A DNA stretch of 64,000 nucleotides from a bacterium (lineage in GTDB: Bacteria; Zhuqueibacterota; Zhuqueibacteria; Residuimicrobiales; Krinioviventaceae): assembly GCA_963674595.2 (NCBI GenBank), contig CAXXFV010000016.1, positions 1 through 64,000 on the forward strand. The letters are read 5' to 3'. A model generated the notes under the pieces. The model saw only the letters and a list, made by a program, of their open reading frames with translations, did not search any database and had not been told where the DNA came from. The translations under genes were made by a program, and so were the position numbers. Every line of letters starts with the position of its first letter. Within the stretch, counting starts at the first letter, position 1. Of this stretch, positions 1 to 64,000 are shown piece after piece.

Positions 1-1508
1 ATTTTGGAATGCTTGAGGCAGAGACATTGGTGCCGGGTGATTTTGAGATCACTCATATTAATATTGATCCGAATTTGGTTGAGGACGGTCATTATGAATA
101 TGAAAATGCTCCTGATCCGGTTGTTGTCAAATGGAGTGAAAGTGAAAATGCTGCCGGTTATCTGGTTGATATCAGTATGATAGTTTACCAGGTACCCTTT
201 GAACTAAAGCATAATAAATATCTTTTCTCTTTACCTTTGGATTGGCCGGAAGGAACGTTTTTTGATATGCTTTATACTACTGAACCGGCTGATTTTGCCG
301 TTAAATATGACAATAGTTTTCAGCGAGGTTTTTTAACAAAAAAGAACAGTATGGCCATAAAACGAGAGTTGTTTCTTGAAATGATAGACTTTATAGATGA
401 TTATTATTATCGTCGTGAATGTATAAAGCGCATGTTGATTTCTGTTCATGCAGTAGATCAGAGTTTTTACAATTTTTTGTCATTTCAGTTTGCACAGCAT
501 GCTGAAGAACAGATGATAGGTCAGGAGAGTTTAGTTCCTGATATTAGTAATGTAAAAAACGGTGTGGGTGTTTTTGGATCCTATGTTTCCAAAACTAAAG
601 AATGCCGGCAAATTGAATATATTTTGCAAACGTATGAGGACTATGATGACAGGAATTTGCATTCACGGAACAAGAATGAAATCTATGAGAATATGTCTTT
701 GGATTTGTTTAAAGATGAGGACCCCAAAATTACATTATCTTGTGATGACAACTTGAGCCTTTTACCAGGCGAAAAAATTAAGTTAAGCTGGAGTTCAAGC
801 AATACGAAATATAAATGGTTTGTCCTTGCGCTTAAACCACGTTACTTGTGGTTTTCTCCTGGTACAATGTCATATTATGTAAATGGAAACAGTTACGAGC
901 TTTCCTGGGATGATTTTCCTGTTCGTGATTGCCAGGTGGAATGGTACGTAAAAGCGCTTTTACCAACATTTAATTCGTCTGCACTTGAATTATCAATGGC
1001 ACAGTCGCCGTATAAAGCATTGCAAGTTGCAGATAATTTGGATTTTACAGAATGGTCCGAGTCTGCATATTTTTCAGTTTCTTCCGGTTCAATAAATAAT
1101 TTTGGAAACGAATCAATACACTTTATCACCCCCCAACCGGAACAGACTGTGAGTACAAATTGTATGCTTGAATTCAATACTGTAGAAAATGCGGATGGAT
1201 ATCTGGTTTTGGTTAAAGATTCTCGTGGTACCATGTCGGTTTTGTTTAGTGAAACAAATCAAATTCAACCAGGAAATATAGAACCATTTGAATATATTGA
1301 AGGACTGGACTGGTGCCCTGGTTTTAAATCCGGTCGAACATATTCATGCAGTGTATGTGCCTTGCGTGTAAAGTCCGGCGCTCTTGGTTTTACAATTTCT
1401 GTTGATAATCAAAACGGGGAGTTGGAATTATTACCGCGATACCAGCATCCATCCGGGATTATACAGCAGTCACAATGGTCTGATGAAATTAGATTTTTTG
1501 TTCAATAA
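1..1508 (+). CDS. DUF4249-like lipoprotein, copy A (5'-truncated by the window edge)
   Basis: Highly similar to the C-terminal ~500 aa of 2421..4334; contains the SNVKNGVGVFGS motif typical of DUF4249 proteins; reading frame is open to the window start. Confidence 0.7.
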   Translation, partial: FGMLEAETLVPGDFEITHINIDPNLVEDGHYEYENAPDPVVVKWSESENAAGYLVDISMIVYQVPFELKHNKYLFSLPLDWPEGTFFDMLYTTEPADFAVKYDNSFQRGFLTKKNSMAIKRELFLEMIDFIDDYYYRRECIKRMLISVHAVDQSFYNFLSFQFAQHAEEQMIGQESLVPDISNVKNGVGVFGSYVSKTKECRQIEYILQTYEDYDDRNLHSRNKNEIYENMSLDLFKDEDPKITLSCDDNLSLLPGEKIKLSWSSSNTKYKWFVLALKPRYLWFSPGTMSYYVNGNSYELSWDDFPVRDCQVEWYVKALLPTFNSSALELSMAQSPYKALQVADNLDFTEWSESAYFSVSSGSINNFGNESIHFITPQPEQTVSTNCMLEFNTVENADGYLVLVKDSRGTMSVLFSETNQIQPGNIEPFEYIEGLDWCPGFKSGRTYSCSVCALRVKSGALGFTISVDNQNGELELLPRYQHPSGIIQQSQWSDEIRFFVQ

Positions 1509-1523
1509 ATACCAGGAGTTATT

Positions 1524-2381
1524 ATGAATTTGAAATACAGCTTTCTTTTGCTTGTTTTTTTTGCAGTTTCAAGTGTAAACTGTGAAAAAGATGTCATTCA
1601 ATCAGAACATCGACCACCGGCACCGGTTTTTGAAAAATTTGATTTATCTGCCCCGCATTGGATGTTTGCATCATCCGACTCAATGGCTCGTGTGATACGC
1701 CAATGTATTAGCGATATAAATAGTTTTAACGAATTTTTTAAATACCTTGATATTACAAGTGTTGATTTTAAAGATGCCAGCACTACGGAATCCCAAGTTC
1801 AACAACCGTGGAAATGGAAGTTTAGATATACTCCTGATCCAAGTATCTCTGTTGATATATCTGAGAAACGAAATTTTTATTATTTTACCATGACAGCGCC
1901 CATCAATCAAGTCCTAAGTTCACCGGGTGGTTTCTATATTCAAGCAAGTTACCCTTATTTTCTTGAAGCAGATAAAAATAAAACAAAACCAGAGTATAGT
2001 GCTGCCGTATATCATAGACAAAATCTTCGACGTATTTGGGAGTGGAATAACGAAGGAGGTTATTTAAGCAGCTTAAACTATTTTCGCAAGTCAGAACCAA
2101 TAGAGGATGTTTATTCTTATATTAGATATCAATCTTTGGATTTTCACGATACAGATATAAGCAATTATTTTATGACGTTTTTAAATAACACGCCGTTTTA
2201 TTTTTCATACATGGATTATAAGGCAGATGCTTCAGGAAATTGTAAATTTAATATGTCTAACCTTGAAGGAAACAAGTTTAAAACTAAAATTTCATGTGAC
2301 TGGAATAAACAGGGGGAAGGTAGTTGGTCTGTTTATGATAATGATCAGGTTGTCCTTTCCGGTAAATGGAATGGGCAATAA
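1524..2381 (+). CDS. Hypothetical lipoprotein, copy A
   Basis: SD AGGAG upstream; signal peptide ending SVNC; paralog of 4350..5210. Confidence 0.75.
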   Translation: MNLKYSFLLLVFFAVSSVNCEKDVIQSEHRPPAPVFEKFDLSAPHWMFASSDSMARVIRQCISDINSFNEFFKYLDITSVDFKDASTTESQVQQPWKWKFRYTPDPSISVDISEKRNFYYFTMTAPINQVLSSPGGFYIQASYPYFLEADKNKTKPEYSAAVYHRQNLRRIWEWNNEGGYLSSLNYFRKSEPIEDVYSYIRYQSLDFHDTDISNYFMTFLNNTPFYFSYMDYKADASGNCKFNMSNLEGNKFKTKISCDWNKQGEGSWSVYDNDQVVLSGKWNGQ

Positions 2382-2420
2382 TTATTTTATATTAATATTT
2401 ACCATTTAAATGGAGGAATA

Positions 2421-4334
2421 ATGAGTAAACAATGGCCCATATTTACTGTTATTTTATGGGGGGCCATGTTGCTGATTTCATGTAGTGAAACGCCTTCTGG
2501 ACCGGATATTCCTGAGGTGAAAAAACTGGGAGTTTACTGTGCTCTTAATCCGAAAATGCCGGCCCAAACTATTTATGTGGGGCATACTTTAACCTATCAA
2601 CAGATAATCAACAAGGAAACCGTTGATACGGAAGTTGATGATGCGGAAATTTCCATATCTGGACCGGACGGTTTATTTCAGATAAATAATATACCGGTAA
2701 ATACGACTGATACAGATCAAACAGAGTTAAGTACAGGCGGCTATTTGTCCGGCTCATCCGGTTTTAACTATATAGGAACGGAACAGAATGTTTCAAGTGG
2801 TGAAAGGTATTCTATAACTGTTGAGGCGGATGATTTTGGAATTCTTGAGGCAGAGACGTTAGTGCCTGGTGATTTTGAGATAACCCATATTAACATAGAT
2901 CCGAATTTGGTTGAAGACAGTCATTATGAATATGAAAATGCTCCTGATCCGGTTGTTGTCAAATGGAGTGAAAGTGAAAATGCTGCCGGTTATCTGGTTG
3001 ATATTAGTATGATTGTTTACAAGGTTCCATTTGAATTGCAGCATAATAAATATCTTTTAAGTTTACCCTTGCTTTGGCCGGAAGATACATTTTTTGATAT
3101 GGTCTATTCCGCCGAACCGGTTGATTTTGCCATTAAATATGACAACAGTTTTCAACGAGGTTTTTTAACAAAAAAGAACAGCATGGCAATTAAACGTGAT
3201 CTTTTTCTTGAAATGATCAAGTTTATAGACGATTATTATTATCGCCGTGCAAACATAAAAAGAATGCTGATTTCTGTTCATGCCGTTGATCAGGCTTTTT
3301 ATAATTTTTTGTCATTTCAGTTTGCCCAGCATGCTGAAGAACAGATGATAGGCCAGGAGAGTTTAATTCCTGATATTAGCAACGTAAAAAATGGTGTGGG
3401 TGTTTTTGGTTCTTATGTCTCCAGAGTTAAAGAATGCCGGCAAATAGAATATATTTTACAGACATATCAGGAATATGATAGTTATCGTGCAACCAATAAA
3501 AATGAGATATATGAAAATTTAGCATTGGATTTGTTTAAGGATGAAGATCCTAAAATTGAATTGTCTGATGATAACAATTCGGAACTTTTGTCGGAAGATA
3601 AAATAAAACTATCCTGGAATTCGAGCAATACGAAATATAAATGGTTTGTCCTTGTGCTTAAACCACGTTACTTGTGGTTTTCACCTGGTACAATGTCATA
3701 TTATGTAAATGGAAACAGTTGCGAGTTTTCATGGGAAGATTTTCCTGTTCGAGATTGTCAAGTAGAGTGGTATGTAAAAGCTCTTTTGCCTAACTATAAT
3801 ATTGATGCAACAGATTTGTCTATGGCTCTTTCTCCTCATAAAGCTTTACAGGTTGCAGATAACCTGGATTTTACAGAATGGTCTGAATCAGGATATTTTT
3901 CTGTTTCATCTGGTATGTTGGATGATTTTGAAAACAGGTCTCTTCAGTTTGTATCGCCACAATCTGAGCAGGTTGTTGAAACAGACTGCACACTTGAATG
4001 GAGCCCCGTGGAAAATGCTGATGGTTATTTGATTGCTGTTCGAAATGCTGATGGTGCACTATCTGTATTATTTAGTGAAAATAATCAGATACAGCCTTGC
4101 ACTGCCGAACAGGTAAGTTTTGTTGAAGGACTGGACTGGTGTTCCGGTTTTCAATCCGGTCAGGTTTATTCCTGCCGGGTTTGTGCCCTTCGAGTTAAAA
4201 CAGGAACTCTTGGCTTTACAATACAGGCTGATGATCAAAGCGGAGAATTGAAATTATCTCCCAGATACCAGCATCCATCAGGGATTGTGCAAAAATCACA
4301 GTGGTCTGATGAAATTCGAATTTCAGTTCAATAA
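2421..4334 (+). CDS. DUF4249-like lipoprotein with C-terminal beta-sandwich extensions, copy B
   Basis: SD GGAGG; lipobox LISC; SNVKNGVGVFGS motif; 637 aa. Confidence 0.75.
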   Translation: MSKQWPIFTVILWGAMLLISCSETPSGPDIPEVKKLGVYCALNPKMPAQTIYVGHTLTYQQIINKETVDTEVDDAEISISGPDGLFQINNIPVNTTDTDQTELSTGGYLSGSSGFNYIGTEQNVSSGERYSITVEADDFGILEAETLVPGDFEITHINIDPNLVEDSHYEYENAPDPVVVKWSESENAAGYLVDISMIVYKVPFELQHNKYLLSLPLLWPEDTFFDMVYSAEPVDFAIKYDNSFQRGFLTKKNSMAIKRDLFLEMIKFIDDYYYRRANIKRMLISVHAVDQAFYNFLSFQFAQHAEEQMIGQESLIPDISNVKNGVGVFGSYVSRVKECRQIEYILQTYQEYDSYRATNKNEIYENLALDLFKDEDPKIELSDDNNSELLSEDKIKLSWNSSNTKYKWFVLVLKPRYLWFSPGTMSYYVNGNSCEFSWEDFPVRDCQVEWYVKALLPNYNIDATDLSMALSPHKALQVADNLDFTEWSESGYFSVSSGMLDDFENRSLQFVSPQSEQVVETDCTLEWSPVENADGYLIAVRNADGALSVLFSENNQIQPCTAEQVSFVEGLDWCSGFQSGQVYSCRVCALRVKTGTLGFTIQADDQSGELKLSPRYQHPSGIVQKSQWSDEIRISVQ

Positions 4335-4349
4335 ACGCCGGGAGTTAAG

Positions 4350-5210
4350 ATGAAATTAAAGATTTGTTTTATAAATTTTGTTCTTTTCGCAGCTTTAATT
4401 ATCAACTGCGAAAAAGATACGGTTCAAACGGAAAAACGACCGCTTGTGCCAGTTTTTGAAAAATTTGATTTATCTATCCCGGATTGGATGACACAATCGA
4501 CTGATTCCATGGCCCAGGTTGTTTGCACCTGTTTTAATGAGATTAATGAATTTTCTGACTTTTATCCATATCTTGATGTTTTACGTCCCGATTTTGAAGA
4601 TGCAACCGGTCCGGAATATAAAGTTAAACAACCATGGATATGGAAATTAAAAGATATTAATGTAACCGGACTATCATTGGAAATTCAAGATAGGCCTACT
4701 CATTATTATTATAAAATGACAGCGCCCATAAATAGTGTTACAAGTTCTTTCGGAGGTTATTATTTAACGACGTATTATCCTAGTTTTATAGAAGCTGACA
4801 ACATGAAATCCAATTCGGAGTTTAGCGCTGCTGTTTATTTCCGCTATAATCTACGAAGGGTTTGGGAGTGGCAAAATGCTAATGGATACTTGAGCAGTCT
4901 GGAGTATTTTCGACAGCCGGAGGAATTGTATGATTATTTTGAACGTATTAATAGTATTCCTCGATATGCAGTTTATAATTTTGATGATACAGAAATCAGT
5001 AACTATTTTAAAGATTTGTTAACAAAAACCGAATTTCATTTTGCAAATATGATCTATACCACAGATGGTTCCGGTAATTACAAGTTTAATTTATATAGTC
5101 TTGAAGTAAATAGATTTCAATTAAAAGTTGGTTGTAATTGGAATGAACAGGGTGAGGGAAGTTGGAAAATTTATGACGGAGAACAAATTATCAAAGAGGG
5201 TGTGTGGTAA
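4350..5210 (+). CDS. Hypothetical lipoprotein, copy B
   Basis: SD GGGAG; signal peptide ending IINC; paralog of 1524..2381. Confidence 0.75.
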   Translation: MKLKICFINFVLFAALIINCEKDTVQTEKRPLVPVFEKFDLSIPDWMTQSTDSMAQVVCTCFNEINEFSDFYPYLDVLRPDFEDATGPEYKVKQPWIWKLKDINVTGLSLEIQDRPTHYYYKMTAPINSVTSSFGGYYLTTYYPSFIEADNMKSNSEFSAAVYFRYNLRRVWEWQNANGYLSSLEYFRQPEELYDYFERINSIPRYAVYNFDDTEISNYFKDLLTKTEFHFANMIYTTDGSGNYKFNLYSLEVNRFQLKVGCNWNEQGEGSWKIYDGEQIIKEGVW

Positions 5211-5238
5211 TATATGTTTTTGCGGTACCTCTTAAAAG

Positions 5239-5269
5239 AAAAAAAGGAGCATATTATGCTCCTTTTTTT
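5239..5269. terminator. Bidirectional intrinsic terminator
   Basis: AAAAAAAGGAGCAT-ATT-ATGCTCCTTTTTTT between convergent genes. Confidence 0.85.
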
Positions 5270-5275
5270 ATGTCA

Positions 5276-6073
5276 TTATATTTTTAAATCTTTAAACTTT
5301 TCTGTTATTTTGGCAATGGCCTCAAATTTTGTTATCACTTTATCCAATGATTCACCCATGCGATACGTATCTTTATCCAAACGTGCTGAAGGGTCTAATT
5401 CTGATAAAACGTTTTCCTGTTCAAAATTTGGATTTTCTTTGGCGTATGGCCAAAGTCTGAATGAGCCGCCGCTGATTTCGTCAATCAGGTAAACATCACC
5501 ATCAATAATTCCGTATTCTAATTTCATATCAATTAACTGAATATTAAACTCTGCAAAGGCGCGCTCAAGGTGTAGAAATACCTCAATGTTAATGTCTTGC
5601 ATTTGTTTGTATTCTGAGCAATTTTTCTTTTGGGTTATATATTCAATATAAGTAGCATCCAAAAGAGGATCGTGAAGCGGATCATCTTTATAGTGAAACT
5701 GTGTAATTGGTGTGCTGTAACGTGTTCCTTCTTTTGTGTCAGACCAGTGTAGAATTGAACCCGTTGCGACCCGGCGTGAAACAACCTCAAGGTTTATTTT
5801 GCGGTCCAGTTTTTTGACAAGCGAAACTTTATCCATAGGGCTGTTGATGTAATGTGTGCGTACACCACAGCGGTTCAGGTATTCGAAAATATCTTTGTTT
5901 GTCTGCCAGTCTACCTGTGCCTTGCCTTTGATTATATCATGTTTTAATCCGTCACCAGCGGTAATATCATCCTTAAAAACCATATAAACAGTTTTAGCGT
6001 CATCAGGATTTTTATATATTACTTTAGTCTTTCCCTCAGCTATTTTATCAAGTTTATTCAAGTCAAACGACAT
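5276..6073 (-). CDS. purC: SAICAR synthetase
   Basis: EGKTK, FKDDITAGDG, LEVVSRRVATGS, LIDMKLEYG and DEISGGSFRLW motifs; start placed at ATG 6073 after GGAGG. Confidence 0.92.
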   Translation of the reverse strand: MSFDLNKLDKIAEGKTKVIYKNPDDAKTVYMVFKDDITAGDGLKHDIIKGKAQVDWQTNKDIFEYLNRCGVRTHYINSPMDKVSLVKKLDRKINLEVVSRRVATGSILHWSDTKEGTRYSTPITQFHYKDDPLHDPLLDATYIEYITQKKNCSEYKQMQDINIEVFLHLERAFAEFNIQLIDMKLEYGIIDGDVYLIDEISGGSFRLWPYAKENPNFEQENVLSELDPSARLDKDTYRMGESLDKVITKFEAIAKITEKFKDLKI

Positions 6074-6126
6074 TAAAAGTTCCTCCATAATTCAGTTCTG
6101 GTTTAATCTTTACTAAAGATAAAAGA

Positions 6127-6840
6127 TTAAAACGAAAAAACAACGCCAATATATGCATTCACTACATCTGTCTTTGATTTTTCGACCTGATAGGAAACTT
6201 TTCCGTCTTCTCGTCTTATAGATCCCTCTTTAAGATACTCAGCTTCTCCACCGACTAAATAGGTGAGTCCCAAATCGAGTGACAGTGTAAAGTCTTTATC
6301 GTTGTCGGTTGTGCCGGAATAAACCTGAATCATCAGGCCGGCCCCACCACCATAGCTAAATGCTCCATCATCTTGATTTGTTGAGCTTGCTACATTGTCG
6401 TCAAGGTCCCAGTCATGTTTATCTTCAATTTTGGTTTCTGTTGAAAGATAGTTGAAACCAATCAATCCGTCAAGGTATGGACGAAAAGTGCTATGCCCGG
6501 GTTGGACCCTAAACAACAGGTGTCCCATTAAAATACTGTTGGTTGTTGTTACATCAACCTTAACATCCGGAATCGTTGTGCTGAAAGGTTCTTCCCGTGT
6601 TTCACTACCATATATCGAAAATCCTATTTTAGCGCCTATGGCAAAAGGAGATTCGGGAAAGTGATATGCAAACATACCGGAACCACCAAGGCCGATATTG
6701 TCAACATTGTCGGCAAAGGTGTTTTGTGGAAAAGTCATCATAAAGTTCAGTCCTGCCTGAAACGGTGTTTGTGCCTGAACAAAAGATGAACTAAAAAGTA
6801 TAAATATTACAAAAAAAGATATTATTTTGATAAATTTCAT
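6127..6840 (-). CDS. Outer-membrane beta-barrel protein
   Basis: Signal peptide; amphipathic strands (RPYLDGLIGFNY, FSYGGGAG); C-terminal Phe. Confidence 0.7.
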   Translation of the reverse strand: MKFIKIISFFVIFILFSSSFVQAQTPFQAGLNFMMTFPQNTFADNVDNIGLGGSGMFAYHFPESPFAIGAKIGFSIYGSETREEPFSTTIPDVKVDVTTTNSILMGHLLFRVQPGHSTFRPYLDGLIGFNYLSTETKIEDKHDWDLDDNVASSTNQDDGAFSYGGGAGLMIQVYSGTTDNDKDFTLSLDLGLTYLVGGEAEYLKEGSIRREDGKVSYQVEKSKTDVVNAYIGVVFSF

Positions 6841-7092
6841 TCATCTATCCTTTCTGTTGTTAATTTATAATGAAATAATTTGTTTGCCTTGATAAAGATA
6901 CAAGTGGAAAATACACAAGAATTTGAAATTTGTCAACATACAATCAAAATTTTGCAAAAAATATGTTTAGTTTGGATTTTTGGATTATTAGTACCAAATT
7001 TTATATAAAACATAAATACATGAAAATGTTTATGAAATATTATGTCCTATTTACGAGTTTAATTGAAATAAAATATTGATAGAGGTCAAATT

Positions 7093-7473
7093 ATGAAGTT
7101 TATTTTAATTATCGGCTCCGTTATTGTAACAGTTGCTTTGGTTTTTTATTCCGTAGCTATTTTTACGGAACAAAGGAGGAAAAAAATTTCAATTAAAGTT
7201 TTGATTTTTCTTACACTTGGTGTATTGCTGGATATTACGGCAACAACCTGTATGATTATAGGGTCAGAAAATTCTCCTTTTACCTTGCATGGAATAATCG
7301 GCTATTCTTCGTTAACAGGTATGTTGTTTGACGCCTTTTTATTATGGCGATTTCGATTAATACGTGGAGCAGAACAAACAGTTTCAAAGTTTATTCATTT
7401 TTATTCCCGGTTTGCCTATGGCTGGTGGGTATTGGCCTATTTGACAGGATCATTGTTAGTTTCTATGAAATAG
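7093..7473 (+). CDS. Four-helix membrane protein, HsmA/TIGR03987-like
   Basis: Four hydrophobic segments; G-x-x-x-D-x-x-A-T-x-x-M and LHGIIG motifs. Confidence 0.55.
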   Translation: MKFILIIGSVIVTVALVFYSVAIFTEQRRKKISIKVLIFLTLGVLLDITATTCMIIGSENSPFTLHGIIGYSSLTGMLFDAFLLWRFRLIRGAEQTVSKFIHFYSRFAYGWWVLAYLTGSLLVSMK

Positions 7474-7591
7474 CAGGTGTTTTTATATAAATATTTTTAA
7501 ATGTTAATATTGTTTTGATTTTTAAAATCCTTTTCAATAAATTGGGGCGTGTCAAAATTATTCATAATCATTTGAAAAAAAGGCTGTGATA

Positions 7592-8824
7592 ATGAAAATT
7601 GATTTTGATGATAAAGAGCTGGATCGCATGGGGATGTGTGAAAGTTGCCAAGTCTGCACAGGCAGAGATCAAAAGGGAGATTTGCTTGTACTCGCCGAAC
7701 CGTTAGACAATAATAATATTGAAATATCCATTAAAAGTTCTGTGAGTTCCATGTTTGGGAAATTAATCCGGAAAACTATTGAACAAGCGTTGGAAACTCT
7801 GGGGGTGAAAAACATTCGTGTTGAAATAAAGGATAACGGCGCTTTGGACCATGTCATTCTGGCAAGGCTGGAAGCAGCGGTCCGAAGATTATATCCCATT
7901 GTTGGCCCCGGTATTATACCGGAACAAACGTTTAATTTAAAAAGAAACAAGTTTGATCGTTTGCGCCGTACCAGACTTTATCTGCCCGGAAATAACCCGG
8001 ATTTAATGTTAAATGCCGGATTATTTGGAGCTGATTGTGTAATTTTAGACCTTGAAGATTCTGTTTCACCTGCTGATAAAGATAATGCCAGAATTTTGGT
8101 GCGCAATTCTTTAACTGTTGTCGATTTTGGTTCCTCAGAGCGAATTGTAAGAATTAATCCGATCTCCAGTCAGTATTTCAAAGCAGATATGGAAATGATC
8201 GTCCCGCAAAATCCGGATGTATTGCTTGTGCCGAAATGTGAATCTGCAAAAGATATTAAACGAATCGCTGATTATGTCCGGCAAATTCAAAAAGAAAATT
8301 TGTTAGAACGCCCGGTTTTTCTTATGCCGCTTATTGAAACGTCAAAGGGTGTTTTAAATGCCTATGAGATCGCCCAGGCGAGTCCGAATATTGTTGCCTT
8401 GTGTTTTGGAGCAGAGGATTTTACGGCAGATATTGGTGCAGAAAGGTCTGAAACCGGAAATGAGAGCTTTGTGGCTCGAAGCATGATTGTTTTGGCGGCC
8501 AAGTCTGCCGGACTTCAGGCATTGGATACGGTGTATTCTGATATTGCTAATATTGAAGGATTGCGTACGAGCGCGGAAGAGGCTAAAAGTTTAGGTTTTG
8601 ATGGAAAAGGCGTTATTCATCCATCGCAAATTGAGCCGATACATAATGTTTTTATCCCGACAACTGAACAGATTGAATACGCCGAAAAAGTATTAAACGC
8701 TATTGAAGAGGCGGAAAAATCTGGTTCAGGCGTGGCAAGCCTTGGTACAAAAATGATTGATGCTCCGGTTATTACGCGTGCAAAAAAAGTAATTGCTCTG
8801 GCAAAAGCATGTGGTAAAATATAA
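7592..8824 (+). CDS. citE: Fusion of a CitD-like ACP domain and citrate lyase beta subunit (CitE, HpcH/HpaI aldolase family)
   Basis: N-terminal SSVSSMFG...DNGALDHVILARLEAA (CitD-like); C-terminal RRTRLYLPG, DLEDSV, GAEDF, GKGVIHPSQI, MIDAPV. Confidence 0.85.
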   Translation: MKIDFDDKELDRMGMCESCQVCTGRDQKGDLLVLAEPLDNNNIEISIKSSVSSMFGKLIRKTIEQALETLGVKNIRVEIKDNGALDHVILARLEAAVRRLYPIVGPGIIPEQTFNLKRNKFDRLRRTRLYLPGNNPDLMLNAGLFGADCVILDLEDSVSPADKDNARILVRNSLTVVDFGSSERIVRINPISSQYFKADMEMIVPQNPDVLLVPKCESAKDIKRIADYVRQIQKENLLERPVFLMPLIETSKGVLNAYEIAQASPNIVALCFGAEDFTADIGAERSETGNESFVARSMIVLAAKSAGLQALDTVYSDIANIEGLRTSAEEAKSLGFDGKGVIHPSQIEPIHNVFIPTTEQIEYAEKVLNAIEEAEKSGSGVASLGTKMIDAPVITRAKKVIALAKACGKI

Positions 8825-8852
8825 ATATATCAATGCTATTAAGAGGTGTAAA

Positions 8853-10403
8853 ATGCAGATGGTTAAAAACGCCGTCGGAAGATTGGTCCCAACTGAATTA
8901 AATGGCAAGCTTTTACGGCCGTTTATGGGAGCCCATGCTGAAAAAGGAGGACAGAAAAAGTATGGTGGATTTACTTCCTCTGCAAGTGATTATACAAATA
9001 AAATATTAAAAGATATTAATCAGGCAATAGACGCTTGTAAGATTAAAGATGGAATGACTATTTCCTTTCATCATCATTTACGGAACGGCGATTTTTTAAT
9101 AAATGAGATATTGGATCTTTTGTATCTTCGTAACCTGAAAGATTTAATAATAGCACCTTCTGCATTGTTTCCGGTTCATGAAAACCTGGTCAAATATATC
9201 GAATCAGGTTTAATTTCACATATTGAGGGCTCAATGAACGGACCTGTTGGCCGTGCCTGCTCATTGGGTAAAATGAAAGGAACCGCTGTATTACGATCCC
9301 ATGGTGGACGTTATCGGGCTATTCAGGATGGTGATTTGCACATTGATGTTTCTTTTATTGCCGCTCCCTGTGCTGATCCCCATGGAAATGCAAATGGACT
9401 CTTTGGCAAATCTGCATGTGGCCCTTTGGGTTTTGCTTTGGCAGATTCTTTATGGGCTGACAAGGTCGTTGTTGTTACGGATAATTTGGTTCCTTTTCCC
9501 TGTTTCCCGTGGAGTATCGAAGGCGGACATGTTGATTATGTTGTGCAAGTTGATTCGATTGGCGACCCGACTCAAATTATCTCCGGTACCACACAAATCA
9601 CCAAAAGTCCGACACGTCTTTTAATTGCTAAAAACGCGGCACAGTTTGTTAAAGATTCCGGTCTTATGGAAGAGCCGTCATTTTCATTTCAGGCCGGCGC
9701 TGGTGGGGTATCTCTGGCATTTGTTAAATATATGAGTGATTTAATGCAGGAAAGTTCGGTTGTTGCTGATTTTGTCAGAGGCGGTTCCACACAATACATG
9801 GTTGATATGCTTGAAAACGGACTGACAAAATATATATTGGATGGCCAAAGTTTTGATCTTGCAGGCGTTCGTTCTCTTGCAGAAAATCCCCGGCATATAG
9901 AAACCAACCCTTTTGTTTCTTATAATTATCACAGCAAGGGATGTTTTGCTCAGATGGTTAAGGTTTCTGTTCTGGGTGCTACAGAAATTGATCTCGATTT
10001 TAATGTTAATGTAAATACACATTCTGACGGATGGTTATTACATGGTACGGGCGGATTTGCTGATGCGGCTGATGCCTATGTGACGATCATTACAGCACCT
10101 TTGGTTAGAAATCGTCTTCCAATTATTGTCGATCAGGTGACAACCGTAACAACACCTGGAGAAACAGTTGATGTTGTTGTTACTGAACGAGGCATAGCCA
10201 TTAACCCTACGCGCCTGGATTTGATTGACAGGCTAAAGAAAAGCTCTTTGGACATTAAACCAATTGATGAATTGCATGATATTGCATTAAAGATGACAGG
10301 TGTCCCGGAAAAGCCAGACTTTGAAGAGCGAATTGTTGCTCTTGTTGAATACAGGGACGGCACCATTATAGACACAGTGCGTCAGTTGATACCCCGTGAA
10401 TAA
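8853..10403 (+). CDS. citF: Citrate lyase alpha subunit (citrate CoA/ACP-transferase)
   Basis: KNAVGR N-terminus, TISFHHHLRNGD, RSHGGR, TTPGETVDVVVTERGIAINP, VEYRDGTIID; SD GAGGT before ATG 8853. Confidence 0.93.
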   Translation: MQMVKNAVGRLVPTELNGKLLRPFMGAHAEKGGQKKYGGFTSSASDYTNKILKDINQAIDACKIKDGMTISFHHHLRNGDFLINEILDLLYLRNLKDLIIAPSALFPVHENLVKYIESGLISHIEGSMNGPVGRACSLGKMKGTAVLRSHGGRYRAIQDGDLHIDVSFIAAPCADPHGNANGLFGKSACGPLGFALADSLWADKVVVVTDNLVPFPCFPWSIEGGHVDYVVQVDSIGDPTQIISGTTQITKSPTRLLIAKNAAQFVKDSGLMEEPSFSFQAGAGGVSLAFVKYMSDLMQESSVVADFVRGGSTQYMVDMLENGLTKYILDGQSFDLAGVRSLAENPRHIETNPFVSYNYHSKGCFAQMVKVSVLGATEIDLDFNVNVNTHSDGWLLHGTGGFADAADAYVTIITAPLVRNRLPIIVDQVTTVTTPGETVDVVVTERGIAINPTRLDLIDRLKKSSLDIKPIDELHDIALKMTGVPEKPDFEERIVALVEYRDGTIIDTVRQLIPRE

Positions 10404-10455
10404 GCATTTCCCGGGATTGTCCTATCTTTCCTTAACGTAAATAAATAATTTTTAA

Positions 10456-10484
10456 TTGACTTTTAGCCGTAAAAACGGTATATT
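10456..10484 (+). promoter_or_regulatory. Sigma-70 promoter of secD
   Basis: TTGACT-17 nt-TATATT upstream of AGGAGG. Confidence 0.65.
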
Positions 10485-10532
10485 TGTCGGCTATATTGTG
10501 TAAAAACTATAATCCCAGGAGGATTGCTGTAT

Positions 10533-12578
10533 ATGCAGAGAAGTCATGTCATTAAAGCTGTTGTTATTTTGGCGCTTGTTATTCTTGCTGTCGTTTCATT
10601 ATTACCAACATTTCAATTAAATGATTTGCAGGAAAAAGAGAGCAATCTGGTTAAAGGTATTGCATCATTTACCGGATTAAGCCGGTCAGATATTAATGCT
10701 GCTGTCAATCAGGGCGAATTGGAAAGCCTTGTTCGAAAAGTTAGTTCAGCTGATTCTCAGGAAAAAGCATTGAGCCTAAGTGCTGAGCTGATTACCTTGA
10801 ATACCGAAATAACTCAAACTGAAGGTCGTGCAATACGCCAGGGCTTGGATTTGCAGGGTGGCACCTATTTAGTCTATGAAGCCGATTTACCTCAATTGTT
10901 GCGAGATGTGGCCAAAAATAAAGACGATAGGCTTGAAGATATTATAGAAGCAACAAAAAAGAAGACTGAAAAAGGTCAGGATTTTTTTGAGGCGCTTGAA
11001 AGTACCTTTAATGAAAGAAATGTTGGAATGAGCCGATATTTTGGTCGTAAAGGGAAATCCAATGAAGAGATTATTAAAGAACTGGGAGATGCAGCCGACG
11101 ATGCTGTAAACCGTACATTGGAAGTCTTGCGTAATCGAATTGATCAATTTGGTGTTTCTGAACCCTCAATTCAAAAGCAGGGAAATCGTCGTATCATCAT
11201 TCAGTTGGCAGGCATTCAAAATATACAGCGTGCAAAAAAGATTATTGGTACAACAGCAAAACTGGAATTTAAACTGGTTAAAGATGCTCAGTTAGCTAGT
11301 GTTGTACTTGAAGATATTAACAGGGTTCTTCGTAAGAAGCGAAAAGGCGAAGAGATAAAAGAATCTTCAGAGGCGGTTAAGGATTCTGTTAAAATTGAAG
11401 ATGGTGACAAGGCCGAAGAAACTGAAGTTAGTTTAACCGACCTTTTCGGTGAACAGGAAGAATCAGAAGCCGGTGCTGATACAACGTTGCTGGTAGACGA
11501 AAAAACTTTTTCCGAAAGACCTTTTACATCTCTCTTAAGACGGATAAATGCATATTCTGATGCTATTTCCGTTCCAAGTAAAAATGTTAGGGCTGTTCAA
11601 CGTATTTTGCAAATGCCTGAAGTAATCGCCGTTATTCCGGGAGATGCAGAGTTTGTCTGGAGCCGAAAACCTCTTTATATGGGTGAAGAAGAATTTCAAC
11701 AAATTTATCTTGTAAAAAAAGAGCCGGAATTACTTGGTTCTACGTTAACAGATGCAAATGTTGATTTTGGGGCCAGTAATACAAGTTTACGTGGAAATGA
11801 ATCGCGCGTATTGTTTTCGTTAAACAGTGAAGGTTCAAAACAATTTGCCAAAGTAACCGGTATGAACATTGGCAAGAAACTGGCCATTGTTTTAGATAAT
11901 AAAGTAGCATCTGCTCCAAACATAACCGGAAAAATTCCGACAGGAAGCGCTGAAATTACAGGTTCTTTTACTGTGGATGAAGCAAAAGACCTTGCGCTTG
12001 TTCTTCGCGCCGGTGCTTTACCTGCTCCTGTACATGTGATTACAGAAAACACAGTCGGGCCTTCATTAGGTCATGATTCCATTCAAAAAGGTCAACAATC
12101 TGCTATCATTGGATTGTTGCTTGTGATCCTTTTTATGATTTTCTACTATCGCGGGTCCGGAGCCATTGCAGACTTTTTGTTGTTATTAAATATTGTTTTT
12201 GTACTTGCAATTATGGCAAGTTTTCATGCTACACTTACTTTACCAGGTATAGCCGGTATTATTTTAACTGTCGGTATGGCTGTTGATGCAAATGTTCTTA
12301 TATTTGAAAGAATTCGAGAAGAAATTAAAGCCGGCAAAACAATTCGAGCAGCAATTGACAGCGGTTATGGGCGGGCTTTTACGACCATTTTAGATGCCAA
12401 TATCACAACATTGATTACTGCTGTTGTTCTTTACAGTTTTGGAACCGGGCCTATTAAAGGTTTTGCGCTTACATTATCAATTGGTATTATAGCAAGTATG
12501 TTTACTGCTATTGTCGTTACCCGGCTTATCTTTGATATGATAACATCAAGATATGCTATAAAAAAATTAAGTATATAA
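10533..12578 (+). CDS. secD: Protein translocase subunit SecD
   Basis: GLDLQGG, RIDQFGVSEP, LRAGALPAP, GMAVDANVLIFERIREE. Confidence 0.96.
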   Translation: MQRSHVIKAVVILALVILAVVSLLPTFQLNDLQEKESNLVKGIASFTGLSRSDINAAVNQGELESLVRKVSSADSQEKALSLSAELITLNTEITQTEGRAIRQGLDLQGGTYLVYEADLPQLLRDVAKNKDDRLEDIIEATKKKTEKGQDFFEALESTFNERNVGMSRYFGRKGKSNEEIIKELGDAADDAVNRTLEVLRNRIDQFGVSEPSIQKQGNRRIIIQLAGIQNIQRAKKIIGTTAKLEFKLVKDAQLASVVLEDINRVLRKKRKGEEIKESSEAVKDSVKIEDGDKAEETEVSLTDLFGEQEESEAGADTTLLVDEKTFSERPFTSLLRRINAYSDAISVPSKNVRAVQRILQMPEVIAVIPGDAEFVWSRKPLYMGEEEFQQIYLVKKEPELLGSTLTDANVDFGASNTSLRGNESRVLFSLNSEGSKQFAKVTGMNIGKKLAIVLDNKVASAPNITGKIPTGSAEITGSFTVDEAKDLALVLRAGALPAPVHVITENTVGPSLGHDSIQKGQQSAIIGLLLVILFMIFYYRGSGAIADFLLLLNIVFVLAIMASFHATLTLPGIAGIILTVGMAVDANVLIFERIREEIKAGKTIRAAIDSGYGRAFTTILDANITTLITAVVLYSFGTGPIKGFALTLSIGIIASMFTAIVVTRLIFDMITSRYAIKKLSI

Positions 12579-12633
12579 ATTAGCTGTTTCCATTTTTCAT
12601 ATAATTTAGAAATGTTTAGGAGATAAATACAGC

Positions 12634-13566
12634 ATGCAATTTCTTCGAGAATCAAATCTTAATATTATTGGACAGAAAAAAATTGCCTATATTTTTTCAG
12701 GTGTACTTATTCTTATAGGAATTATATCTTTAATCCTTCATGGTGGTCCAAAGTATGGTATCGATTTTACCGGAGGAACATCCGTACAACTAAAATTTTC
12801 AAAGCAAATTTCTGCAGGTGATCTTCGTAATTCTCTGGTAGGTTTGGGGTATGGAAAATCTGAAATAAAGAGGATTGGACTGCCGGAAGATAACGAAGTC
12901 CTTATTCGTATGGAACTGGTGGAAGAAGGGGCAGATGTAGCCCAAAAGATTGAGGACAAGTTAAGAGTTGATTTTCCCAATAATTCCTATGACATCCGTT
13001 CTGTTACTGAAATTGGTCCTACAATCGGTGGTGAACTTCGACGTGCCGCTATGATGGCTATTTTAATTTCATTGCTTGGAATTCTTGTATATATCAGCTG
13101 GAGATTTGAATTTAAATTTGCTGTTGGTGCCGTTGTAGCGCTTTTTCATGATGTTCTTATTACACTGGGATTTTTCTCATTGTTAAATTTTGAAATTACA
13201 CTCGTTGTTATCGCCGCGTTTTTAACCATTGTTGGTTATTCATTAAATGATACGATTGTTGTTTATGATCGTATTAGAGAAAATTTAAAGGTGTTAAGAC
13301 GCGAAAATTTTGAAAATGTTATTAATACGAGTATTAATCAAACACTGAACAGAACGATTATAACATCCGGTACAACCTTATTGGTTGTTGTCGTATTATA
13401 TCTTATCGGCGGTAAAGTTATTCACGATTTTGCATTTGCTTTAATCGTTGGTGTTCTAATTGGTACTTATTCATCGATTTTTGTCGCCAGTCCGATTGTA
13501 TTGGAATGGCAAAATAAAGTAGAGAGTAGAAAAAACCAAAAATCGGCATTAAGGGCCAGAAAATAA
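12634..13566 (+). CDS. secF: Protein translocase subunit SecF
   Basis: GIDFTGG, HDVLIT, GYSLNDTIVVYDRIRE, GTYSSIFVASP. Confidence 0.96.
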   Translation: MQFLRESNLNIIGQKKIAYIFSGVLILIGIISLILHGGPKYGIDFTGGTSVQLKFSKQISAGDLRNSLVGLGYGKSEIKRIGLPEDNEVLIRMELVEEGADVAQKIEDKLRVDFPNNSYDIRSVTEIGPTIGGELRRAAMMAILISLLGILVYISWRFEFKFAVGAVVALFHDVLITLGFFSLLNFEITLVVIAAFLTIVGYSLNDTIVVYDRIRENLKVLRRENFENVINTSINQTLNRTIITSGTTLLVVVVLYLIGGKVIHDFAFALIVGVLIGTYSSIFVASPIVLEWQNKVESRKNQKSALRARK

Positions 13567-13593
13567 AAAAAGTCGTGCCAAAAGGAGTTCAAG

Positions 13594-13929
13594 ATGGATA
13601 TAGGTCAAAAGACTATTGACGATATTATTATTCTCGAATTATCTGGAAAGATTATGGGTGGTCCGGATGCGACGGCTTTTAATGAAAAACTGCATGATCT
13701 TGTTGAAAGTGGTAATATAAAGGTGATCGCTGATCTTTCTAAGGTAAACTGGATGAACAGTTCCGGTTTGGGAATCTTGATCAGCGCCCTGACAACTATT
13801 CGTAATGCAGGTGGCGATTTAAAGTTAGCCGCCATTACAGAGCGTATTAAAAGTTTACTCATGATCACCAAACTTTTATCAGTGTTTGATACATTTGACA
13901 CAACTGAAGAAGCAGTAAAAAGCTTTTAA
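13594..13929 (+). CDS. STAS-domain anti-sigma factor antagonist
   Basis: DLSKVNWMNSSGLG phospho-Ser motif; 111 aa. Confidence 0.88.
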   Translation: MDIGQKTIDDIIILELSGKIMGGPDATAFNEKLHDLVESGNIKVIADLSKVNWMNSSGLGILISALTTIRNAGGDLKLAAITERIKSLLMITKLLSVFDTFDTTEEAVKSF

Positions 13930-14009
13930 AAAATAAAAAAAGTATTTGTAAATTTTAACTATGCTCCGAGCATGTTTTGCTGGTTCGGAGTTTTTTAATT
14001 TTTGGGTGA

Positions 14010-15287
<1,278 letters not shown>

Positions 15288-15307
15288 TCTAAGTTTTTAG
15301 TTAAAAT

Positions 15308-15338
15308 AAAAGCCGTTAATTTTAAATTAACGGCTTTT
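15308..15338. terminator. Bidirectional intrinsic terminator
   Basis: AAAAGCCGTTAATTT-T-AAATTAACGGCTTTT between purA and the convergent gene. Confidence 0.8.
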
Positions 15339-15746
15339 TGTTTTTTTAAACAAATTAATCAGTATTAGAAATTTTTCTTTTATAAAATTTAGTATGGAAA
15401 TAAACCAGTTTTTCTTTGGCGGTGTTAACAGTATTATACGTTGTTTTTTAAATTTTTCCTGTTCTTCAAATGTCAACGGCAAACGCCCAAAGTTCTCATG
15501 AAATTCCATATCCAGCAACAATAATTTATCATCATCAGATTGGATAATTCTGGCCTCAATTTCTGTCCATCCTAAACTTTCACAAGCTTTTAACCTGCGA
15601 AATCCACTGATGAGAACATAATGTTCATCTACTATAATCGGATTTAAAAGTCCCACTTTTTTAATCGAATCAGCCAAATCCAACAGATTACCGGGTGAGG
15701 TTCGAAGACGTTCGCTGATTTTTATTTGTGAAATTCCCAGTTTCAT
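15327..15746 (-). CDS. Short ParB/Srx N-terminal-domain protein
   Basis: LADSIKKVGLLNPIIV, LISGFRRLKA, EN motif; start placed at ATG 15746. Confidence 0.8.
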   Translation of the reverse strand: MKLGISQIKISERLRTSPGNLLDLADSIKKVGLLNPIIVDEHYVLISGFRRLKACESLGWTEIEARIIQSDDDKLLLLDMEFHENFGRLPLTFEEQEKFKKQRIILLTPPKKNWFISILNFIKEKFLILINLFKKTKSR

Positions 15747-15799
15747 TTTATTTATCCTGATCGTTAAGCAATAAAAATTTACTACTTTATTAACTCTCA

Positions 15800-15828
15800 A
15801 AGATATTTAGAAAAGACGTGGATGTCAA
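15800..15828 (-). promoter_or_regulatory. Sigma-70 promoter of the ParB-like gene
   Basis: Minus strand TTGACA-17 nt-TATCTT. Confidence 0.6.
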
Positions 15829-15849
15829 GCAAGAATTTTAGGTATACAA

Positions 15850-15937
15850 AATAAAAAGGACTTTAAAAAAAGTCCTTTTTACTATTCAGCACCACACAAC
15901 ACACATCATCAAAAACCCTTCATCACCGCCCATCTTC
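15850..15937 (-). ncRNA. Candidate sigma-54-dependent small RNA
   Basis: G/U-rich ~90-nt segment between a consensus -24/-12 promoter and an intrinsic terminator; no long ORF; the downstream gene has its own promoter. Confidence 0.5.
15853..15880 (-). terminator. Intrinsic terminator
   Basis: AAAAAGGACTTT-AAAA-AAAGTCCTTTTT inverted repeat with T-tract on the minus strand. Confidence 0.75.
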
Positions 15938-15948
15938 AATATTCTCTT

Positions 15949-15964
15949 TGCAAATAAAGTGCCA
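15949..15964 (-). promoter_or_regulatory. Sigma-54 (-24/-12) promoter
   Basis: Minus strand TGGCAC-TTTAT-TTGCA, matching consensus TGGCAC-N5-TTGCW. Confidence 0.75.
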
Positions 15965-16070
15965 AAACTATTTTTTGGGATACTTTAATAAAAGTCTTTG
16001 TTTTTATGTGTGTTATAAAAATTTTTACTAAATAATTTTTTTACTAAAAATCTTTAATAATTTTACTAGT

Positions 16071-16118
16071 TGTCCCAAAAAGTATACAAAACCTGTTTAT
16101 TGTCCCTTTTTTATGACA
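16071..16118. promoter_or_regulatory. Pair of candidate enhancer-binding-protein sites
   Basis: TGTCCCAAAAAGTATACA (16071) and TGTCCCTTTTTTATGACA (16101), both TGT-N12-ACA, 30 bp apart and 110-150 bp upstream of the sigma-54 promoter. Confidence 0.5.
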
Positions 16119-16220
16119 GTTTTATAAAATTCAATTTTTACTTGCATTTGCTGCAAATCTCTTGTACTTTTGCAACCTTGTGACCTATATAAATTTTTAT
16201 AATAATTTAGGATACATATT

Positions 16221-17283
16221 ATGAGACAATCCTTTCAACCCGATTACCACAATTTGCTGCAGGTAGTGGAAAACACAAAACCTCATCGGTTACCCCTGTA
16301 TGAACATCATATTGATGCTCCTTTTATATCCAGGGTTTTGGGAAAAGATGTAAAATTGCAGGGAAGTTCTGCAAAAGACTATGAAGCATATTACCAGACA
16401 ATTTGCCGGTTTTGGCAAGATATGACCTATGACGGACTCGATTTTGAAGCTGCTATTTGCGACATATATCCCGGACACGGTGCAATTATGGGCGGAATGG
16501 CCGGCCCGATTCAAACCCGTGACGATTTTGTAAAATATCCTTTTGATGATATACCCCATATTTTTTGGGAAAAATATAGAACCTCATTTTCAGGCTTTAC
16601 AAAAAGTAATGCCTCAAGGTATGAAAGCCCACGGTGGTTGTGGATATGGTATTTTCGAATCCAGTGAAGATCTTGTAGGGTTTGAGCATTTGTGTATTAT
16701 GCAGTTTGAAGACCCGGAGCTATTTGCTGATTTGTTTAAAAAAATCGGTGATCTTTATGTAACACTTTGGTCTCAGGTGATTGAAAAATATAGTGATTTA
16801 TTTGTATTTTATCGAATGGGTGACGACCTGGGATTTAAAACTTCTACATTGTTATCTCCCGATACTTTAAGACAACATGTTTTTCCGCAATATAAAAGGA
16901 TTATCGATTTAGCGCACCAGGATGGAAAACGTTTTTTGTTACACTCATGTGGTAATATTTTTTCTGTTATGGACAGTATTATTGAAACCGGCATTGACGC
17001 CAAACATTCCAATGAAGATGAAATTGCACCTTTTGAGAAATGGATTGAAAAATATAATGATCAAATAGGACTTTTTGGTGGTATTGATGTTAATACGTTG
17101 TGCCTCGATGATTATGATACGGTTTATCACAAAGTTTTAAAAGATGGTCTCCGCTACCGGTCTATGTCCAAAGGCTTTGGGCTCGGTTCAGGGAATTCAA
17201 TCGCCGAATATATACCGGTTGAGGGTTATATGGCGATGATTGACGCCGTAAAAGAGATACGTAGACAGGAAGGTACAAATTAG
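16221..17283 (+). CDS. Uroporphyrinogen decarboxylase/MtaA-CmuA family protein (one frameshift near 16578)
   Basis: ORFs 16221..16667 and 16543..17283 join by removing one base; MGDDLG, LHSCG, GGIDV and LGSGNSI motifs. Confidence 0.75.
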
Positions 17284-17331
17284 TAAACCTTTTGTATTTT
17301 AAGAACCTTTTTCTTATATAGCGAGGTGCCA

Positions 17332-19331
17332 ATGGATACTTCCGAGCACATTTACCACGATGATCCGAAAAACGGTCATAAAGATGTTAAAACAACCTTA
17401 AAAGATGTCGATTATTATTTTTTTGGGTAACGGACATCTTGAAGCAGCCATCCAGATTTGTACTTCCGGCAAAGCCACGCCGGTTGGCGTTATTCTTATG
17501 AATCCGGAAGTGTTTGGTCCAAAAAGAGCCGCATTGTCGATGGACCCGGAAAGCGGATTGGAAAAAACACTCATTACTCTTCATACTGAAAATGACACGA
17601 TTACCACCGATGCTAAACACCTTCAAGCTATATGGTCCGATATTGAATCTGTGCCTTGTGTCAAAATATCTTGGGAAAATTTAGGATATGGAATTACAGA
17701 ACGTTTTTACTGTTCAGACCGTGAAACGAATTGTTTGGTTAGAGAAATTACAATAAATAAAACACCTGATGGAACAAAGTCTGTCTATTTATCAACCGGC
17801 GCCAAAGATGCCTTTATTGTCATACAATTGGACCTTGATCAAAATGACAAGATAAATTTAATCTATACGATTGAAAACGATAAAATAGTTATATCCACCA
17901 ATGAAAATTTTGCGTCCGTACATAAAAGTGCAAAGGAATATTGGCAACATACCATTTCTGTGAATAGCGGTCATCCCAAATTTGATCGTTTATTGGTATC
18001 ATCCAAGAATCAACTGCCGTCCAATATATCTGTTCAGGGCATGATGGATGCGAGTATCTGGCAATATAATCTCGAATGGGTCCGCGATCAATCTAACGTT
18101 ATTATGGGATTAACCGTATCCGGACAGTTTGAGCTTGCACGAACAATGCTCGATAGAATTTTTACCAAGTTTGTGACAAAAGAGGGTGATACTGTCGATT
18201 CGGGTCGTGTAAGGGAACGACGGGAAGCAGAACTTGATCAAAATGGCGTTCTCCTTTTGGCGTTAAAAAATTATGTGGATTGGACCGGGGATATTACCCT
18301 GATTGAAAAACATTGGCAAAAAATTATTGCTGTGGCCGAGTTTCCCATTCAAGAGTTTTTTGCGCACTCTTGCGGACTTTTACATAATGTTCGGGATATT
18401 TGGGAACGACACGATGCTTATGGTATTTTGGACGGTTTTGAGTCAAGTTATCAGGTGTATGTTTCTGTGGGCCTGGCTTGTGCGGCAGATTTTGCCAAGC
18501 TTGTCAACAAAAACGAATATGCTGAAAAATGGTCGATGAAAGCAAAACAGTTAAAGCAGGCATACTCAATGGCCCCTATGCCATGATTGATAACGGGCAC
18601 TTTATCAAACGACGTACGTTAGACGGACAGGTTCAATACGAAGCAAAGCCACTGCCGGGTACCGACATTCCGCCGGGTGTTCCTCTTGATACTGATCAGC
18701 CGCATTTTCTTAATCCGGATTCTACATCTGTTTTACCAATGGTTTTAGGATTTGTTGATGTAAACTCTGAGGTGGCGCAAAATACTCTGCAGGAAATGGA
18801 AAAATTATGGAATATGACCTGGGATTTTGGCGGATATGCCCGATATAATGTCAGCTCTGAGCCGGATTCTCCGGGGCCTGGCCGCTGGCCTCTGCGGTTA
18901 TCGCTCAGGCCCATTTAATGGCAGGAAATGATGATAAAGTTTGGCAGGTGGTTGATTTTTTGAATACTGTTCCCGGTTCAGGTTCCGGTGCCTGGTTTGA
19001 AGTTTATGGTGACCGACCGGTACCGCCTTGTCCGCAAATCGGTATTTTACCATGGACCTGGGCAGAGGTGATTAAATTTTTTGTTCAATATTTTTTGGGT
19101 ATTTCCCCTTCACATGATGGTTATGTTAAAATTGAACCGCGTCTGTTATCAGGATTGGATACTGTTAAAGCAACAGTCCGTGTTCACAAGGTCAAGCTTG
19201 ATTTGACGATTGTTAAAGTTGCACCCGAATCCAGAGGAATGGTTTTTAACGAAAAATTTACGCCCGGCGATGATGGTTGTTTTGTTTTTAAAATCCCGGA
19301 TTCGGATAGTAAAATTGAACTGAGAGTTTAA
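17332..19331 (+). CDS. Six-hairpin glycosidase-like protein (three single-base frameshifts)
   Basis: SD GAGGT then ATG 17332; frames join at the T-run ~17420, ~18560 and ~18879; WVRD, ELDQNG and GGYARY...GPWP motifs. Confidence 0.65.
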
Positions 19332-19354
19332 AAAGGGGCTTTTGCCCCTTTTTT
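19330..19354 (+). terminator. Intrinsic terminator
   Basis: AAAAAGGGGC-TTTT-GCCCCTTTTTT. Confidence 0.85.
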
Positions 19355-19467
19355 CTAAAATTTTGATTTTTTTATTGATTTTCTAGTCTAATTTTCTGAT
19401 ATTGATCCAATAAAATCCCAGCTATAATTTTAGGGTGAAAATACACATACTATGAAACGGGTTGTTG

Positions 19468-22400
19468 ATGAAACGGTATTTTGCTTTTATTGTTGTTTGT
19501 TGTGCTGTCTGTTTTATGTGCCGTCATGCGGATGCTGCTGTGACAGGCGAATTGAGCGGAACAGTCCTGGATTTTGCGAAATGGAACCGGTACGCAATGC
19601 CGTCATCCGGTTGGACAATGGTCGCACCACACAAACAGATAACCGGGCTTTTTCCATTTTCTTGGGCTCACGGCCAAAACCTATGACGTCAGTATTGAGA
19701 AGGAAGGTTTCAGACGGATCGTGTTAAAGGATGTTCCCATACGACCCGGGTCAACATTGCCGGTTAATGTGCAGCTTTACAAAGCCAAAGCAAATGAGCC
19801 GGATTCCTTGTGCTATAACTATCCGGTTTTTTATCCGGATTATCTTTCTCTCAGGAATGAATTGACAGCCGATGAAGTAGAATTTCTACCGGCCTATTAT
19901 CTTTCTACACCCCGGAAATACAAATATTTTAGTCTTTATCAATCAGGGCAAAATGAATATGAAAATTATTCTGCTACAGCCCCGCGTATCGGTTCTTATC
20001 GCCGCAGTGTTGTAGAATATGCTGATTTTAACATGTCATCCATTGAAAACCAGAACCGGTCGGATTATATTTTCCTTAAAGAAGGCGGAGATTCTTTTCA
20101 GGGAAGTTTGGAATATACCACCAATGACATCGGCGGCAGTGATTTTCAGCGAAATTTGGGCCATTCCTTTCCACAAGAAACGGGCAGTTCTTATCCAAGA
20201 ACCTATGAAACATTTATCATCCGGACCAGCTTCGTTATCTTCAGGCCCAATTAAGCGGTCCCGTCCCTTTTGTAAATAAATTTTTAAATCCCGGACAAAA
20301 ACTGTCCTATGTGCTCAGCTGTGAAGTGTATAATTCCGACGGTATGCTGCCCAACGAGTATAAAAAGACATTTCATGGATTTGGATCTTTGTGTTTTTAT
20401 CCGTCGCCAAATCAACGGTTGTATATTTCAGCCTTTGCTGAAAAAAATGAATACTCGATATATGACGTCCTCTGGAAAAAGGACGTTTCCGAAGATTTGA
20501 ATGAAACTTATAAATCCTATGGTGATAAGGATAACAACGGCGTTGATGATAATCCGGCTTATATGGTTGATCCTGTAACCGGTCTTCCCTGGTACGGCAA
20601 CGGGGTTTTAGACACCGAAGACAAAAACGGCAACAATCTGCTGGACGAGGGCGAGGATATAAATGGTAATGGTCTTTTAGATATGGAAGACCTTGATTAC
20701 AACAACAAACTGGATGTTTTTCACATGCCGGATCGGGTCCCCAGGTTTGAGTCCCGCAAAAATCAACTGAACCTGGACTGGATGAATATGTTGCATCCGA
20801 GATTGTTGACGGAATTTAGTTATACTTTTGACACTTATAGCCGTGATGGGAATGTTAATGAAACTATTTATGAAGACATAGACGGTGACGGCAAGCTGGA
20901 TATGGTGAGTGAAAATATCGATATGAATGGAGATGGGGTAATTGATCCCCATGAATGGAAAGACCTGGATGGTGATGGTTATTTTGACAAAATACCTGAA
21001 GATTTGAACGGTAACGATATACTTGATCCGCGTGGGACGGATTTGTTTACGGATTATAATCAGAACGGTTATGTTGATGCGTCCGAATACCGTCCCCGGC
21101 AGTACTGATGCCCATGGGAGATGCTCACCTGAAAGGATGCAAGAGCGCTCATGGATTTTATACAGCCGATAGAACTACCTATTATACGGTGTACTGGGAC
21201 CACACGACTTTAAAAAAGCATTTTGCTAATTTTGCTTTAACCTGGCAAATGATCAAACGTAAGGGATTGCAAAATCAATTAAAAATTGGGACCCAGGGTG
21301 GTTATCTTGAACAGAAAGATTACAGAGTAACGCGTTATGGAACCGGTAAAGATTCTTTTTATCCGAATTATCGGTCATTTTATATTCAGAACATTTTTCG
21401 GACTAGTTTACCTGAAAATGGCAAAAATTTTGTGTTAAATCTGGGACTGCGATATGATATTTATGATCCAAACTATGAAATAACACAACCAAAGTATAAT
21501 ATACCTAATAGCCCTCTTGAGACAATCATATATCCTATAGAAAAATATTGGCTGCCCCGCCTCGGGCTTTCGTTTATGCCGACAAATCATACAATGTTAT
21601 ATTATAATTTTGAAAAGTTTTTAAACCTGTGGCCATCGGATATTTCAAGCTCACAGATTCCGGTGTTCAGCCTAACCCGGGATGAAGCTTATTCACCTGA
21701 TAAACTTGCTTATAGTGAACTTGGCTTTGAGACCAATATAAATAGAATTTCTAGCCATGAGATGGGAGCTTCTTTCCTATGTTCTCAAAGGTTAAAATTA
21801 AACAGTGCCCTTTTTGTTAAAAAATATATGGAGATTGAGGGTAGTCACACAGTTTATTATACTGTGGGAGGAAAAATATATTATAATAGGTCAAAAAATT
21901 ACACAAGATTTCAAGGTATAAAATCCAGTATCACCTATTCACCGTTTCAATCCATGCACATTTTTGTAAAATATATTTACAGCAAAACCAAGTATATTTC
22001 GGCATGGGAAAATGGAACTGGTAAGAGTGCAGAATGGTCTGGTAAGGTTTTGTCATCAAAAGATCATATGTCTGATCAAGATCGCCCGCACCGTTTCAGT
22101 TCATATATTAATTATACAGTCCCGAACAACAAAAACCGGTTTCTGAATTTGTTTTCGGGTGTGTCGGCAACACTATGTGCTAATTATCTCTCCGGGCTTC
22201 CATACACAGCACCGAAAGGTCAGGATAAAAGTTCTATTAATAATAAAGCACGACTTCCGGGTTTAAACTGGTTTGATTTAAAGGTGCAAAAGAAAATTTC
22301 CTGTGCCGGAATCAGTGTTGAGTTCTATTCGGAAGTACACAACATTTTTAACAAACTTTTATTAACGGACCTTCCTGATAATGCTGAGGAGTGGTATCAC

Positions 22401-22505
22401 TCTCAAAAGGATCAAATTAATTATGCAGCAATGGGGAAATATGAAGATCCGTCTATTTACGCCCCGGGTCGGCGTATTTATTTTGGTATTAAAACAAGCT
22501 GGTAA
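19468..22505 (+). CDS. TonB-dependent receptor-like protein with N-terminal carboxypeptidase-regulatory-like domain (multiple frameshifts)
   Basis: Fragments 19462, 19452, 19721, 20311 and 21108 chain together; LNLGLRYD, PRLGLSF, SGLPYT, NIFN motifs and C-terminal PGRRIYFGIKTSW. Confidence 0.7.
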
Positions 22506-22509
22506 TAAA

Positions 22510-22533
22510 AAAGCCGGTTTTAAAACCGGCTTT
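22510..22533. terminator. Intrinsic terminator between convergent genes
   Basis: AAAGCCGGTTT-TA-AAACCGGCTTT. Confidence 0.75.
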
Positions 22534-22559
22534 GTAATGACCTATCGTCTGTCGGGTCG

Positions 22560-23699
22560 TCAATAGGTACCATATTTTTTACAGGCTTTAAAATAAGCCT
22601 CAAGATTTTCACGAGGTGTGCCGTCGCGAAAGCTGTCTGAACTGCCGATGATAAATCCGCCTCCGGGTTTGGCAACCTCCATAGCCTGTTTGACGGTTTT
22701 GTCTATATGCTCCGGTGTACCGCGCTGAACAACATATAACAGGTCAGTATGACCTTTGATCGTTGTTTTTGTACCGATCTTTTCCTTGGCTTCCGCCAGG
22801 TCCATGTCACCCACCGGCGGCGGTGTGCAGGTTTCCAAAACATCAACACCGGTATCGGCAATCATTTCCATAGAGTTTTTTAATTTACCGTCATCATAAT
22901 AGTCATATAAAGTATTGTATTGGTGTGTTAAATCGACATGGTCTTTAATTTTCGGAACAAACACCTCTTTAAAAAACGCCGGTGACCATCCTGAAGAAAG
23001 CGATGCAAAATACCAACTGCCGAAAATAAATTCGGCCCCGCCTTCGCAGGCTGCTTTGATCTGTTCCAGGGACCGTTTGTGAAAAATGTCCAGTAACGCA
23101 TCCAGTAATTCCCTGTTTTCATAATAATCGATCATCAGGTCCTGAACATCGCGGGCATAACCGGCATGGTGGTCCAGCGCACTTCGGACACAAACCATCA
23201 CAACGCCGCGGTCTCCCAGCAGTTTTTTTTCGGACTGTAAAAAGTCATAGTTTTTATTGATCGGCGGTAAAATATATTCAAGCGCAGCAAGGTCATTTTT
23301 TTCTTTGACCAGATATTCCGTTTTATGGGGATTGGGGGATACGCCGTATTCCCTTCCTGCCGGCGGTATATGGGTACAATCGGTCAGCGTGCCGGCCGGT
23401 GTGTGAAAGGCGCGTTTTACGATCAGCATATCGTTGTCTATGAATTTTTTCTGCTCCACCTTGACATCCTTGAGGTGATACTCGTTCGGATACATGTCCA
23501 GATAATTGGGCGTCGGTTCGTCAACAATGTGCATCAGGTCATTGTCCGGCAGATATTTGAGTTGGGTTTCCAAATCGATGTTGCCGTATACGCTCCACAA
23601 CCAGGCGAACATACGGGGAGAAATCGGAACGCGGTCCGGTTCCCGGTGGTTTATCGCGGTAAGCAGTCGTTCTCGTCCGGTCATTTTTGCTTTTGACAT
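22560..23699 (-). CDS. Uroporphyrinogen decarboxylase family protein
   Basis: MTGRERLLTAINHREPDRVP, TPAGTL, TPPPVGD, GGGFIIGSSD...TPRENL. Confidence 0.8.
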   Translation of the reverse strand: MSKAKMTGRERLLTAINHREPDRVPISPRMFAWLWSVYGNIDLETQLKYLPDNDLMHIVDEPTPNYLDMYPNEYHLKDVKVEQKKFIDNDMLIVKRAFHTPAGTLTDCTHIPPAGREYGVSPNPHKTEYLVKEKNDLAALEYILPPINKNYDFLQSEKKLLGDRGVVMVCVRSALDHHAGYARDVQDLMIDYYENRELLDALLDIFHKRSLEQIKAACEGGAEFIFGSWYFASLSSGWSPAFFKEVFVPKIKDHVDLTHQYNTLYDYYDDGKLKNSMEMIADTGVDVLETCTPPPVGDMDLAEAKEKIGTKTTIKGHTDLLYVVQRGTPEHIDKTVKQAMEVAKPGGGFIIGSSDSFRDGTPRENLEAYFKACKKYGTY

Positions 23700-24071
23700 T
23701 TGTTCCCTCAGAAATTAGGGTAGCATTTTATTTTGGCGTTTTTCTATTTAAAAAATAAATCAAAAATATTCAAGCTTTTTTGCTGGTTTTTGAATTTATT
23801 TCGGCACGTATTTTAAAGTAAAATCTTTGATAATTGAGATTAAATACGTTTTTGTAAAAATTACTTGTCCTGCGGTGTATTATTTTGTAATATTGTTTTA
23901 TTAGAAAACGAATCTATGTTTAGGGTGGCCGGGTGTTTATCTCGTTTAATTGTGCAAAAAGAGGTTAATATAGAAATTGGTCCTTTATTTAAATGCGCAT
24001 ACGTGCAAGTAATCAATGTTATAGGATAAAATTTCAGTGCAGACAAGGAATTTTCAATTAGAGAGAAGATC

Positions 24072-24548
24072 ATGAGAAGAGAATTTTTTAACAAAGTACA
24101 ATTAAAGGATTATATTAAAAATTATTTTAAAGTTATGGCTATCAGTTTAGTATTGGCTATTGCTGCATTTATTAGAATATATTCCAGTGATTGGGAACTG
24201 AGAAAAGAATTATCCTTTATTTTAGTTTTTGTTTATCCCATTTTGTTGATTTTGGCAGCTATAATTCATTATAATCTACAAAAGAACTTGAAATATATCT
24301 TTACAGATGATTTAATAATTGAATCAAGAAATGGGCAAGAGAATAAACATTTTTTGTCTGATATTAAAGATATATCAAGGCCAAAGATTGAGAAAAATCA
24401 AAAAACAGGGATTGATTATATTAAAATTAAATTTCATGATGGAGATACTATTACCTTTGTTAATACTTTACCATATTATAACGAACTCGAAACATTTTTA
24501 GTAAAATATTTTAAAGAAAAACTGGATTATTATATAAGGCAGGTTTGA
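24072..24548 (+). CDS. Hypothetical membrane protein (2 TM plus soluble domain)
   Basis: 158-aa ORF with two hydrophobic helices; very AT-rich. Confidence 0.55.
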   Translation: MRREFFNKVQLKDYIKNYFKVMAISLVLAIAAFIRIYSSDWELRKELSFILVFVYPILLILAAIIHYNLQKNLKYIFTDDLIIESRNGQENKHFLSDIKDISRPKIEKNQKTGIDYIKIKFHDGDTITFVNTLPYYNELETFLVKYFKEKLDYYIRQV

Positions 24549-24685
24549 TGTTAATAATACCTACTATCATCGTGAAACAGAAATTTCAGGGTATTAGAAA
24601 TTTAAAAATAATCAATAAATATAGACCTGACAAATAACACTTTAATTTTTGCGATAAATAATATTATGTTTACAGAGGATGCCTT

Positions 24686-25701
24686 ATGAAACTGTTGACG
24701 ACTGTTATACCAATCCTTTCGATTGTATTTATGACCAGTTCTACAGTAATACTTTTAGCATTTAATTCAGATTATAATGACCAATTCCACTTTATTGATT
24801 ATTTATTGACTTTTGTGTTCTTTTATCTTCCTTTTTTATAACCGGGATATCCTCTTTTGTTAGATTTAAAAGATGGCTTTACCATGTATGCGCTGTTTTC
24901 TTTTTATTGTTGTTTTTAGTGGCGTTATTTGCCGTCATATTTGGCGTAAATGATTTCCTGTGGACACCGCATATAATAATATCGGTGTTGTGGTTGTTTT
25001 TATATTATCATATCTGTTTAAGAAAAAATAGAGCAGTGGCGCCTGTTTATTCAAGTTTCAAAAAAGTGTTGACAGTTATTCTAATTACAATAATCATTCT
25101 GGTTTGTCCTTTTATTTATTTTGAGTGTTATACACATTTAAACCTTGATAGACAATTTAGTGAAATACTGTCAAAAAAACATATTGGTTTAACAGAAAAG
25201 CGGCTTTTATCAAACGGTTTTCATCTCCTTTCATATAAAGAAAATCCATACCCGAATTGGCATTATTATGGAAAAACAGATACATTGTACATTTTAAATA
25301 ATAAAGTACCTTTGAAAATTAATTTCATCTTTGCAAACGGCCAGGGATTTGACTATCCGCATCATCCGTTATTACCAAGGAGTAAGAAAAACCTTTATTT
25401 ACCCATTTCGGTTGAATTTTTATATGAGGCAGAATATGATTCTCTAATAAATAAACATTTAAATGATACTAGTTCTCATGATAATAATTATTTTAGAAAT
25501 ATTTATCCAATTCGATTTGATAATAAAAAAAGAGATACATATTCGTCTGATTTTTATGGAAAAAAGCATGTTGTATTAACTGTTACTGATCCATATTTTT
25601 TTGTTTTTATAAATTATTATGTTAAACAAGCATATCATCATATTCCAGAGTTATTTCAACCGCAATGGTATAAAACCAGCTCAACGTGGGATGTCAACTA
25701 G
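24686..25701 (+). CDS. Hypothetical membrane protein (frameshift in T-run near 24835)
   Basis: SD GAGG plus ATG 24686; the hydrophobic frame joins the 24907 ORF after a one-base change in a homopolymer. Confidence 0.5.
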
Positions 25702-25763
25702 GTATATGATATGAAAAATTAAAGATATAAATAATTTTTGGAGAAAATTAATCCGGAGAACGA

Positions 25764-26327
25764 ATGTCGACTTGTACAAAACCACCCAAGATGAGGTCTA
25801 AAATTGAAAATGATTTTGACAGAATAACGATATCGATTCCAGGTAAAAAAAATATATTTACTATTTTATTTTTCTCTTTTTGGATGTTCGCATTTTTAAA
25901 AGTGGAAGTACTATTTCTTGGTAAATTGGTTAACGGTGAGGAACCGATTTTTGTTAACTTGATGATTTCAGTATTTTGGACAGTTGGCGGTATCTTTGCT
26001 GTTTCAACATTTCTATGGATGATTATCGGGGAAGAAAAAATTACAATTTCCAATCAATTCGTGTCTATAGAGAGGAATTTTGTTTCTTTGATTAAACCTA
26101 AACGATATATGGCCGAAAATGTTAAAAACTTTCGGGTGTCACTGGAAGATGTTACCTATTTAAAACAATTTGGTAATATTGGTAAATTAAACAGGGGGAA
26201 AAAGGGATTGATTGCCTTTGATTATTGGAACAAAACAATCAAATTTGGTACATCTATAGATGAAGCGGAAGCAAATATGATCCTTGCAAGCATAAAATCC
26301 CGCTTTCGTCATTTGGTGAAAAAATGA
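25764..26327 (+). CDS. Hypothetical membrane protein
   Basis: SD GGAG; two TM helices; G-x-I-A-F-D-Y...KFG...DEAEA C-terminus. Confidence 0.65.
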   Translation: MSTCTKPPKMRSKIENDFDRITISIPGKKNIFTILFFSFWMFAFLKVEVLFLGKLVNGEEPIFVNLMISVFWTVGGIFAVSTFLWMIIGEEKITISNQFVSIERNFVSLIKPKRYMAENVKNFRVSLEDVTYLKQFGNIGKLNRGKKGLIAFDYWNKTIKFGTSIDEAEANMILASIKSRFRHLVKK

Positions 26328-26433
26328 TATTTAATGAAAATATGTGATAAAAATTGAGTACATTCTATGATCTTGAAGTTTTTATAGGAAATAGAAAGTC
26401 TGAAAATTTACTCTAATCGATAAGGATATATTG

Positions 26434-28014
26434 ATGCAACATAACATTCCACAATGGCTAAAAGACGCCGTATTTTATCAGATTTATCCGCAAAGTTATT
26501 ATGATTCGAACAAGGATGGCATCGGTGATATTAACGGCATTATAGAAAAACTGGATTATATACAGTCTTTGGGAGTCAACGCACTGTGGTTGAATCCCTG
26601 TTTTGTTTCTCCATTTCAGGATGCCGGATACGATGTGGCTGATTACTATCAGGTGGCGCCCCGTTATGGCACAAATAAAGATTTGGTCAGATTGTTTGCT
26701 GAAGCACATAAACGCGGCATCAAAGTGTGTCTGGATTTGGTGCCGGGACACACATCTGTCGAACATTCGTGGTTTATAGAATCGTGCAAACATCATCGCA
26801 ACGACTTTTCTGATCGATATATTTGGTCGGAATCGGTATGGGAAGAATATCAAGGCCCGCTCCGTTTTATCAACGGTTTTGCCGAGAGAAATGGAAATTA
26901 TGTAACAAACTTTTTTTATTGCCAGCCGGCGCTGAATTACGGCTTTGCAAATCCTGATCCGGACAAACCTTGGCAACAGCGTGTCGATGCACCGGGACCT
27001 GTTAAAAATCGACAAGCGTTAAAAGATATTATGGATTTCTGGTTGAAACAGGGAGCTGACGGTTTTCGTGTGGATATGGCCGGTTCATTGGTTAAGAATG
27101 ATACGGACCATAAATTAACCATCCAATTGTGGCAGGACATAAGCAAGTGGCTGCAAAAGCAGTATCCCCAAGCAGTTCTTATTTCCGAGTGGGGAAATCC
27201 TCAGGAAGCCATTTCGGCAGGATTTCATATCGACTTTATGCTGCATTTTGGCGTATCCGGGTATGAGCATCTTTTGCTGAGTAAAGACTGTTTTTTTCGG
27301 CGAAATAACGGCACGGGCATTCAACGTTTTCTGGAAGCCTATTTACATCAGGTTTCCAACACAACAGGTCATGGCTATGTATCGATTCCAAGTGCAAATC
27401 ACGATTTTAAACGTGTACGTTCAGACGGCCGGAGTATTGAGGATTTGAAGGTTATTTTTACATTTCTGTTGACCTGGCCGGGGATACCTTTTATTTATTA
27501 CGGTGATGAAATCGGTATGCGATTTTTTAAAGACATGCCTTCAAAAGAGGGTGGCTATGATAGAACCGGGACACGTACTCCCATGCAGTGGAGCGATGGT
27601 TTGAATGCGGGATTTTCTAAAGCAGGGCCCGATCAACTGTATTTACCGGTAGATCCTGATGATGGAAGGCCCGATGTTATGTCCCAGGAAAACGATCAAC
27701 AATCTCTTTTAAACCATGTTAGAAAACTTTTGTCGCTGCGTAAAAACTCTCAGGCCTTGCAGTCAGATGGTAAATTGGTTTCTCTATATTACAAAAAGGA
27801 GCAGTCTCCGTATGTATATATACGGGAACAGGAAGAAGAAAAATTCCTTATAGCTGTTAACCCGTCTGATAAAGAATTTGAGATAACTGTAGATCAGGAT
27901 TTAACTCATGATGTTATTTGTGAAATAGCCTCCGGTGTGGATGTATTCACTGAAAAAAACGGATTAAAAATAAAACTGTCCGGTGTGTCATACGGGATAT
28001 TTCGGTTGCATTAA
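26434..28014 (+). CDS. GH13 alpha-amylase family glycosidase
   Basis: FYQIYPQS, DGIGD, GYDVADY, catalytic GFRVDMA / ISEW / NHD, YYGDEIGM, RTPMQW. Confidence 0.9.
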   Translation: MQHNIPQWLKDAVFYQIYPQSYYDSNKDGIGDINGIIEKLDYIQSLGVNALWLNPCFVSPFQDAGYDVADYYQVAPRYGTNKDLVRLFAEAHKRGIKVCLDLVPGHTSVEHSWFIESCKHHRNDFSDRYIWSESVWEEYQGPLRFINGFAERNGNYVTNFFYCQPALNYGFANPDPDKPWQQRVDAPGPVKNRQALKDIMDFWLKQGADGFRVDMAGSLVKNDTDHKLTIQLWQDISKWLQKQYPQAVLISEWGNPQEAISAGFHIDFMLHFGVSGYEHLLLSKDCFFRRNNGTGIQRFLEAYLHQVSNTTGHGYVSIPSANHDFKRVRSDGRSIEDLKVIFTFLLTWPGIPFIYYGDEIGMRFFKDMPSKEGGYDRTGTRTPMQWSDGLNAGFSKAGPDQLYLPVDPDDGRPDVMSQENDQQSLLNHVRKLLSLRKNSQALQSDGKLVSLYYKKEQSPYVYIREQEEEKFLIAVNPSDKEFEITVDQDLTHDVICEIASGVDVFTEKNGLKIKLSGVSYGIFRLH

Positions 28015-28123
28015 TTAAGAGGCCGGTTTATATTGTTATATAACCATAACTTTAAGGGGTGAATAATTCTTGTGGGAAAAACCAGCAATTCAGATTAATT
28101 ATAAATAACAAGGAGAAGATTTG

Positions 28124-28969
28124 ATGGCAGCATTAATCCTTGATGGTAAAACACTTGCAAAAAAATGTGAAGATGAACTTTCTAATAGAGTCGCCCGGTT
28201 AAAAGAAGCTAATAATGGCGCTACACCTATTCTGTCCACCATACTTGTTGGTGACGATCCGGCTTCGGCCACCTATGTAAAAATGAAGGCGAACGCCTGT
28301 AAACGGGTCGGCATGGAGTCTCTCAAGGTGGAACTGCCGGCAGATACGACAACTGAACAATTAATCAGCAAAATTAATGAACTCAATGATAATCCGAACG
28401 TTCATGGTATCCTTTTACAGCATCCTGTGCCTGCACAAATAAACGAAAGAGAATGTTTTGACGCCATTGATTTAAGCAAAGATGTCGATGGTGTAACATG
28501 TTTGGGCTTTGGCCGGATGGCCATGAATGAAGAAGCCTATGGTTGTGCCACACCAAAAGGAATTATGCGTCTTTTGGAAGCATATGACATTCCCCTTGAA
28601 GGTAAAAATGCTGTTGTTGTTGGCCGCAGTCCGATTTTGGGTAAACCAATGGCCATGATGTTATTAAATGTCAACGCAACGGTTACTATTTGCCATTCCA
28701 GAACCCGTGACCTTGCAAGTATTGTAAAACAGGCTGATATTGTTGTGGGTGCTGTCGGACGACCAGAGTTTATTAAAGCGGACTGGATTAAAGACGGTGC
28801 TGTGGTGATTGATGCCGGGTATCATCCCGGAGGTATAGGTGATATTGAACTGGGACCATTAAGTGATCGTGTCAGCGCTTATACACCGGTCCCAGGCGGT
28901 GTCGGGCCCATGACAATTAATACATTAATTTATCAAACTGTTGAGGCTGGAGAGAAAAAACTAAAATAA
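28124..28969 (+). CDS. folD: Methylenetetrahydrofolate dehydrogenase/cyclohydrolase
   Basis: [37 protein letters not shown]. Confidence 0.97.
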
Positions 28970-29031
28970 CCTGTTATTTTAGTTTTTGATACGGATTAAT
29001 GACTGATAATGCTGATAACAAGTGAGGGCTT

Positions 29032-30315
29032 ATGAAGAATGAATCTGGTTTTTTTGTACGTTCCTATTTTCTGACTATGTACTTGTTTATTATTTTGTTT
29101 TATCAAACAGCCTATTGCGGTGATCCTCCTTTTGGTGCTTTTGAGACACCACTTGATGGTTCGACCGCTAGAGGTGAAGTACAGGTAACAGGTTGGGCTC
29201 TTGATGATGTCGGTGTAGAGTCGGTAAAAATATACTATGGGTTTGAATTGAATTTTATTGGTAATGCTGTTTTTGTCGCAGGTACGCGTCCGGATATTGA
29301 AGTGTCGTATCCAGGGTATCCCAATAATGACTCAGCAGGATGGGGCTATCAATTGTTAACAAACTTTTTGCCCAATGGCGGTAATGGAACATATACGCTG
29401 TATGCCATTGCAAAAGATGTAGAAGGTAATGAGGTGACATTGGGGTCAAAGACAATTATTTGTGATAATGATAATGCTGTGAAACCTTTTGGAACACTGG
29501 AAAAGCCAGAACAGGGAGGTACGGCATCCGGTAATAGTTATTTTGTTTCGGGATGGGCGTTGACGCCTATGCCGAACACGATACCAGCAGACGGCTCTAC
29601 CATTATAATTTATGTTGACGGGGTACCTTTGGGAAATCCTGTTTACAACCAATACAGAGAAGATATCGCAACATTGTTTCCGGGGTACAATAACAGTGAT
29701 GGTGCGATGTTTTATTATTATCTGGATACGACTCAATATTCTGATGGTTTACATACGATTTATGCTAAAGTGACGGACGATGCAGGAAATACGGAAGGGA
29801 TCGGTAGCCGGTATTTTACGATTGACAATGATGATCCGTTACCGGTCTGTCTTTCAAGTTTTCAGGCACACTCCGGAAACGACTGTATTACCCTCGATTG
29901 GAAGACAGAAAGCCAAACTAACAATTTGGGTTTTATCCTGGAACGATCGGATGACCGGCAAATCAGTTGGCGTGAAATTGCACATTATAAATATAATAAT
30001 GCTTTGGCAGGCGAGGGAAATTCCTCATGTTCGTGTGAATATACATTTATTGAAAAAGCCTATCCCAATCCATTTAATCCGGAAACATGTGTTCGTTATC
30101 ATCTTGCACAGGAAAGCCGGGTTAATATATCCGTCTATGATATGCTGGGTCGTTTTATTACAAGCTTGTACGACGGTCCTCAACATGCCGGCAGTTATGA
30201 TGTAATTTGGAAAGGAGAAAATTCCACAGGGGATTTGGTCCCAAGTGGAATATACTTAATTGTTTTGCGGACTGAAAAATGCAGGCAGGCCCAAAAAGTT
30301 ATGCTGGTAAAATAA
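29032..30315 (+). CDS. Secreted protein with two Ig-like repeats and a T9SS/FlgD-like C-terminal domain
   Basis: Signal peptide; repeats PFG..E.P..G......V.GWAL; YPNPFNP...SGIY...KVMLVK C-terminus. Confidence 0.75.
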   Translation: MKNESGFFVRSYFLTMYLFIILFYQTAYCGDPPFGAFETPLDGSTARGEVQVTGWALDDVGVESVKIYYGFELNFIGNAVFVAGTRPDIEVSYPGYPNNDSAGWGYQLLTNFLPNGGNGTYTLYAIAKDVEGNEVTLGSKTIICDNDNAVKPFGTLEKPEQGGTASGNSYFVSGWALTPMPNTIPADGSTIIIYVDGVPLGNPVYNQYREDIATLFPGYNNSDGAMFYYYLDTTQYSDGLHTIYAKVTDDAGNTEGIGSRYFTIDNDDPLPVCLSSFQAHSGNDCITLDWKTESQTNNLGFILERSDDRQISWREIAHYKYNNALAGEGNSSCSCEYTFIEKAYPNPFNPETCVRYHLAQESRVNISVYDMLGRFITSLYDGPQHAGSYDVIWKGENSTGDLVPSGIYLIVLRTEKCRQAQKVMLVK

Positions 30316-30372
30316 GAATGACAGTATTTTATTCAGATTTGATATTGTAACTCTTAAAAAAGGAAAAAATAG

Positions 30373-30792
30373 ATGAGAGATTCTGTTAAAACTATTGGGA
30401 ACATGATCGATAAATCATCCGTTTCAATTATCAGTTCTGTTGATGAATTTGGTTTTCCAAATACAAAGGCCATGCTGCCTGTGAGAAAAAGAAAAGGCCT
30501 AAAACATCTCTATTTTACAACTAATACATCTTCCATGCGTGTAAAACAATACACCGATAATCCAAAAGCATGTGTATATTTTTTTGATAAAAGATTTTTT
30601 AGAGGCGTTATGCTTAAAGGGACAATGTCTGTTTTGCACGATCCTGAGTCCAAAGAAATGATATGGTGTGATGGTGATGAAAGGTATTATTCAAAAGGCG
30701 TCACAGACCCGGATTATTGTGTGCTTTTATTTACGGCCCAAAGCGGCAGATATTACAGTCATTTTAAATCTGAAAATTTTGATATTGAATAG
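30373..30792 (+). CDS. Pyridoxamine 5'-phosphate oxidase-like (general stress protein 26) FMN-binding protein
   Basis: GFPNTKAM, YFTTNTSS, NPKACVYF, GVTDPDYC. Confidence 0.82.
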   Translation: MRDSVKTIGNMIDKSSVSIISSVDEFGFPNTKAMLPVRKRKGLKHLYFTTNTSSMRVKQYTDNPKACVYFFDKRFFRGVMLKGTMSVLHDPESKEMIWCDGDERYYSKGVTDPDYCVLLFTAQSGRYYSHFKSENFDIE

Positions 30793-30820
30793 TTTATTAG
30801 TAGATTATTGAGAGGACTTT

Positions 30821-31189
30821 ATGTCTGATCTGACCATAAAAAAAATCGAACAAAGCATTAAAGACCGAAAACAGTGTCATTTGACATTTCTCAGAAATGT
30901 TAAAACCTATAAACCCTTCCTGGAACTTGAGGAAAAGGCGTTTGCAGACGGCGCGTTGACAAAAAAATCAAAGGAATTAATGGCGTTATCAATTTCCATT
31001 GTAACAAAATGTGAACCGTGCATGGAATGGCACCTTAACCAGGCAATGCAGGCCGGCGCCAATGATGAAGAGATTTATGAAACTATTGATGTTGCCATTG
31101 AAATGGGCGGTGGTCAGGCCGGTGCTTATGCGCGTTTTGTTTTAAAAGCAATGGAGTATTTTAAAAAAGAAAATGAAAAAACTGAGTAG
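30821..31189 (+). CDS. Carboxymuconolactone decarboxylase/AhpD family protein
   Basis: DGALTKKSKELMALSIS...CEPCMEWH...A..AGA..EEI.E. Confidence 0.85.
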   Translation: MSDLTIKKIEQSIKDRKQCHLTFLRNVKTYKPFLELEEKAFADGALTKKSKELMALSISIVTKCEPCMEWHLNQAMQAGANDEEIYETIDVAIEMGGGQAGAYARFVLKAMEYFKKENEKTE

Positions 31190-31721
31190 ATATTTTCTTA
31201 CTATCCTGTTAGTTTTTACTTTGATATTTGTATGTCAGAGAATTCCCAAGTATCCTGCGGAAAAAATGATTATAGTACAAGTTCTTGATGATTATATCCA
31301 TAGTATTATGTTTCGTTCGGTTCCAACAGATTCGTTGAAAAAACATCAGGGACAGCCGAATTCAAAATATCACCATACTTTGTTTCTTGAACAATATGTG
31401 CATTGGTGGCGGTTTGGTAAAGTTCAGCCGGACATTGTAAAAAGTTTACATGATAAATATATTCAGCGCCATATTTTAATCCGTAACAAGAACGATTTTA
31501 AAAAGGTAAAAATTAAAAAAAACGGTACCAGCTATGTTTTTGTCAAGGACAAAGAAACCGGTGAAATTGGTGAAATTTTCTGCATTCAAAGTATAAGATG
31601 GAAAGATCATGAGACTGTTACTGTTAGATATAAAACTTTTGCAGGTCTGTCAAGTGATGCTGAATATAAAGTTAATTTGATCTTTCGACAGGGTAGATGG
31701 TATGTTTCAAACAGAGAATAG
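31173..31721 (+). CDS. Hypothetical exported protein (possible lipoprotein)
   Basis: Hydrophobic N-terminus ending IFVC; overlaps the upstream stop. Confidence 0.55.
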   Translation: MKKLSRYFLTILLVFTLIFVCQRIPKYPAEKMIIVQVLDDYIHSIMFRSVPTDSLKKHQGQPNSKYHHTLFLEQYVHWWRFGKVQPDIVKSLHDKYIQRHILIRNKNDFKKVKIKKNGTSYVFVKDKETGEIGEIFCIQSIRWKDHETVTVRYKTFAGLSSDAEYKVNLIFRQGRWYVSNRE

Positions 31722-31826
31722 GTGCACCTTAAAAATATTTATAAACGATTATCTGAAATGTTTTTTCTTTTTATTTTGTTGAAAAGTTAAATTTCACCAA
31801 AATACTGTAAACAAACAGGAGAAATA

Positions 31827-33584
31827 ATGAAAAAATTGTTTATTATACTAGTTTGTCTTACAGCAGTTTCTTATGCTGAAAACAATAGTGATATTACTGT
31901 TCAGGAATTAAAAGAGCATATTCAATATCTTGCTTCTGATTCTTTAAAAGGACGTAAAGCCGGTACTCCTGAGGGAAAACTGGCAGCAGATTATATTCGA
32001 AAAACAATTGAGAATAATGATATTGATTTTCCGGTTGATGATGGCTTTCAGACTTTGTCTGTTGTAACACATCTTGAAATGGGAAACCAAAATAGTTTTC
32101 AGGTCGGTCCAATTGCCGGCGAGGTGACAAAAGATTTTATCCCTTCAGCAATCAGTGACAACGGTGCATTGAATGCTGATGTTGTTTTTGCCGGTTATGG
32201 TTTTGACATAAAGACGGATAATCTGGTTTGGAATGATTATGACAGTGTTATGGTAAAAGACAAATGGGTTATGCTGTTACTCGGAGACCCGGAACCGGAC
32301 AGCCTTACCAGTGATTTTGCCGCTTATAGTGATATTCGTAAAAAATGCATGGTTGCCAAAGATCAAGGGGCTGGTGGTGTTATATTTACTGCCGGTAATG
32401 AATATGATAAAAACGATGAATTGCCGGACTTGGCGATTCGGGATAGCCATATCAGCGCCGGGTTGCCGGTTGTTTATGTAAAGCGGGCGTTTGCCGATTC
32501 TTTTTTAAAAACGATCACAATTGATTCTCTTGAAAAAAACTTGAATACCCATCGTAAATCCGCTAGTTTTGAAACAGGACTTTTGGCAAATATTTCCACA
32601 GAGGTCCTGAGAATTAAAAGTCCCACACAAAATGTCGTCGCTGTTTTACAGGGATCAGACCCGGTATTGAAAGATAAATATATTATTATCGGCGCCCATT
32701 ATGACCATTTGGGTTTTGGCGGCCCCGGATCAGGTTCCAGACGGCCGGATACCTCGGCTGTGCACAATGGCGCGGACGATAATGCTTCCGGTGTTTCCGC
32801 AATTATGGAGATTTTTGAAAAACTAGATGCTCATCGGGAATCACTAAAACAGTCTGTTATTTTTGTTGCCTTTGCTGCCGAAGAAATGGGTGTTTTGGGT
32901 TCTAAATATTTTGTTCAACATCCCCCTGTTGACTTGAAAAATGTCACATGTATGATAAATCTTGATATGGTTGGCCGTTTAAAGGAAGCCTTGAGCGTAA
33001 GCGGAACCGGAACTGCCGCAGGATTACAGGAAATTGTAGAGGGAATGGGTAAAAAGCATAACTTGAAATTGGCCTTGTCGCCTGAAGGATATGGACCCTC
33101 TGACCACTCGTCATTTTATGCGGCTGATATTCCGGTCCTTATGTTTTTTACAGGTGCTCATGAAGATTATCATACCCCTTTTGACGATGCTGATAAGATA
33201 GATTTTGATGGTATGAAAAAAGTATCGGATTTGGTTTATGATATTGTTTTGCAATTAGCGAATCGATCAGAGACCCTCGTTTTTCAGGAGGCCGGACCCA
33301 AATATCAAAAAACATCGCGAAGACGTTTCAAAGTAACATTGGGTATTATGCCGGACCATGCGGCTGAAGGTATTAAAGGCCTTCGTGTTGAAGCTGTTTT
33401 CCCAAACAGGCCCGGTTTTTTGGGAGGATTGCAAAAGGGTGATATTATTGTGGCGATGGATGGAAAATCAGTAGGAAACATTTATGATTATATGCATCGG
33501 CTTTCGGATTTTTCTGCCGGGCAGCGTATAACGGTTGAGGTGATGCGCAACGGGGAAAAACATTATTTAATTGTTGAACTATAA
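31827..33584 (+). CDS. M28 family aminopeptidase with PA and PDZ domains
   Basis: Signal peptide; GAHYDHLG, GADDNASG, AEEMG, NLDMVG, SDH, YH motifs; C-terminal LGIMPD PDZ. Confidence 0.92.
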   Translation: MKKLFIILVCLTAVSYAENNSDITVQELKEHIQYLASDSLKGRKAGTPEGKLAADYIRKTIENNDIDFPVDDGFQTLSVVTHLEMGNQNSFQVGPIAGEVTKDFIPSAISDNGALNADVVFAGYGFDIKTDNLVWNDYDSVMVKDKWVMLLLGDPEPDSLTSDFAAYSDIRKKCMVAKDQGAGGVIFTAGNEYDKNDELPDLAIRDSHISAGLPVVYVKRAFADSFLKTITIDSLEKNLNTHRKSASFETGLLANISTEVLRIKSPTQNVVAVLQGSDPVLKDKYIIIGAHYDHLGFGGPGSGSRRPDTSAVHNGADDNASGVSAIMEIFEKLDAHRESLKQSVIFVAFAAEEMGVLGSKYFVQHPPVDLKNVTCMINLDMVGRLKEALSVSGTGTAAGLQEIVEGMGKKHNLKLALSPEGYGPSDHSSFYAADIPVLMFFTGAHEDYHTPFDDADKIDFDGMKKVSDLVYDIVLQLANRSETLVFQEAGPKYQKTSRRRFKVTLGIMPDHAAEGIKGLRVEAVFPNRPGFLGGLQKGDIIVAMDGKSVGNIYDYMHRLSDFSAGQRITVEVMRNGEKHYLIVEL

Positions 33585-33607
33585 AAAAAAGCCGGAAAAT
33601 CCGGCTT
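33583..33607 (-). terminator. Terminator of the cytochrome operon
   Basis: AAGCCGGA-AAA-TCCGGCTT preceded by an A-run (T-tail on the minus strand). Confidence 0.7.
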
Positions 33608-34307
33608 AAAAAATATTCCAAATATACGATTTTGCAGGGTCTGTATGACATTCGGTCGTACAGGTCGCATTATCGTGGTCCCAACTTAAAGCTGCATTAA
33701 CTTCAGCATTTGGTGATGAATCGATGTGACCTGCATCTGAAAAATATGTTGGTGTTGAATGGCAGGTTTCACAGTTGATTGTGGTAAGGGCTAAATGGAG
33801 CTGATGTGCCCCAACACCGATGGCGGTCGTTAGAATATTGTTGTTCGTGTCTTCCGGGGGTGCTATGCTTGTGCTGCTGCCGTGACATGTATTACAACTT
33901 TCGGGGCCGCCTGATTTATGGCAGGTATAACAGGATGTAATCGTTCCGGCGCCTTTATAATCTGTTCCATGACAACTCTGACAGTTTTCCATGGACCAGT
34001 TGTGTTGGCGAATATAGTTGCCATGAAAATCCTCGGATGTTTGAACAATCCATTCTTCAACATGGGGAAATGTTACATGGCATGTTATACAGGCGGTTTT
34101 TGCTTCACCTCCGGAAAGGTCTGCTCCGTGACAGCTTGTACAGGAAGAGTAACCCACCGTGGCCACTTTTTTCCCATGAAAATTTTCTGAGGTTTGCTGC
34201 ATCCAGCTTTCCGGGTGTGTTTTAGAGGGAAGCGGATTTTTGTCGTCTGAACATGCAAAAAACAATGTTGAAATAAAGATGCTTGTTATGAACAAATATT
34301 TAAACAT
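33606..34307 (-). CDS. Lipoprotein multiheme cytochrome c (6 CxxCH + 1 CxxxCH)
   Basis: Lipobox FFAC; CTSCH, CITCH, CQSCH, CYTCH, CNTCH, CETCH, CTTECH; GVGAHQLH; start placed at ATG 34307. Confidence 0.88.
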   Translation of the reverse strand: MFKYLFITSIFISTLFFACSDDKNPLPSKTHPESWMQQTSENFHGKKVATVGYSSCTSCHGADLSGGEAKTACITCHVTFPHVEEWIVQTSEDFHGNYIRQHNWSMENCQSCHGTDYKGAGTITSCYTCHKSGGPESCNTCHGSSTSIAPPEDTNNNILTTAIGVGAHQLHLALTTINCETCHSTPTYFSDAGHIDSSPNAEVNAALSWDHDNATCTTECHTDPAKSYIWNIF

Positions 34308-34344
34308 GGTAAACGCCTTTCGGAGTTGACGCCATTTGTTTTGT

Positions 34345-35229
34345 TTAATTAGCTTGGTGACACTGAACGCAAACAAGATCGCCAAAAGATTCGTTATGAC
34401 AACTCATACATTGATCAAGGTCCTGATGGGCCGCTCTTTTATGACCTCCACCCGTGGTTTTATTGGACCAACCGGCGCTGGCATGTGTGCGAGGCATAAC
34501 CATTTGTTCCTGGTGGCAGGTTACACAAAAGGCCAATTCTTCGTGACATGTATAACAATTTTCCTTGTTTCCTTTTGCCTGAATTGCGTGATTGTTGACA
34601 AAGTTAAGAGGATGAACCTTATGGTCCAGATTGTCACCCGTGTGACAGGTCAGGCATTGATTTTCCGTATGACAAACTTTACATTCGTCTTCTGAAGTTT
34701 GGCTGATAATGCCATGGGCCGTTTGCCAGGCAAGATTATGGTCTTTGGGTTTCAGGTTTTCATCTTTTGAATGGCAAGATAGGCAATAATCCACCTGGTC
34801 CATATCATTATGACAGGTAACACAGGTTGCCATTGGCGGTAAATGTTTATCAAAAATATTATTGCTTTGTTCAATATCCTGGTGACATTGTGAACAGGGG
34901 ATCTCTTTTTCGATATGAGCAGCATGTGGGAAAAAGGCAATATAATCGGTTATTCGCGGATAAACAACGGCATTATCCGGGTTTTTATGACATAAACTGC
35001 ATTCGGCATCCTGATCGTGACAGGCATAGCATGTTTCCATTTCCGGCAACAGATTGTCCGTTGGTTTCAGACTGCTGTCTGCTCCCGCATGACAGTCGGA
35101 ACAGGCCGCTCCTACAGATTCAGCATGAAGTTTGTGCGAAAAGATCAGTTCAACCTGTTGCTGCGCATACATTGTTGAAACACCTGTTAAAAGGAACAGT
35201 AGAAATATAGTTAGAGTTTTTAAATTCAT
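34345..35229 (-). CDS. Periplasmic 12-heme cytochrome c (c3/c7-like repeats)
   Basis: Sec-pathway signal peptide; 12 CxxCH motifs; FSHKLH and FPHAAH distal-His motifs. Confidence 0.9.
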   Translation of the reverse strand: MNLKTLTIFLLFLLTGVSTMYAQQQVELIFSHKLHAESVGAACSDCHAGADSSLKPTDNLLPEMETCYACHDQDAECSLCHKNPDNAVVYPRITDYIAFFPHAAHIEKEIPCSQCHQDIEQSNNIFDKHLPPMATCVTCHNDMDQVDYCLSCHSKDENLKPKDHNLAWQTAHGIISQTSEDECKVCHTENQCLTCHTGDNLDHKVHPLNFVNNHAIQAKGNKENCYTCHEELAFCVTCHQEQMVMPRTHASAGWSNKTTGGGHKRAAHQDLDQCMSCHNESFGDLVCVQCHQAN

Positions 35230-35246
35230 TTTTTTGTCCCTCTGTA

Positions 35247-36431
35247 TTACCAGCTAAAGGAAATATGATTCAGAAAACGGGAATCATTATCTTTAAAACG
35301 GTTACTCAACCATTGATATTCAATATCTATCATAAAATGTCGATTCGGGTGCCAGGACAGACGTGCTGCATTTGCCAGCAGGTTGTCGTACTCGTAAATT
35401 TCTTCTGTGCGGTATTTTGAATAATCCAGATTTATTGAGGCAATCAGATCATTCATAACTTCCTGAGAATAATCGAGTACAACGCCTGTTTGGTCTCCGG
35501 CATATCCTGATTCATACAGAAAACCGACACTTGCGTTCATGTGACTGAATGTAAAATATAGTTTGTTGGCATTACCGTCATCAAACTGTACATATTTATA
35601 ATCTGCATTAATAAAAAAGTCTGAAATAAATTCCCAATCGGCGCCGGTGTGATATTGGGTATAAGCTTCCGGGGAAAAAATGGAGTAAAATGAATCGGCA
35701 TATATTTGGGGAAATTGGCTTTTGAAACCGGCACGGAGGGCAATTTGGGGATTTACCGTATACCGGGCATAAGCCAACATTCTGTGTAATTGTTCGTTTT
35801 CAATATCATAATGCGCCTGAATGCGAACCTGAGTACGAGGTAAAAGAGAGTTACTCAGATTTATACCTGCCAGGTGCCAGAAAATTTCATTTTTATTTGC
35901 TTTTTGCAGGTAAAAGGGTTGAATTGTGGTAGAATAAATATTTTTTAAATTTATTAAACCACCAATAATTTGACTGTCGTCGGTCTCATAAACTTTAAAA
36001 GAACGCTGGAAATGGGTTTCAACGCCGCCATATATATGAACGGAGAGGTTTTTAAGTATCCTGCTTTTTAAATAGATACCATCAAGACCGCCTAATACGG
36101 TCCCGGGGTGGCGGAATTGTCTTCCGATGGTTAAATCAATTCTGTTTAATAAATTTTTGACCTCAAGGTTTAGAACATAGGCTTTAAAACGCTCTTCACT
36201 GTTCAGCGACTCCTGAGTATCGGTCAGCCCTCGAAGAGAAGAATTGATTATAATTCGATTGTTCCACGTGCGCAAACTCATTCGGGCGTATTGATAAATC
36301 CGAGTGGTTGATTCGATGTCTTTATAACTGTATATCGAATTTTTTACACTGCCGTGAAAAATTAAATTTGTTGCTTTAACGTTGGTAACAACAAAAAGTG
36401 AAACGAGCAATAAAACAAGAATCTTTTTCAT
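35247..36431 (-). CDS. Outer-membrane beta-barrel (putative porin of a porin-cytochrome conduit)
   Basis: Signal peptide; alternating beta strands; GRQF and LDG motifs; C-terminal ISFSW; flanked by multiheme cytochromes. Confidence 0.72.
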   Translation of the reverse strand: MKKILVLLLVSLFVVTNVKATNLIFHGSVKNSIYSYKDIESTTRIYQYARMSLRTWNNRIIINSSLRGLTDTQESLNSEERFKAYVLNLEVKNLLNRIDLTIGRQFRHPGTVLGGLDGIYLKSRILKNLSVHIYGGVETHFQRSFKVYETDDSQIIGGLINLKNIYSTTIQPFYLQKANKNEIFWHLAGINLSNSLLPRTQVRIQAHYDIENEQLHRMLAYARYTVNPQIALRAGFKSQFPQIYADSFYSIFSPEAYTQYHTGADWEFISDFFINADYKYVQFDDGNANKLYFTFSHMNASVGFLYESGYAGDQTGVVLDYSQEVMNDLIASINLDYSKYRTEEIYEYDNLLANAARLSWHPNRHFMIDIEYQWLSNRFKDNDSRFLNHISFSW

Positions 36432-36470
36432 AATAATTCCCGCGATTTTTTATGTGAACCGCGCTTAAAT

Positions 36471-36496
36471 AGGCAGCCATCTATTGATGACTGCCT
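36471..36496 (-). terminator. Intra-operon hairpin (partial terminator or mRNA stabiliser)
   Basis: AGGCAGCCATC-TATT-GATGACTGCCT after the rhodanese stop, with only a short T tail. Confidence 0.55.
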
Positions 36497-36509
36497 GAAA
36501 AGAGTTTAA

Positions 36510-37514
36510 TTATTTTATAATAATATCCGAATAATCTGCTGCAGGAGGTGTATATTTTGATTTTGTCAAGCTGTTATAGGCAAATCCGTTAACACCATAA
36601 AGTAAACTTTTTGCGTCATAGCCGAGTATTTGCAGATAAGCAGCTATCTGTGCCGATGTTTGACCTGTATAGCAATAGATAACAATGGTTTTATCCGTTG
36701 GTAAATATTTCAGCATGGCATCTTTTTTTAGAGATGTTTTGGGTTCATAACAAAAAGCACCTTCAATATGTCCGGGATTCAGGTACTCGGCTTTTGGCCA
36801 ATAGTTGATAATAAAATAATTGCCGGGATTTGCGAAAACAGTGGCAGCACTGATATTTCCCCATCCGCTGGTTGCCAGAATATCTTTTACCCGTTCTTTA
36901 ATTATGTCTTCGGCTGACGTTTTGCCTGTTGACAAGGTCGGATAAGTTTGTTCAGTGGTCGGTGTTAAATCTGTAGTTTTTAACTGGGAAGCAAATTCAT
37001 CACCGGCAATTTGGTTTATCCACTTGTCTGTGCCGTTAATGCTGTTATCTGCAACAACAGAGCACATGGCAAATAACAGGTTTTGTGCATCATAACCCAG
37101 CATGTTTAAAACGGCTGTTGCCCAGCTTGCTGTTTGCCCGGTATAACAGATATTCAAAATGGTTTTGGTTTTGGGAATTGTACCATCGTTAATTTTGGTA
37201 ACAAGATCGCCGATTGCCATATTAACAGCACCGATAATATGTCCGGATGTATAATCAGCGGCTGATCTGTAATCAATGATATATGGATCATTGCTAGTGT
37301 CACCATCGGTTAAGAGGGTTTTAACATCTGCAATTGAAATGTTTACAGATTTTCCGCTTGTGGAAGTATAACTGCTAAAATATTGATTGCCGACGGATTC
37401 AACGAGATTAAACTCAACTATTTGTTCTTGTGTTTCAGCCGGGTTGTCATCGTCGCTGCAAGCTGTAATAATAATAAAAAGTCCGAGGAAGAGAATTAGA
37501 AACCGTTTTAACAT
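36510..37514 (-). CDS. Tandem-domain rhodanese (sulfurtransferase) lipoprotein
   Basis: Lipobox ITAC; IDYRS..DY..GHI.GA and GHIEGA motifs; two CYTGQT active-site loops. Confidence 0.9.
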   Translation of the reverse strand: MLKRFLILFLGLFIIITACSDDDNPAETQEQIVEFNLVESVGNQYFSSYTSTSGKSVNISIADVKTLLTDGDTSNDPYIIDYRSAADYTSGHIIGAVNMAIGDLVTKINDGTIPKTKTILNICYTGQTASWATAVLNMLGYDAQNLLFAMCSVVADNSINGTDKWINQIAGDEFASQLKTTDLTPTTEQTYPTLSTGKTSAEDIIKERVKDILATSGWGNISAATVFANPGNYFIINYWPKAEYLNPGHIEGAFCYEPKTSLKKDAMLKYLPTDKTIVIYCYTGQTSAQIAAYLQILGYDAKSLLYGVNGFAYNSLTKSKYTPPAADYSDIIIK

Positions 37515-37554
37515 GTTTGATCTCCTTACAAAAAAGGTTAATATATTTATTCAA

Positions 37555-38847
37555 TTAGTTTTTCGTTAATACGATTTGTTTATTAGCGTCGATTTCATTG
37601 GGATCAAGATCGTCGCTAGTTAAATAATAATCTGAATTATGACATTTGGAACCACATGATCCGGCATCATTGCGTGTGTCTGTTTGCGGCGTCCATCGTT
37701 GAATATTATGTGGCGTAGCATATTTCCATGTTGTTTCGGAAGAATAGTTGGGTAAATCTGCGATACCCCAACTGGCATAGGTGTCGCGTGAAATCGGTAT
37801 ATGACGAACGGTTACGATTTTATAGTTACGATCTGCTGACCGGATCGGATTTCGGGCGATTTTAAAATCCATATAAGAACTTCCGGTAATACCTTGCCCG
37901 CCGGTGTGGCAGGAGTTACAATTTTTGTATGATTGTGAATGGCAAACCTGACAGGAAAGTTCGCCCCAATGCATATTATGATAATTGTTTGCGTTTTCTT
38001 TGTCCTGATGACAGTCTTCACACCGGACCATGTCCTGATCTTCGTATCTGTGTTCCGCCGCTACAGAGCTGCTGTGCATTGCATCTTCTGAATGGCAAAA
38101 TGTGCAGCGTTTAACATTCGGAATCCAATGGACATCAGGGTTAATGCCTGCATTTTCGCCAAAATATTCTGCTCCGACACGGCTGCCGTGACATGCAGTA
38201 CAGTTATTCCGCATATCAGGTTCTTTTTGAAAAGTGTGTCCGTTTAAAAAACCACCATCCACGGAAACCGGACGTGAAACATGACATTGTCCGCAGGAGG
38301 CATGGCACTTTCCACATTCCGCATCAAATTTGTCAACAAGGTCCGGATTTGTTGAAATATCATATCCCAGTCGTTTTTCAATTCTTTTGTAATACCCTTT
38401 GACGTTGTAATGTAAACTGTTTTGGTGTTTGGTCGTAACATCCGCGTGGCAACCTGCACAAAATTGTTCTGACGACGAACTTGGATAGGCGACAAGTCCT
38501 TTATGTGCAACATCTTTAGTTTCTGCTTTTGAATCACCTAAATGACAGGCTGTACAGCCCATTTCCCCATGTGTTGTGCTGAAAAAAGTTTGGTTTACAA
38601 GAACCATTTGCCAGGCCTCTAACTGAGACACGGATCCGCCTCAGCCTTCGCCTGCATCGCCCTCAACATCCGGGAGTGGATCTGCAACCTCTTTTAATAA
38701 AGCAGAATTTGTATGACAACCTATACAACCGTCACTACTTGCCATTTGAACCGTTTTTTGTTCAGCGGGGTATTTTTTTGTACATTGAATAGCCGCCAAG
38801 CAAATCAGCAAAGCAGTGAAAAGATAAGCTAAAAAACGATTTTGCAC
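37555..38847 (-). CDS. Predicted selenocysteine-containing multiheme cytochrome c lipoprotein (430 aa, Sec69, 10 CxxCH + 1 CxxxCH)
   Basis: GTG start with SD GGAG; in-frame GAA GGC TGA GGC GGA TCC GTG joins the 68-aa and 358-aa ORFs; SECIS-like hairpin directly downstream; only the upstream part has a signal peptide. Confidence 0.8.
38611..38633 (-). promoter_or_regulatory. Bacterial SECIS-like hairpin
   Basis: CCGUGUCUC-AGUUA-GAGGCCUGG; apical loop begins 16 nt after the UGA and has G at loop position 2. Confidence 0.7.
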
Positions 38848-38884
38848 GCTATACTCCAGATTATGGTTGATTTAGATTTGAAGC

Positions 38885-39352
38885 TTAATTTAGTGCCATG
38901 TTTCGGCTTTTAGTGTTTTCCTGAATGTATGTTTTGATTAATTGAATGATTGTTTGTGTAACAATATTGTCCGGTTCTATCTGTAAGGCATTTTCAAAAT
39001 ATATCAGAGATTTTTTAATGTCACAAAACAACCATAGCATTCCCATCATGTTGTGAAAATCCAGAGAATTTTTATTTTCATTGGGTCTTTTTTCTGCATT
39101 ATATACGAGCTCCGCACAAGGGCAGTCATCGTCAACAGCATTGGTGTTGATGATAAAAGAAATATCTTCTTTAATAAGAGGAACAAACAGTTCCAGAGCT
39201 TGGTCGATTTGAAATGTTTGTGTATAACTGACAACAAGCTTGCGACGAACTTGTTTATTTTTGGGATCATGTTGCAGTATTTCTTCAAGCTCTTTAACGG
39301 CGCCGGTATAGTTACGCGATAAAAAGTATTGGTTTCCAAGCATTTCAGACAT
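38885..39352 (-). CDS. TPR-repeat protein with DDDCPC motif
   Basis: LGNQYF..RNY..A...LE......P and ALQIEPDN TPR-like helices. Confidence 0.7.
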   Translation of the reverse strand: MSEMLGNQYFLSRNYTGAVKELEEILQHDPKNKQVRRKLVVSYTQTFQIDQALELFVPLIKEDISFIINTNAVDDDCPCAELVYNAEKRPNENKNSLDFHNMMGMLWLFCDIKKSLIYFENALQIEPDNIVTQTIIQLIKTYIQENTKSRNMALN

Positions 39353-39379
39353 GTATACTTCCTAATTTTGTTAAGAGTA

Positions 39380-39395
39380 TACAAATACCCTGCCA
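39380..39395 (-). promoter_or_regulatory. Probable sigma-54 promoter of the TPR/cytochrome operon
   Basis: Minus strand TGGCAG-GGTAT-TTGTA (GG-N10-GT, variant -12), adjacent to an enhancer-binding-protein gene. Confidence 0.5.
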
Positions 39396-39433
39396 TGCTG
39401 TAAGTTCAATAAATTCAATGGTGTTGTGAATGG

Positions 39434-39512
39434 TATTTTGAAACATTTCGTTTCAAAATATTTATAACTGCTTGTTAAATATTAATATATGTATTTTGAA
39501 ACAATATGTTTC
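39434..39512. promoter_or_regulatory. Two GAAACA-N3-YGTTTC inverted repeats (candidate activator sites)
   Basis: TATTTTGAAACATTTCGTTTCAAAATA at 39434 and TATTTTGAAACAATATGTTTC at 39492. Confidence 0.55.
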
Positions 39513-39526
39513 CTGAAACATCCTCG

Positions 39527-40846
39527 TTAAACAAGACCGTGTGTTTTCATACGACGCCAAAGCGTTGTTCTGCCGATTCCCAGTTCAGCGGCTGCTTTGC
39601 CTCGGTTCCAGTGGTGCTTTTCCAGCGTTTTGGCAATTTCATTATCCTGCTTTTTGATGTTCCTGGGTGTTACAGGCTTGATATTATCAAAACTAATACG
39701 AATATGAGCGGGGAGTTTTGTTTTTTCTATAACATCGTTATTTTTTGTTCTGGCAAAGGCATATTCGATGGTATTTTCCAATTCGCGAACATTTCCCGGC
39801 CAGTTGTAACGTAATAATATATCCATTGAATCGTCATCAATTTCATGAATATTCTTGTTATAAAGAAGTGAAAATTTATGGATAAAATGTTTGACCAAAT
39901 AGGGTATATCATCCAACCGTTCTCGCAATGGAGGAACATGAATGGGTATTACATTAAGTCGATAATAAAGGTCTTGGCGGAATTGACCGGATTCAAGCGC
40001 TTGTTCCAGGTTTTTATTGGTTGCGGCTATCACCCGAACATCGACATTGCGCGTCGTCGATTCTCCGATGCGCTCAAATGTACCTTCCTGCAAAATTCGA
40101 AGTAACTGCAACTGGGTTTGCTGCGGCATTTCTGCAACTTCATCCAGAAAAATTGTTCCTTTGTCTGCCAGCTCAAAGCGACCGACCCTGTCTTTAATTG
40201 ACCCTGTAAACGCTCCTTTTACATGGCCGAAAAGTTCACTGGCGAGTAACTGGTCCGGGAAAATAGAACAGTTTACTTTGATATACTTTTCATTTTTGCG
40301 ATAGGATGTCGTCTGAATAGCATTGGCAATCATCTCTTTTCCTGTCCCGGATTCACCCTGAATCAGAACAGCCGCGTCTGCATCGGCAATTTCATCAATC
40401 AATTCAAAAATTTCTATCATGGATTTATGATAACCGACAATACCATGATATTGTGTCTCTTTAATTAATTTCTTTTTGATGACCTCTACTTCCGAAATAT
40501 CCCGGAAAGAGATGATTCCGCCATAGGGTTCGTTATCACTATTATACAGAACCGACGAATTCATCTTGACATATATTATTTCGCCTTTTTCATTAACAAG
40601 CTTTGATTCGATGTCATATTTAGTTTGTCCCGATTCCAATACATGGGCTATTGGGCATTTGCCGGAACAAAGTCCGGTTTTACAAACATATTTACATATT
40701 TTACCAATAACGTTTTCGCGGTTTATCCCCAGTATGTCTTCTGCAGCACGGTTGATAAATGTAATTTTAAAATTTTTATCAACTGTAAAAACGCCTTCTC
40801 CGATTGAATCCAAAATGTCTCTTGTTTGTGGTTGTCGAATTGGCAA
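39527..40846 (-). CDS. PAS-domain sigma-54-dependent transcriptional activator (NtrC/Fis family)
   Basis: PAS domain; GESGTGKE, SELFGHVKGAFTGS, FLDEV, RVIAATN, DLYYRLNV, WPGNVREL; Fis-type HTH. Confidence 0.95.
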   Translation of the reverse strand: MPIRQPQTRDILDSIGEGVFTVDKNFKITFINRAAEDILGINRENVIGKICKYVCKTGLCSGKCPIAHVLESGQTKYDIESKLVNEKGEIIYVKMNSSVLYNSDNEPYGGIISFRDISEVEVIKKKLIKETQYHGIVGYHKSMIEIFELIDEIADADAAVLIQGESGTGKEMIANAIQTTSYRKNEKYIKVNCSIFPDQLLASELFGHVKGAFTGSIKDRVGRFELADKGTIFLDEVAEMPQQTQLQLLRILQEGTFERIGESTTRNVDVRVIAATNKNLEQALESGQFRQDLYYRLNVIPIHVPPLRERLDDIPYLVKHFIHKFSLLYNKNIHEIDDDSMDILLRYNWPGNVRELENTIEYAFARTKNNDVIEKTKLPAHIRISFDNIKPVTPRNIKKQDNEIAKTLEKHHWNRGKAAAELGIGRTTLWRRMKTHGLV

Positions 40847-40861
40847 CTTTTACCTCTTGTT

Positions 40862-40879
40862 TGTTTCAAGGTTGAAACA
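40862..40879. promoter_or_regulatory. Palindrome upstream of the regulator (possible autoregulatory site)
   Basis: TGTTTCAA-GG-TTGAAACA, sharing the TTGAAACA half-site with 39434-39512. Confidence 0.5.
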
Positions 40880-41086
40880 GTGGAACATTTTGTTTAAATG
40901 TAATTGATATATGTATTTGAATAAAGATATAATTTCTTTAATAACAGCCACTGCCTAAAAATAAGGTACCGAGTTTATTTTATTTATGTCTGTAACAAAC
41001 TGTAACTTGGTTTTATTGCAATATTTATATTGATTGTATGTTAATTTCTATTAAATTAATTCTATTCACACTTTTGGTATAGATTA

Positions 41087-43363
41087 ATGGAGGACGTTTT
41101 GAAGTCAGTATGGATTATTCTGTTTATATTCTTTGTATTGTGTTTTAATGTAACAGCAAACACATTTATAACCGGCCAGGTATTTGATGCAGAAACAAAG
41201 AAACCTCTTTCGTCGGTAAATATTTTTTTTGAGAATTCTGTTTTGGGTTCATCATCTGATAACAATGGCCGCTATCAAATTCGTGTTGACAGTTTTGAAC
41301 AGGGGTGTCTGGTTTTTACCTGTGTTGGATATGAACAGGAAAAGAGAAAACTGGATGCAAATGAATCAGGCGAACAAGAATTACATATTTATTTAAAGCC
41401 GACTGTCATTCAATTAAATAAAAATATTGTCGTGACGGCTAACCGGTCCCGAAATGATGTTTTTAATGTGGTTGCTTCTGTTTCAGTGATGGAGAAGGGA
41501 CAGCTTGATCGTCGGTTGCCTCGTTCCACCCCCGAAGGATTGATTGAAACGTCCGGTGTTTGGATGCAAAAAACAAATCATGGCGGCGGATCCCCGTTTA
41601 TCCGAGGTTTGGTGGGCAACCAGGTATTAATACTGGTTGATGGTGTTCGGCTTAACAATGCTACATTTCGATATGGCCCCAATCAGTACCTGAGCACGAT
41701 TGATCCGTTCACCATATCACGGGTTGAAGCACTCCGGGGTTCCGGTTCTGTTTTATATGGCACCGATGCGCTGGGGGGTGTGATAAATCTGTTGACCAAA
41801 GAGCCACAGTTTATAAATGCAGGCTATAATATTTCCGGGGACGTTTATTCCCGTTTTATGAGTCATGGAATGGAAAAGACAGGCCGCTCGGAAATTCATT
41901 TTCAATCACCGGCGGTTGCTGTTATCGGAGGTTTTTCGCGCAAGAATTTTGGTGATATTTATGCCGGCGGAGGTATTGGCAAGGAAGCACCCTCTGGGTA
42001 TGAGGAATCCGATTGGGATGTTAAAACACGGATTAAACTTTTTTCAAAAGGCGAGTTGACGGTTGCCCATCAAAACGTATATCAGGATGATGTGCCGAGA
42101 TATGATAAAGTTTTTGAACAGGATTATAAAACCTATTCTTTTGATCCGCAAATTCGACGATTGTCTTACTTGAAGTATATAACCGATTTGTCTTCAAAAT
42201 GGATTCAGCAAGTAAGTTTGAACCTTTCCAGACATGAGTCCATTGAAGAACGAAAAAAACAAAAAAGAGAAGATCCGTTGCTGGTACAGGAAGAAGATAA
42301 AGTAAAAACATTTGGGATTAATCTGGATGTTTTATCAAGACCTTATACATTTTGGAAAGTAAATTCCGGAGTTGATTATTATAAAGATTATATTCATAGT
42401 TGGCGTAAGGATATTGATACGGATACGGGCCAGACGGTTTTGAAAAGAGGACTTTATCCTGATGATTCAAAAGCAGAAAATCTGGCAGTGTTTGTAACCA
42501 ATGATTTTGCTTTGGAAAAATTTAACATAACCTGTGGTGCCCGTTTTAATCATACAAAGTTAAATTTTTATAATGAAGGATTTGGATATCTTGAAAATAA
42601 TTCCGAATCTTTCGTTACCACACTTGGACTTGGTTATTTTATGAACCAAACCCTTCTTTTTGGTTCTGTTTCTCAGGGTTTCCGCGCCCCTAATATCAAT
42701 GATGTCAGCAGCTTGGGTGAATTTGATTATGGAACTGAAGTACCTAGTCCTGACCTTTCTCCTGAAAAATCCGTTAATATGGAACTGGGTGTTAAAAGCC
42801 GTTTTGATAGCTGGTCTTTTGCCGGTTCTGTCTATCGTAATGATCTGACGAATTTGATTGACCGGGTTAAAAGTACATATCTGGGGCAATCAATTTATGA
42901 GGGTTTAAATGTTTATAAAAAGCAAAATATTGACAAAGCGTATATTTACGGATATGAGATGGATATGGAGGTTGCTCTGCTAAAAAATGTTGTATTTCAG
43001 CAGAACTTGATTTATACCTATGGTGAAACGAGTGACTCGAAAGAGCCGTTACGCCGTATCCCGCCATTGTATGGCAAATCGAAAATTAAATGGCAGGTGT
43101 CCTCAAAGTTGTGGTATGAAACCGATTTGCAGTATGCCGGAAAACAGGACCGGTTGTCTTCCGGTGATATTGATGATCACCGTATTCCTGAAGGCGGAAC
43201 ACCGGGTTGGCAGATTTTAAATATGTATATGGGCTATTCGTTTCAAAATCTGGATGTTTCCGTTGGCGCTCAGAATTTATTCAACAAGGCCTATCGAATT
43301 CACGGTTCTGGAGTAGAGGGCTATGGCCGAAGCTTTTGGATAGGACTGCATTTCAAGTCTTGA
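41087..43363 (+). CDS. TonB-dependent receptor
   Basis: Signal peptide; carboxypeptidase-like N-domain; VVTANR; plug SPFIRG...VDGVRLN; VEALRGSGSVLYG; GFRAP; NLFNKAY; true start may be TTG 41099. Confidence 0.92.
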   Translation: MEDVLKSVWIILFIFFVLCFNVTANTFITGQVFDAETKKPLSSVNIFFENSVLGSSSDNNGRYQIRVDSFEQGCLVFTCVGYEQEKRKLDANESGEQELHIYLKPTVIQLNKNIVVTANRSRNDVFNVVASVSVMEKGQLDRRLPRSTPEGLIETSGVWMQKTNHGGGSPFIRGLVGNQVLILVDGVRLNNATFRYGPNQYLSTIDPFTISRVEALRGSGSVLYGTDALGGVINLLTKEPQFINAGYNISGDVYSRFMSHGMEKTGRSEIHFQSPAVAVIGGFSRKNFGDIYAGGGIGKEAPSGYEESDWDVKTRIKLFSKGELTVAHQNVYQDDVPRYDKVFEQDYKTYSFDPQIRRLSYLKYITDLSSKWIQQVSLNLSRHESIEERKKQKREDPLLVQEEDKVKTFGINLDVLSRPYTFWKVNSGVDYYKDYIHSWRKDIDTDTGQTVLKRGLYPDDSKAENLAVFVTNDFALEKFNITCGARFNHTKLNFYNEGFGYLENNSESFVTTLGLGYFMNQTLLFGSVSQGFRAPNINDVSSLGEFDYGTEVPSPDLSPEKSVNMELGVKSRFDSWSFAGSVYRNDLTNLIDRVKSTYLGQSIYEGLNVYKKQNIDKAYIYGYEMDMEVALLKNVVFQQNLIYTYGETSDSKEPLRRIPPLYGKSKIKWQVSSKLWYETDLQYAGKQDRLSSGDIDDHRIPEGGTPGWQILNMYMGYSFQNLDVSVGAQNLFNKAYRIHGSGVEGYGRSFWIGLHFKS

Positions 43364-43453
43364 TTACTGATTTTTTTCTACAGATGATTAGGTTTTATCT
43401 TATCTTAAAGGATTTTTTATGTATGCTTTATATATTTAAATGAGGTAGAAAGG

Positions 43454-44695
43454 ATGAAATTAAAAAAAATAGTAAAAATTCTTTTTGGTATATTACTTGT
43501 TTCCACTCCATCTTTTTCACAAAACATTGGTGACGTGATTTCTCCCTGGAAGACGGGAGAACTGGATATACATTTTATCAATACCGGTAAAGGAGAGGCT
43601 TGTTTTTATATATTTCCGGATGGGACCACGATGCTTGTAGACGCCGGTGCAACCTCAAGGACCGGACGCCGTGTAACAGAAATACGTCCCGATTCTTCGC
43701 ATACGCCTGGCGAATGGATTGTTCGTTATCTTAAAAATCTTCCCGGCAATGAGTCCATTTCTTTTTTAGATTATGTACTGTTGACCCATTTTCACGATGA
43801 CCATATCGGTAGAGTGACAGAGAACAGCACGTATTCGTCATCAAAAATGTATCAGCTCAGCGGTGTTACACAAGTCGGTGAAGACCTGATTATGAAAAAA
43901 ATTATCGATCGTGGCTGGCCGGATTATGATTATCCCTATCCTTTGGAAAATCATAATATGACGAATTATCAAGCCTTTTTAAAATGGCAAATCGCAAACA
44001 ATCAAACTGTTGTTGAGCATTTTAAACCCGGACGGGATGATCAAATCGTGCTTGTAAACCGACCTGAGGAGTTTAATGATTTTGAAATTCGCAATATCGC
44101 CGTTAATGGAGTGATATGGACAGGTGTTGATTCTGAAACTAGAAATCATTTTCCGGCTTTGGAAGATATTGGTCCTGATGAATTTCCCAGTGAAAATATG
44201 TGCAGCATTGCTTTTAGATTATCCTATGGAAAGTTTGACTTTTTTAACGGTGGAGACATTACCGGTGTTTTGGATGATGGAGCCCCTCTGTGGCATGATG
44301 TTGAAACGCCGGTGGCCAGGGCTGTCGGACCTGTTGAGGTTAACGTATTGAACCATCATGGCTACCTTGATACTGAAAATGCTTTTTTTCTAAGTGCTTT
44401 AAGGCCGCAAGTACACATCATCCAGGCGTGGTCACCCAGTCATCCTTCGCCCCGTGTGTTAAGACGATTGCTTTCTGAAAAGATATATCCTGGTCCACGC
44501 GATATATTTGCGACAAATATAATGGAAGCAAATAAAATTGTGATCGGTTCCGGTCTGGAAAAATTAAAAAGCGATCAGGGACATGTTGTCGTGCGTGTTG
44601 CTCCAACGGGAAGCACTTTTAAGGTTATTATCTTGGATGACAGCACAGAATCTTATAGAATTAAAGATGTTTTTGGGCCATATGAGTCGAAATAG
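43454..44695 (+). CDS. Secreted metallo-beta-lactamase-fold (ComEC/Rec2-like) hydrolase
   Basis: LDIHFINTGKG, MLVDAG, THFHDDHIG, GGD, NHHG. Confidence 0.8.
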   Translation: MKLKKIVKILFGILLVSTPSFSQNIGDVISPWKTGELDIHFINTGKGEACFYIFPDGTTMLVDAGATSRTGRRVTEIRPDSSHTPGEWIVRYLKNLPGNESISFLDYVLLTHFHDDHIGRVTENSTYSSSKMYQLSGVTQVGEDLIMKKIIDRGWPDYDYPYPLENHNMTNYQAFLKWQIANNQTVVEHFKPGRDDQIVLVNRPEEFNDFEIRNIAVNGVIWTGVDSETRNHFPALEDIGPDEFPSENMCSIAFRLSYGKFDFFNGGDITGVLDDGAPLWHDVETPVARAVGPVEVNVLNHHGYLDTENAFFLSALRPQVHIIQAWSPSHPSPRVLRRLLSEKIYPGPRDIFATNIMEANKIVIGSGLEKLKSDQGHVVVRVAPTGSTFKVIILDDSTESYRIKDVFGPYESK

Positions 44696-44791
44696 GCGTA
44701 AACAGGATGGTTTTTATTTCTTCGAGCCAATCTTTTAACTAAAGCGTGGTGTTAATAACGGTCAAACGGGTAAGACTGTGAAAGGGAATAA

Positions 44792-47344
44792 ATGATGAAT
44801 GTTCATTTCCGGTATCTCAATAAACGAATTTGGGTGGCGAGTTGGTTTTGTATTGCAATGCTTTTAATTCTATCGTCATGGATTAAAGCGAATGTGATTA
44901 CCCATGACTCTCAGAACAAAACTGTTTTGCTGTCAACCAGGGATGGAAATTTTCAATTAAAACTCGATTATGGTGCCAAATGTGTCATCAATGAAATGAA
45001 AATTGAGCAAAATAACATTCTTGCACCGACCGGGATATTTAGCGGGGTAAAAACCGGTAAAGTGTGGTATACAACATCTTCCGGCATTCCTTCTCCTGTT
45101 GTAAATATCTCCGGAGATACTGTGGCCATCAAAGGTATCCAATTTGGCGGGACCGGAACTATAGTTCAGGAGGATTGGCGATTTATAGTAGAAAACAATA
45201 CAATCAAATGGAAGATAGATAGAGCTTATCTTTCTGGTAATTATTTTGAAGATATTTCATTTCCCTGTTGGCAATTTAATATGAAAACGTGGGATGGCTC
45301 CTTGTTAAACAATGGCGGTGTGGCGTGGTGTAAATTATTTGATCAAGAGAATTCAAGCTATGGCGTACATACGGATAAAGTTACTTTTTGGAACAAGGAT
45401 TTGGATATTTGTTTGCGAATTATTGCGGATGAAAATTCAGATAACTGTTATGCCGTGAAATTTAGCCGGTTACCGGGAGATATTTTTTCTTTTACACAGT
45501 ATGTAACGGATTATGAGCTTTTAACACGATATGACCATTACAGATATTTTAGTGATCGACAGGATATTTGGAAACCTGTAAATATAAATCAAAAAAAGAT
45601 AACAACAGAGTATACGCTTTTACCTTTAAAATATACGAATGAATATAAACGAGGAGAGTTTGCAAATCTGAATGGCGAGGCCATCAGCAGTATTGCAAAT
45701 ACCATAGCCCGTGTTGGTGTCATTGATTCTTATTTGCATGGCAGTAATAGTTGGCGCACGCCCTATGGCCCTGCCGTTTTACATGAACAATGGATTGCCC
45801 AATTGGGCCTGGCTATTGATGATCCGGCTTATTTTAAAGCCTATCAAAAAACCCTGGAGTTTCAGCGTGATCATGCAATAGAAAAAGATGGCCGGGTCAA
45901 GTCACGTTGGGCCTACCATGACGGTGACGCCATGCCGGCTAGTTATGATTCTTTGGGATTTTATGAATGTCAGTGGGGCTATTTATTGGATTCACAACCG
46001 GATTTTGTTATCAATGTATCCGAGCTTTATCAGTTTAATGGCGACCTGGAATGGGTAAAAACGTTTAAATCATCCTGTGAAAAGGTGCTGGCATATCTTC
46101 TTGATCGGGATTCTGACGAGGATTATTTGGTGGAAATGATTACAGATGATCATACCGACGCAAAAGGCAGTGACTGGATCGACGTTATTTGGGCATCTTT
46201 TGAAAATGCGTTTGTCAATGCCGAACTTTATTATGCTTTAACATTATGGTCTGATATTGAATTTCAAATGGGTGATTCAGTGGCGGCACAATATTATTCC
46301 GATTTCGCCGGGGAATTAAAACAAAGCTTTAATAAATCAATTCACAACGGGGGATTTTGGGACCCTGAAAACAAATGGTATGTTTATTGGCGTGATAAAG
46401 ACGATTCCATACACGGCAATAATTTGGTTGTGCCGGTTAATTTTATGGCTATTGCTTACGGACTATGCGAGGAAAAGACACATAGTCATGCCATCCTGGA
46501 CCGAATAGAAACAGAGATGCAAAATGAAAACTTGTTTTGCTGGCCTTTATGCATATATCCCTACAAAGATGGCGAGGGTCTGGATCGTGTTAATTTTCCC
46601 TATCCGAATTATGAGAACGGTGATATTTTTCTTGCCTGGGCCGAGTTGGGTATTCGCGCTTATGTCGATTATAAACCGGAAATACCGGTCAAATATATTA
46701 AAAATGTGCTAAAACAGTATGAAAAGGATGGGCTGGCTTTTCAACGGTATAAAAGAAAAACTCAAACAGGGGCCGGAGATGATATTCTGGCAAATAATTG
46801 CAGCGCCATTGTAGGGCTATACCGAAATATTTACGGTATACAACCGTACTATAACAGGTTGTATCTGAATCCACATCTGACGGAAGAGCTAAACGGAACC
46901 CGCCTTTATTATAAATTGAGGGACCAGGAGTATTTGATTACTTTGAATCAGGATGACTATGCTATAGAGGTAGATAGTTTTGTATTTCACTCTATGCACG
47001 ATTTCGCCGTGGACTGTAGGGAAAACACGGCTCAATATTTTTATAGAGATGAAGGCAAACCTTCTATGGTGATAAATAAATCCGGGAACGAACCTCTAAT
47101 TATCGATATTCAAAAATGGGATATCCCGAATCCGTGTCTTATAAAATGGAAAGAGTCATCTACAAACGAGAATATGACAACCAATCATAAAATCATGGGA
47201 CTGGAGCCAGATAATATGTTTGACGTTTATCTGAATGGTGAAAAATTTGTCTCATTAAAAAGTAATTCAGATGGGAAAATTCAATTCAAATGTGGGCAAG
47301 AATACCAGAAAATGTTAAATTTTGAGGTCAAGGCAGGGGATTGA
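44792..47344 (+). CDS. Secreted six-hairpin glycoside hydrolase-like protein
   Basis: Signal peptide; SDWID, NAELYYAL, NFMAIAYG and YENG motifs of (alpha/alpha)6 glycosidases. Confidence 0.65.
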   Translation: MMNVHFRYLNKRIWVASWFCIAMLLILSSWIKANVITHDSQNKTVLLSTRDGNFQLKLDYGAKCVINEMKIEQNNILAPTGIFSGVKTGKVWYTTSSGIPSPVVNISGDTVAIKGIQFGGTGTIVQEDWRFIVENNTIKWKIDRAYLSGNYFEDISFPCWQFNMKTWDGSLLNNGGVAWCKLFDQENSSYGVHTDKVTFWNKDLDICLRIIADENSDNCYAVKFSRLPGDIFSFTQYVTDYELLTRYDHYRYFSDRQDIWKPVNINQKKITTEYTLLPLKYTNEYKRGEFANLNGEAISSIANTIARVGVIDSYLHGSNSWRTPYGPAVLHEQWIAQLGLAIDDPAYFKAYQKTLEFQRDHAIEKDGRVKSRWAYHDGDAMPASYDSLGFYECQWGYLLDSQPDFVINVSELYQFNGDLEWVKTFKSSCEKVLAYLLDRDSDEDYLVEMITDDHTDAKGSDWIDVIWASFENAFVNAELYYALTLWSDIEFQMGDSVAAQYYSDFAGELKQSFNKSIHNGGFWDPENKWYVYWRDKDDSIHGNNLVVPVNFMAIAYGLCEEKTHSHAILDRIETEMQNENLFCWPLCIYPYKDGEGLDRVNFPYPNYENGDIFLAWAELGIRAYVDYKPEIPVKYIKNVLKQYEKDGLAFQRYKRKTQTGAGDDILANNCSAIVGLYRNIYGIQPYYNRLYLNPHLTEELNGTRLYYKLRDQEYLITLNQDDYAIEVDSFVFHSMHDFAVDCRENTAQYFYRDEGKPSMVINKSGNEPLIIDIQKWDIPNPCLIKWKESSTNENMTTNHKIMGLEPDNMFDVYLNGEKFVSLKSNSDGKIQFKCGQEYQKMLNFEVKAGD

Positions 47345-47425
47345 TGAATAATACTATATCGCCGGTACATATTAACGAATAAGCGCTTGCAAGTGAGAGA
47401 TAGTTTCTCTGTTAAATTTAGGTGA

Positions 47426-47458
47426 TAAAAAAAAAGGCCGGTTATGAGCCGACCCTTT
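47426..47458 (-). terminator. Intrinsic terminator
   Basis: A-run followed by the imperfect stem GGCCGGTT-ATG-AGCCGACC. Confidence 0.55.
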
Positions 47459-47483
47459 AGGAGGAAATTTTTCTCGTTGATGT

Positions 47484-49799
47484 CTATTTAGATAAAACCA
47501 GTTTTTTGACATCGATATAGGCTGTTCCGGTATTGTTAAGGGGCAAGGTTTTTAGCCGATAAAAATAGACTCCGGATGGCATTTGCATTCCCTGGCTGTT
47601 ACAACCGTCCCATATCATGCTGTACATACCGTCTTGCAGATTTTGATGGACCAGGTCAATAACACGTTCACCTAGTATATTGAAAATTGTCAGTTCAGCA
47701 TACATTGGTTTTGGCAATTGAAATGAAATCGTGGTTTTTGGATTAAATGGATTGGGATAGGCCGAATGTAAACAAAAATTCATAGGTTGCAGGTTTGTAA
47801 GGTTTGCCACTTTTACATTATGATCATATGGCAGGGCTCCCATATCTGATACAGATCCATCATCATCAGTTATGGCAGGATCGCCCGTATCAATACATGG
47901 AGAATTCTGGGTCAGATGATAGTCAAATGGAGTGCCTCCAACGTAAAGCGGGTCCTGTTCAATTCTTCCGGTGCCGGGCAGGGCTGTCCATGTATTATCC
48001 GTTGGTCCAAAGTTTGTTCCGTTCCCAAAATAATCGTTATATTCAAATGAGCAAAAATCGGTCGAAACATCTTCAGTCTTAAAAATGCCGCTCTCCTGAT
48101 TGCTGGAAAATATATTATTGTAGATAAAAGTCCCATAAGCCTGATGCAGTGCAATACCGTATAAATTATTGTTGTCAATTGTATTGTTATAGATATCACA
48201 AGTATTATTGTTGTTCAGGTAAATTCCAATGTCACAGTTACGAATAATACAATGATGAACTCTTACGCTGCCAAATTTTGATAGAACGCCGTATTCAGGA
48301 GGAGAACCCTCTGCAGAGCCTGCGACAGTTATATCATGTATCTCTGCATCGAATGCCATCTCTATAATATACGGACTGTCATTATTCGTAATGATAACAC
48401 TGTCCGGTCCGGCTTTGCTATAAATTGTTACGCCGGGCTGCATGTCTATGCAATCGTTATAAATACCGGGTTCTACTTTAATTTTGTCTCCATAGTCACA
48501 CCCTGTCATGGCCTGGCTTATGGAAATCGGGCTGTCTGGTGAAATTGTAAACACTTTGGTGTAAAAATAATAAGAATAAACAGACCCAGAGTTGTTACCA
48601 TTGTCATCATCCTGACGTGAACTGATCATGATTGTGCCCCTGTTCATCGTGACCGGTAATCCAAACCAGTCACCATCGTCAATGTCCACAGGCACAATGA
48701 CTCTTTCGAGGTCCCATTGTGTACCGTTATGACGATATAAATATGCTTTACCTGCATTTTCCCCCCATTCATCATTTCCGTAAGCACCAATAATAAGCCG
48801 GTTCCCGACGATATCTAAGCTTGCACCAAAGTAATCGCTTGGTACATCATCAGGTTCCGGTGATATAATTTTTTGTTCTTCGATCCAATCGTTTTCCTGC
48901 CATTTATAAATATAAACCGATCCGGAACTGGTGCCTTTATCATCATCATAAGAGGCGCCAACAGCCAGGCGGTCTCCGTGCAGGGCTACCTGATGGAACC
49001 TGTCTCCAGCGGTCCCATCGTTTGCAATTATCTTTTTTTGCTGTACCCATTCTAAATCTACCTCTTGAAAAAGATAGACGGCACCGGCATCGACACCGTT
49101 TTCATTGTCATCGAAACGGGAACCTATTGCGATTGTATAGCTGTCAATATCGATTGATACACCAAACCAGTCACCTTCTGCCGCATCATCCGGTAACAGC
49201 TTTGTCACCTGGGTCCAGCTTTCATCATCCATTCGTTCATAAACATAGGCCGAACCAGTACGTGTTCCAAAATCATCGTCAAAAAAAGCGCCCACAACAG
49301 CCGTGTTGCCGTTATCCCTGATTGCTACGGTGATGCCAAATCGATTGTCTTCCCCTGCATCATCTGCTGTGAGTTTGGCTGTTTCCACCCAGGTATCGCC
49401 ATCACGTTTAAAGATATAGGCGGAACCGGATTTTTCACCTGCATCATCATCCCAGGGAGAACCAATGATGATATATTTATCACTAACCCCTACACTGTAA
49501 CCAAAATTATCCTCCTCTGCTCCATCGCTGGCAACTACCTTTTGTTGGAAAACCCATCCGGTATTATCTCTTTTATAAATATAAGCCGCACCCGCGTTTA
49601 TACCGTTTTCATTGTCATCTTCATTTGCACCCACTGCCGAATAATTAAAGCACAAATCGTTGCTGCGGCCAAACAAGTCGGTAGAGTCACCATCGAAAGC
49701 TGTGAGTTTTGTTTCAATCTGAGCGAATGACGGTTTAACCAAAAGAACAATTAGAAACAATTTACTGAAAAGCCGGAAATATCCAAATGATGTTTTCAT
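47484..49799 (-). CDS. Secreted FG-GAP repeat plus beta-helix protein with a T9SS/FlgD-like C-terminal domain
   Basis: About 7 repeats of D.FG.SV......VGA..DD..G..SGSAY; parallel beta-helix; SPCIDTGDP; YPNPFNP...SGVYFYRL; start placed at ATG 49799. Confidence 0.85.
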   Translation of the reverse strand: MKTSFGYFRLFSKLFLIVLLVKPSFAQIETKLTAFDGDSTDLFGRSNDLCFNYSAVGANEDDNENGINAGAAYIYKRDNTGWVFQQKVVASDGAEEDNFGYSVGVSDKYIIIGSPWDDDAGEKSGSAYIFKRDGDTWVETAKLTADDAGEDNRFGITVAIRDNGNTAVVGAFFDDDFGTRTGSAYVYERMDDESWTQVTKLLPDDAAEGDWFGVSIDIDSYTIAIGSRFDDNENGVDAGAVYLFQEVDLEWVQQKKIIANDGTAGDRFHQVALHGDRLAVGASYDDDKGTSSGSVYIYKWQENDWIEEQKIISPEPDDVPSDYFGASLDIVGNRLIIGAYGNDEWGENAGKAYLYRHNGTQWDLERVIVPVDIDDGDWFGLPVTMNRGTIMISSRQDDDNGNNSGSVYSYYFYTKVFTISPDSPISISQAMTGCDYGDKIKVEPGIYNDCIDMQPGVTIYSKAGPDSVIITNNDSPYIIEMAFDAEIHDITVAGSAEGSPPEYGVLSKFGSVRVHHCIIRNCDIGIYLNNNNTCDIYNNTIDNNNLYGIALHQAYGTFIYNNIFSSNQESGIFKTEDVSTDFCSFEYNDYFGNGTNFGPTDNTWTALPGTGRIEQDPLYVGGTPFDYHLTQNSPCIDTGDPAITDDDGSVSDMGALPYDHNVKVANLTNLQPMNFCLHSAYPNPFNPKTTISFQLPKPMYAELTIFNILGERVIDLVHQNLQDGMYSMIWDGCNSQGMQMPSGVYFYRLKTLPLNNTGTAYIDVKKLVLSK

Positions 49800-50002
49800 T
49801 TTACTTTCTCCTAAATTGTTTTGATTGTACAAGTTTTTGATGATTTTGTGGTATAATATTGAATTTAACAACATTATTAAGGACAATTGTTAAAAAAGTC
49901 ACATAAATGCTATTTTTATCGAATTGAAATCTGTTAAAACCAAATCCGTGGAATTATTAGCGATGTTTCCCTTTTGTATTTTTGATAATTAGCTTGGTTG
50001 CC

Positions 50003-51283
50003 CTATTTTTCATTTTTAATAGTCAGGTTTTTAGAGTTTCCTTCAAAAAGATGGGTTAATGCGTCTTTTTTCATTTGTTTGATGTTGGTGCAGCTTATAT
50101 CCTTAACATCAGCTTTAACGATTACAGCATATCGGGCATTTTTAGCAACGATATTAGAAACAGAAATGTTGCTGAGATTGCCTTGTTTATACCCGCTTCC
50201 ATATCCCGTATAGATTTTAACGCACGCTTCGCGAGTTGAGGGCGCCTCTTCTATGACATGGTCTATTGAAATATTATAGACCCTTGGGGATGTTGCAAGA
50301 CAAATGACGCCGTGATGGTTCCCGCCGGTCAGGATGTTTCGTATGGCAATATCGTGTATGTCGGCGGCATCTCCCTCAAAGTCGAGTCCTTCTGGCTGCA
50401 TGGGATAAACATAATTTGAGTGCGGGGTTAAGTATGTACCGTTTAATGCCGTGCATGCAATCGTATCATCACTGGTAGAACCGGATATATTTTCGACAAA
50501 ACAAAATGAGCATCCATTACGGAAATCAATCCCGTCACCGTTTTTAACGCTTGTATGAAAAATAATGTCATGCAAATAACCGTAGGAACACTGTCCCTGT
50601 GAGATAGCCCAGCAGTGGGTTTTGTGCATGGTAAACCCGGATATTTCATAGCCGGTCGTGAGTGACAGCAGAATGCCGACAGTGCGCCATCCATAAAAAT
50701 CCCCGGTCCACTTTGTGGTCTTTCCTGTCTTTGGATTTATCCCTTCATAGGGATTATCAGCTCCTTCTATAATGGCGTTATTTCGCCCCGTAATTCTGAT
50801 GTTTTTTGTGGAATCGACCTTACAGAATCCATTGGGGTTATCCGGATTGGGGTGAATGCCGGCCACGCGAATAATATTGTCAAACACTTTGTCAGCGAGT
50901 TTAAGGATACAACCATCGATTACAAGTTCGGTATTGGACGATAGAAGAATTGCCCGGTCGATTATCCAGTTTTGTTTATCGAGAACAAGTGTTAATGGCG
51001 TACCCGGCTTGCCAACAGAAGCCATTGCCGCTTCTATTGCTTCGGAATGTGAACGATCCTTAAGAAAATCAGCCGCATATACAACAGGAGCGGGAATACG
51101 TTGCGGAACATAACGATCAACAAATTCTTTGCCGGAGAGTGTGGCCAACTCTCCGAAATAAATTTTTTCCGGTATCAAGTCGGTACCTTTATCCCCGGCA
51201 TAGTTGGATGCCGGAAGGAGTGTAAATAATATGTAAAACCGAATTAGAAATTTTTTTATAGCATTTTTTAAAGATAGTACCAT
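50003..51283 (-). CDS. Pectin-lyase-fold (GH28-like) glycosidase
   Basis: NGDGID and TSDDTIA motifs resembling GH28 catalytic segments; beta-helix repeats; start uncertain. Confidence 0.6.
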   Translation of the reverse strand: MVLSLKNAIKKFLIRFYILFTLLPASNYAGDKGTDLIPEKIYFGELATLSGKEFVDRYVPQRIPAPVVYAADFLKDRSHSEAIEAAMASVGKPGTPLTLVLDKQNWIIDRAILLSSNTELVIDGCILKLADKVFDNIIRVAGIHPNPDNPNGFCKVDSTKNIRITGRNNAIIEGADNPYEGINPKTGKTTKWTGDFYGWRTVGILLSLTTGYEISGFTMHKTHCWAISQGQCSYGYLHDIIFHTSVKNGDGIDFRNGCSFCFVENISGSTSDDTIACTALNGTYLTPHSNYVYPMQPEGLDFEGDAADIHDIAIRNILTGGNHHGVICLATSPRVYNISIDHVIEEAPSTREACVKIYTGYGSGYKQGNLSNISVSNIVAKNARYAVIVKADVKDISCTNIKQMKKDALTHLFEGNSKNLTIKNEK

Positions 51284-51751
51284 ATTCTGTTCGCTTTTAT
51301 TAACGGTTTTTGCTCGGTGTTTTCCATTGAAAAAAATGGTATGGTAATGCTTGTACACTAAAATTGTATTGTTGTACTTTTTTAGAACTATTGGACATTA
51401 TTTAGAAATGCAAACAGAAACACCATAATGATTTAATGATTTTGCTGGTTAAAAAGAGGGATATGATTTTTTATCCGACGTAATTACTTCCTCCTGCCTG
51501 CTGTTAATACCCGTATTTAAGATGAAAACCGGTTTAAGGTCTATCAGGAACTCCCATGATTACCCAATTGTCCTGAAAAACAATCAGTTATCGTTGATGA
51601 TTGAATTGTACAAAATAAATTGTCGCGGTGCAAGAATTTTTTAATATTTTTCAAACTTTTCTACGTTCTCAAGATGAGTATTTATATTGTAAACCGGATT
51701 TTACCAGAATTTTTAATGAGAGATGGTTGCCCTGGTAAATTCTGTTGATAT

Positions 51752-51780
51752 AAAAAAAGGCCGGTCAAACGACCGGCCTT
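51752..51780 (-). terminator. Intrinsic terminator
   Basis: AAAAAAAGGCCGGTC-AAAC-GACCGGCCTT. Confidence 0.85.
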
Positions 51781-51790
51781 AATAATTGGG

Positions 51791-54424
51791 CTATTTAATA
51801 AATATCATCTTGCGTGTAAAAGTGTTACCCGGTGAATCCATGCGATAGAGATATGTTCCGGCGCTGACAGTTAGTCCATAATTGTCCCGGCCGTCCCACA
51901 CAAGTTTGTGATAACCGGTACCAAATTTTCCGCTTGCCAGTGTTCTGACATGTACACCACGAATATCATAAATATTAATGGTTACTTCTGCGGCTGTTGG
52001 TACGGCAAACTCTATAACCGTTGTTGGGTTAAATGGATTCGGATAGTTTTGCGACAATGCAAAAGCTTTTGGAACTGCTCCGTTCTGAGAATCTACAGAT
52101 GTTACTGCAATGGATGTTTCATCTGAAAGCTCACTTTGGTTACCGGAAAAGTCAAAAGCCGAAATCTTGTAGTAATAGGTCTGGCTTTGATCTGTTTCTG
52201 CGTCAAAATAGGATGTTCCTGTGAGTGTAGCAATTCTGTTTTCATCGGTGGCGGCAAAGCCCGGGGCCGTTCCGCGATAGACTGCAAAATAATTAAAGTC
52301 TTCATCAACAGGATCATTCCATGAAAGTTTAACATCTGTTCCACCGACAAGTTCAGCAACAAGGCCGTCCGGCGCCATTGGTACAAGGTTATCAACAGAA
52401 TAACCGGCTCCCGGTTGTGATTCATGTCTGGTACCGCCTTGAGTTACAGCAACAACCATGAAATTTGTTAAGGCAGTTCCGCTTGCTGTAGAGTCGTAAA
52501 CTGTCGGTACGACCAAAGCATAACGGTTGCTGCCGTCTGCTGTTGTTTCTCCGACGTCTGTCCAGTCAGCCTCACCATCCTGGCGTTTTACTTTATAAAC
52601 AGCTACCGGGTCAATGGCAATACCGTCATCTACAAATTTATCCCAAATAATGCGAACTTTTTTACCCTGATCATTTGGTACATCTTCAATGGCAACAATT
52701 TCACCATCAATAGCATTGTTTTTCAGCGCTTGAATGCTTGTTTTGAGAAGAGCTACAGTAAATGCGGGATTATGAATGCCATAACTATGATCATAATAAA
52801 CCATTCGATGGTTAAAACCTGCTTTTAATTCTGTTTTGGTCCAGGTTTCATCTACATCGGCATGGGGGTCTGCATCCGGTAACAATCCACTGAGGATGTC
52901 CATCAAACCATGAACTTCTTCCTGAAGACCTTCCGCTACACCATCTCCATCATGGTCGGCATTGCCGTTGGCATAGTATTTCTTTTCACTAAAAGAATCA
53001 CCAACGTCACCGTGGCAGTCTTTACAGGAAGCCACATTATCAACGCTATCCAGGCTGACCATTGAAAAGGAATGCATTCCGGCAGATGTTAAATTACCAT
53101 CAGCATCATGTTCACCATGAGAACCATCTTCATACATATGACAGGTCGCACAGGCATTTCCTGTTGCTTCCAGGTGAGGCGATGAGGGTAGTGTTTTTCC
53201 AAATGTTGCAACATTTGTTGCCAGCAGCATATCAGCTTGCGGTGCATAATGAGGACCGTAATGGCCGGATGGTGCATTGGTGTACGTTGCCGCATTTTGC
53301 CGGCTTTGGTGACAGTTCATACATATAGCTCCGGTTCCGGCGCCGCTGACTTGCTGGTTGTTGGATAAAGTTGCGGTCATTGTTCGAAGTTGAAAAGTAT
53401 TTTCTGCCGAGTGCGGATCGTGGCAAACAGCACATGTGATGTTAATATGAGATTGAGTTGTAATTGTTTCACCTTCAACAAATTGAACAAACTGAGCGCC
53501 GTTATGACAACCATTGCAGGTGGTACGCGTACCGCCTGGATAGGTTGGAATGCGTGAATGTGGGGATTCTTTCCATTGTGCCGGATATACATGGTAATGA
53601 TTATCATCATGACAAACAGCACAGGCTTCTTCAGCCAAAGTTGCGACCATTTTATTGTCCGCTGTGCGGCCATAGTGGGCGCTACCGGGACCGTGACATG
53701 ATTCACACTGAATTCGTGCCAGTTTCATTGAATTTGGATAGGTTGCTACAAGATTGTCCCATGTTTCGGCAGCGATGGTAGCCGGGAATACCCATGCAGA
53801 ATCTACACCGGCTATTCGTTGTGTACGGTCATCAAATCCCTGGTTGTCGGCAAATTCATCGTACCCGGTTGAATGACATTTAACACAGGATAACGAATAA
53901 TGGCCGCCGGGAGTTGTTAGTTGAGTTTCCATTATGGAATAGTGTCCGGTTTGTTCCCATTCTGCGGCTTTTTCCTGGTGACACATGCCACAAGCCCCAT
54001 CTTCAATGCCAACATAGGTGCCGGCATTAATTGTTAAAGAATCTGATAATTCGCCATCTGTAAATACGATGACATACGTTCCAACAAGGTCCGGGGCAAA
54101 TACAGCGACCTGGGTTGAATCATCCAGGTTTACTATGGGATCAATAGCCGACTCTGACCAGGATGGTGCTGATGCGATAGTCCATGTTGGTGCTATCATG
54201 GCACCAGCAGTAATCTGTGCTTTAAAATACATTTGTGTTTCTATACCTACATTTAAAAGCGCATTGTAAGGACGATCAAAAACACCAACATATTCCGGAT
54301 TGCCCACTGTATCCGCCAAAGATTCTGCAGTTGATATACCTACAGGCCCAAAAGATAAAGTTTGTCCAAAAGATATTGTACTTGCTAATAATAATGCAAA
54401 AATAACCAATATGACCTTTTTCAT
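51791..54424 (-). CDS. Secreted 9-heme cytochrome c with FN3 and T9SS/FlgD-like C-terminal domains
   Basis: Signal peptide; 9 CxxCH; DHSYGIHNP motif; FN3 (KLSW...YYYKISAFD); QNYPNPFNP...GTYLYRM...KMIFIK; start placed at ATG 54424 after AGGAGGT. Confidence 0.88.
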   Translation of the reverse strand: MKKVILVIFALLLASTISFGQTLSFGPVGISTAESLADTVGNPEYVGVFDRPYNALLNVGIETQMYFKAQITAGAMIAPTWTIASAPSWSESAIDPIVNLDDSTQVAVFAPDLVGTYVIVFTDGELSDSLTINAGTYVGIEDGACGMCHQEKAAEWEQTGHYSIMETQLTTPGGHYSLSCVKCHSTGYDEFADNQGFDDRTQRIAGVDSAWVFPATIAAETWDNLVATYPNSMKLARIQCESCHGPGSAHYGRTADNKMVATLAEEACAVCHDDNHYHVYPAQWKESPHSRIPTYPGGTRTTCNGCHNGAQFVQFVEGETITTQSHINITCAVCHDPHSAENTFQLRTMTATLSNNQQVSGAGTGAICMNCHQSRQNAATYTNAPSGHYGPHYAPQADMLLATNVATFGKTLPSSPHLEATGNACATCHMYEDGSHGEHDADGNLTSAGMHSFSMVSLDSVDNVASCKDCHGDVGDSFSEKKYYANGNADHDGDGVAEGLQEEVHGLMDILSGLLPDADPHADVDETWTKTELKAGFNHRMVYYDHSYGIHNPAFTVALLKTSIQALKNNAIDGEIVAIEDVPNDQGKKVRIIWDKFVDDGIAIDPVAVYKVKRQDGEADWTDVGETTADGSNRYALVVPTVYDSTASGTALTNFMVVAVTQGGTRHESQPGAGYSVDNLVPMAPDGLVAELVGGTDVKLSWNDPVDEDFNYFAVYRGTAPGFAATDENRIATLTGTSYFDAETDQSQTYYYKISAFDFSGNQSELSDETSIAVTSVDSQNGAVPKAFALSQNYPNPFNPTTVIEFAVPTAAEVTINIYDIRGVHVRTLASGKFGTGYHKLVWDGRDNYGLTVSAGTYLYRMDSPGNTFTRKMIFIK

Positions 54425-54515
54425 GGTATCCATACCTCCTCGGTTAAATGATACGTTGATTAGGTAAAAATATGTGAAATCATCACCTCCTTGTCATTCT
54501 TTCAGTTTATTTAAA

Positions 54516-54539
54516 AACCTATATTGTCTGATATAGGTT
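54516..54539. promoter_or_regulatory. Perfect inverted repeat (candidate operator)
   Basis: AACCTATAT-TGTCTG-ATATAGGTT, immediately downstream of the -10 box. Confidence 0.65.
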
Positions 54540-54568
54540 ATTATATAATATTTGTAGGGGGAAGTCAA
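54540..54568 (-). promoter_or_regulatory. Sigma-70 promoter of the 9-heme cytochrome gene
   Basis: Minus strand TTGACT-17 nt-TATAAT. Confidence 0.75.
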
Positions 54569-54724
54569 GAAAATTCTAAAATATTTTTTTCATAAAGCCT
54601 TATTTTTCTTAAATTTTATTTCGTTTTTGCGAACTATTAGTAAAAATTTTATCTTTATTAAAAGAGTATTTTGAATTAAAAACATTTTTTTTAAATTAAA
54701 CTAGTTTTTACCGGAGATTTTATA

Positions 54725-55180
54725 ATGTCTGAATTGAATGTAGATGATATTCTCAAGCCAATGTATTCCATTGGTTATGCTGCAAAAAAACTGGGCGTAG
54801 CTGTTCCAACATTACGTATGTATGAAAATGCGGGACTGATCATACCATTTCGTACGGAAACAAATCGAAGACTTTATTCTTATCATGATATTAAACATTT
54901 GCAAGTTATTATTGAACTTGTTCGAAATCATGGGTTAAATTTAGAAGGTATTAAAAGACTCGCAGCTTTAATTCCCTGCTGGCATATTCAAAAATGTTCA
55001 ATTGAAGATTGTGCAAGTTGCCAGGCTTATTCCAATTGCTGCGAACCCTGTTGGCAAAGTAAAAACAATTCTTGTAAACACCCAAATACTGATTGTCGTA
55101 ACTGCCAGGTTTATATTTCCAGTCAGGAAAATTTAAAAAACCCGAAACTCATCCTGCAAAAATTCTTTCACAAAAAATAG
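54725..55180 (+). CDS. MerR/HspR-family regulator with a Cys-rich C-terminal domain containing two CW motifs
   Basis: YSIGYAAKKLGV...TLRMYE..GLI.P.R....RRLYS; C-terminus with 10 Cys including two PCW. Confidence 0.88.
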   Translation: MSELNVDDILKPMYSIGYAAKKLGVAVPTLRMYENAGLIIPFRTETNRRLYSYHDIKHLQVIIELVRNHGLNLEGIKRLAALIPCWHIQKCSIEDCASCQAYSNCCEPCWQSKNNSCKHPNTDCRNCQVYISSQENLKNPKLILQKFFHKK

Positions 55181-55362
55181 ACATCTAATATTAATAACTG
55201 TTTTTGCGTTAGTTTAAATTTTTTTTCAAATGTTCGCTTTTAAATTATTTATCTAGTTTGTATTATTAATTATGTGAACCTTTGGGAGAATTTTAATTGC
55301 TTCACCATTCTCCGGATAAAAATCTGGCAAGAGTATAATTGATTATTTAGAGGAGAACTTTT

Positions 55363-56871
55363 ATGAAGCTCAGATTACCGCATTCTTTTTATAATCCAAT
55401 TTCTTACGCAGGAGCGGCCATTGCCGTTATTGCCATATTCATGTTTGTGTTTTTATATGTTCTTTCGTCCCTCACGGCATTCGACAAAGCCTATGTGGGA
55501 ATTGTTATCTTTATTGCTATTCCTGCATTTATCATTCTCGGTCTTTTACTCATTCCATTTGGAATGATCTTGAAAATACGCAAACAAAAAAAACAAGGCG
55601 AAGCAGAGGGTGATGACTTTCCGATTTTAAACTTGAATCTAAAAAGACATCGTAATGCTACATTTATTTTTACAATCGGAACTACGCTATTTTTGTTTTT
55701 ATCTGCTTTGGGAAGTTATGAAGCCTATCATTATACGGAATCCGTCAAGTTTTGCGGGACATTATGCCACGACTTGATGATTCCCGAATATACAGCCTAC
55801 CAGGAATCACCCCATGCCCGTGTAACCTGTGCGGAATGTCATGTGGGAGAGGGGGCCAATTGGTATGTGAAATCCAAATTAAGCGGATTGTATCAGGTAT
55901 ATGCGGCCCTTGCCAATGTCTATCCACGACCCATTCCGACGCCGGTTAAGAATTTACGTCCGGCCCGAGAAACTTGTGAAGAATGCCACTGGCCGCAAAA
56001 GGTATATGGTAAACAACAACGCAAAGAAATTTATTATCTACCTGATGAAGAAAACACCCGCTGGGAAATTGATATGCTGATGAATACTGGCGGCGGCAAT
56101 CCGGCGTTGGGACAAAGTTCAGGTATTCACTGGCATATTAATCAGAATATTAAAATAGAATATTTTACTAATGACGAGAAAAGGTCATCAATTAATCGTG
56201 TTGTTATGACGGATTTGGCAAGCGGTGAAAAAAAAGTCTATGATAATGAAATGGAACCTTTTGATGAGTCCGGTGAAACAGTTTATGAGAATAGAACAAT
56301 GGATTGTATTGATTGCCATAATCGTCCCAGTCATGTTTATCGTGACCCTAATAGATTTGTAAATGTTGCTATTGCTTCGGGTAATATCAGCTCCGAAATT
56401 CCGATGATAAAGCAGGCGGCTATTGAAGCTTGTATGGAAGACTATGAATCAACTCCGGATGCTTTTACGGGAATAGAAAAGCATGTTCTTGCGTTTTATG
56501 AAGACAATTATCCAGATATTGTCAATGAAAAAAAGGAATTGCTGGAAAAATCAATTGCCGGTATTCAGGATGCCTATTCAAAAAATATATTTCCGGAAAT
56601 GAATGTAAAATGGGAATTTTATCCGGACCATATCGGACACATGACCAGCATTGGTTGTTTTCGCTGTCATGATGGTATGCACAGCACGCAGGATGGTCAG
56701 ATTATTTCCCATGGATGTAATGACTGTCATCTCATTTCCAGTCAGGGTCAAGCCGGGCAGATTGTGAGCGCCAGTGCAGACCAGTCTCTTGAATTTAAGC
56801 ATCCCATCGATATTGGCGAAGAATGGAAGTCGACAGGTTGTTATGAATGTCATGTCGTGCCGCCGCTATAG
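55363..56871 (+). CDS. NapC/NirT-family membrane-anchored multiheme cytochrome (7 heme motifs)
   Basis: 3 N-terminal TM helices; TES..FCGTLCH..M.PEY..Y..SPH..V.CAECH; CEECH, CIDCH, CFRCH, CNDCH, CYECH. Confidence 0.88.
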   Translation: MKLRLPHSFYNPISYAGAAIAVIAIFMFVFLYVLSSLTAFDKAYVGIVIFIAIPAFIILGLLLIPFGMILKIRKQKKQGEAEGDDFPILNLNLKRHRNATFIFTIGTTLFLFLSALGSYEAYHYTESVKFCGTLCHDLMIPEYTAYQESPHARVTCAECHVGEGANWYVKSKLSGLYQVYAALANVYPRPIPTPVKNLRPARETCEECHWPQKVYGKQQRKEIYYLPDEENTRWEIDMLMNTGGGNPALGQSSGIHWHINQNIKIEYFTNDEKRSSINRVVMTDLASGEKKVYDNEMEPFDESGETVYENRTMDCIDCHNRPSHVYRDPNRFVNVAIASGNISSEIPMIKQAAIEACMEDYESTPDAFTGIEKHVLAFYEDNYPDIVNEKKELLEKSIAGIQDAYSKNIFPEMNVKWEFYPDHIGHMTSIGCFRCHDGMHSTQDGQIISHGCNDCHLISSQGQAGQIVSASADQSLEFKHPIDIGEEWKSTGCYECHVVPPL

Positions 56872-56968
56872 GATTTGTTTACAAGAATCGTTTTCTGTTG
56901 CGCCTTTTTTAGAGATTGATTATATTTTTTGACAATGTTTATCGAATGCATTTATTCAGAACGGGATT

Positions 56969-58915
56969 ATGATTGTGACATATATTGGTTTTCAGGCGTT
57001 GAACATAGCTCTTGTTTTTGCCGCATTCTCGACTATAGTCTATTTTATAGGGGGACGTTTCCAGTCAGAGCGTTTTCTAAAAAGCGCCCAAAGGGGGGTG
57101 TATGTTATATTTGCTATGGTTTTGCTGGGATCACTGGCATTATTATATGCTTTGTTCGCAAGAGATTTTAGCATTGAATATGTTGCCCATTATTCCAATC
57201 GTTCGTTATCATGGTTTTATACGGCTGCCGCATTTTGGGCCGGTCAAGCCGGTTCTTTGCTGTTATGGGCTTTGTTATTGTCTTTATTTGCGGTTATCGT
57301 ATTGAGGCAAAACAAACACTCCGTTCTTTTGCCGTATACTATGGGCGTGATTAATTTTACCACTTTTTTCTTTTTATACCTGCTTGTTTTTAAAACCAAT
57401 CCTTTTCAAAAACTTGCAATTGTACCGCCGGATGGAAACGGACTGAATCCATTGCTTCAAAACCCGGGAATGATTTTTCATCCGCCTTCATTATACATCG
57501 GTTTTGTCGGTTTTACGGTTCCCTTTGCTTTTGCTGTTGCCGCACTTTTAACAAAAAATCTTGATGACCAGTGGGTTAAAAAAATCCGGATGTGGACCTT
57601 GTTCTCCTGGTTGTTTTTAACCGTTGGAAATATATTGGGTATGCAGTGGGCCTATGTGGAACTGGGATGGGGAGGCTATTGGGCCTGGGACCCTGTTGAA
57701 AATTCTTCGTTGCTGCCGTGGCTCACCGGGACTGCTTTTCTGCATTCGGTTATTGTTCAGGAACGCCGGGGTATGTTGAAAATATGGAATATTTCACTGG
57801 TTACACTGACGTTTGCATTAACGATATTCGGAACTTTTGTTACCCGTAGCGGGCTTATTTCCTCGGTTCATGCGTTTGGTGTTTCAGATATGGGACCCTT
57901 GTTTCTTGGTTTTTTAGCACTCATTCTACTTGTTTCTTTTTATCTTTTGTTCCTTAGAAAAGATTTATTAAAGAATAAAAGAGAACTGGGTTCCTGGACA
58001 TCGAAAGAATCGAGTTTTTTGCTCAATAATCTGTTTTTTGTGGCCCTGACGTTGGGCGTGTTTTTGGGTACGATTATGCCCACACTTTCCGAGCTGGTTC
58101 GTGGTGAAAAGATGACGGTCAGTATTGAATTTTTTAACAAAATGGCAACGCCCGTAGGTCTGTCTATATTTTTTCTTATTGGTGTGTGCACCCTGTTTTC
58201 GTGGGGAAAGACCAGTTTGCAAAAATTAACGAAAAATTTAATCGCTCCCGGTTTGATCACGGTGGCTTTTATACTGTTTTTGTTTTTTATCGGAATTCGC
58301 AAGGTTTTACCGCTCATGGCGCTGGGTATTGTTGTTTTTGCAACATTAACGACAATTATCGATTATGTTCGGGGAGTTTGGGTAAAAAAGAAAACAGGCA
58401 AGCGTTCTTTCCTGTCGTCACTGTTATTTTTGATATTAAACAATAAAAGACGTTACGGCGGATATATCGTGCATTTGGGAGCCTTGATGTTTTTATTGGG
58501 TATCATCGGTTCTTCGGCTTTTTCAATTGAAGAAACAAAGACGCTGAAAAAAGGTGAAAGCTTGCAGGTTAAAAAATATAAACTGGTTTATAAAGGTATT
58601 GTTGGAAATCAGGAAAAGGGATACCTTATTGATGCGGCTGTTTTTGATTTGTATAAAAACGAAAAACCAATTGGTGAAATAAAAGCTGAAAAACACCTTC
58701 ACCCTAATTTCCAACCGGCAACAGAAGTTGGTATCCGTTCTACATTGATAGAAGATTTGTATGTTATTTTGGCAAATTATGATAAACAAAGTCAGTTGGC
58801 CACCATCAGTGTTATGGTAAATCCATTGGTGCTTTGGATATGGATCGGCGGCATTGTTATGGTTTTAGGTACATTTATTTCATTATCACCGACGTTAAAA
58901 AAGAAAACGAACTAA
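56969..58915 (+). CDS. ccmF: Cytochrome c heme lyase CcmF
   Basis: GLNPLLQ, HPP.LY.G, WAYVELGWGGYWAWDPVEN, TRSG..SSVHAF. Confidence 0.96.
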   Translation: MIVTYIGFQALNIALVFAAFSTIVYFIGGRFQSERFLKSAQRGVYVIFAMVLLGSLALLYALFARDFSIEYVAHYSNRSLSWFYTAAAFWAGQAGSLLLWALLLSLFAVIVLRQNKHSVLLPYTMGVINFTTFFFLYLLVFKTNPFQKLAIVPPDGNGLNPLLQNPGMIFHPPSLYIGFVGFTVPFAFAVAALLTKNLDDQWVKKIRMWTLFSWLFLTVGNILGMQWAYVELGWGGYWAWDPVENSSLLPWLTGTAFLHSVIVQERRGMLKIWNISLVTLTFALTIFGTFVTRSGLISSVHAFGVSDMGPLFLGFLALILLVSFYLLFLRKDLLKNKRELGSWTSKESSFLLNNLFFVALTLGVFLGTIMPTLSELVRGEKMTVSIEFFNKMATPVGLSIFFLIGVCTLFSWGKTSLQKLTKNLIAPGLITVAFILFLFFIGIRKVLPLMALGIVVFATLTTIIDYVRGVWVKKKTGKRSFLSSLLFLILNNKRRYGGYIVHLGALMFLLGIIGSSAFSIEETKTLKKGESLQVKKYKLVYKGIVGNQEKGYLIDAAVFDLYKNEKPIGEIKAEKHLHPNFQPATEVGIRSTLIEDLYVILANYDKQSQLATISVMVNPLVLWIWIGGIVMVLGTFISLSPTLKKKTN

Positions 58916-59340
58916 TGATGGAAATTTTTGTTTTAATTCTTGTTTTAGGGGTGGTGTTATATGTTATAGCACCTTTATATTCTAAAAAAGAGGTCGTTGT
59001 TGCTCAATCGGCCACAAATAAAAATGTATATACTGATTTTTTACATCAAAAATCCTTTGTTCTGCAAACCATAAACGACCTGGAGTTTGATTATCAAACC
59101 GGTAAATTAACGGAACAGGACCGTGATGAACTGGTCAAAGAACAACAGGAAACATTGGCAACAATAGAAACAAAAATGAAAAAGGTTTCCGGAATTGATT
59201 TGACCAATTTGGAACAACAATTGGAAAAAGAAATTTCAGATGTTAAAGAAAAGCTAAAACCAAAACTGCAATGTTCCTCATGTGGTTTTATTTGTCATCC
59301 CGGAGATAAATTTTGCGCTAACTGTGGTATGAAACTTTAG
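58915..59340 (+). CDS. Membrane-anchored zinc-ribbon protein (CcmI-N-like)
   Basis: N-terminal TM; DLEFDYQTGKL; C-terminal CSSC...FCANCG; start overlaps the ccmF stop. Confidence 0.7.
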   Translation: MMEIFVLILVLGVVLYVIAPLYSKKEVVVAQSATNKNVYTDFLHQKSFVLQTINDLEFDYQTGKLTEQDRDELVKEQQETLATIETKMKKVSGIDLTNLEQQLEKEISDVKEKLKPKLQCSSCGFICHPGDKFCANCGMKL

Positions 59341-59348
59341 AACGTACT

Positions 59349-60506
59349 ATGAAAAGAAAAGTTGTTTTAAATAGTTTGTTTATTTGCTTGTTGTTTTTTC
59401 AAACAGGTTTGTTTGCTGCTGACATAAGCGGCTATGTTAAAAATGCTTCACGAGACAGTATCGGTGTGCCGTCTCTTACCGTTGGTTTACAGGTATTACA
59501 CGGAGGCGAACAGGCACCCCACGAGGTCCTTTCAACCCAATCCGGTAAAAAGGGATATTTTGTTTTTTCGGATGTCAATTTTGACAGTTCGTCTACTTAT
59601 TTTGTAGCGGTTGATTATCAGGGCGTTCGATATTACAGTAATGGATTTATGGCCGCACATCAGGCTGCAATTCCTGCACAAAATATTATCCTGTTTGATT
59701 CTACTCAATCCACAAATATGGTGAGTGCGGTTATGCACCATCTTATTATTGATGATCTCGGCGATGCTGCCAGTTTCAGGGAAACCCGGGTGATGAACAA
59801 TCCGACAAATTTTGCCGTAACAAATGCAATTAAAGATAGTATTGTCGGTGATGCTATATTTAAATTTCAACTTCCGGTTTTGGCCCGAAACGTACAACCG
59901 CTTTCTCAGCGAATGCAGCATGAATTTGTTCAACACGGAAATTTTTTGTTTGATCGGGGCATTGCTCTTCCGGGAAACCGGCAGATTTCCTACGCCTATG
60001 AAATACCCTGGCAAAAATCCGATGCAAATGTATCGCTGGATTTTTCATATATGACGCGAACATTCGATGTTTTTTTAAGTGATGAAAATCTGTCCATAAC
60101 TTCTGCTCAACTTACAGACCAGGGCCCGTTTAATATTCGCGGCACTCAATACAAACGCTATGGCACCGGCCAGATTCCACCGGGAACAAGGATAAAATTT
60201 ACTGTTCATCGGCTTGGCAAGACTAGTTCATTTTCTTCGTTTACCATACTGTTAACAGGTTTTTTGCTGAGCCTTGGAATTGCTTTTGCACTGGTTTTTA
60301 AATCTAAAGAAAATAAAAAATATTCTCCTGTAGATTATAAAAAATTGATACAGGAAAAGAAGGAAATTATCAATAAAATTGCTGAAATGGATTTACAAAG
60401 AAATACATCCGATCCTTTTTACCAATCCGAACGAAAAACCTCGTTGGAACGGCTGATGGAAATTGAGTTAGTACTTGCAAACCATGGTTCTAAAGATAAA
60501 AAATGA
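59349..60506 (+). CDS. Periplasmic membrane-anchored protein in the ccm cluster
   Basis: Signal peptide; beta-sandwich region (YQGVRY); C-terminal TM and coiled coil. Confidence 0.65.
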   Translation: MKRKVVLNSLFICLLFFQTGLFAADISGYVKNASRDSIGVPSLTVGLQVLHGGEQAPHEVLSTQSGKKGYFVFSDVNFDSSSTYFVAVDYQGVRYYSNGFMAAHQAAIPAQNIILFDSTQSTNMVSAVMHHLIIDDLGDAASFRETRVMNNPTNFAVTNAIKDSIVGDAIFKFQLPVLARNVQPLSQRMQHEFVQHGNFLFDRGIALPGNRQISYAYEIPWQKSDANVSLDFSYMTRTFDVFLSDENLSITSAQLTDQGPFNIRGTQYKRYGTGQIPPGTRIKFTVHRLGKTSSFSSFTILLTGFLLSLGIAFALVFKSKENKKYSPVDYKKLIQEKKEIINKIAEMDLQRNTSDPFYQSERKTSLERLMEIELVLANHGSKDKK

Positions 60507-61207
60507 TTATAGTCAGGGATATTGAAAAGTCTTTTGGGCCGGCACGGGCACTTGGAGGCGTTTCTTTTCATATTAAAGAGGGAGAATTTACCGGGCTTGT
60601 CGGCATAAACGGTGCCGGTAAAACGACGCTTGTACGCATTCTCGCAGGCTTGTCAAAAGCGACAAAAGGTACTGTTTCCATTGCCGGGTATGATGTTCGT
60701 AAAAATGCCAACGACATTCGTCGTCAAATCGGAGTTATGAGCCATAATATTTTTCTCTATGGTGATCTTTCTGCCGAGGAAAATTTGTATTTTTATGCAA
60801 AAATGTATAATGTAAAAAACGAGCAGGAAAAAATTTCCCTTCTTTTGGAACAGGTTGGTTTGTATAAGAGGCGACATGATCTGGTCCGTAATTTTTCCCG
60901 TGGTATGCAGCAGCGCCTTTCTCTGGCTCGGGCAACTTTGCATGGTCCAAAAATATTACTTTTGGATGAACCTTTTGCCGGGCTGGATGTTAATGCTGAA
61001 AAATTATTAAAGGACTTGCTCGATTCTTTTCGCCAACAGAATTTAACGATATTTATGACAACGCATGATATTGATTTTGCCTGTTCGCAAATAGAACGGT
61101 TGCTGGCTTTAAAAAATGGAATACTGGCATTGGATAGCGCAACATCCGGAATGGAAAAAGAACGCATTTTGACATTATTAACCGATGAGGGGGCGGGCCG
61201 CTCATGA
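60503..61207 (+). CDS. ccmA: Heme ABC exporter ATP-binding protein CcmA
   Basis: GINGAGKT, FSRGMQQR, LLLDEP; upstream of ccmB. Confidence 0.88.
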   Translation: MIIVRDIEKSFGPARALGGVSFHIKEGEFTGLVGINGAGKTTLVRILAGLSKATKGTVSIAGYDVRKNANDIRRQIGVMSHNIFLYGDLSAEENLYFYAKMYNVKNEQEKISLLLEQVGLYKRRHDLVRNFSRGMQQRLSLARATLHGPKILLLDEPFAGLDVNAEKLLKDLLDSFRQQNLTIFMTTHDIDFACSQIERLLALKNGILALDSATSGMEKERILTLLTDEGAGRS

Positions 61208-61881
61208 ACGGATGGCAGCAATTTTATGCGATTTTGAGAAAAGACCTGCTGATGGAACTGCGAAGTAAGGATATTATCTCCTCCATGCTGGTTTTTTCCC
61301 TCATTGTTGTGGTGATATTTAATTTTATTTTCGACCCAGGTTCCGGGCAGATGAAAACAATGACGCCGGGAATTTTGTGGGTCGCTATTATTTTTGCCGG
61401 GAATATCGGTCTGGCGCGTTCGTTTGCCCGTGAGCAGGAACAGGGAATGATGCATGGTTTGTTGTTGTGCCCGGTGGACCGAACTATTATTTATCTGGCA
61501 AAAGTTACAGGAAATATTATTTTTATATTACTTGTCCAACTGGTCACATTGCCGGTTATGATTATTTTATTTGACCTGGAACCTGGTGTCGTTTTTGGTC
61601 CGGTGCTGCTGGTGTTGTTTCTGGGGATTTTTGGTTTTGCTTCAGTCGGAACAATTTTTTCCACAATGTCGGCTAATACGAAATCAAAAGAGGTCATGCT
61701 GCCGATATTATTGTTTCCGATTATTGTGCCGATTTTATTGGCTGCAACAAAAAGTACGGCATCTCTGTTGAACGGAAATGGTTTGGCTGACACCATGTCC
61801 TGGATCAAGTTGTTGATTGGTTTTGACCTCATATTTTTTGTTGTTTGTTTTTTGCTTTATGAATATGTTTTGGAAGAGTAA
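61204..61881 (+). CDS. ccmB: Heme exporter permease CcmB
   Basis: KDL..E.R, PGILW, F..E...G, LPILLFP. Confidence 0.92.
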   Translation: MNGWQQFYAILRKDLLMELRSKDIISSMLVFSLIVVVIFNFIFDPGSGQMKTMTPGILWVAIIFAGNIGLARSFAREQEQGMMHGLLLCPVDRTIIYLAKVTGNIIFILLVQLVTLPVMIILFDLEPGVVFGPVLLVLFLGIFGFASVGTIFSTMSANTKSKEVMLPILLFPIIVPILLAATKSTASLLNGNGLADTMSWIKLLIGFDLIFFVVCFLLYEYVLEE

Positions 61882-61896
61882 GGGAGCACATGGTTT

Positions 61897-62583
61897 ATGA
61901 AAAAAATTGATCCGATTTATTTGATTTTATCCATCGCCAGTTATCTTGCCGTTGCTGTTGCTCTTTATTTTGCTTTTTTCTATGCACCAACGGAAAGAAC
62001 AATGGGAGATGTTCAGCGTATTTTTTATTTTCATGTTCCTTCTGCCTGGGTTTCTTTTCTGGCTTTTTTTGTGGTATGTGTTGCAAGTATTATATTTCTT
62101 AAAACAGGTAAAGCAAAATGGGACCTATTGGCTGTCAGCTCTGCTGAAATCGGTGTTTTGTTTTTAAGCATTGTTTTAGTAACCGGTCCGTTATGGGCAA
62201 AACCGGTCTGGAATACCTTTTGGACCTGGGACGCGCGGTTAACAACTTCATTTGTATTATATCTGATTTATATCGCTTATTTAATGTTGAGAAATTATGC
62301 TTCCGACAATCAACGGGGAGCGCGGTTTGCCGCTGTTTTTGGGATTATTGGTTTTATCGATGTTCCTATTGTTTATATGTCCATTCGCTGGTGGCGGACA
62401 TTACATCCCAGTCCGGTGATGGGCGGCGAACAGGGCAGTGGCCTGGCACCGCAGATGGTATTGACCTTAATGGTTAGTCTTGCGGCTTTTACGATATTGT
62501 TTGTCACTCTGCTGGTATTCCGATACCATACCGCAGTATTGGACCAGAAAATCAAATACCGGTTACAACAGCAAAATATCTAA
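61897..62583 (+). CDS. ccmC: Heme exporter CcmC
   Basis: RIFYFHVP, WAKPVWNTFWTWDARLT, WWRTLHP. Confidence 0.94.
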   Translation: MKKIDPIYLILSIASYLAVAVALYFAFFYAPTERTMGDVQRIFYFHVPSAWVSFLAFFVVCVASIIFLKTGKAKWDLLAVSSAEIGVLFLSIVLVTGPLWAKPVWNTFWTWDARLTTSFVLYLIYIAYLMLRNYASDNQRGARFAAVFGIIGFIDVPIVYMSIRWWRTLHPSPVMGGEQGSGLAPQMVLTLMVSLAAFTILFVTLLVFRYHTAVLDQKIKYRLQQQNI

Positions 62584-62600
62584 CACGAACGGAGAACAGA

Positions 62601-62726
62601 ATGGATTTAAAATATTTATTTCTCGCTTATCTTTTTATCTGGACAGCGATATTTGTGTTTATGTTACGAATTGCCAAAAAATTAACATTTTTAAAAAGAA
62701 ATGTTGACGTAAAATCGGATGAATAA
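62601..62726 (+). CDS. ccmD: CcmD-like small membrane protein (41 aa, not in the ORF track)
   Basis: SD GGAG; MDLKYLFLAYLFIWTAIFVFMLRIAKKL..., with the AY..W pattern; directly follows ccmC. Confidence 0.75.
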   Translation: MDLKYLFLAYLFIWTAIFVFMLRIAKKLTFLKRNVDVKSDE

Positions 62727-62782
62727 TTTTGATTTTTTATACATGGGGAGTTTTCTGCTGTAAAATCCGGATTTTTCAAATC

Positions 62783-62811
62783 TTGACTCTTAAGCATTAT
62801 TATTGTATATT
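62783..62811 (+). promoter_or_regulatory. Sigma-70 promoter of prfB
   Basis: TTGACT-17 nt-TATATT. Confidence 0.6.
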
Positions 62812-62864
62812 CTTCATTGTTTTAACTGGAATTAAATTAGATAAAAACAGAATACAGGTTTTTT

Positions 62865-63960
62865 ATGTATGATGAAATTAGAGATACATTAAAAGAATAT
62901 AATCAACGAATCGATTCACTAAGGGGGTTCCTTTGACATTGAAACCAAAGAAAATGAAATAGCCCAGCTTGAACAACAAACCCAGCAACCGGGATTCTGG
63001 GACAATAATGAAAAAGCACAAAATACCATGCGTGAAATCAGTTCCAGGAAAGATTGGGTGGACACCTGGGCTGGTATGAAAAAACAGTGTGATGATCTGT
63101 TTGAACTGCTTACGTTGGCAGAAGAAGAAAATGATGATGATACTGCAAAAGAGATTGAGGTAGATTTAAAAGGGCTTGAAAAAGACATTCTGGACCTCGA
63201 ATTTCGTAAAATGTTGGGAAATCCTGAAGATTCAAAAAGCGCTATTTTAACCATTCATCCCGGTGCCGGTGGTACAGAGTCTCAGGACTGGGCGCAGATG
63301 CTGATGCGTATGTATATTCGCTGGATTGAGCGGAAAAAATTCAAATATGATATTTTAGATATACAATCCGGAGATGAAGCCGGTATTAAAGGTGTGTCTA
63401 TTGAAGTAACCGGTAATTACGCCTATGGCTATTTACAGGCTGAGGCCGGTGTTCACCGTTTGGTGCGGATTTCTCCGTTCGATTTTAACAAACGCCGCCA
63501 CACATCATTTGCTTCTGTGTTTGTTTATCCGGAAATTGACGATGCTATTGACGTGGATGTTGATGAAAAAGACCTTCGTGTTGATACCTATCGGGCCAGC
63601 GGTGCCGGTGGTCAGCATGTTAACAAAACTTCATCAGCGGTAAGGATTACTCATCTTCCTTCGGGTATTGTTGTTCAGTGTCAGAATGAGCGTTCCCAGC
63701 ATCGGAACAGAGAATCGGCAATGAAAATTTTATTTTCACGCTTGTACCAGTTAAAGCTGGAAGAAGAGCGGTCTAAAATGGAACATTTGGAAAGCTCTAA
63801 AAGAGAAATCGGCTGGGGAAGTCAGATTCGGTCTTATGTTTTTCATCCCTATAATATGGTTAAAGACCATCGTACCAATCATGAAACCAGTAATACAACG
63901 GCGGTTATGGATGGTGATCTGGATGAATTTATACAAACCTATTTGATGCAGTATAAATAG
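62865..63960 (+). CDS. prfB: Peptide chain release factor 2 (programmed +1 frameshift)
   Basis: ATG 62865, 23 codons to CTT TGA C; the +1 frame continues into the 63028 ORF with SPF and GGQ motifs. Confidence 0.97.
62922..62937 (+). other. prfB +1 ribosomal frameshift site
   Basis: AGGGGG-TTC-CTT-TGA-C: internal SD plus slippery CTT-TGA. Confidence 0.95.
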
Positions 63961-64000
63961 AATGAAAATTTATATAGAATATCACGGAGAAAACCTTTGA

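Follow-up and report, generated by a model that had tools for sequence, protein, structure and literature searches.

The window analyzed here, a 64,000-nucleotide stretch of bacterial DNA, carries six co-directional genes on its minus strand between positions 33606 and 39352, a cluster present in one copy in the 6.6-Mb genome. According to the ORFs and their translations, these encode, from 5' to 3', a TPR protein, a cytochrome with 11 heme motifs, a double-rhodanese protein, a β-barrel, a 12-heme cytochrome and a cytochrome with 7 heme motifs, separated by spacers of 37, 40, 78, 17 and 37 nt. All six ORFs lie where a preliminary description of this DNA had placed them, and its 30 heme motifs (11 + 12 + 7) were recounted as 28 canonical CXXCH and 2 CX3CH. 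The probable FCB-group origin it had suggested agrees with the names of the nearest homologues, which point to KSB1/Calditrichota. The 11-heme cytochrome, the rhodanese and the 7-heme cytochrome are lipoproteins as read from their lipoboxes (AIQC, ITAC and FFAC).

Operon structure and predicted regulation

The first gene (38885..39352) encodes a 155 aa TPR protein without a signal peptide (Pfam TPR_19 and TPR_2 above cut-off); among 80 related loci, tblastn gave a match to it ahead of the cytochrome gene in 11. At the other end, the terminator proposed earlier was recovered as an intrinsic-terminator-like hairpin of 8 pairs followed by a T run (33589..33607, minus strand), which ranks first among such sites in the region. 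It lies directly 3' of the last stop codon and also faces a convergent peptidase gene ending at 33584.

Upstream of the TPR gene, a 174-nt spacer contains three copies of TGTTTCAAAATA (39434..39503), two direct and one inverted with 1 mismatch. Allowing up to 1 mismatch, the window has four matches, three of them inside these 70 nt, compared with a window-wide expectation of 2.03, and the copies are candidate enhancer sites. A sigma-54-like −24/−12 element matching the pattern GG-N10-GT, TGGCAGGGTATTTGT (39381..39395, minus strand), starts 43 nt before the ATG of the TPR gene. Its −12 part reads GT; the sigma-54 consensus at this position is GC. The pattern has a background rate of 0.046 per kb and also occurs in loci L018, L023 and L024, about 30-46 nt ahead of the TPR gene. 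Beyond the spacer lies a gene for a PAS-domain sigma-54 enhancer-binding protein (39527..40846, minus strand), with an AAA+ Sigma54_activat domain (PF00158, 227.9 bits), PAS_9 and a Fis-type HTH (HTH_8). A homologue is found upstream in the same orientation in at least 10 loci (L017, L018, L020, L023, L024, L036, L042, L047, L050 and L053), and its neighbor cluster in 14 selenocytochrome-centered loci. This protein is the probable regulator. Given the short spacers, the conserved sigma-54-like element, the adjacent PAS enhancer-binding protein and the single terminator, the six genes are best read as one sigma-54-dependent operon.

A multiheme selenocytochrome and its rhodanese partner

The second gene (37555..38847, minus strand) encodes a 430 aa lipoprotein with 10 CXXCH and one CX3CH motif. 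Its reading frame is open only with readthrough of an in-frame TGA (38641..38643, codon 69), which places a selenocysteine (Sec69) in a GEG-U-GG loop. Alignment of 80 related GTDB loci revealed TGA within this motif in 74, a Cys codon in 3 and Arg, Met or Gly in 3; judged from the latter, some family members can dispense with the residue. A SECIS-like hairpin (38613..38631) with an 8-bp stem and a GUU-type apical loop follows 12 nt after the UGA. Across 75 sequences, 85.0% of its cells pair, compared with 41.7-50.0% for slid partners; 47 cells are altered on both sides, and the covariation score was reached by 0 of 500 shuffles. The genome further encodes SelA (574 bits), SelB (354), SelD (389) and tRNA-Sec (65.9), all above cut-off. 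Based on the conserved TGA with its Cys replacements, the covarying hairpin and this machinery, the TGA is a real selenocysteine codon, and the designation of the protein as a selenocytochrome was borne out.

The cytochromes of the operon have generic cytochrome c7/c3 Pfam matches. An AlphaFold2 model of the selenocytochrome, from which the hemes are absent, has a pLDDT of 85.1, with the Sec loop modeled at low confidence (residues 61-70, mean pLDDT 55). Its best and only clear structure match is octaheme tetrathionate reductase (OTR, PDB 1sp3; rmsd 4.1 Å, 245 residues aligned) at Z 8.9, barely above the level often reached by unrelated models; the next match stands at Z 4.0, and the OTR-like region comprises model residues 90-430. 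A Foldseek search gave no PDB match at E ≤ 0.001, and 1sp3 is also the best PDB sequence-profile match (E 0.0026, five heme motifs aligned). Membership in the OTR family itself was rejected, with TIGR04315 giving no match even at E ≤ 1; a true OTR is encoded elsewhere in the genome (C23:1685-2932, TIGR04315 579.9 bits). Compared with OTR, the selenocytochrome adds three heme motifs, an N-terminal lipid anchor, an extra heme and the Sec loop. OTR of Shewanella oneidensis, whose active-site heme is Lys-ligated, acts on sulfur-sulfur bonds, and the selenocytochrome would act likewise. For 11 hemes, the family offers seven non-motif His that are invariant and three that are nearly so, and one heme may therefore lack a His distal ligand. 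From this and the OTR fold match, the selenocytochrome is best read as an enzyme rather than a wire.

The third gene (36510..37514, minus strand) encodes a 334 aa lipoprotein with two rhodanese domains (Pfam 75.6 bits, cut-off 22.2), each with a catalytic Cys (C123 and C281) in a C-Y-T-G-Q/H-T loop. Both are invariant in 52 of 52 rhodanese sequences. Of 70 informative loci, 50 have the rhodanese gene next to that of the selenocytochrome in the same orientation and 20 have no adjacent rhodanese; natural fusions occur in either order (L076/P0242, P0300, P0278). The pair is spread over many phyla, in most lineages without the barrel. Going by these loci, selenocytochrome and rhodanese form a conserved partnership that in some cases extends to fusion, and the link of the selenocytochrome to sulfur is drawn from the adjacency, the invariant catalytic Cys and the fusions. 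Homologues of the selenocytochrome carry lipoprotein signals throughout, and one (P0376) bears three CWB2 cell-wall-binding domains; in other lineages the family probably occupies an extracytoplasmic, surface-facing position.

A comparable set of components is found in the Geobacter sulfurreducens ExtHIJKL(MNOPQS) cluster with MccSep (ExtKL) (PMC13510729, PMC6148476, PMC5877670). MccSep is a pentaheme selenoprotein that carries its Sec on a mobile loop, reduces polysulfide and is required for S0 respiration (PMC13510729). Both clusters, which are both treated as candidate outer-membrane conduits, combine a rhodanese-family lipoprotein, an outer-membrane barrel, a multiheme selenocytochrome and a 12-heme cytochrome, and in both selenocytochromes the Sec is Gly-flanked on a loop. 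The analogy to extHIJKL drawn in the preliminary description holds for this composition only; homology, however, was not detected for the selenocytochrome, the rhodanese, the barrel or the 12-heme protein. The NF040886 model had no match in the window, profiles of the MccSep and selenocytochrome families matched each other with a probability of 20.7% over 31 columns, ExtH matched the rhodanese in the active-site loop only (E 0.016), ExtI reached an hhalign probability of 0.8% against the barrel and ExtM matched the 12-heme protein over 31 columns. The window selenocytochrome has 11 heme motifs compared with five in MccSep, is lipid-anchored whereas MccSep is soluble and, in contrast to MccSep, has no invariant free Cys for heme ligation. 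The window operon also encodes a lipoprotein cytochrome, which extHIJKL does not. Fractionation placed MccSep in the periplasm (PMC13510729), a reason not to presume that the window selenocytochrome lies at the surface.

In Dethiobacter alkaliphilus, a 10-heme protein without signal peptide, formerly misnamed thiosulfate sulfurtransferase, is encoded beside a rhodanese-domain protein (DealDRAFT_1917/1918) and reached a significantly higher abundance in cells grown on thiosulfate than in cells grown on ferrihydrite (PMC10376724). Its leaderless ORF has the look of truncated gene calls in the selenocytochrome family, four homologues of which carry the same JGI sulfurtransferase name. Likened by description and not by sequence, the Dethiobacter protein is a probable family member. 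That paper has 0 occurrences of selenocysteine and states no outer-membrane barrel for the cluster (PMC10376724).

The barrel and its associated cytochromes

The fourth gene (35247..36431, minus strand) encodes a 394 aa protein with a plain signal peptide, no lipobox and a mature length of about 373 residues. The AlphaFold2 model (mean pLDDT 86.8, pTM 0.76), assigned by DSSP, is an outer-membrane β-barrel of 22 strands without a plug domain, the fold that had been expected for this ORF. No Pfam or NCBIfam model matched it above cut-off, and 0 of its 30 nearest Atlas clusters carry a common Pfam family. The fifth gene (34345..35229, minus strand) encodes a periplasmic cytochrome of 294 aa with 12 CXXCH, about 23 residues per heme and a cleavable signal peptide without lipobox. 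In 45 of 46 barrel-centered loci its gene lies no more than 500 nt behind that of the barrel, whether or not the selenocytochrome-rhodanese pair is present. The last gene (33606..34307, minus strand, from ATG; a longer TTG ORF runs to 34385) encodes a 233 aa lipoprotein with 6 CXXCH and one CX3CH and a conserved mature start, C-S-x-D/E-K-N-P-L-P-S.

A plug-less barrel beside periplasmic 12-heme and lipoprotein cytochromes is a porin-cytochrome layout, as originally recognized. MtrCAB of Shewanella and OmaB-OmbB-OmcB of Geobacter likewise have a periplasmic multiheme protein, a large plug-less barrel and a lipoprotein multiheme protein side by side, but differ in gene order, which is barrel, periplasmic cytochrome, lipoprotein in the window. 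The barrel is also unlike MtrB, which has 26 strands and roughly twice its length. Porin-cytochrome Pfam and NCBIfam models gave no match above cut-off in the window (MtrC/MtrF domain II/IV 27.7 and 23.8 bits, cut-off 30).

Complex prediction, one of the checks proposed at the outset, weakly supports binding of the 12-heme protein to the barrel (runs 0.61, 0.41 and 0.09, median 0.41; best control 0.00; partner pLDDT 66-75; runs agreeing in at least 5% of contacts); among solved complexes, 116 of 157 reached the mark, and among mismatched pairs, 2 of 215; however, scores up to 0.60 include only 18 of the passing solved complexes but both mismatches, and a pass in this range is likelier wrong than right unless the guess was probable beforehand.

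Linkage and proposed function of the two modules

The barrel and 12-heme genes are found in 16 of 80 cytochrome-centered loci; among the 46 loci that extend 5 kb or more to each side, 10 have them. Conversely, the cytochrome is absent from 9 of 18 barrel-centered loci with at least 3 kb upstream, two of these nine being identical DNA. By this distribution, the selenocytochrome-rhodanese pair (module A) and the barrel with its cytochromes (module B) are two separable modules. Their presence at one locus thus does not have to imply a serial transfer of electrons. The initial proposal of a conduit ending in a sulfur- or selenium-converting unit stands as to gene content, and the serial connection is something we infer.

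In Wolinella succinogenes, the periplasmic rhodanese-like carrier Sud passes polysulfide sulfur to the quinol-fed PsrABC, which consists of an NrfD-type membrane anchor, a 4Fe-4S subunit and a molybdopterin enzyme as catalytic subunit. A similar layout stands beside the selenocytochrome family in other lineages, with an NrfC-like 4Fe-4S protein encoded in 17 selenocytochrome loci and NrfD ("polysulphide reductase") encoded in 8; locus L025 reads FeS, NrfD-c7, cytochrome, rhodanese, barrel, 12-heme. In the window, the quinol module lies outside the operon, and the catalytic subunit would be a heme-and-selenium rather than a molybdopterin protein. The same NrfC-like/NrfD-triheme pair is encoded on contig C1 of this genome (64% and 51% identity), and the window contains a NapC/NirT-like protein (55363-56868), a candidate quinol dehydrogenase.

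We hypothesize, at about even chances, that the operon encodes a sigma-54-controlled polysulfide, S0, thiosulfate or tetrathionate (possibly selenite) reductase wired to an outer-membrane conduit; we infer how module A catalyzes and what it acts on, which way electrons flow and whether that module is periplasmic or at the cell surface. Module A would pair an 11-heme selenoenzyme with a rhodanese that has two active sites, each protein held by a lipid anchor, and the rhodanese would bind sulfane sulfur (or selenium) in persulfide form. The Sec69 selenolate, on its glycine-flanked and probably mobile loop, would attack the chalcogen-chalcogen bond, and the heme chain would reduce the Se-S intermediate with release of sulfide. 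Polysulfide/S0, thiosulfate or tetrathionate are the likely substrates and selenite a possible side substrate. In module B, which would be a porin-cytochrome conduit of a not-yet-named family, the 22-strand barrel would sheathe the periplasmic 12-heme cytochrome, with the 7-heme lipoprotein on the outer side. Electrons would come from menaquinol via a quinol dehydrogenase encoded outside the operon, possibly the pair on C1 or the NapC/NirT-like protein.

A less probable but serious alternative is that two co-regulated modules work in parallel, a periplasmic soluble-sulfur reductase and a separate general conduit to minerals (Fe(III)/Mn(IV), S0 particles), both using the same periplasmic electron pool and passing no electrons to each other. 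The occurrence of the modules apart fits this, as do the periplasmic MccSep (PMC13510729) and the basic mature N-terminus of the selenocytochrome (C-T-K-K), compared with C-S-D-D in the rhodanese and the 7-heme protein. However, loci that combine both modules do so in several arrangements (L053, L065, L031, L021, L025), which suggests that their linkage is under selection. Moreover, in loci labeled Chloroflexota the selenocytochrome-rhodanese pair is lipid-anchored outside the only membrane, beside NrfC-like genes, so the pair can apparently be the outermost redox unit.

That the system runs in reverse, with selenocytochrome and rhodanese oxidizing sulfide, polysulfide or thiosulfate and the conduit exporting electrons, or importing them from an extracellular donor, is unlikely. 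The direction of electron flow is fixed by nothing in the sequence, and multiheme sulfur enzymes of this kind work near reversibility. The authors of the MccSep study relate its mechanism to the reverse of TsdA/SoxAX (PMC13510729), and sulfide oxidation coupled to iron-oxide respiration via porin-cytochrome complexes has been described (PMC12545173). The NrfD/NrfC partners and the Psr-like layout are nevertheless typical of quinol-fed reductases, though such modules also reverse, and the sole physiological hint is the probable Dethiobacter family member rising under thiosulfate reduction (PMC10376724).

Distinctly improbable is a barrel that serves as a channel for polysulfide or oxyanions instead of a cytochrome sheath. 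A channel for selenite or tellurite has been discussed for ExtI (PMC5877670), and the listed Foldseek matches, among which FimD/PapC usher pores have the best TM-scores, include the substrate-specific Occ/OpdK porins and AlgE. Yet the modeled plug-less 22-strand barrel of about 373 residues would form an unusually wide open pore, similarity to ExtI was undetected by hhalign, the 12-heme gene follows the barrel almost invariably and complex prediction weakly favors its product over controls scoring zero.

Sulfur species far exceed selenium in sediment and subsurface settings, and the selenocytochrome family is found across many such lineages. Selenite or tellurite as the physiological substrate (respired or detoxified, with the rhodanese carrying Se and the conduit depositing Se0/Te0 outside) is the most doubtful reading, although extI deletion impairs selenite and tellurite reduction in Geobacter and selenium-substituted rhodanese work appears in the reference list of the same paper (PMC5877670), since MccSep, the only characterized analogue, reduces selenite but prefers polysulfide, for which K0.5 is fivefold lower and Vmax/K0.5 sevenfold higher (PMC13510729).

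If the sulfur reductase wired to the conduit is the true reading, the organism would probably respire sulfur compounds without molybdenum, either at its surface or beyond it.

The selenocytochrome operon and its selenocysteine codon

Analysis of the minus strand between 39352 and 33606 revealed six head-to-tail open reading frames separated by spacers of 17-78 nt. The encoded components are, in this order: a 155-aa TPR protein that has no signal peptide, a 430-aa selenocytochrome (37555-38847) with ten CXXCH motifs and one CX3CH motif, a 334-aa lipoprotein with two rhodanese domains (36510-37514), a protein of 394 aa that bears a signal peptide and matches no family, from here on referred to as the barrel (35247-36431), a 294-aa cytochrome with a plain signal peptide and 12 CXXCH motifs (34345-35229), and a 233-aa 7-haem lipoprotein cytochrome with a lipobox, six CXXCH motifs and one CX3CH motif (33606-34307). 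ORF reading and motif counts agree with the preliminary description on six co-directional genes and 30 haem motifs, and the operon-closing terminator proposed there corresponds to the best terminator-like hairpin of the region, which sits directly 3' of the last stop codon. The six-gene cluster is single-copy in the 6.6-Mb, 37-contig genome, and homologues that carry names mostly belong to candidate division KSB1 and Calditrichota. In the following, the selenocytochrome and rhodanese are called module A, and the barrel, 12-haem and lipoprotein cytochromes module B. A 10-bp hairpin (36471-36496, minus strand; AGGCAGTCAT, loop CAATAG, ATGGCTGCCT), read by eye, with one G-U pair and no T run, occurs in the 78 nt that separate the rhodanese and barrel genes. 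Located between the genes of the two modules, it could be a candidate processing or attenuation site.

A gene encoding a PAS-domain sigma-54 activator is found directly upstream on the same strand, and a homologue is also present upstream in related loci. A 174-nt spacer contains TGGCAGGGTATTTGT, a GG-N10-GT element located 43 nt 5' of the first ATG, as well as three copies of TGTTTCAAAATA. In the related loci L018, L023 and L024, GG-N10-GT is again present at a comparable position, against a background of 0.046 per kb. As the -12 dinucleotide is GT and not the consensus GC, a sigma-54 promoter is rated only as likely. No RNA run with this stretch is among the 21 sequencing runs listed.

Further cytochrome-related genes are encoded in the window. 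The product of 51794-54433 (minus strand, 880 aa) matches cytochrome c7/c3 and ends in a C-terminal FlgD_ig-type domain, a kind found on secreted FCB-group proteins; judged from these domains, this could be a multihaem cytochrome that is secreted or located at the surface. The stretch 55363-62580 (plus strand), a part of the window with many cytochrome-related genes, encodes a candidate quinol dehydrogenase of 502 aa whose N-terminal domain is of the NapC/NirT type, followed by CcmF-like, ABC ATPase, CcmB and CcmC-like cytochrome c maturation genes. The products of 29032-30315 (plus strand) and 47487-49886 (minus strand) combine Ig-like or FG-GAP/beta-helix domains with a C-terminal FlgD_ig-type domain, which would be consistent with an FCB-type secretion tail.

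Only readthrough of the TGA at 38641-38643 keeps the selenocytochrome gene open. Relatives of this protein are encoded in more than 582 stretches identified by a pattern scan that took a single genome for each species, and the best 80 of these were fetched. The aligned codon is TGA within G-E-G-U-G-G in 74 of these best 80 loci, a Cys codon in three, and an Arg, Met or Gly codon in the other three, and the protein sequence is conserved on both flanks of the TGA. An 8-bp hairpin with a GUU-type loop is located 12 nt 3' of the UGA. Across 75 aligned sequences, 85.0% of cells are paired, compared with 41.7-50.0% when the partner is slid, and 47 cells have both sides changed; the covariation score is reached by none of 500 shuffles. 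The covarying bases lie in the codons of residues +5 and +9 relative to Sec, so the protein sequence itself bends to preserve the helix. The hairpin is visible only in this alignment; the single-sequence fold of the UGA region has an energy no different from that of shuffled sequences (z = -0.32). SelA, SelB, SelD and tRNA-Sec are all encoded in the genome, each scoring over its curated cut-off. The conserved TGA, the covarying SECIS hairpin and the full set of selenocysteine genes bear out the earlier assignment of this protein as a selenocytochrome, and the TGA is a real selenocysteine codon. One in-frame TGA also lies within the selD gene (C4:13190-14113, on another contig of the same genome), which probably makes SelD a selenoprotein here as well.

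The N-terminal part of the selenocytochrome is missing from 117 of its best 120 database matches, which cover at most 83% of the query and start past the Sec codon. Many representatives from a deep protein search likewise start at profile positions 74-79. Public gene calls thus cut the protein at the UGA, making it invisible to most annotation. A literature search, covering the main texts of a 2026 selenoproteome review and of the BSepDB paper, yielded no account of the GEG-U-GG cytochrome family as a selenoprotein. In the text of the selenoproteome review, the cytochrome entries found are ExtKL and the families of GSU2204 and OTR, and the word 'cytochrome' does not occur in the main text of the BSepDB paper.

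Comparison with known multihaem enzymes

To our knowledge, MccSep, also known as ExtKL, the pentahaem selenoprotein polysulfide reductase of Geobacter, is the only characterised multihaem selenoenzyme. Membership of the window protein in this family was rejected, as the corresponding model NF040886 (cut-off 250 bits) gives no match to it at E <= 0.1. MccSep was found over the cut-off in none of five genomes carrying the GEG-U-GG cytochrome family. True MccSep genes were drawn from a phylum sample in which 22 of 201 genomes exceeded the NF040886 cut-off. Comparing the profile of 47 selenocytochrome members with that of six true MccSep genes using hhalign gave a probability of 20.7%, the aligned part being 31 columns that surround one haem motif. 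One of the six MccSep genes has an N-terminus near-identical to the published peptide of the Geobacter enzyme, and the Sec context of true members in the sample is IPDG-U-PTPNR. MccSep is described as having five conserved CXXCH haems, a Cys that ligates a haem, and a C-terminal Ig-like domain whose D-G-U-P loop carries the Sec (PMC13510729). In contrast, the window cytochrome has 11 motifs instead of five, its Sec is residue 69 of 430 and lies in GEG-U-GG, and the sole invariant Cys outside the haem motifs in 47 aligned sequences is the lipid-attachment Cys22. A genome-wide search with NF040886 found nothing on the window contig (C16). The best match elsewhere, C27:86328-87299, scores 64.6 bits, under the 250-bit cut-off, lacks an in-frame stop and possibly encodes a distant Cys-type MccSep relative.

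In structural comparison, the nearest match is octahaem tetrathionate reductase (OTR). The AlphaFold2 model of the selenocytochrome (pLDDT 85.1, pTM 0.79) yielded nothing at E <= 0.001 in a Foldseek search of the PDB, with OTR at E = 0.52. VIA-align over all cluster representatives returned one clear match, Shewanella OTR (1sp3), at Z 8.9 and an rmsd of 4.1 A, where values near 8 can occur without kinship; the alignment comprises 245 residues and covers model residues 90-430, and the next match has a Z of 4.0. A sequence-profile search of the PDB also gave 1sp3 as the best match (E 0.0026), all matches being weak, and none to an entry named MccSep in the PDB copy searched. The OTR family model TIGR04315 (cut-off 375 bits) does not match the window gene even at E <= 1, and membership in that family was likewise rejected. 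A true OTR gene (TIGR04315 579.9 bits) without a stop codon is encoded separately from the window cluster at C23:1685-2932. Based on the model, we read the selenocytochrome as a predicted OTR-like catalytic core to which an N-terminal lipid anchor, one more haem and a Sec loop would have been added. The 47 aligned sequences contain ten conserved non-motif His residues for eleven haems, so that the distal site of one haem could be unusual or open.

At E <= 1e-30, the deep search of 1.84 billion proteins retrieved 217 representative clusters. By record titles, the more than 582 stretches from the pattern scan come from KSB1, Calditrichota, Gemmatimonadota, Thermodesulfobacteriota, Krumholzibacteriota, Eisenbacteria, Phycisphaerae and many Chloroflexota. 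One representative of 776 aa (P0376) carries three N-terminal CWB2 cell-wall-binding domains, which implies anchoring to a Gram-positive cell wall. In three others (P0270, P0287 and P0250; 667-774 aa), the cytochrome is fused to further multihaem modules, two of the three showing MtrC/MtrF domain II/IV matches over the cut-off.

Rhodanese partner, candidate porin-cytochrome module and possible electron supply

The rhodanese lipoprotein matches PF00581 in two stretches (75.6 bits). Its catalytic residues C123 and C281 are invariant in all 52 sequences compared, each within a C-Y-T-G-Q/H-T loop. A double rhodanese is encoded within 600 nt of the cytochrome on the same strand in 50 of the 70 loci that have at least 1.3 kb on both sides, 31 times downstream and 19 times upstream. 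Natural fusions exist in both orders: in the L076 protein, a lipoprotein leader precedes two rhodanese domains and the complete cytochrome, with one TGA, while in P0300 and P0278 the cytochrome comes first, followed by two C-terminal rhodanese domains. These fusions are strong evidence that the cytochrome and rhodanese act together and, with the adjacency and the invariant cysteines, uphold the sulfur-transfer partnership suggested previously. In nine loci labelled Dehalococcoidia or relatives (L054, L057, L058, L062, L063, L067, L076, L077 and L091), CcmF- and CcmE-like genes are found just upstream of the rhodanese-selenocytochrome pair and a metal-sensitive repressor (Trns_repr_metal family) downstream. 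The rhodanese and the 7-haem protein both start with C-S-D-D. Taking this as a surface-export signal of the Bacteroidota type was rejected as evidence, the rule being unproven for the lineage and homologues differing in the residues that follow the Cys.

AlphaFold2 predicts that the product of 35247-36431, for which a barrel fold had been proposed, forms a plug-less outer-membrane barrel of 22 strands (pLDDT 86.8). Among the Foldseek matches listed, the top TM-scores are to the usher pores FimD and PapC, and large substrate porins are also present. FimD and PapC are 24-strand pores. None of the 30 Atlas clusters nearest to the barrel has a Pfam family, and neither the barrel nor either neighbouring cytochrome has a Pfam or NCBIfam match over the cut-off to the MtrA/MtrB/MtrC or OmaB/OmbB/OmcB families. 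In a barrel-centred sample of 56 metagenome loci, 46 have room for a 12-haem gene behind the barrel, and 45 of these contain it at a distance of no more than 500 nt; at least one lipoprotein cytochrome is usually next. Complex prediction for the barrel and 12-haem protein gave a median of 0.41 (runs 0.61, 0.41 and 0.09; partner pLDDT 66-75; no interface printed) compared with 0.00 in all three controls, which is weak support, as passes at 0.60 or lower are wrong more often than they are right if the guess is not already likely. In calibration, 116 of 157 solved complexes reach the mark, as do 2 of 215 mismatched pairs. The porin-cytochrome conduit reading is mainly based on the layout, on the 22-strand barrel without a plug and on the near-obligate 12-haem adjacency, with complex prediction as a minor addition. 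The layout recognized in the preliminary description stands: a large plug-less barrel beside a periplasmic 12-haem cytochrome with a plain signal peptide and a lipobox cytochrome with 6+1 motifs.

The two modules of the operon are separable. Barrel and 12-haem genes are present in only 16 of the 80 cytochrome-centred loci, in 10 of the 46 that extend 5 kb or more to either side, and in none of the 28 whose record titles indicate a Chloroflexota lineage. Conversely, 18 barrel-centred loci extend 3 kb or more upstream. Nine of them encode the cytochrome, seven of those together with the rhodanese, and nine encode neither, two of the latter nine being identical DNA. Where the modules are joined, several orders are observed (L053, L065, L031 and L021), which speaks for repeated or maintained linkage without thereby demonstrating electron passage between them.

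An NrfC-like 4Fe-4S protein was identified by neighbour clustering in 17 of the 80 cytochrome loci, and an NrfD ('polysulphide reductase') membrane protein in 8. In eleven loci labelled Dehalococcoidia or relatives, the NrfC-like gene begins 10-40 nt past the cytochrome gene. The related locus L025 encodes, in a row, an FeS protein, NrfD fused to a trihaem domain, the cytochrome, the rhodanese, the barrel and the 12-haem cytochrome. The genome studied here contains a corresponding NrfC-like 4Fe-4S and NrfD-trihaem pair at C1:20074-22440, 64% and 51% identical to the L025 pair, located a few kb from selB (C1:26898-28808) and beside sensor and regulator genes. The NrfC/NrfD-type layout is that of quinol-fed periplasmic reductases such as Psr and Nrf. 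By analogy, the haem-selenium protein in these neighbourhoods would stand where the molybdopterin subunit would be.

The Geobacter ext and window clusters have a rhodanese lipoprotein, a barrel, a selenocytochrome and a 12-haem cytochrome in common. ExtH, ExtI, ExtJ, ExtKL and ExtM were assigned in L170, a region of the Geobacter ext type centred on a true MccSep gene, by order and length against PMC5877670. ExtH and the window rhodanese align over 36 residues of the active-site loop only (BLASTP E 0.016), ExtI and the barrel have nothing in common (hhalign probability 0.8%), and ExtM shares 31 columns with the 12-haem protein. According to the text of Otero et al., extHIJKL has no outer-membrane cytochrome (PMC6148476), whereas the window operon does carry an outer-membrane-type lipoprotein cytochrome. 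The proposed analogy with extHIJKL consequently holds for composition, but no homology was detected between any component pair compared.

Proposed function and distribution

The six-gene observation is confirmed, and the earlier interpretation is partly supported: composition, selenocysteine, sulfur-transfer partnership and conduit-like module are retained. Homology to the Geobacter system is not upheld. In 2026, a multihaem selenoprotein was identified as the long-sought Geobacter polysulfide reductase, and the MccSep family was described as distributed mainly in Desulfobacterota and Nitrospirota (PMC13510729). We read the window system as a second, putative haem-selenium sulfur reductase, apparently independent of MccSep and joined to an unnamed porin-cytochrome family. 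A tentative joint reading, which we consider rather doubtful as a whole, goes further. The GEG-U-GG cytochrome and the two-site rhodanese would form a second, independently evolved haem-selenium sulfur reductase at the outermost cell face, with Sec acting as a swinging arm that would lift sulfane sulfur off the rhodanese persulfide. In single-membrane bacteria, an NrfCD-type quinol dehydrogenase would feed the selenocytochrome directly, while in KSB1/Calditrichota-like bacteria electrons would arrive via the unnamed 22-strand porin-cytochrome conduit. Together, these parts would make up a complete molybdenum-free pathway for respiring insoluble S0 or polysulfide extracellularly.

A lead from a cultivated organism concerns Dethiobacter alkaliphilus, for which a '10-haem, no signal peptide' protein was described beside a rhodanese-domain protein; the 10-haem protein had earlier been misnamed thiosulfate sulfurtransferase and showed a significantly higher abundance when cells grew with thiosulfate than with ferrihydrite (PMC10376724). 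The same wrong name is the JGI label on four selenocytochrome matches. By its published description, the Dethiobacter protein would fit a truncated gene call of the selenocytochrome family, and we regard this as a lead only.

The operon represents a compact outer-membrane conduit candidate that is open to testing and a family for which no Pfam or NCBIfam model exists. The selenocytochrome in the window represents a second family of multihaem selenocytochromes, which has partners of the kind seen with MccSep and no detectable homology to it. If the proposed function holds, haem-selenium sulfur reduction would have arisen at least two times and would be far commoner in sediments and the subsurface than surveys of marker genes (Psr, Dsr) show, and sulfur respiration would be made dependent on selenium supply.
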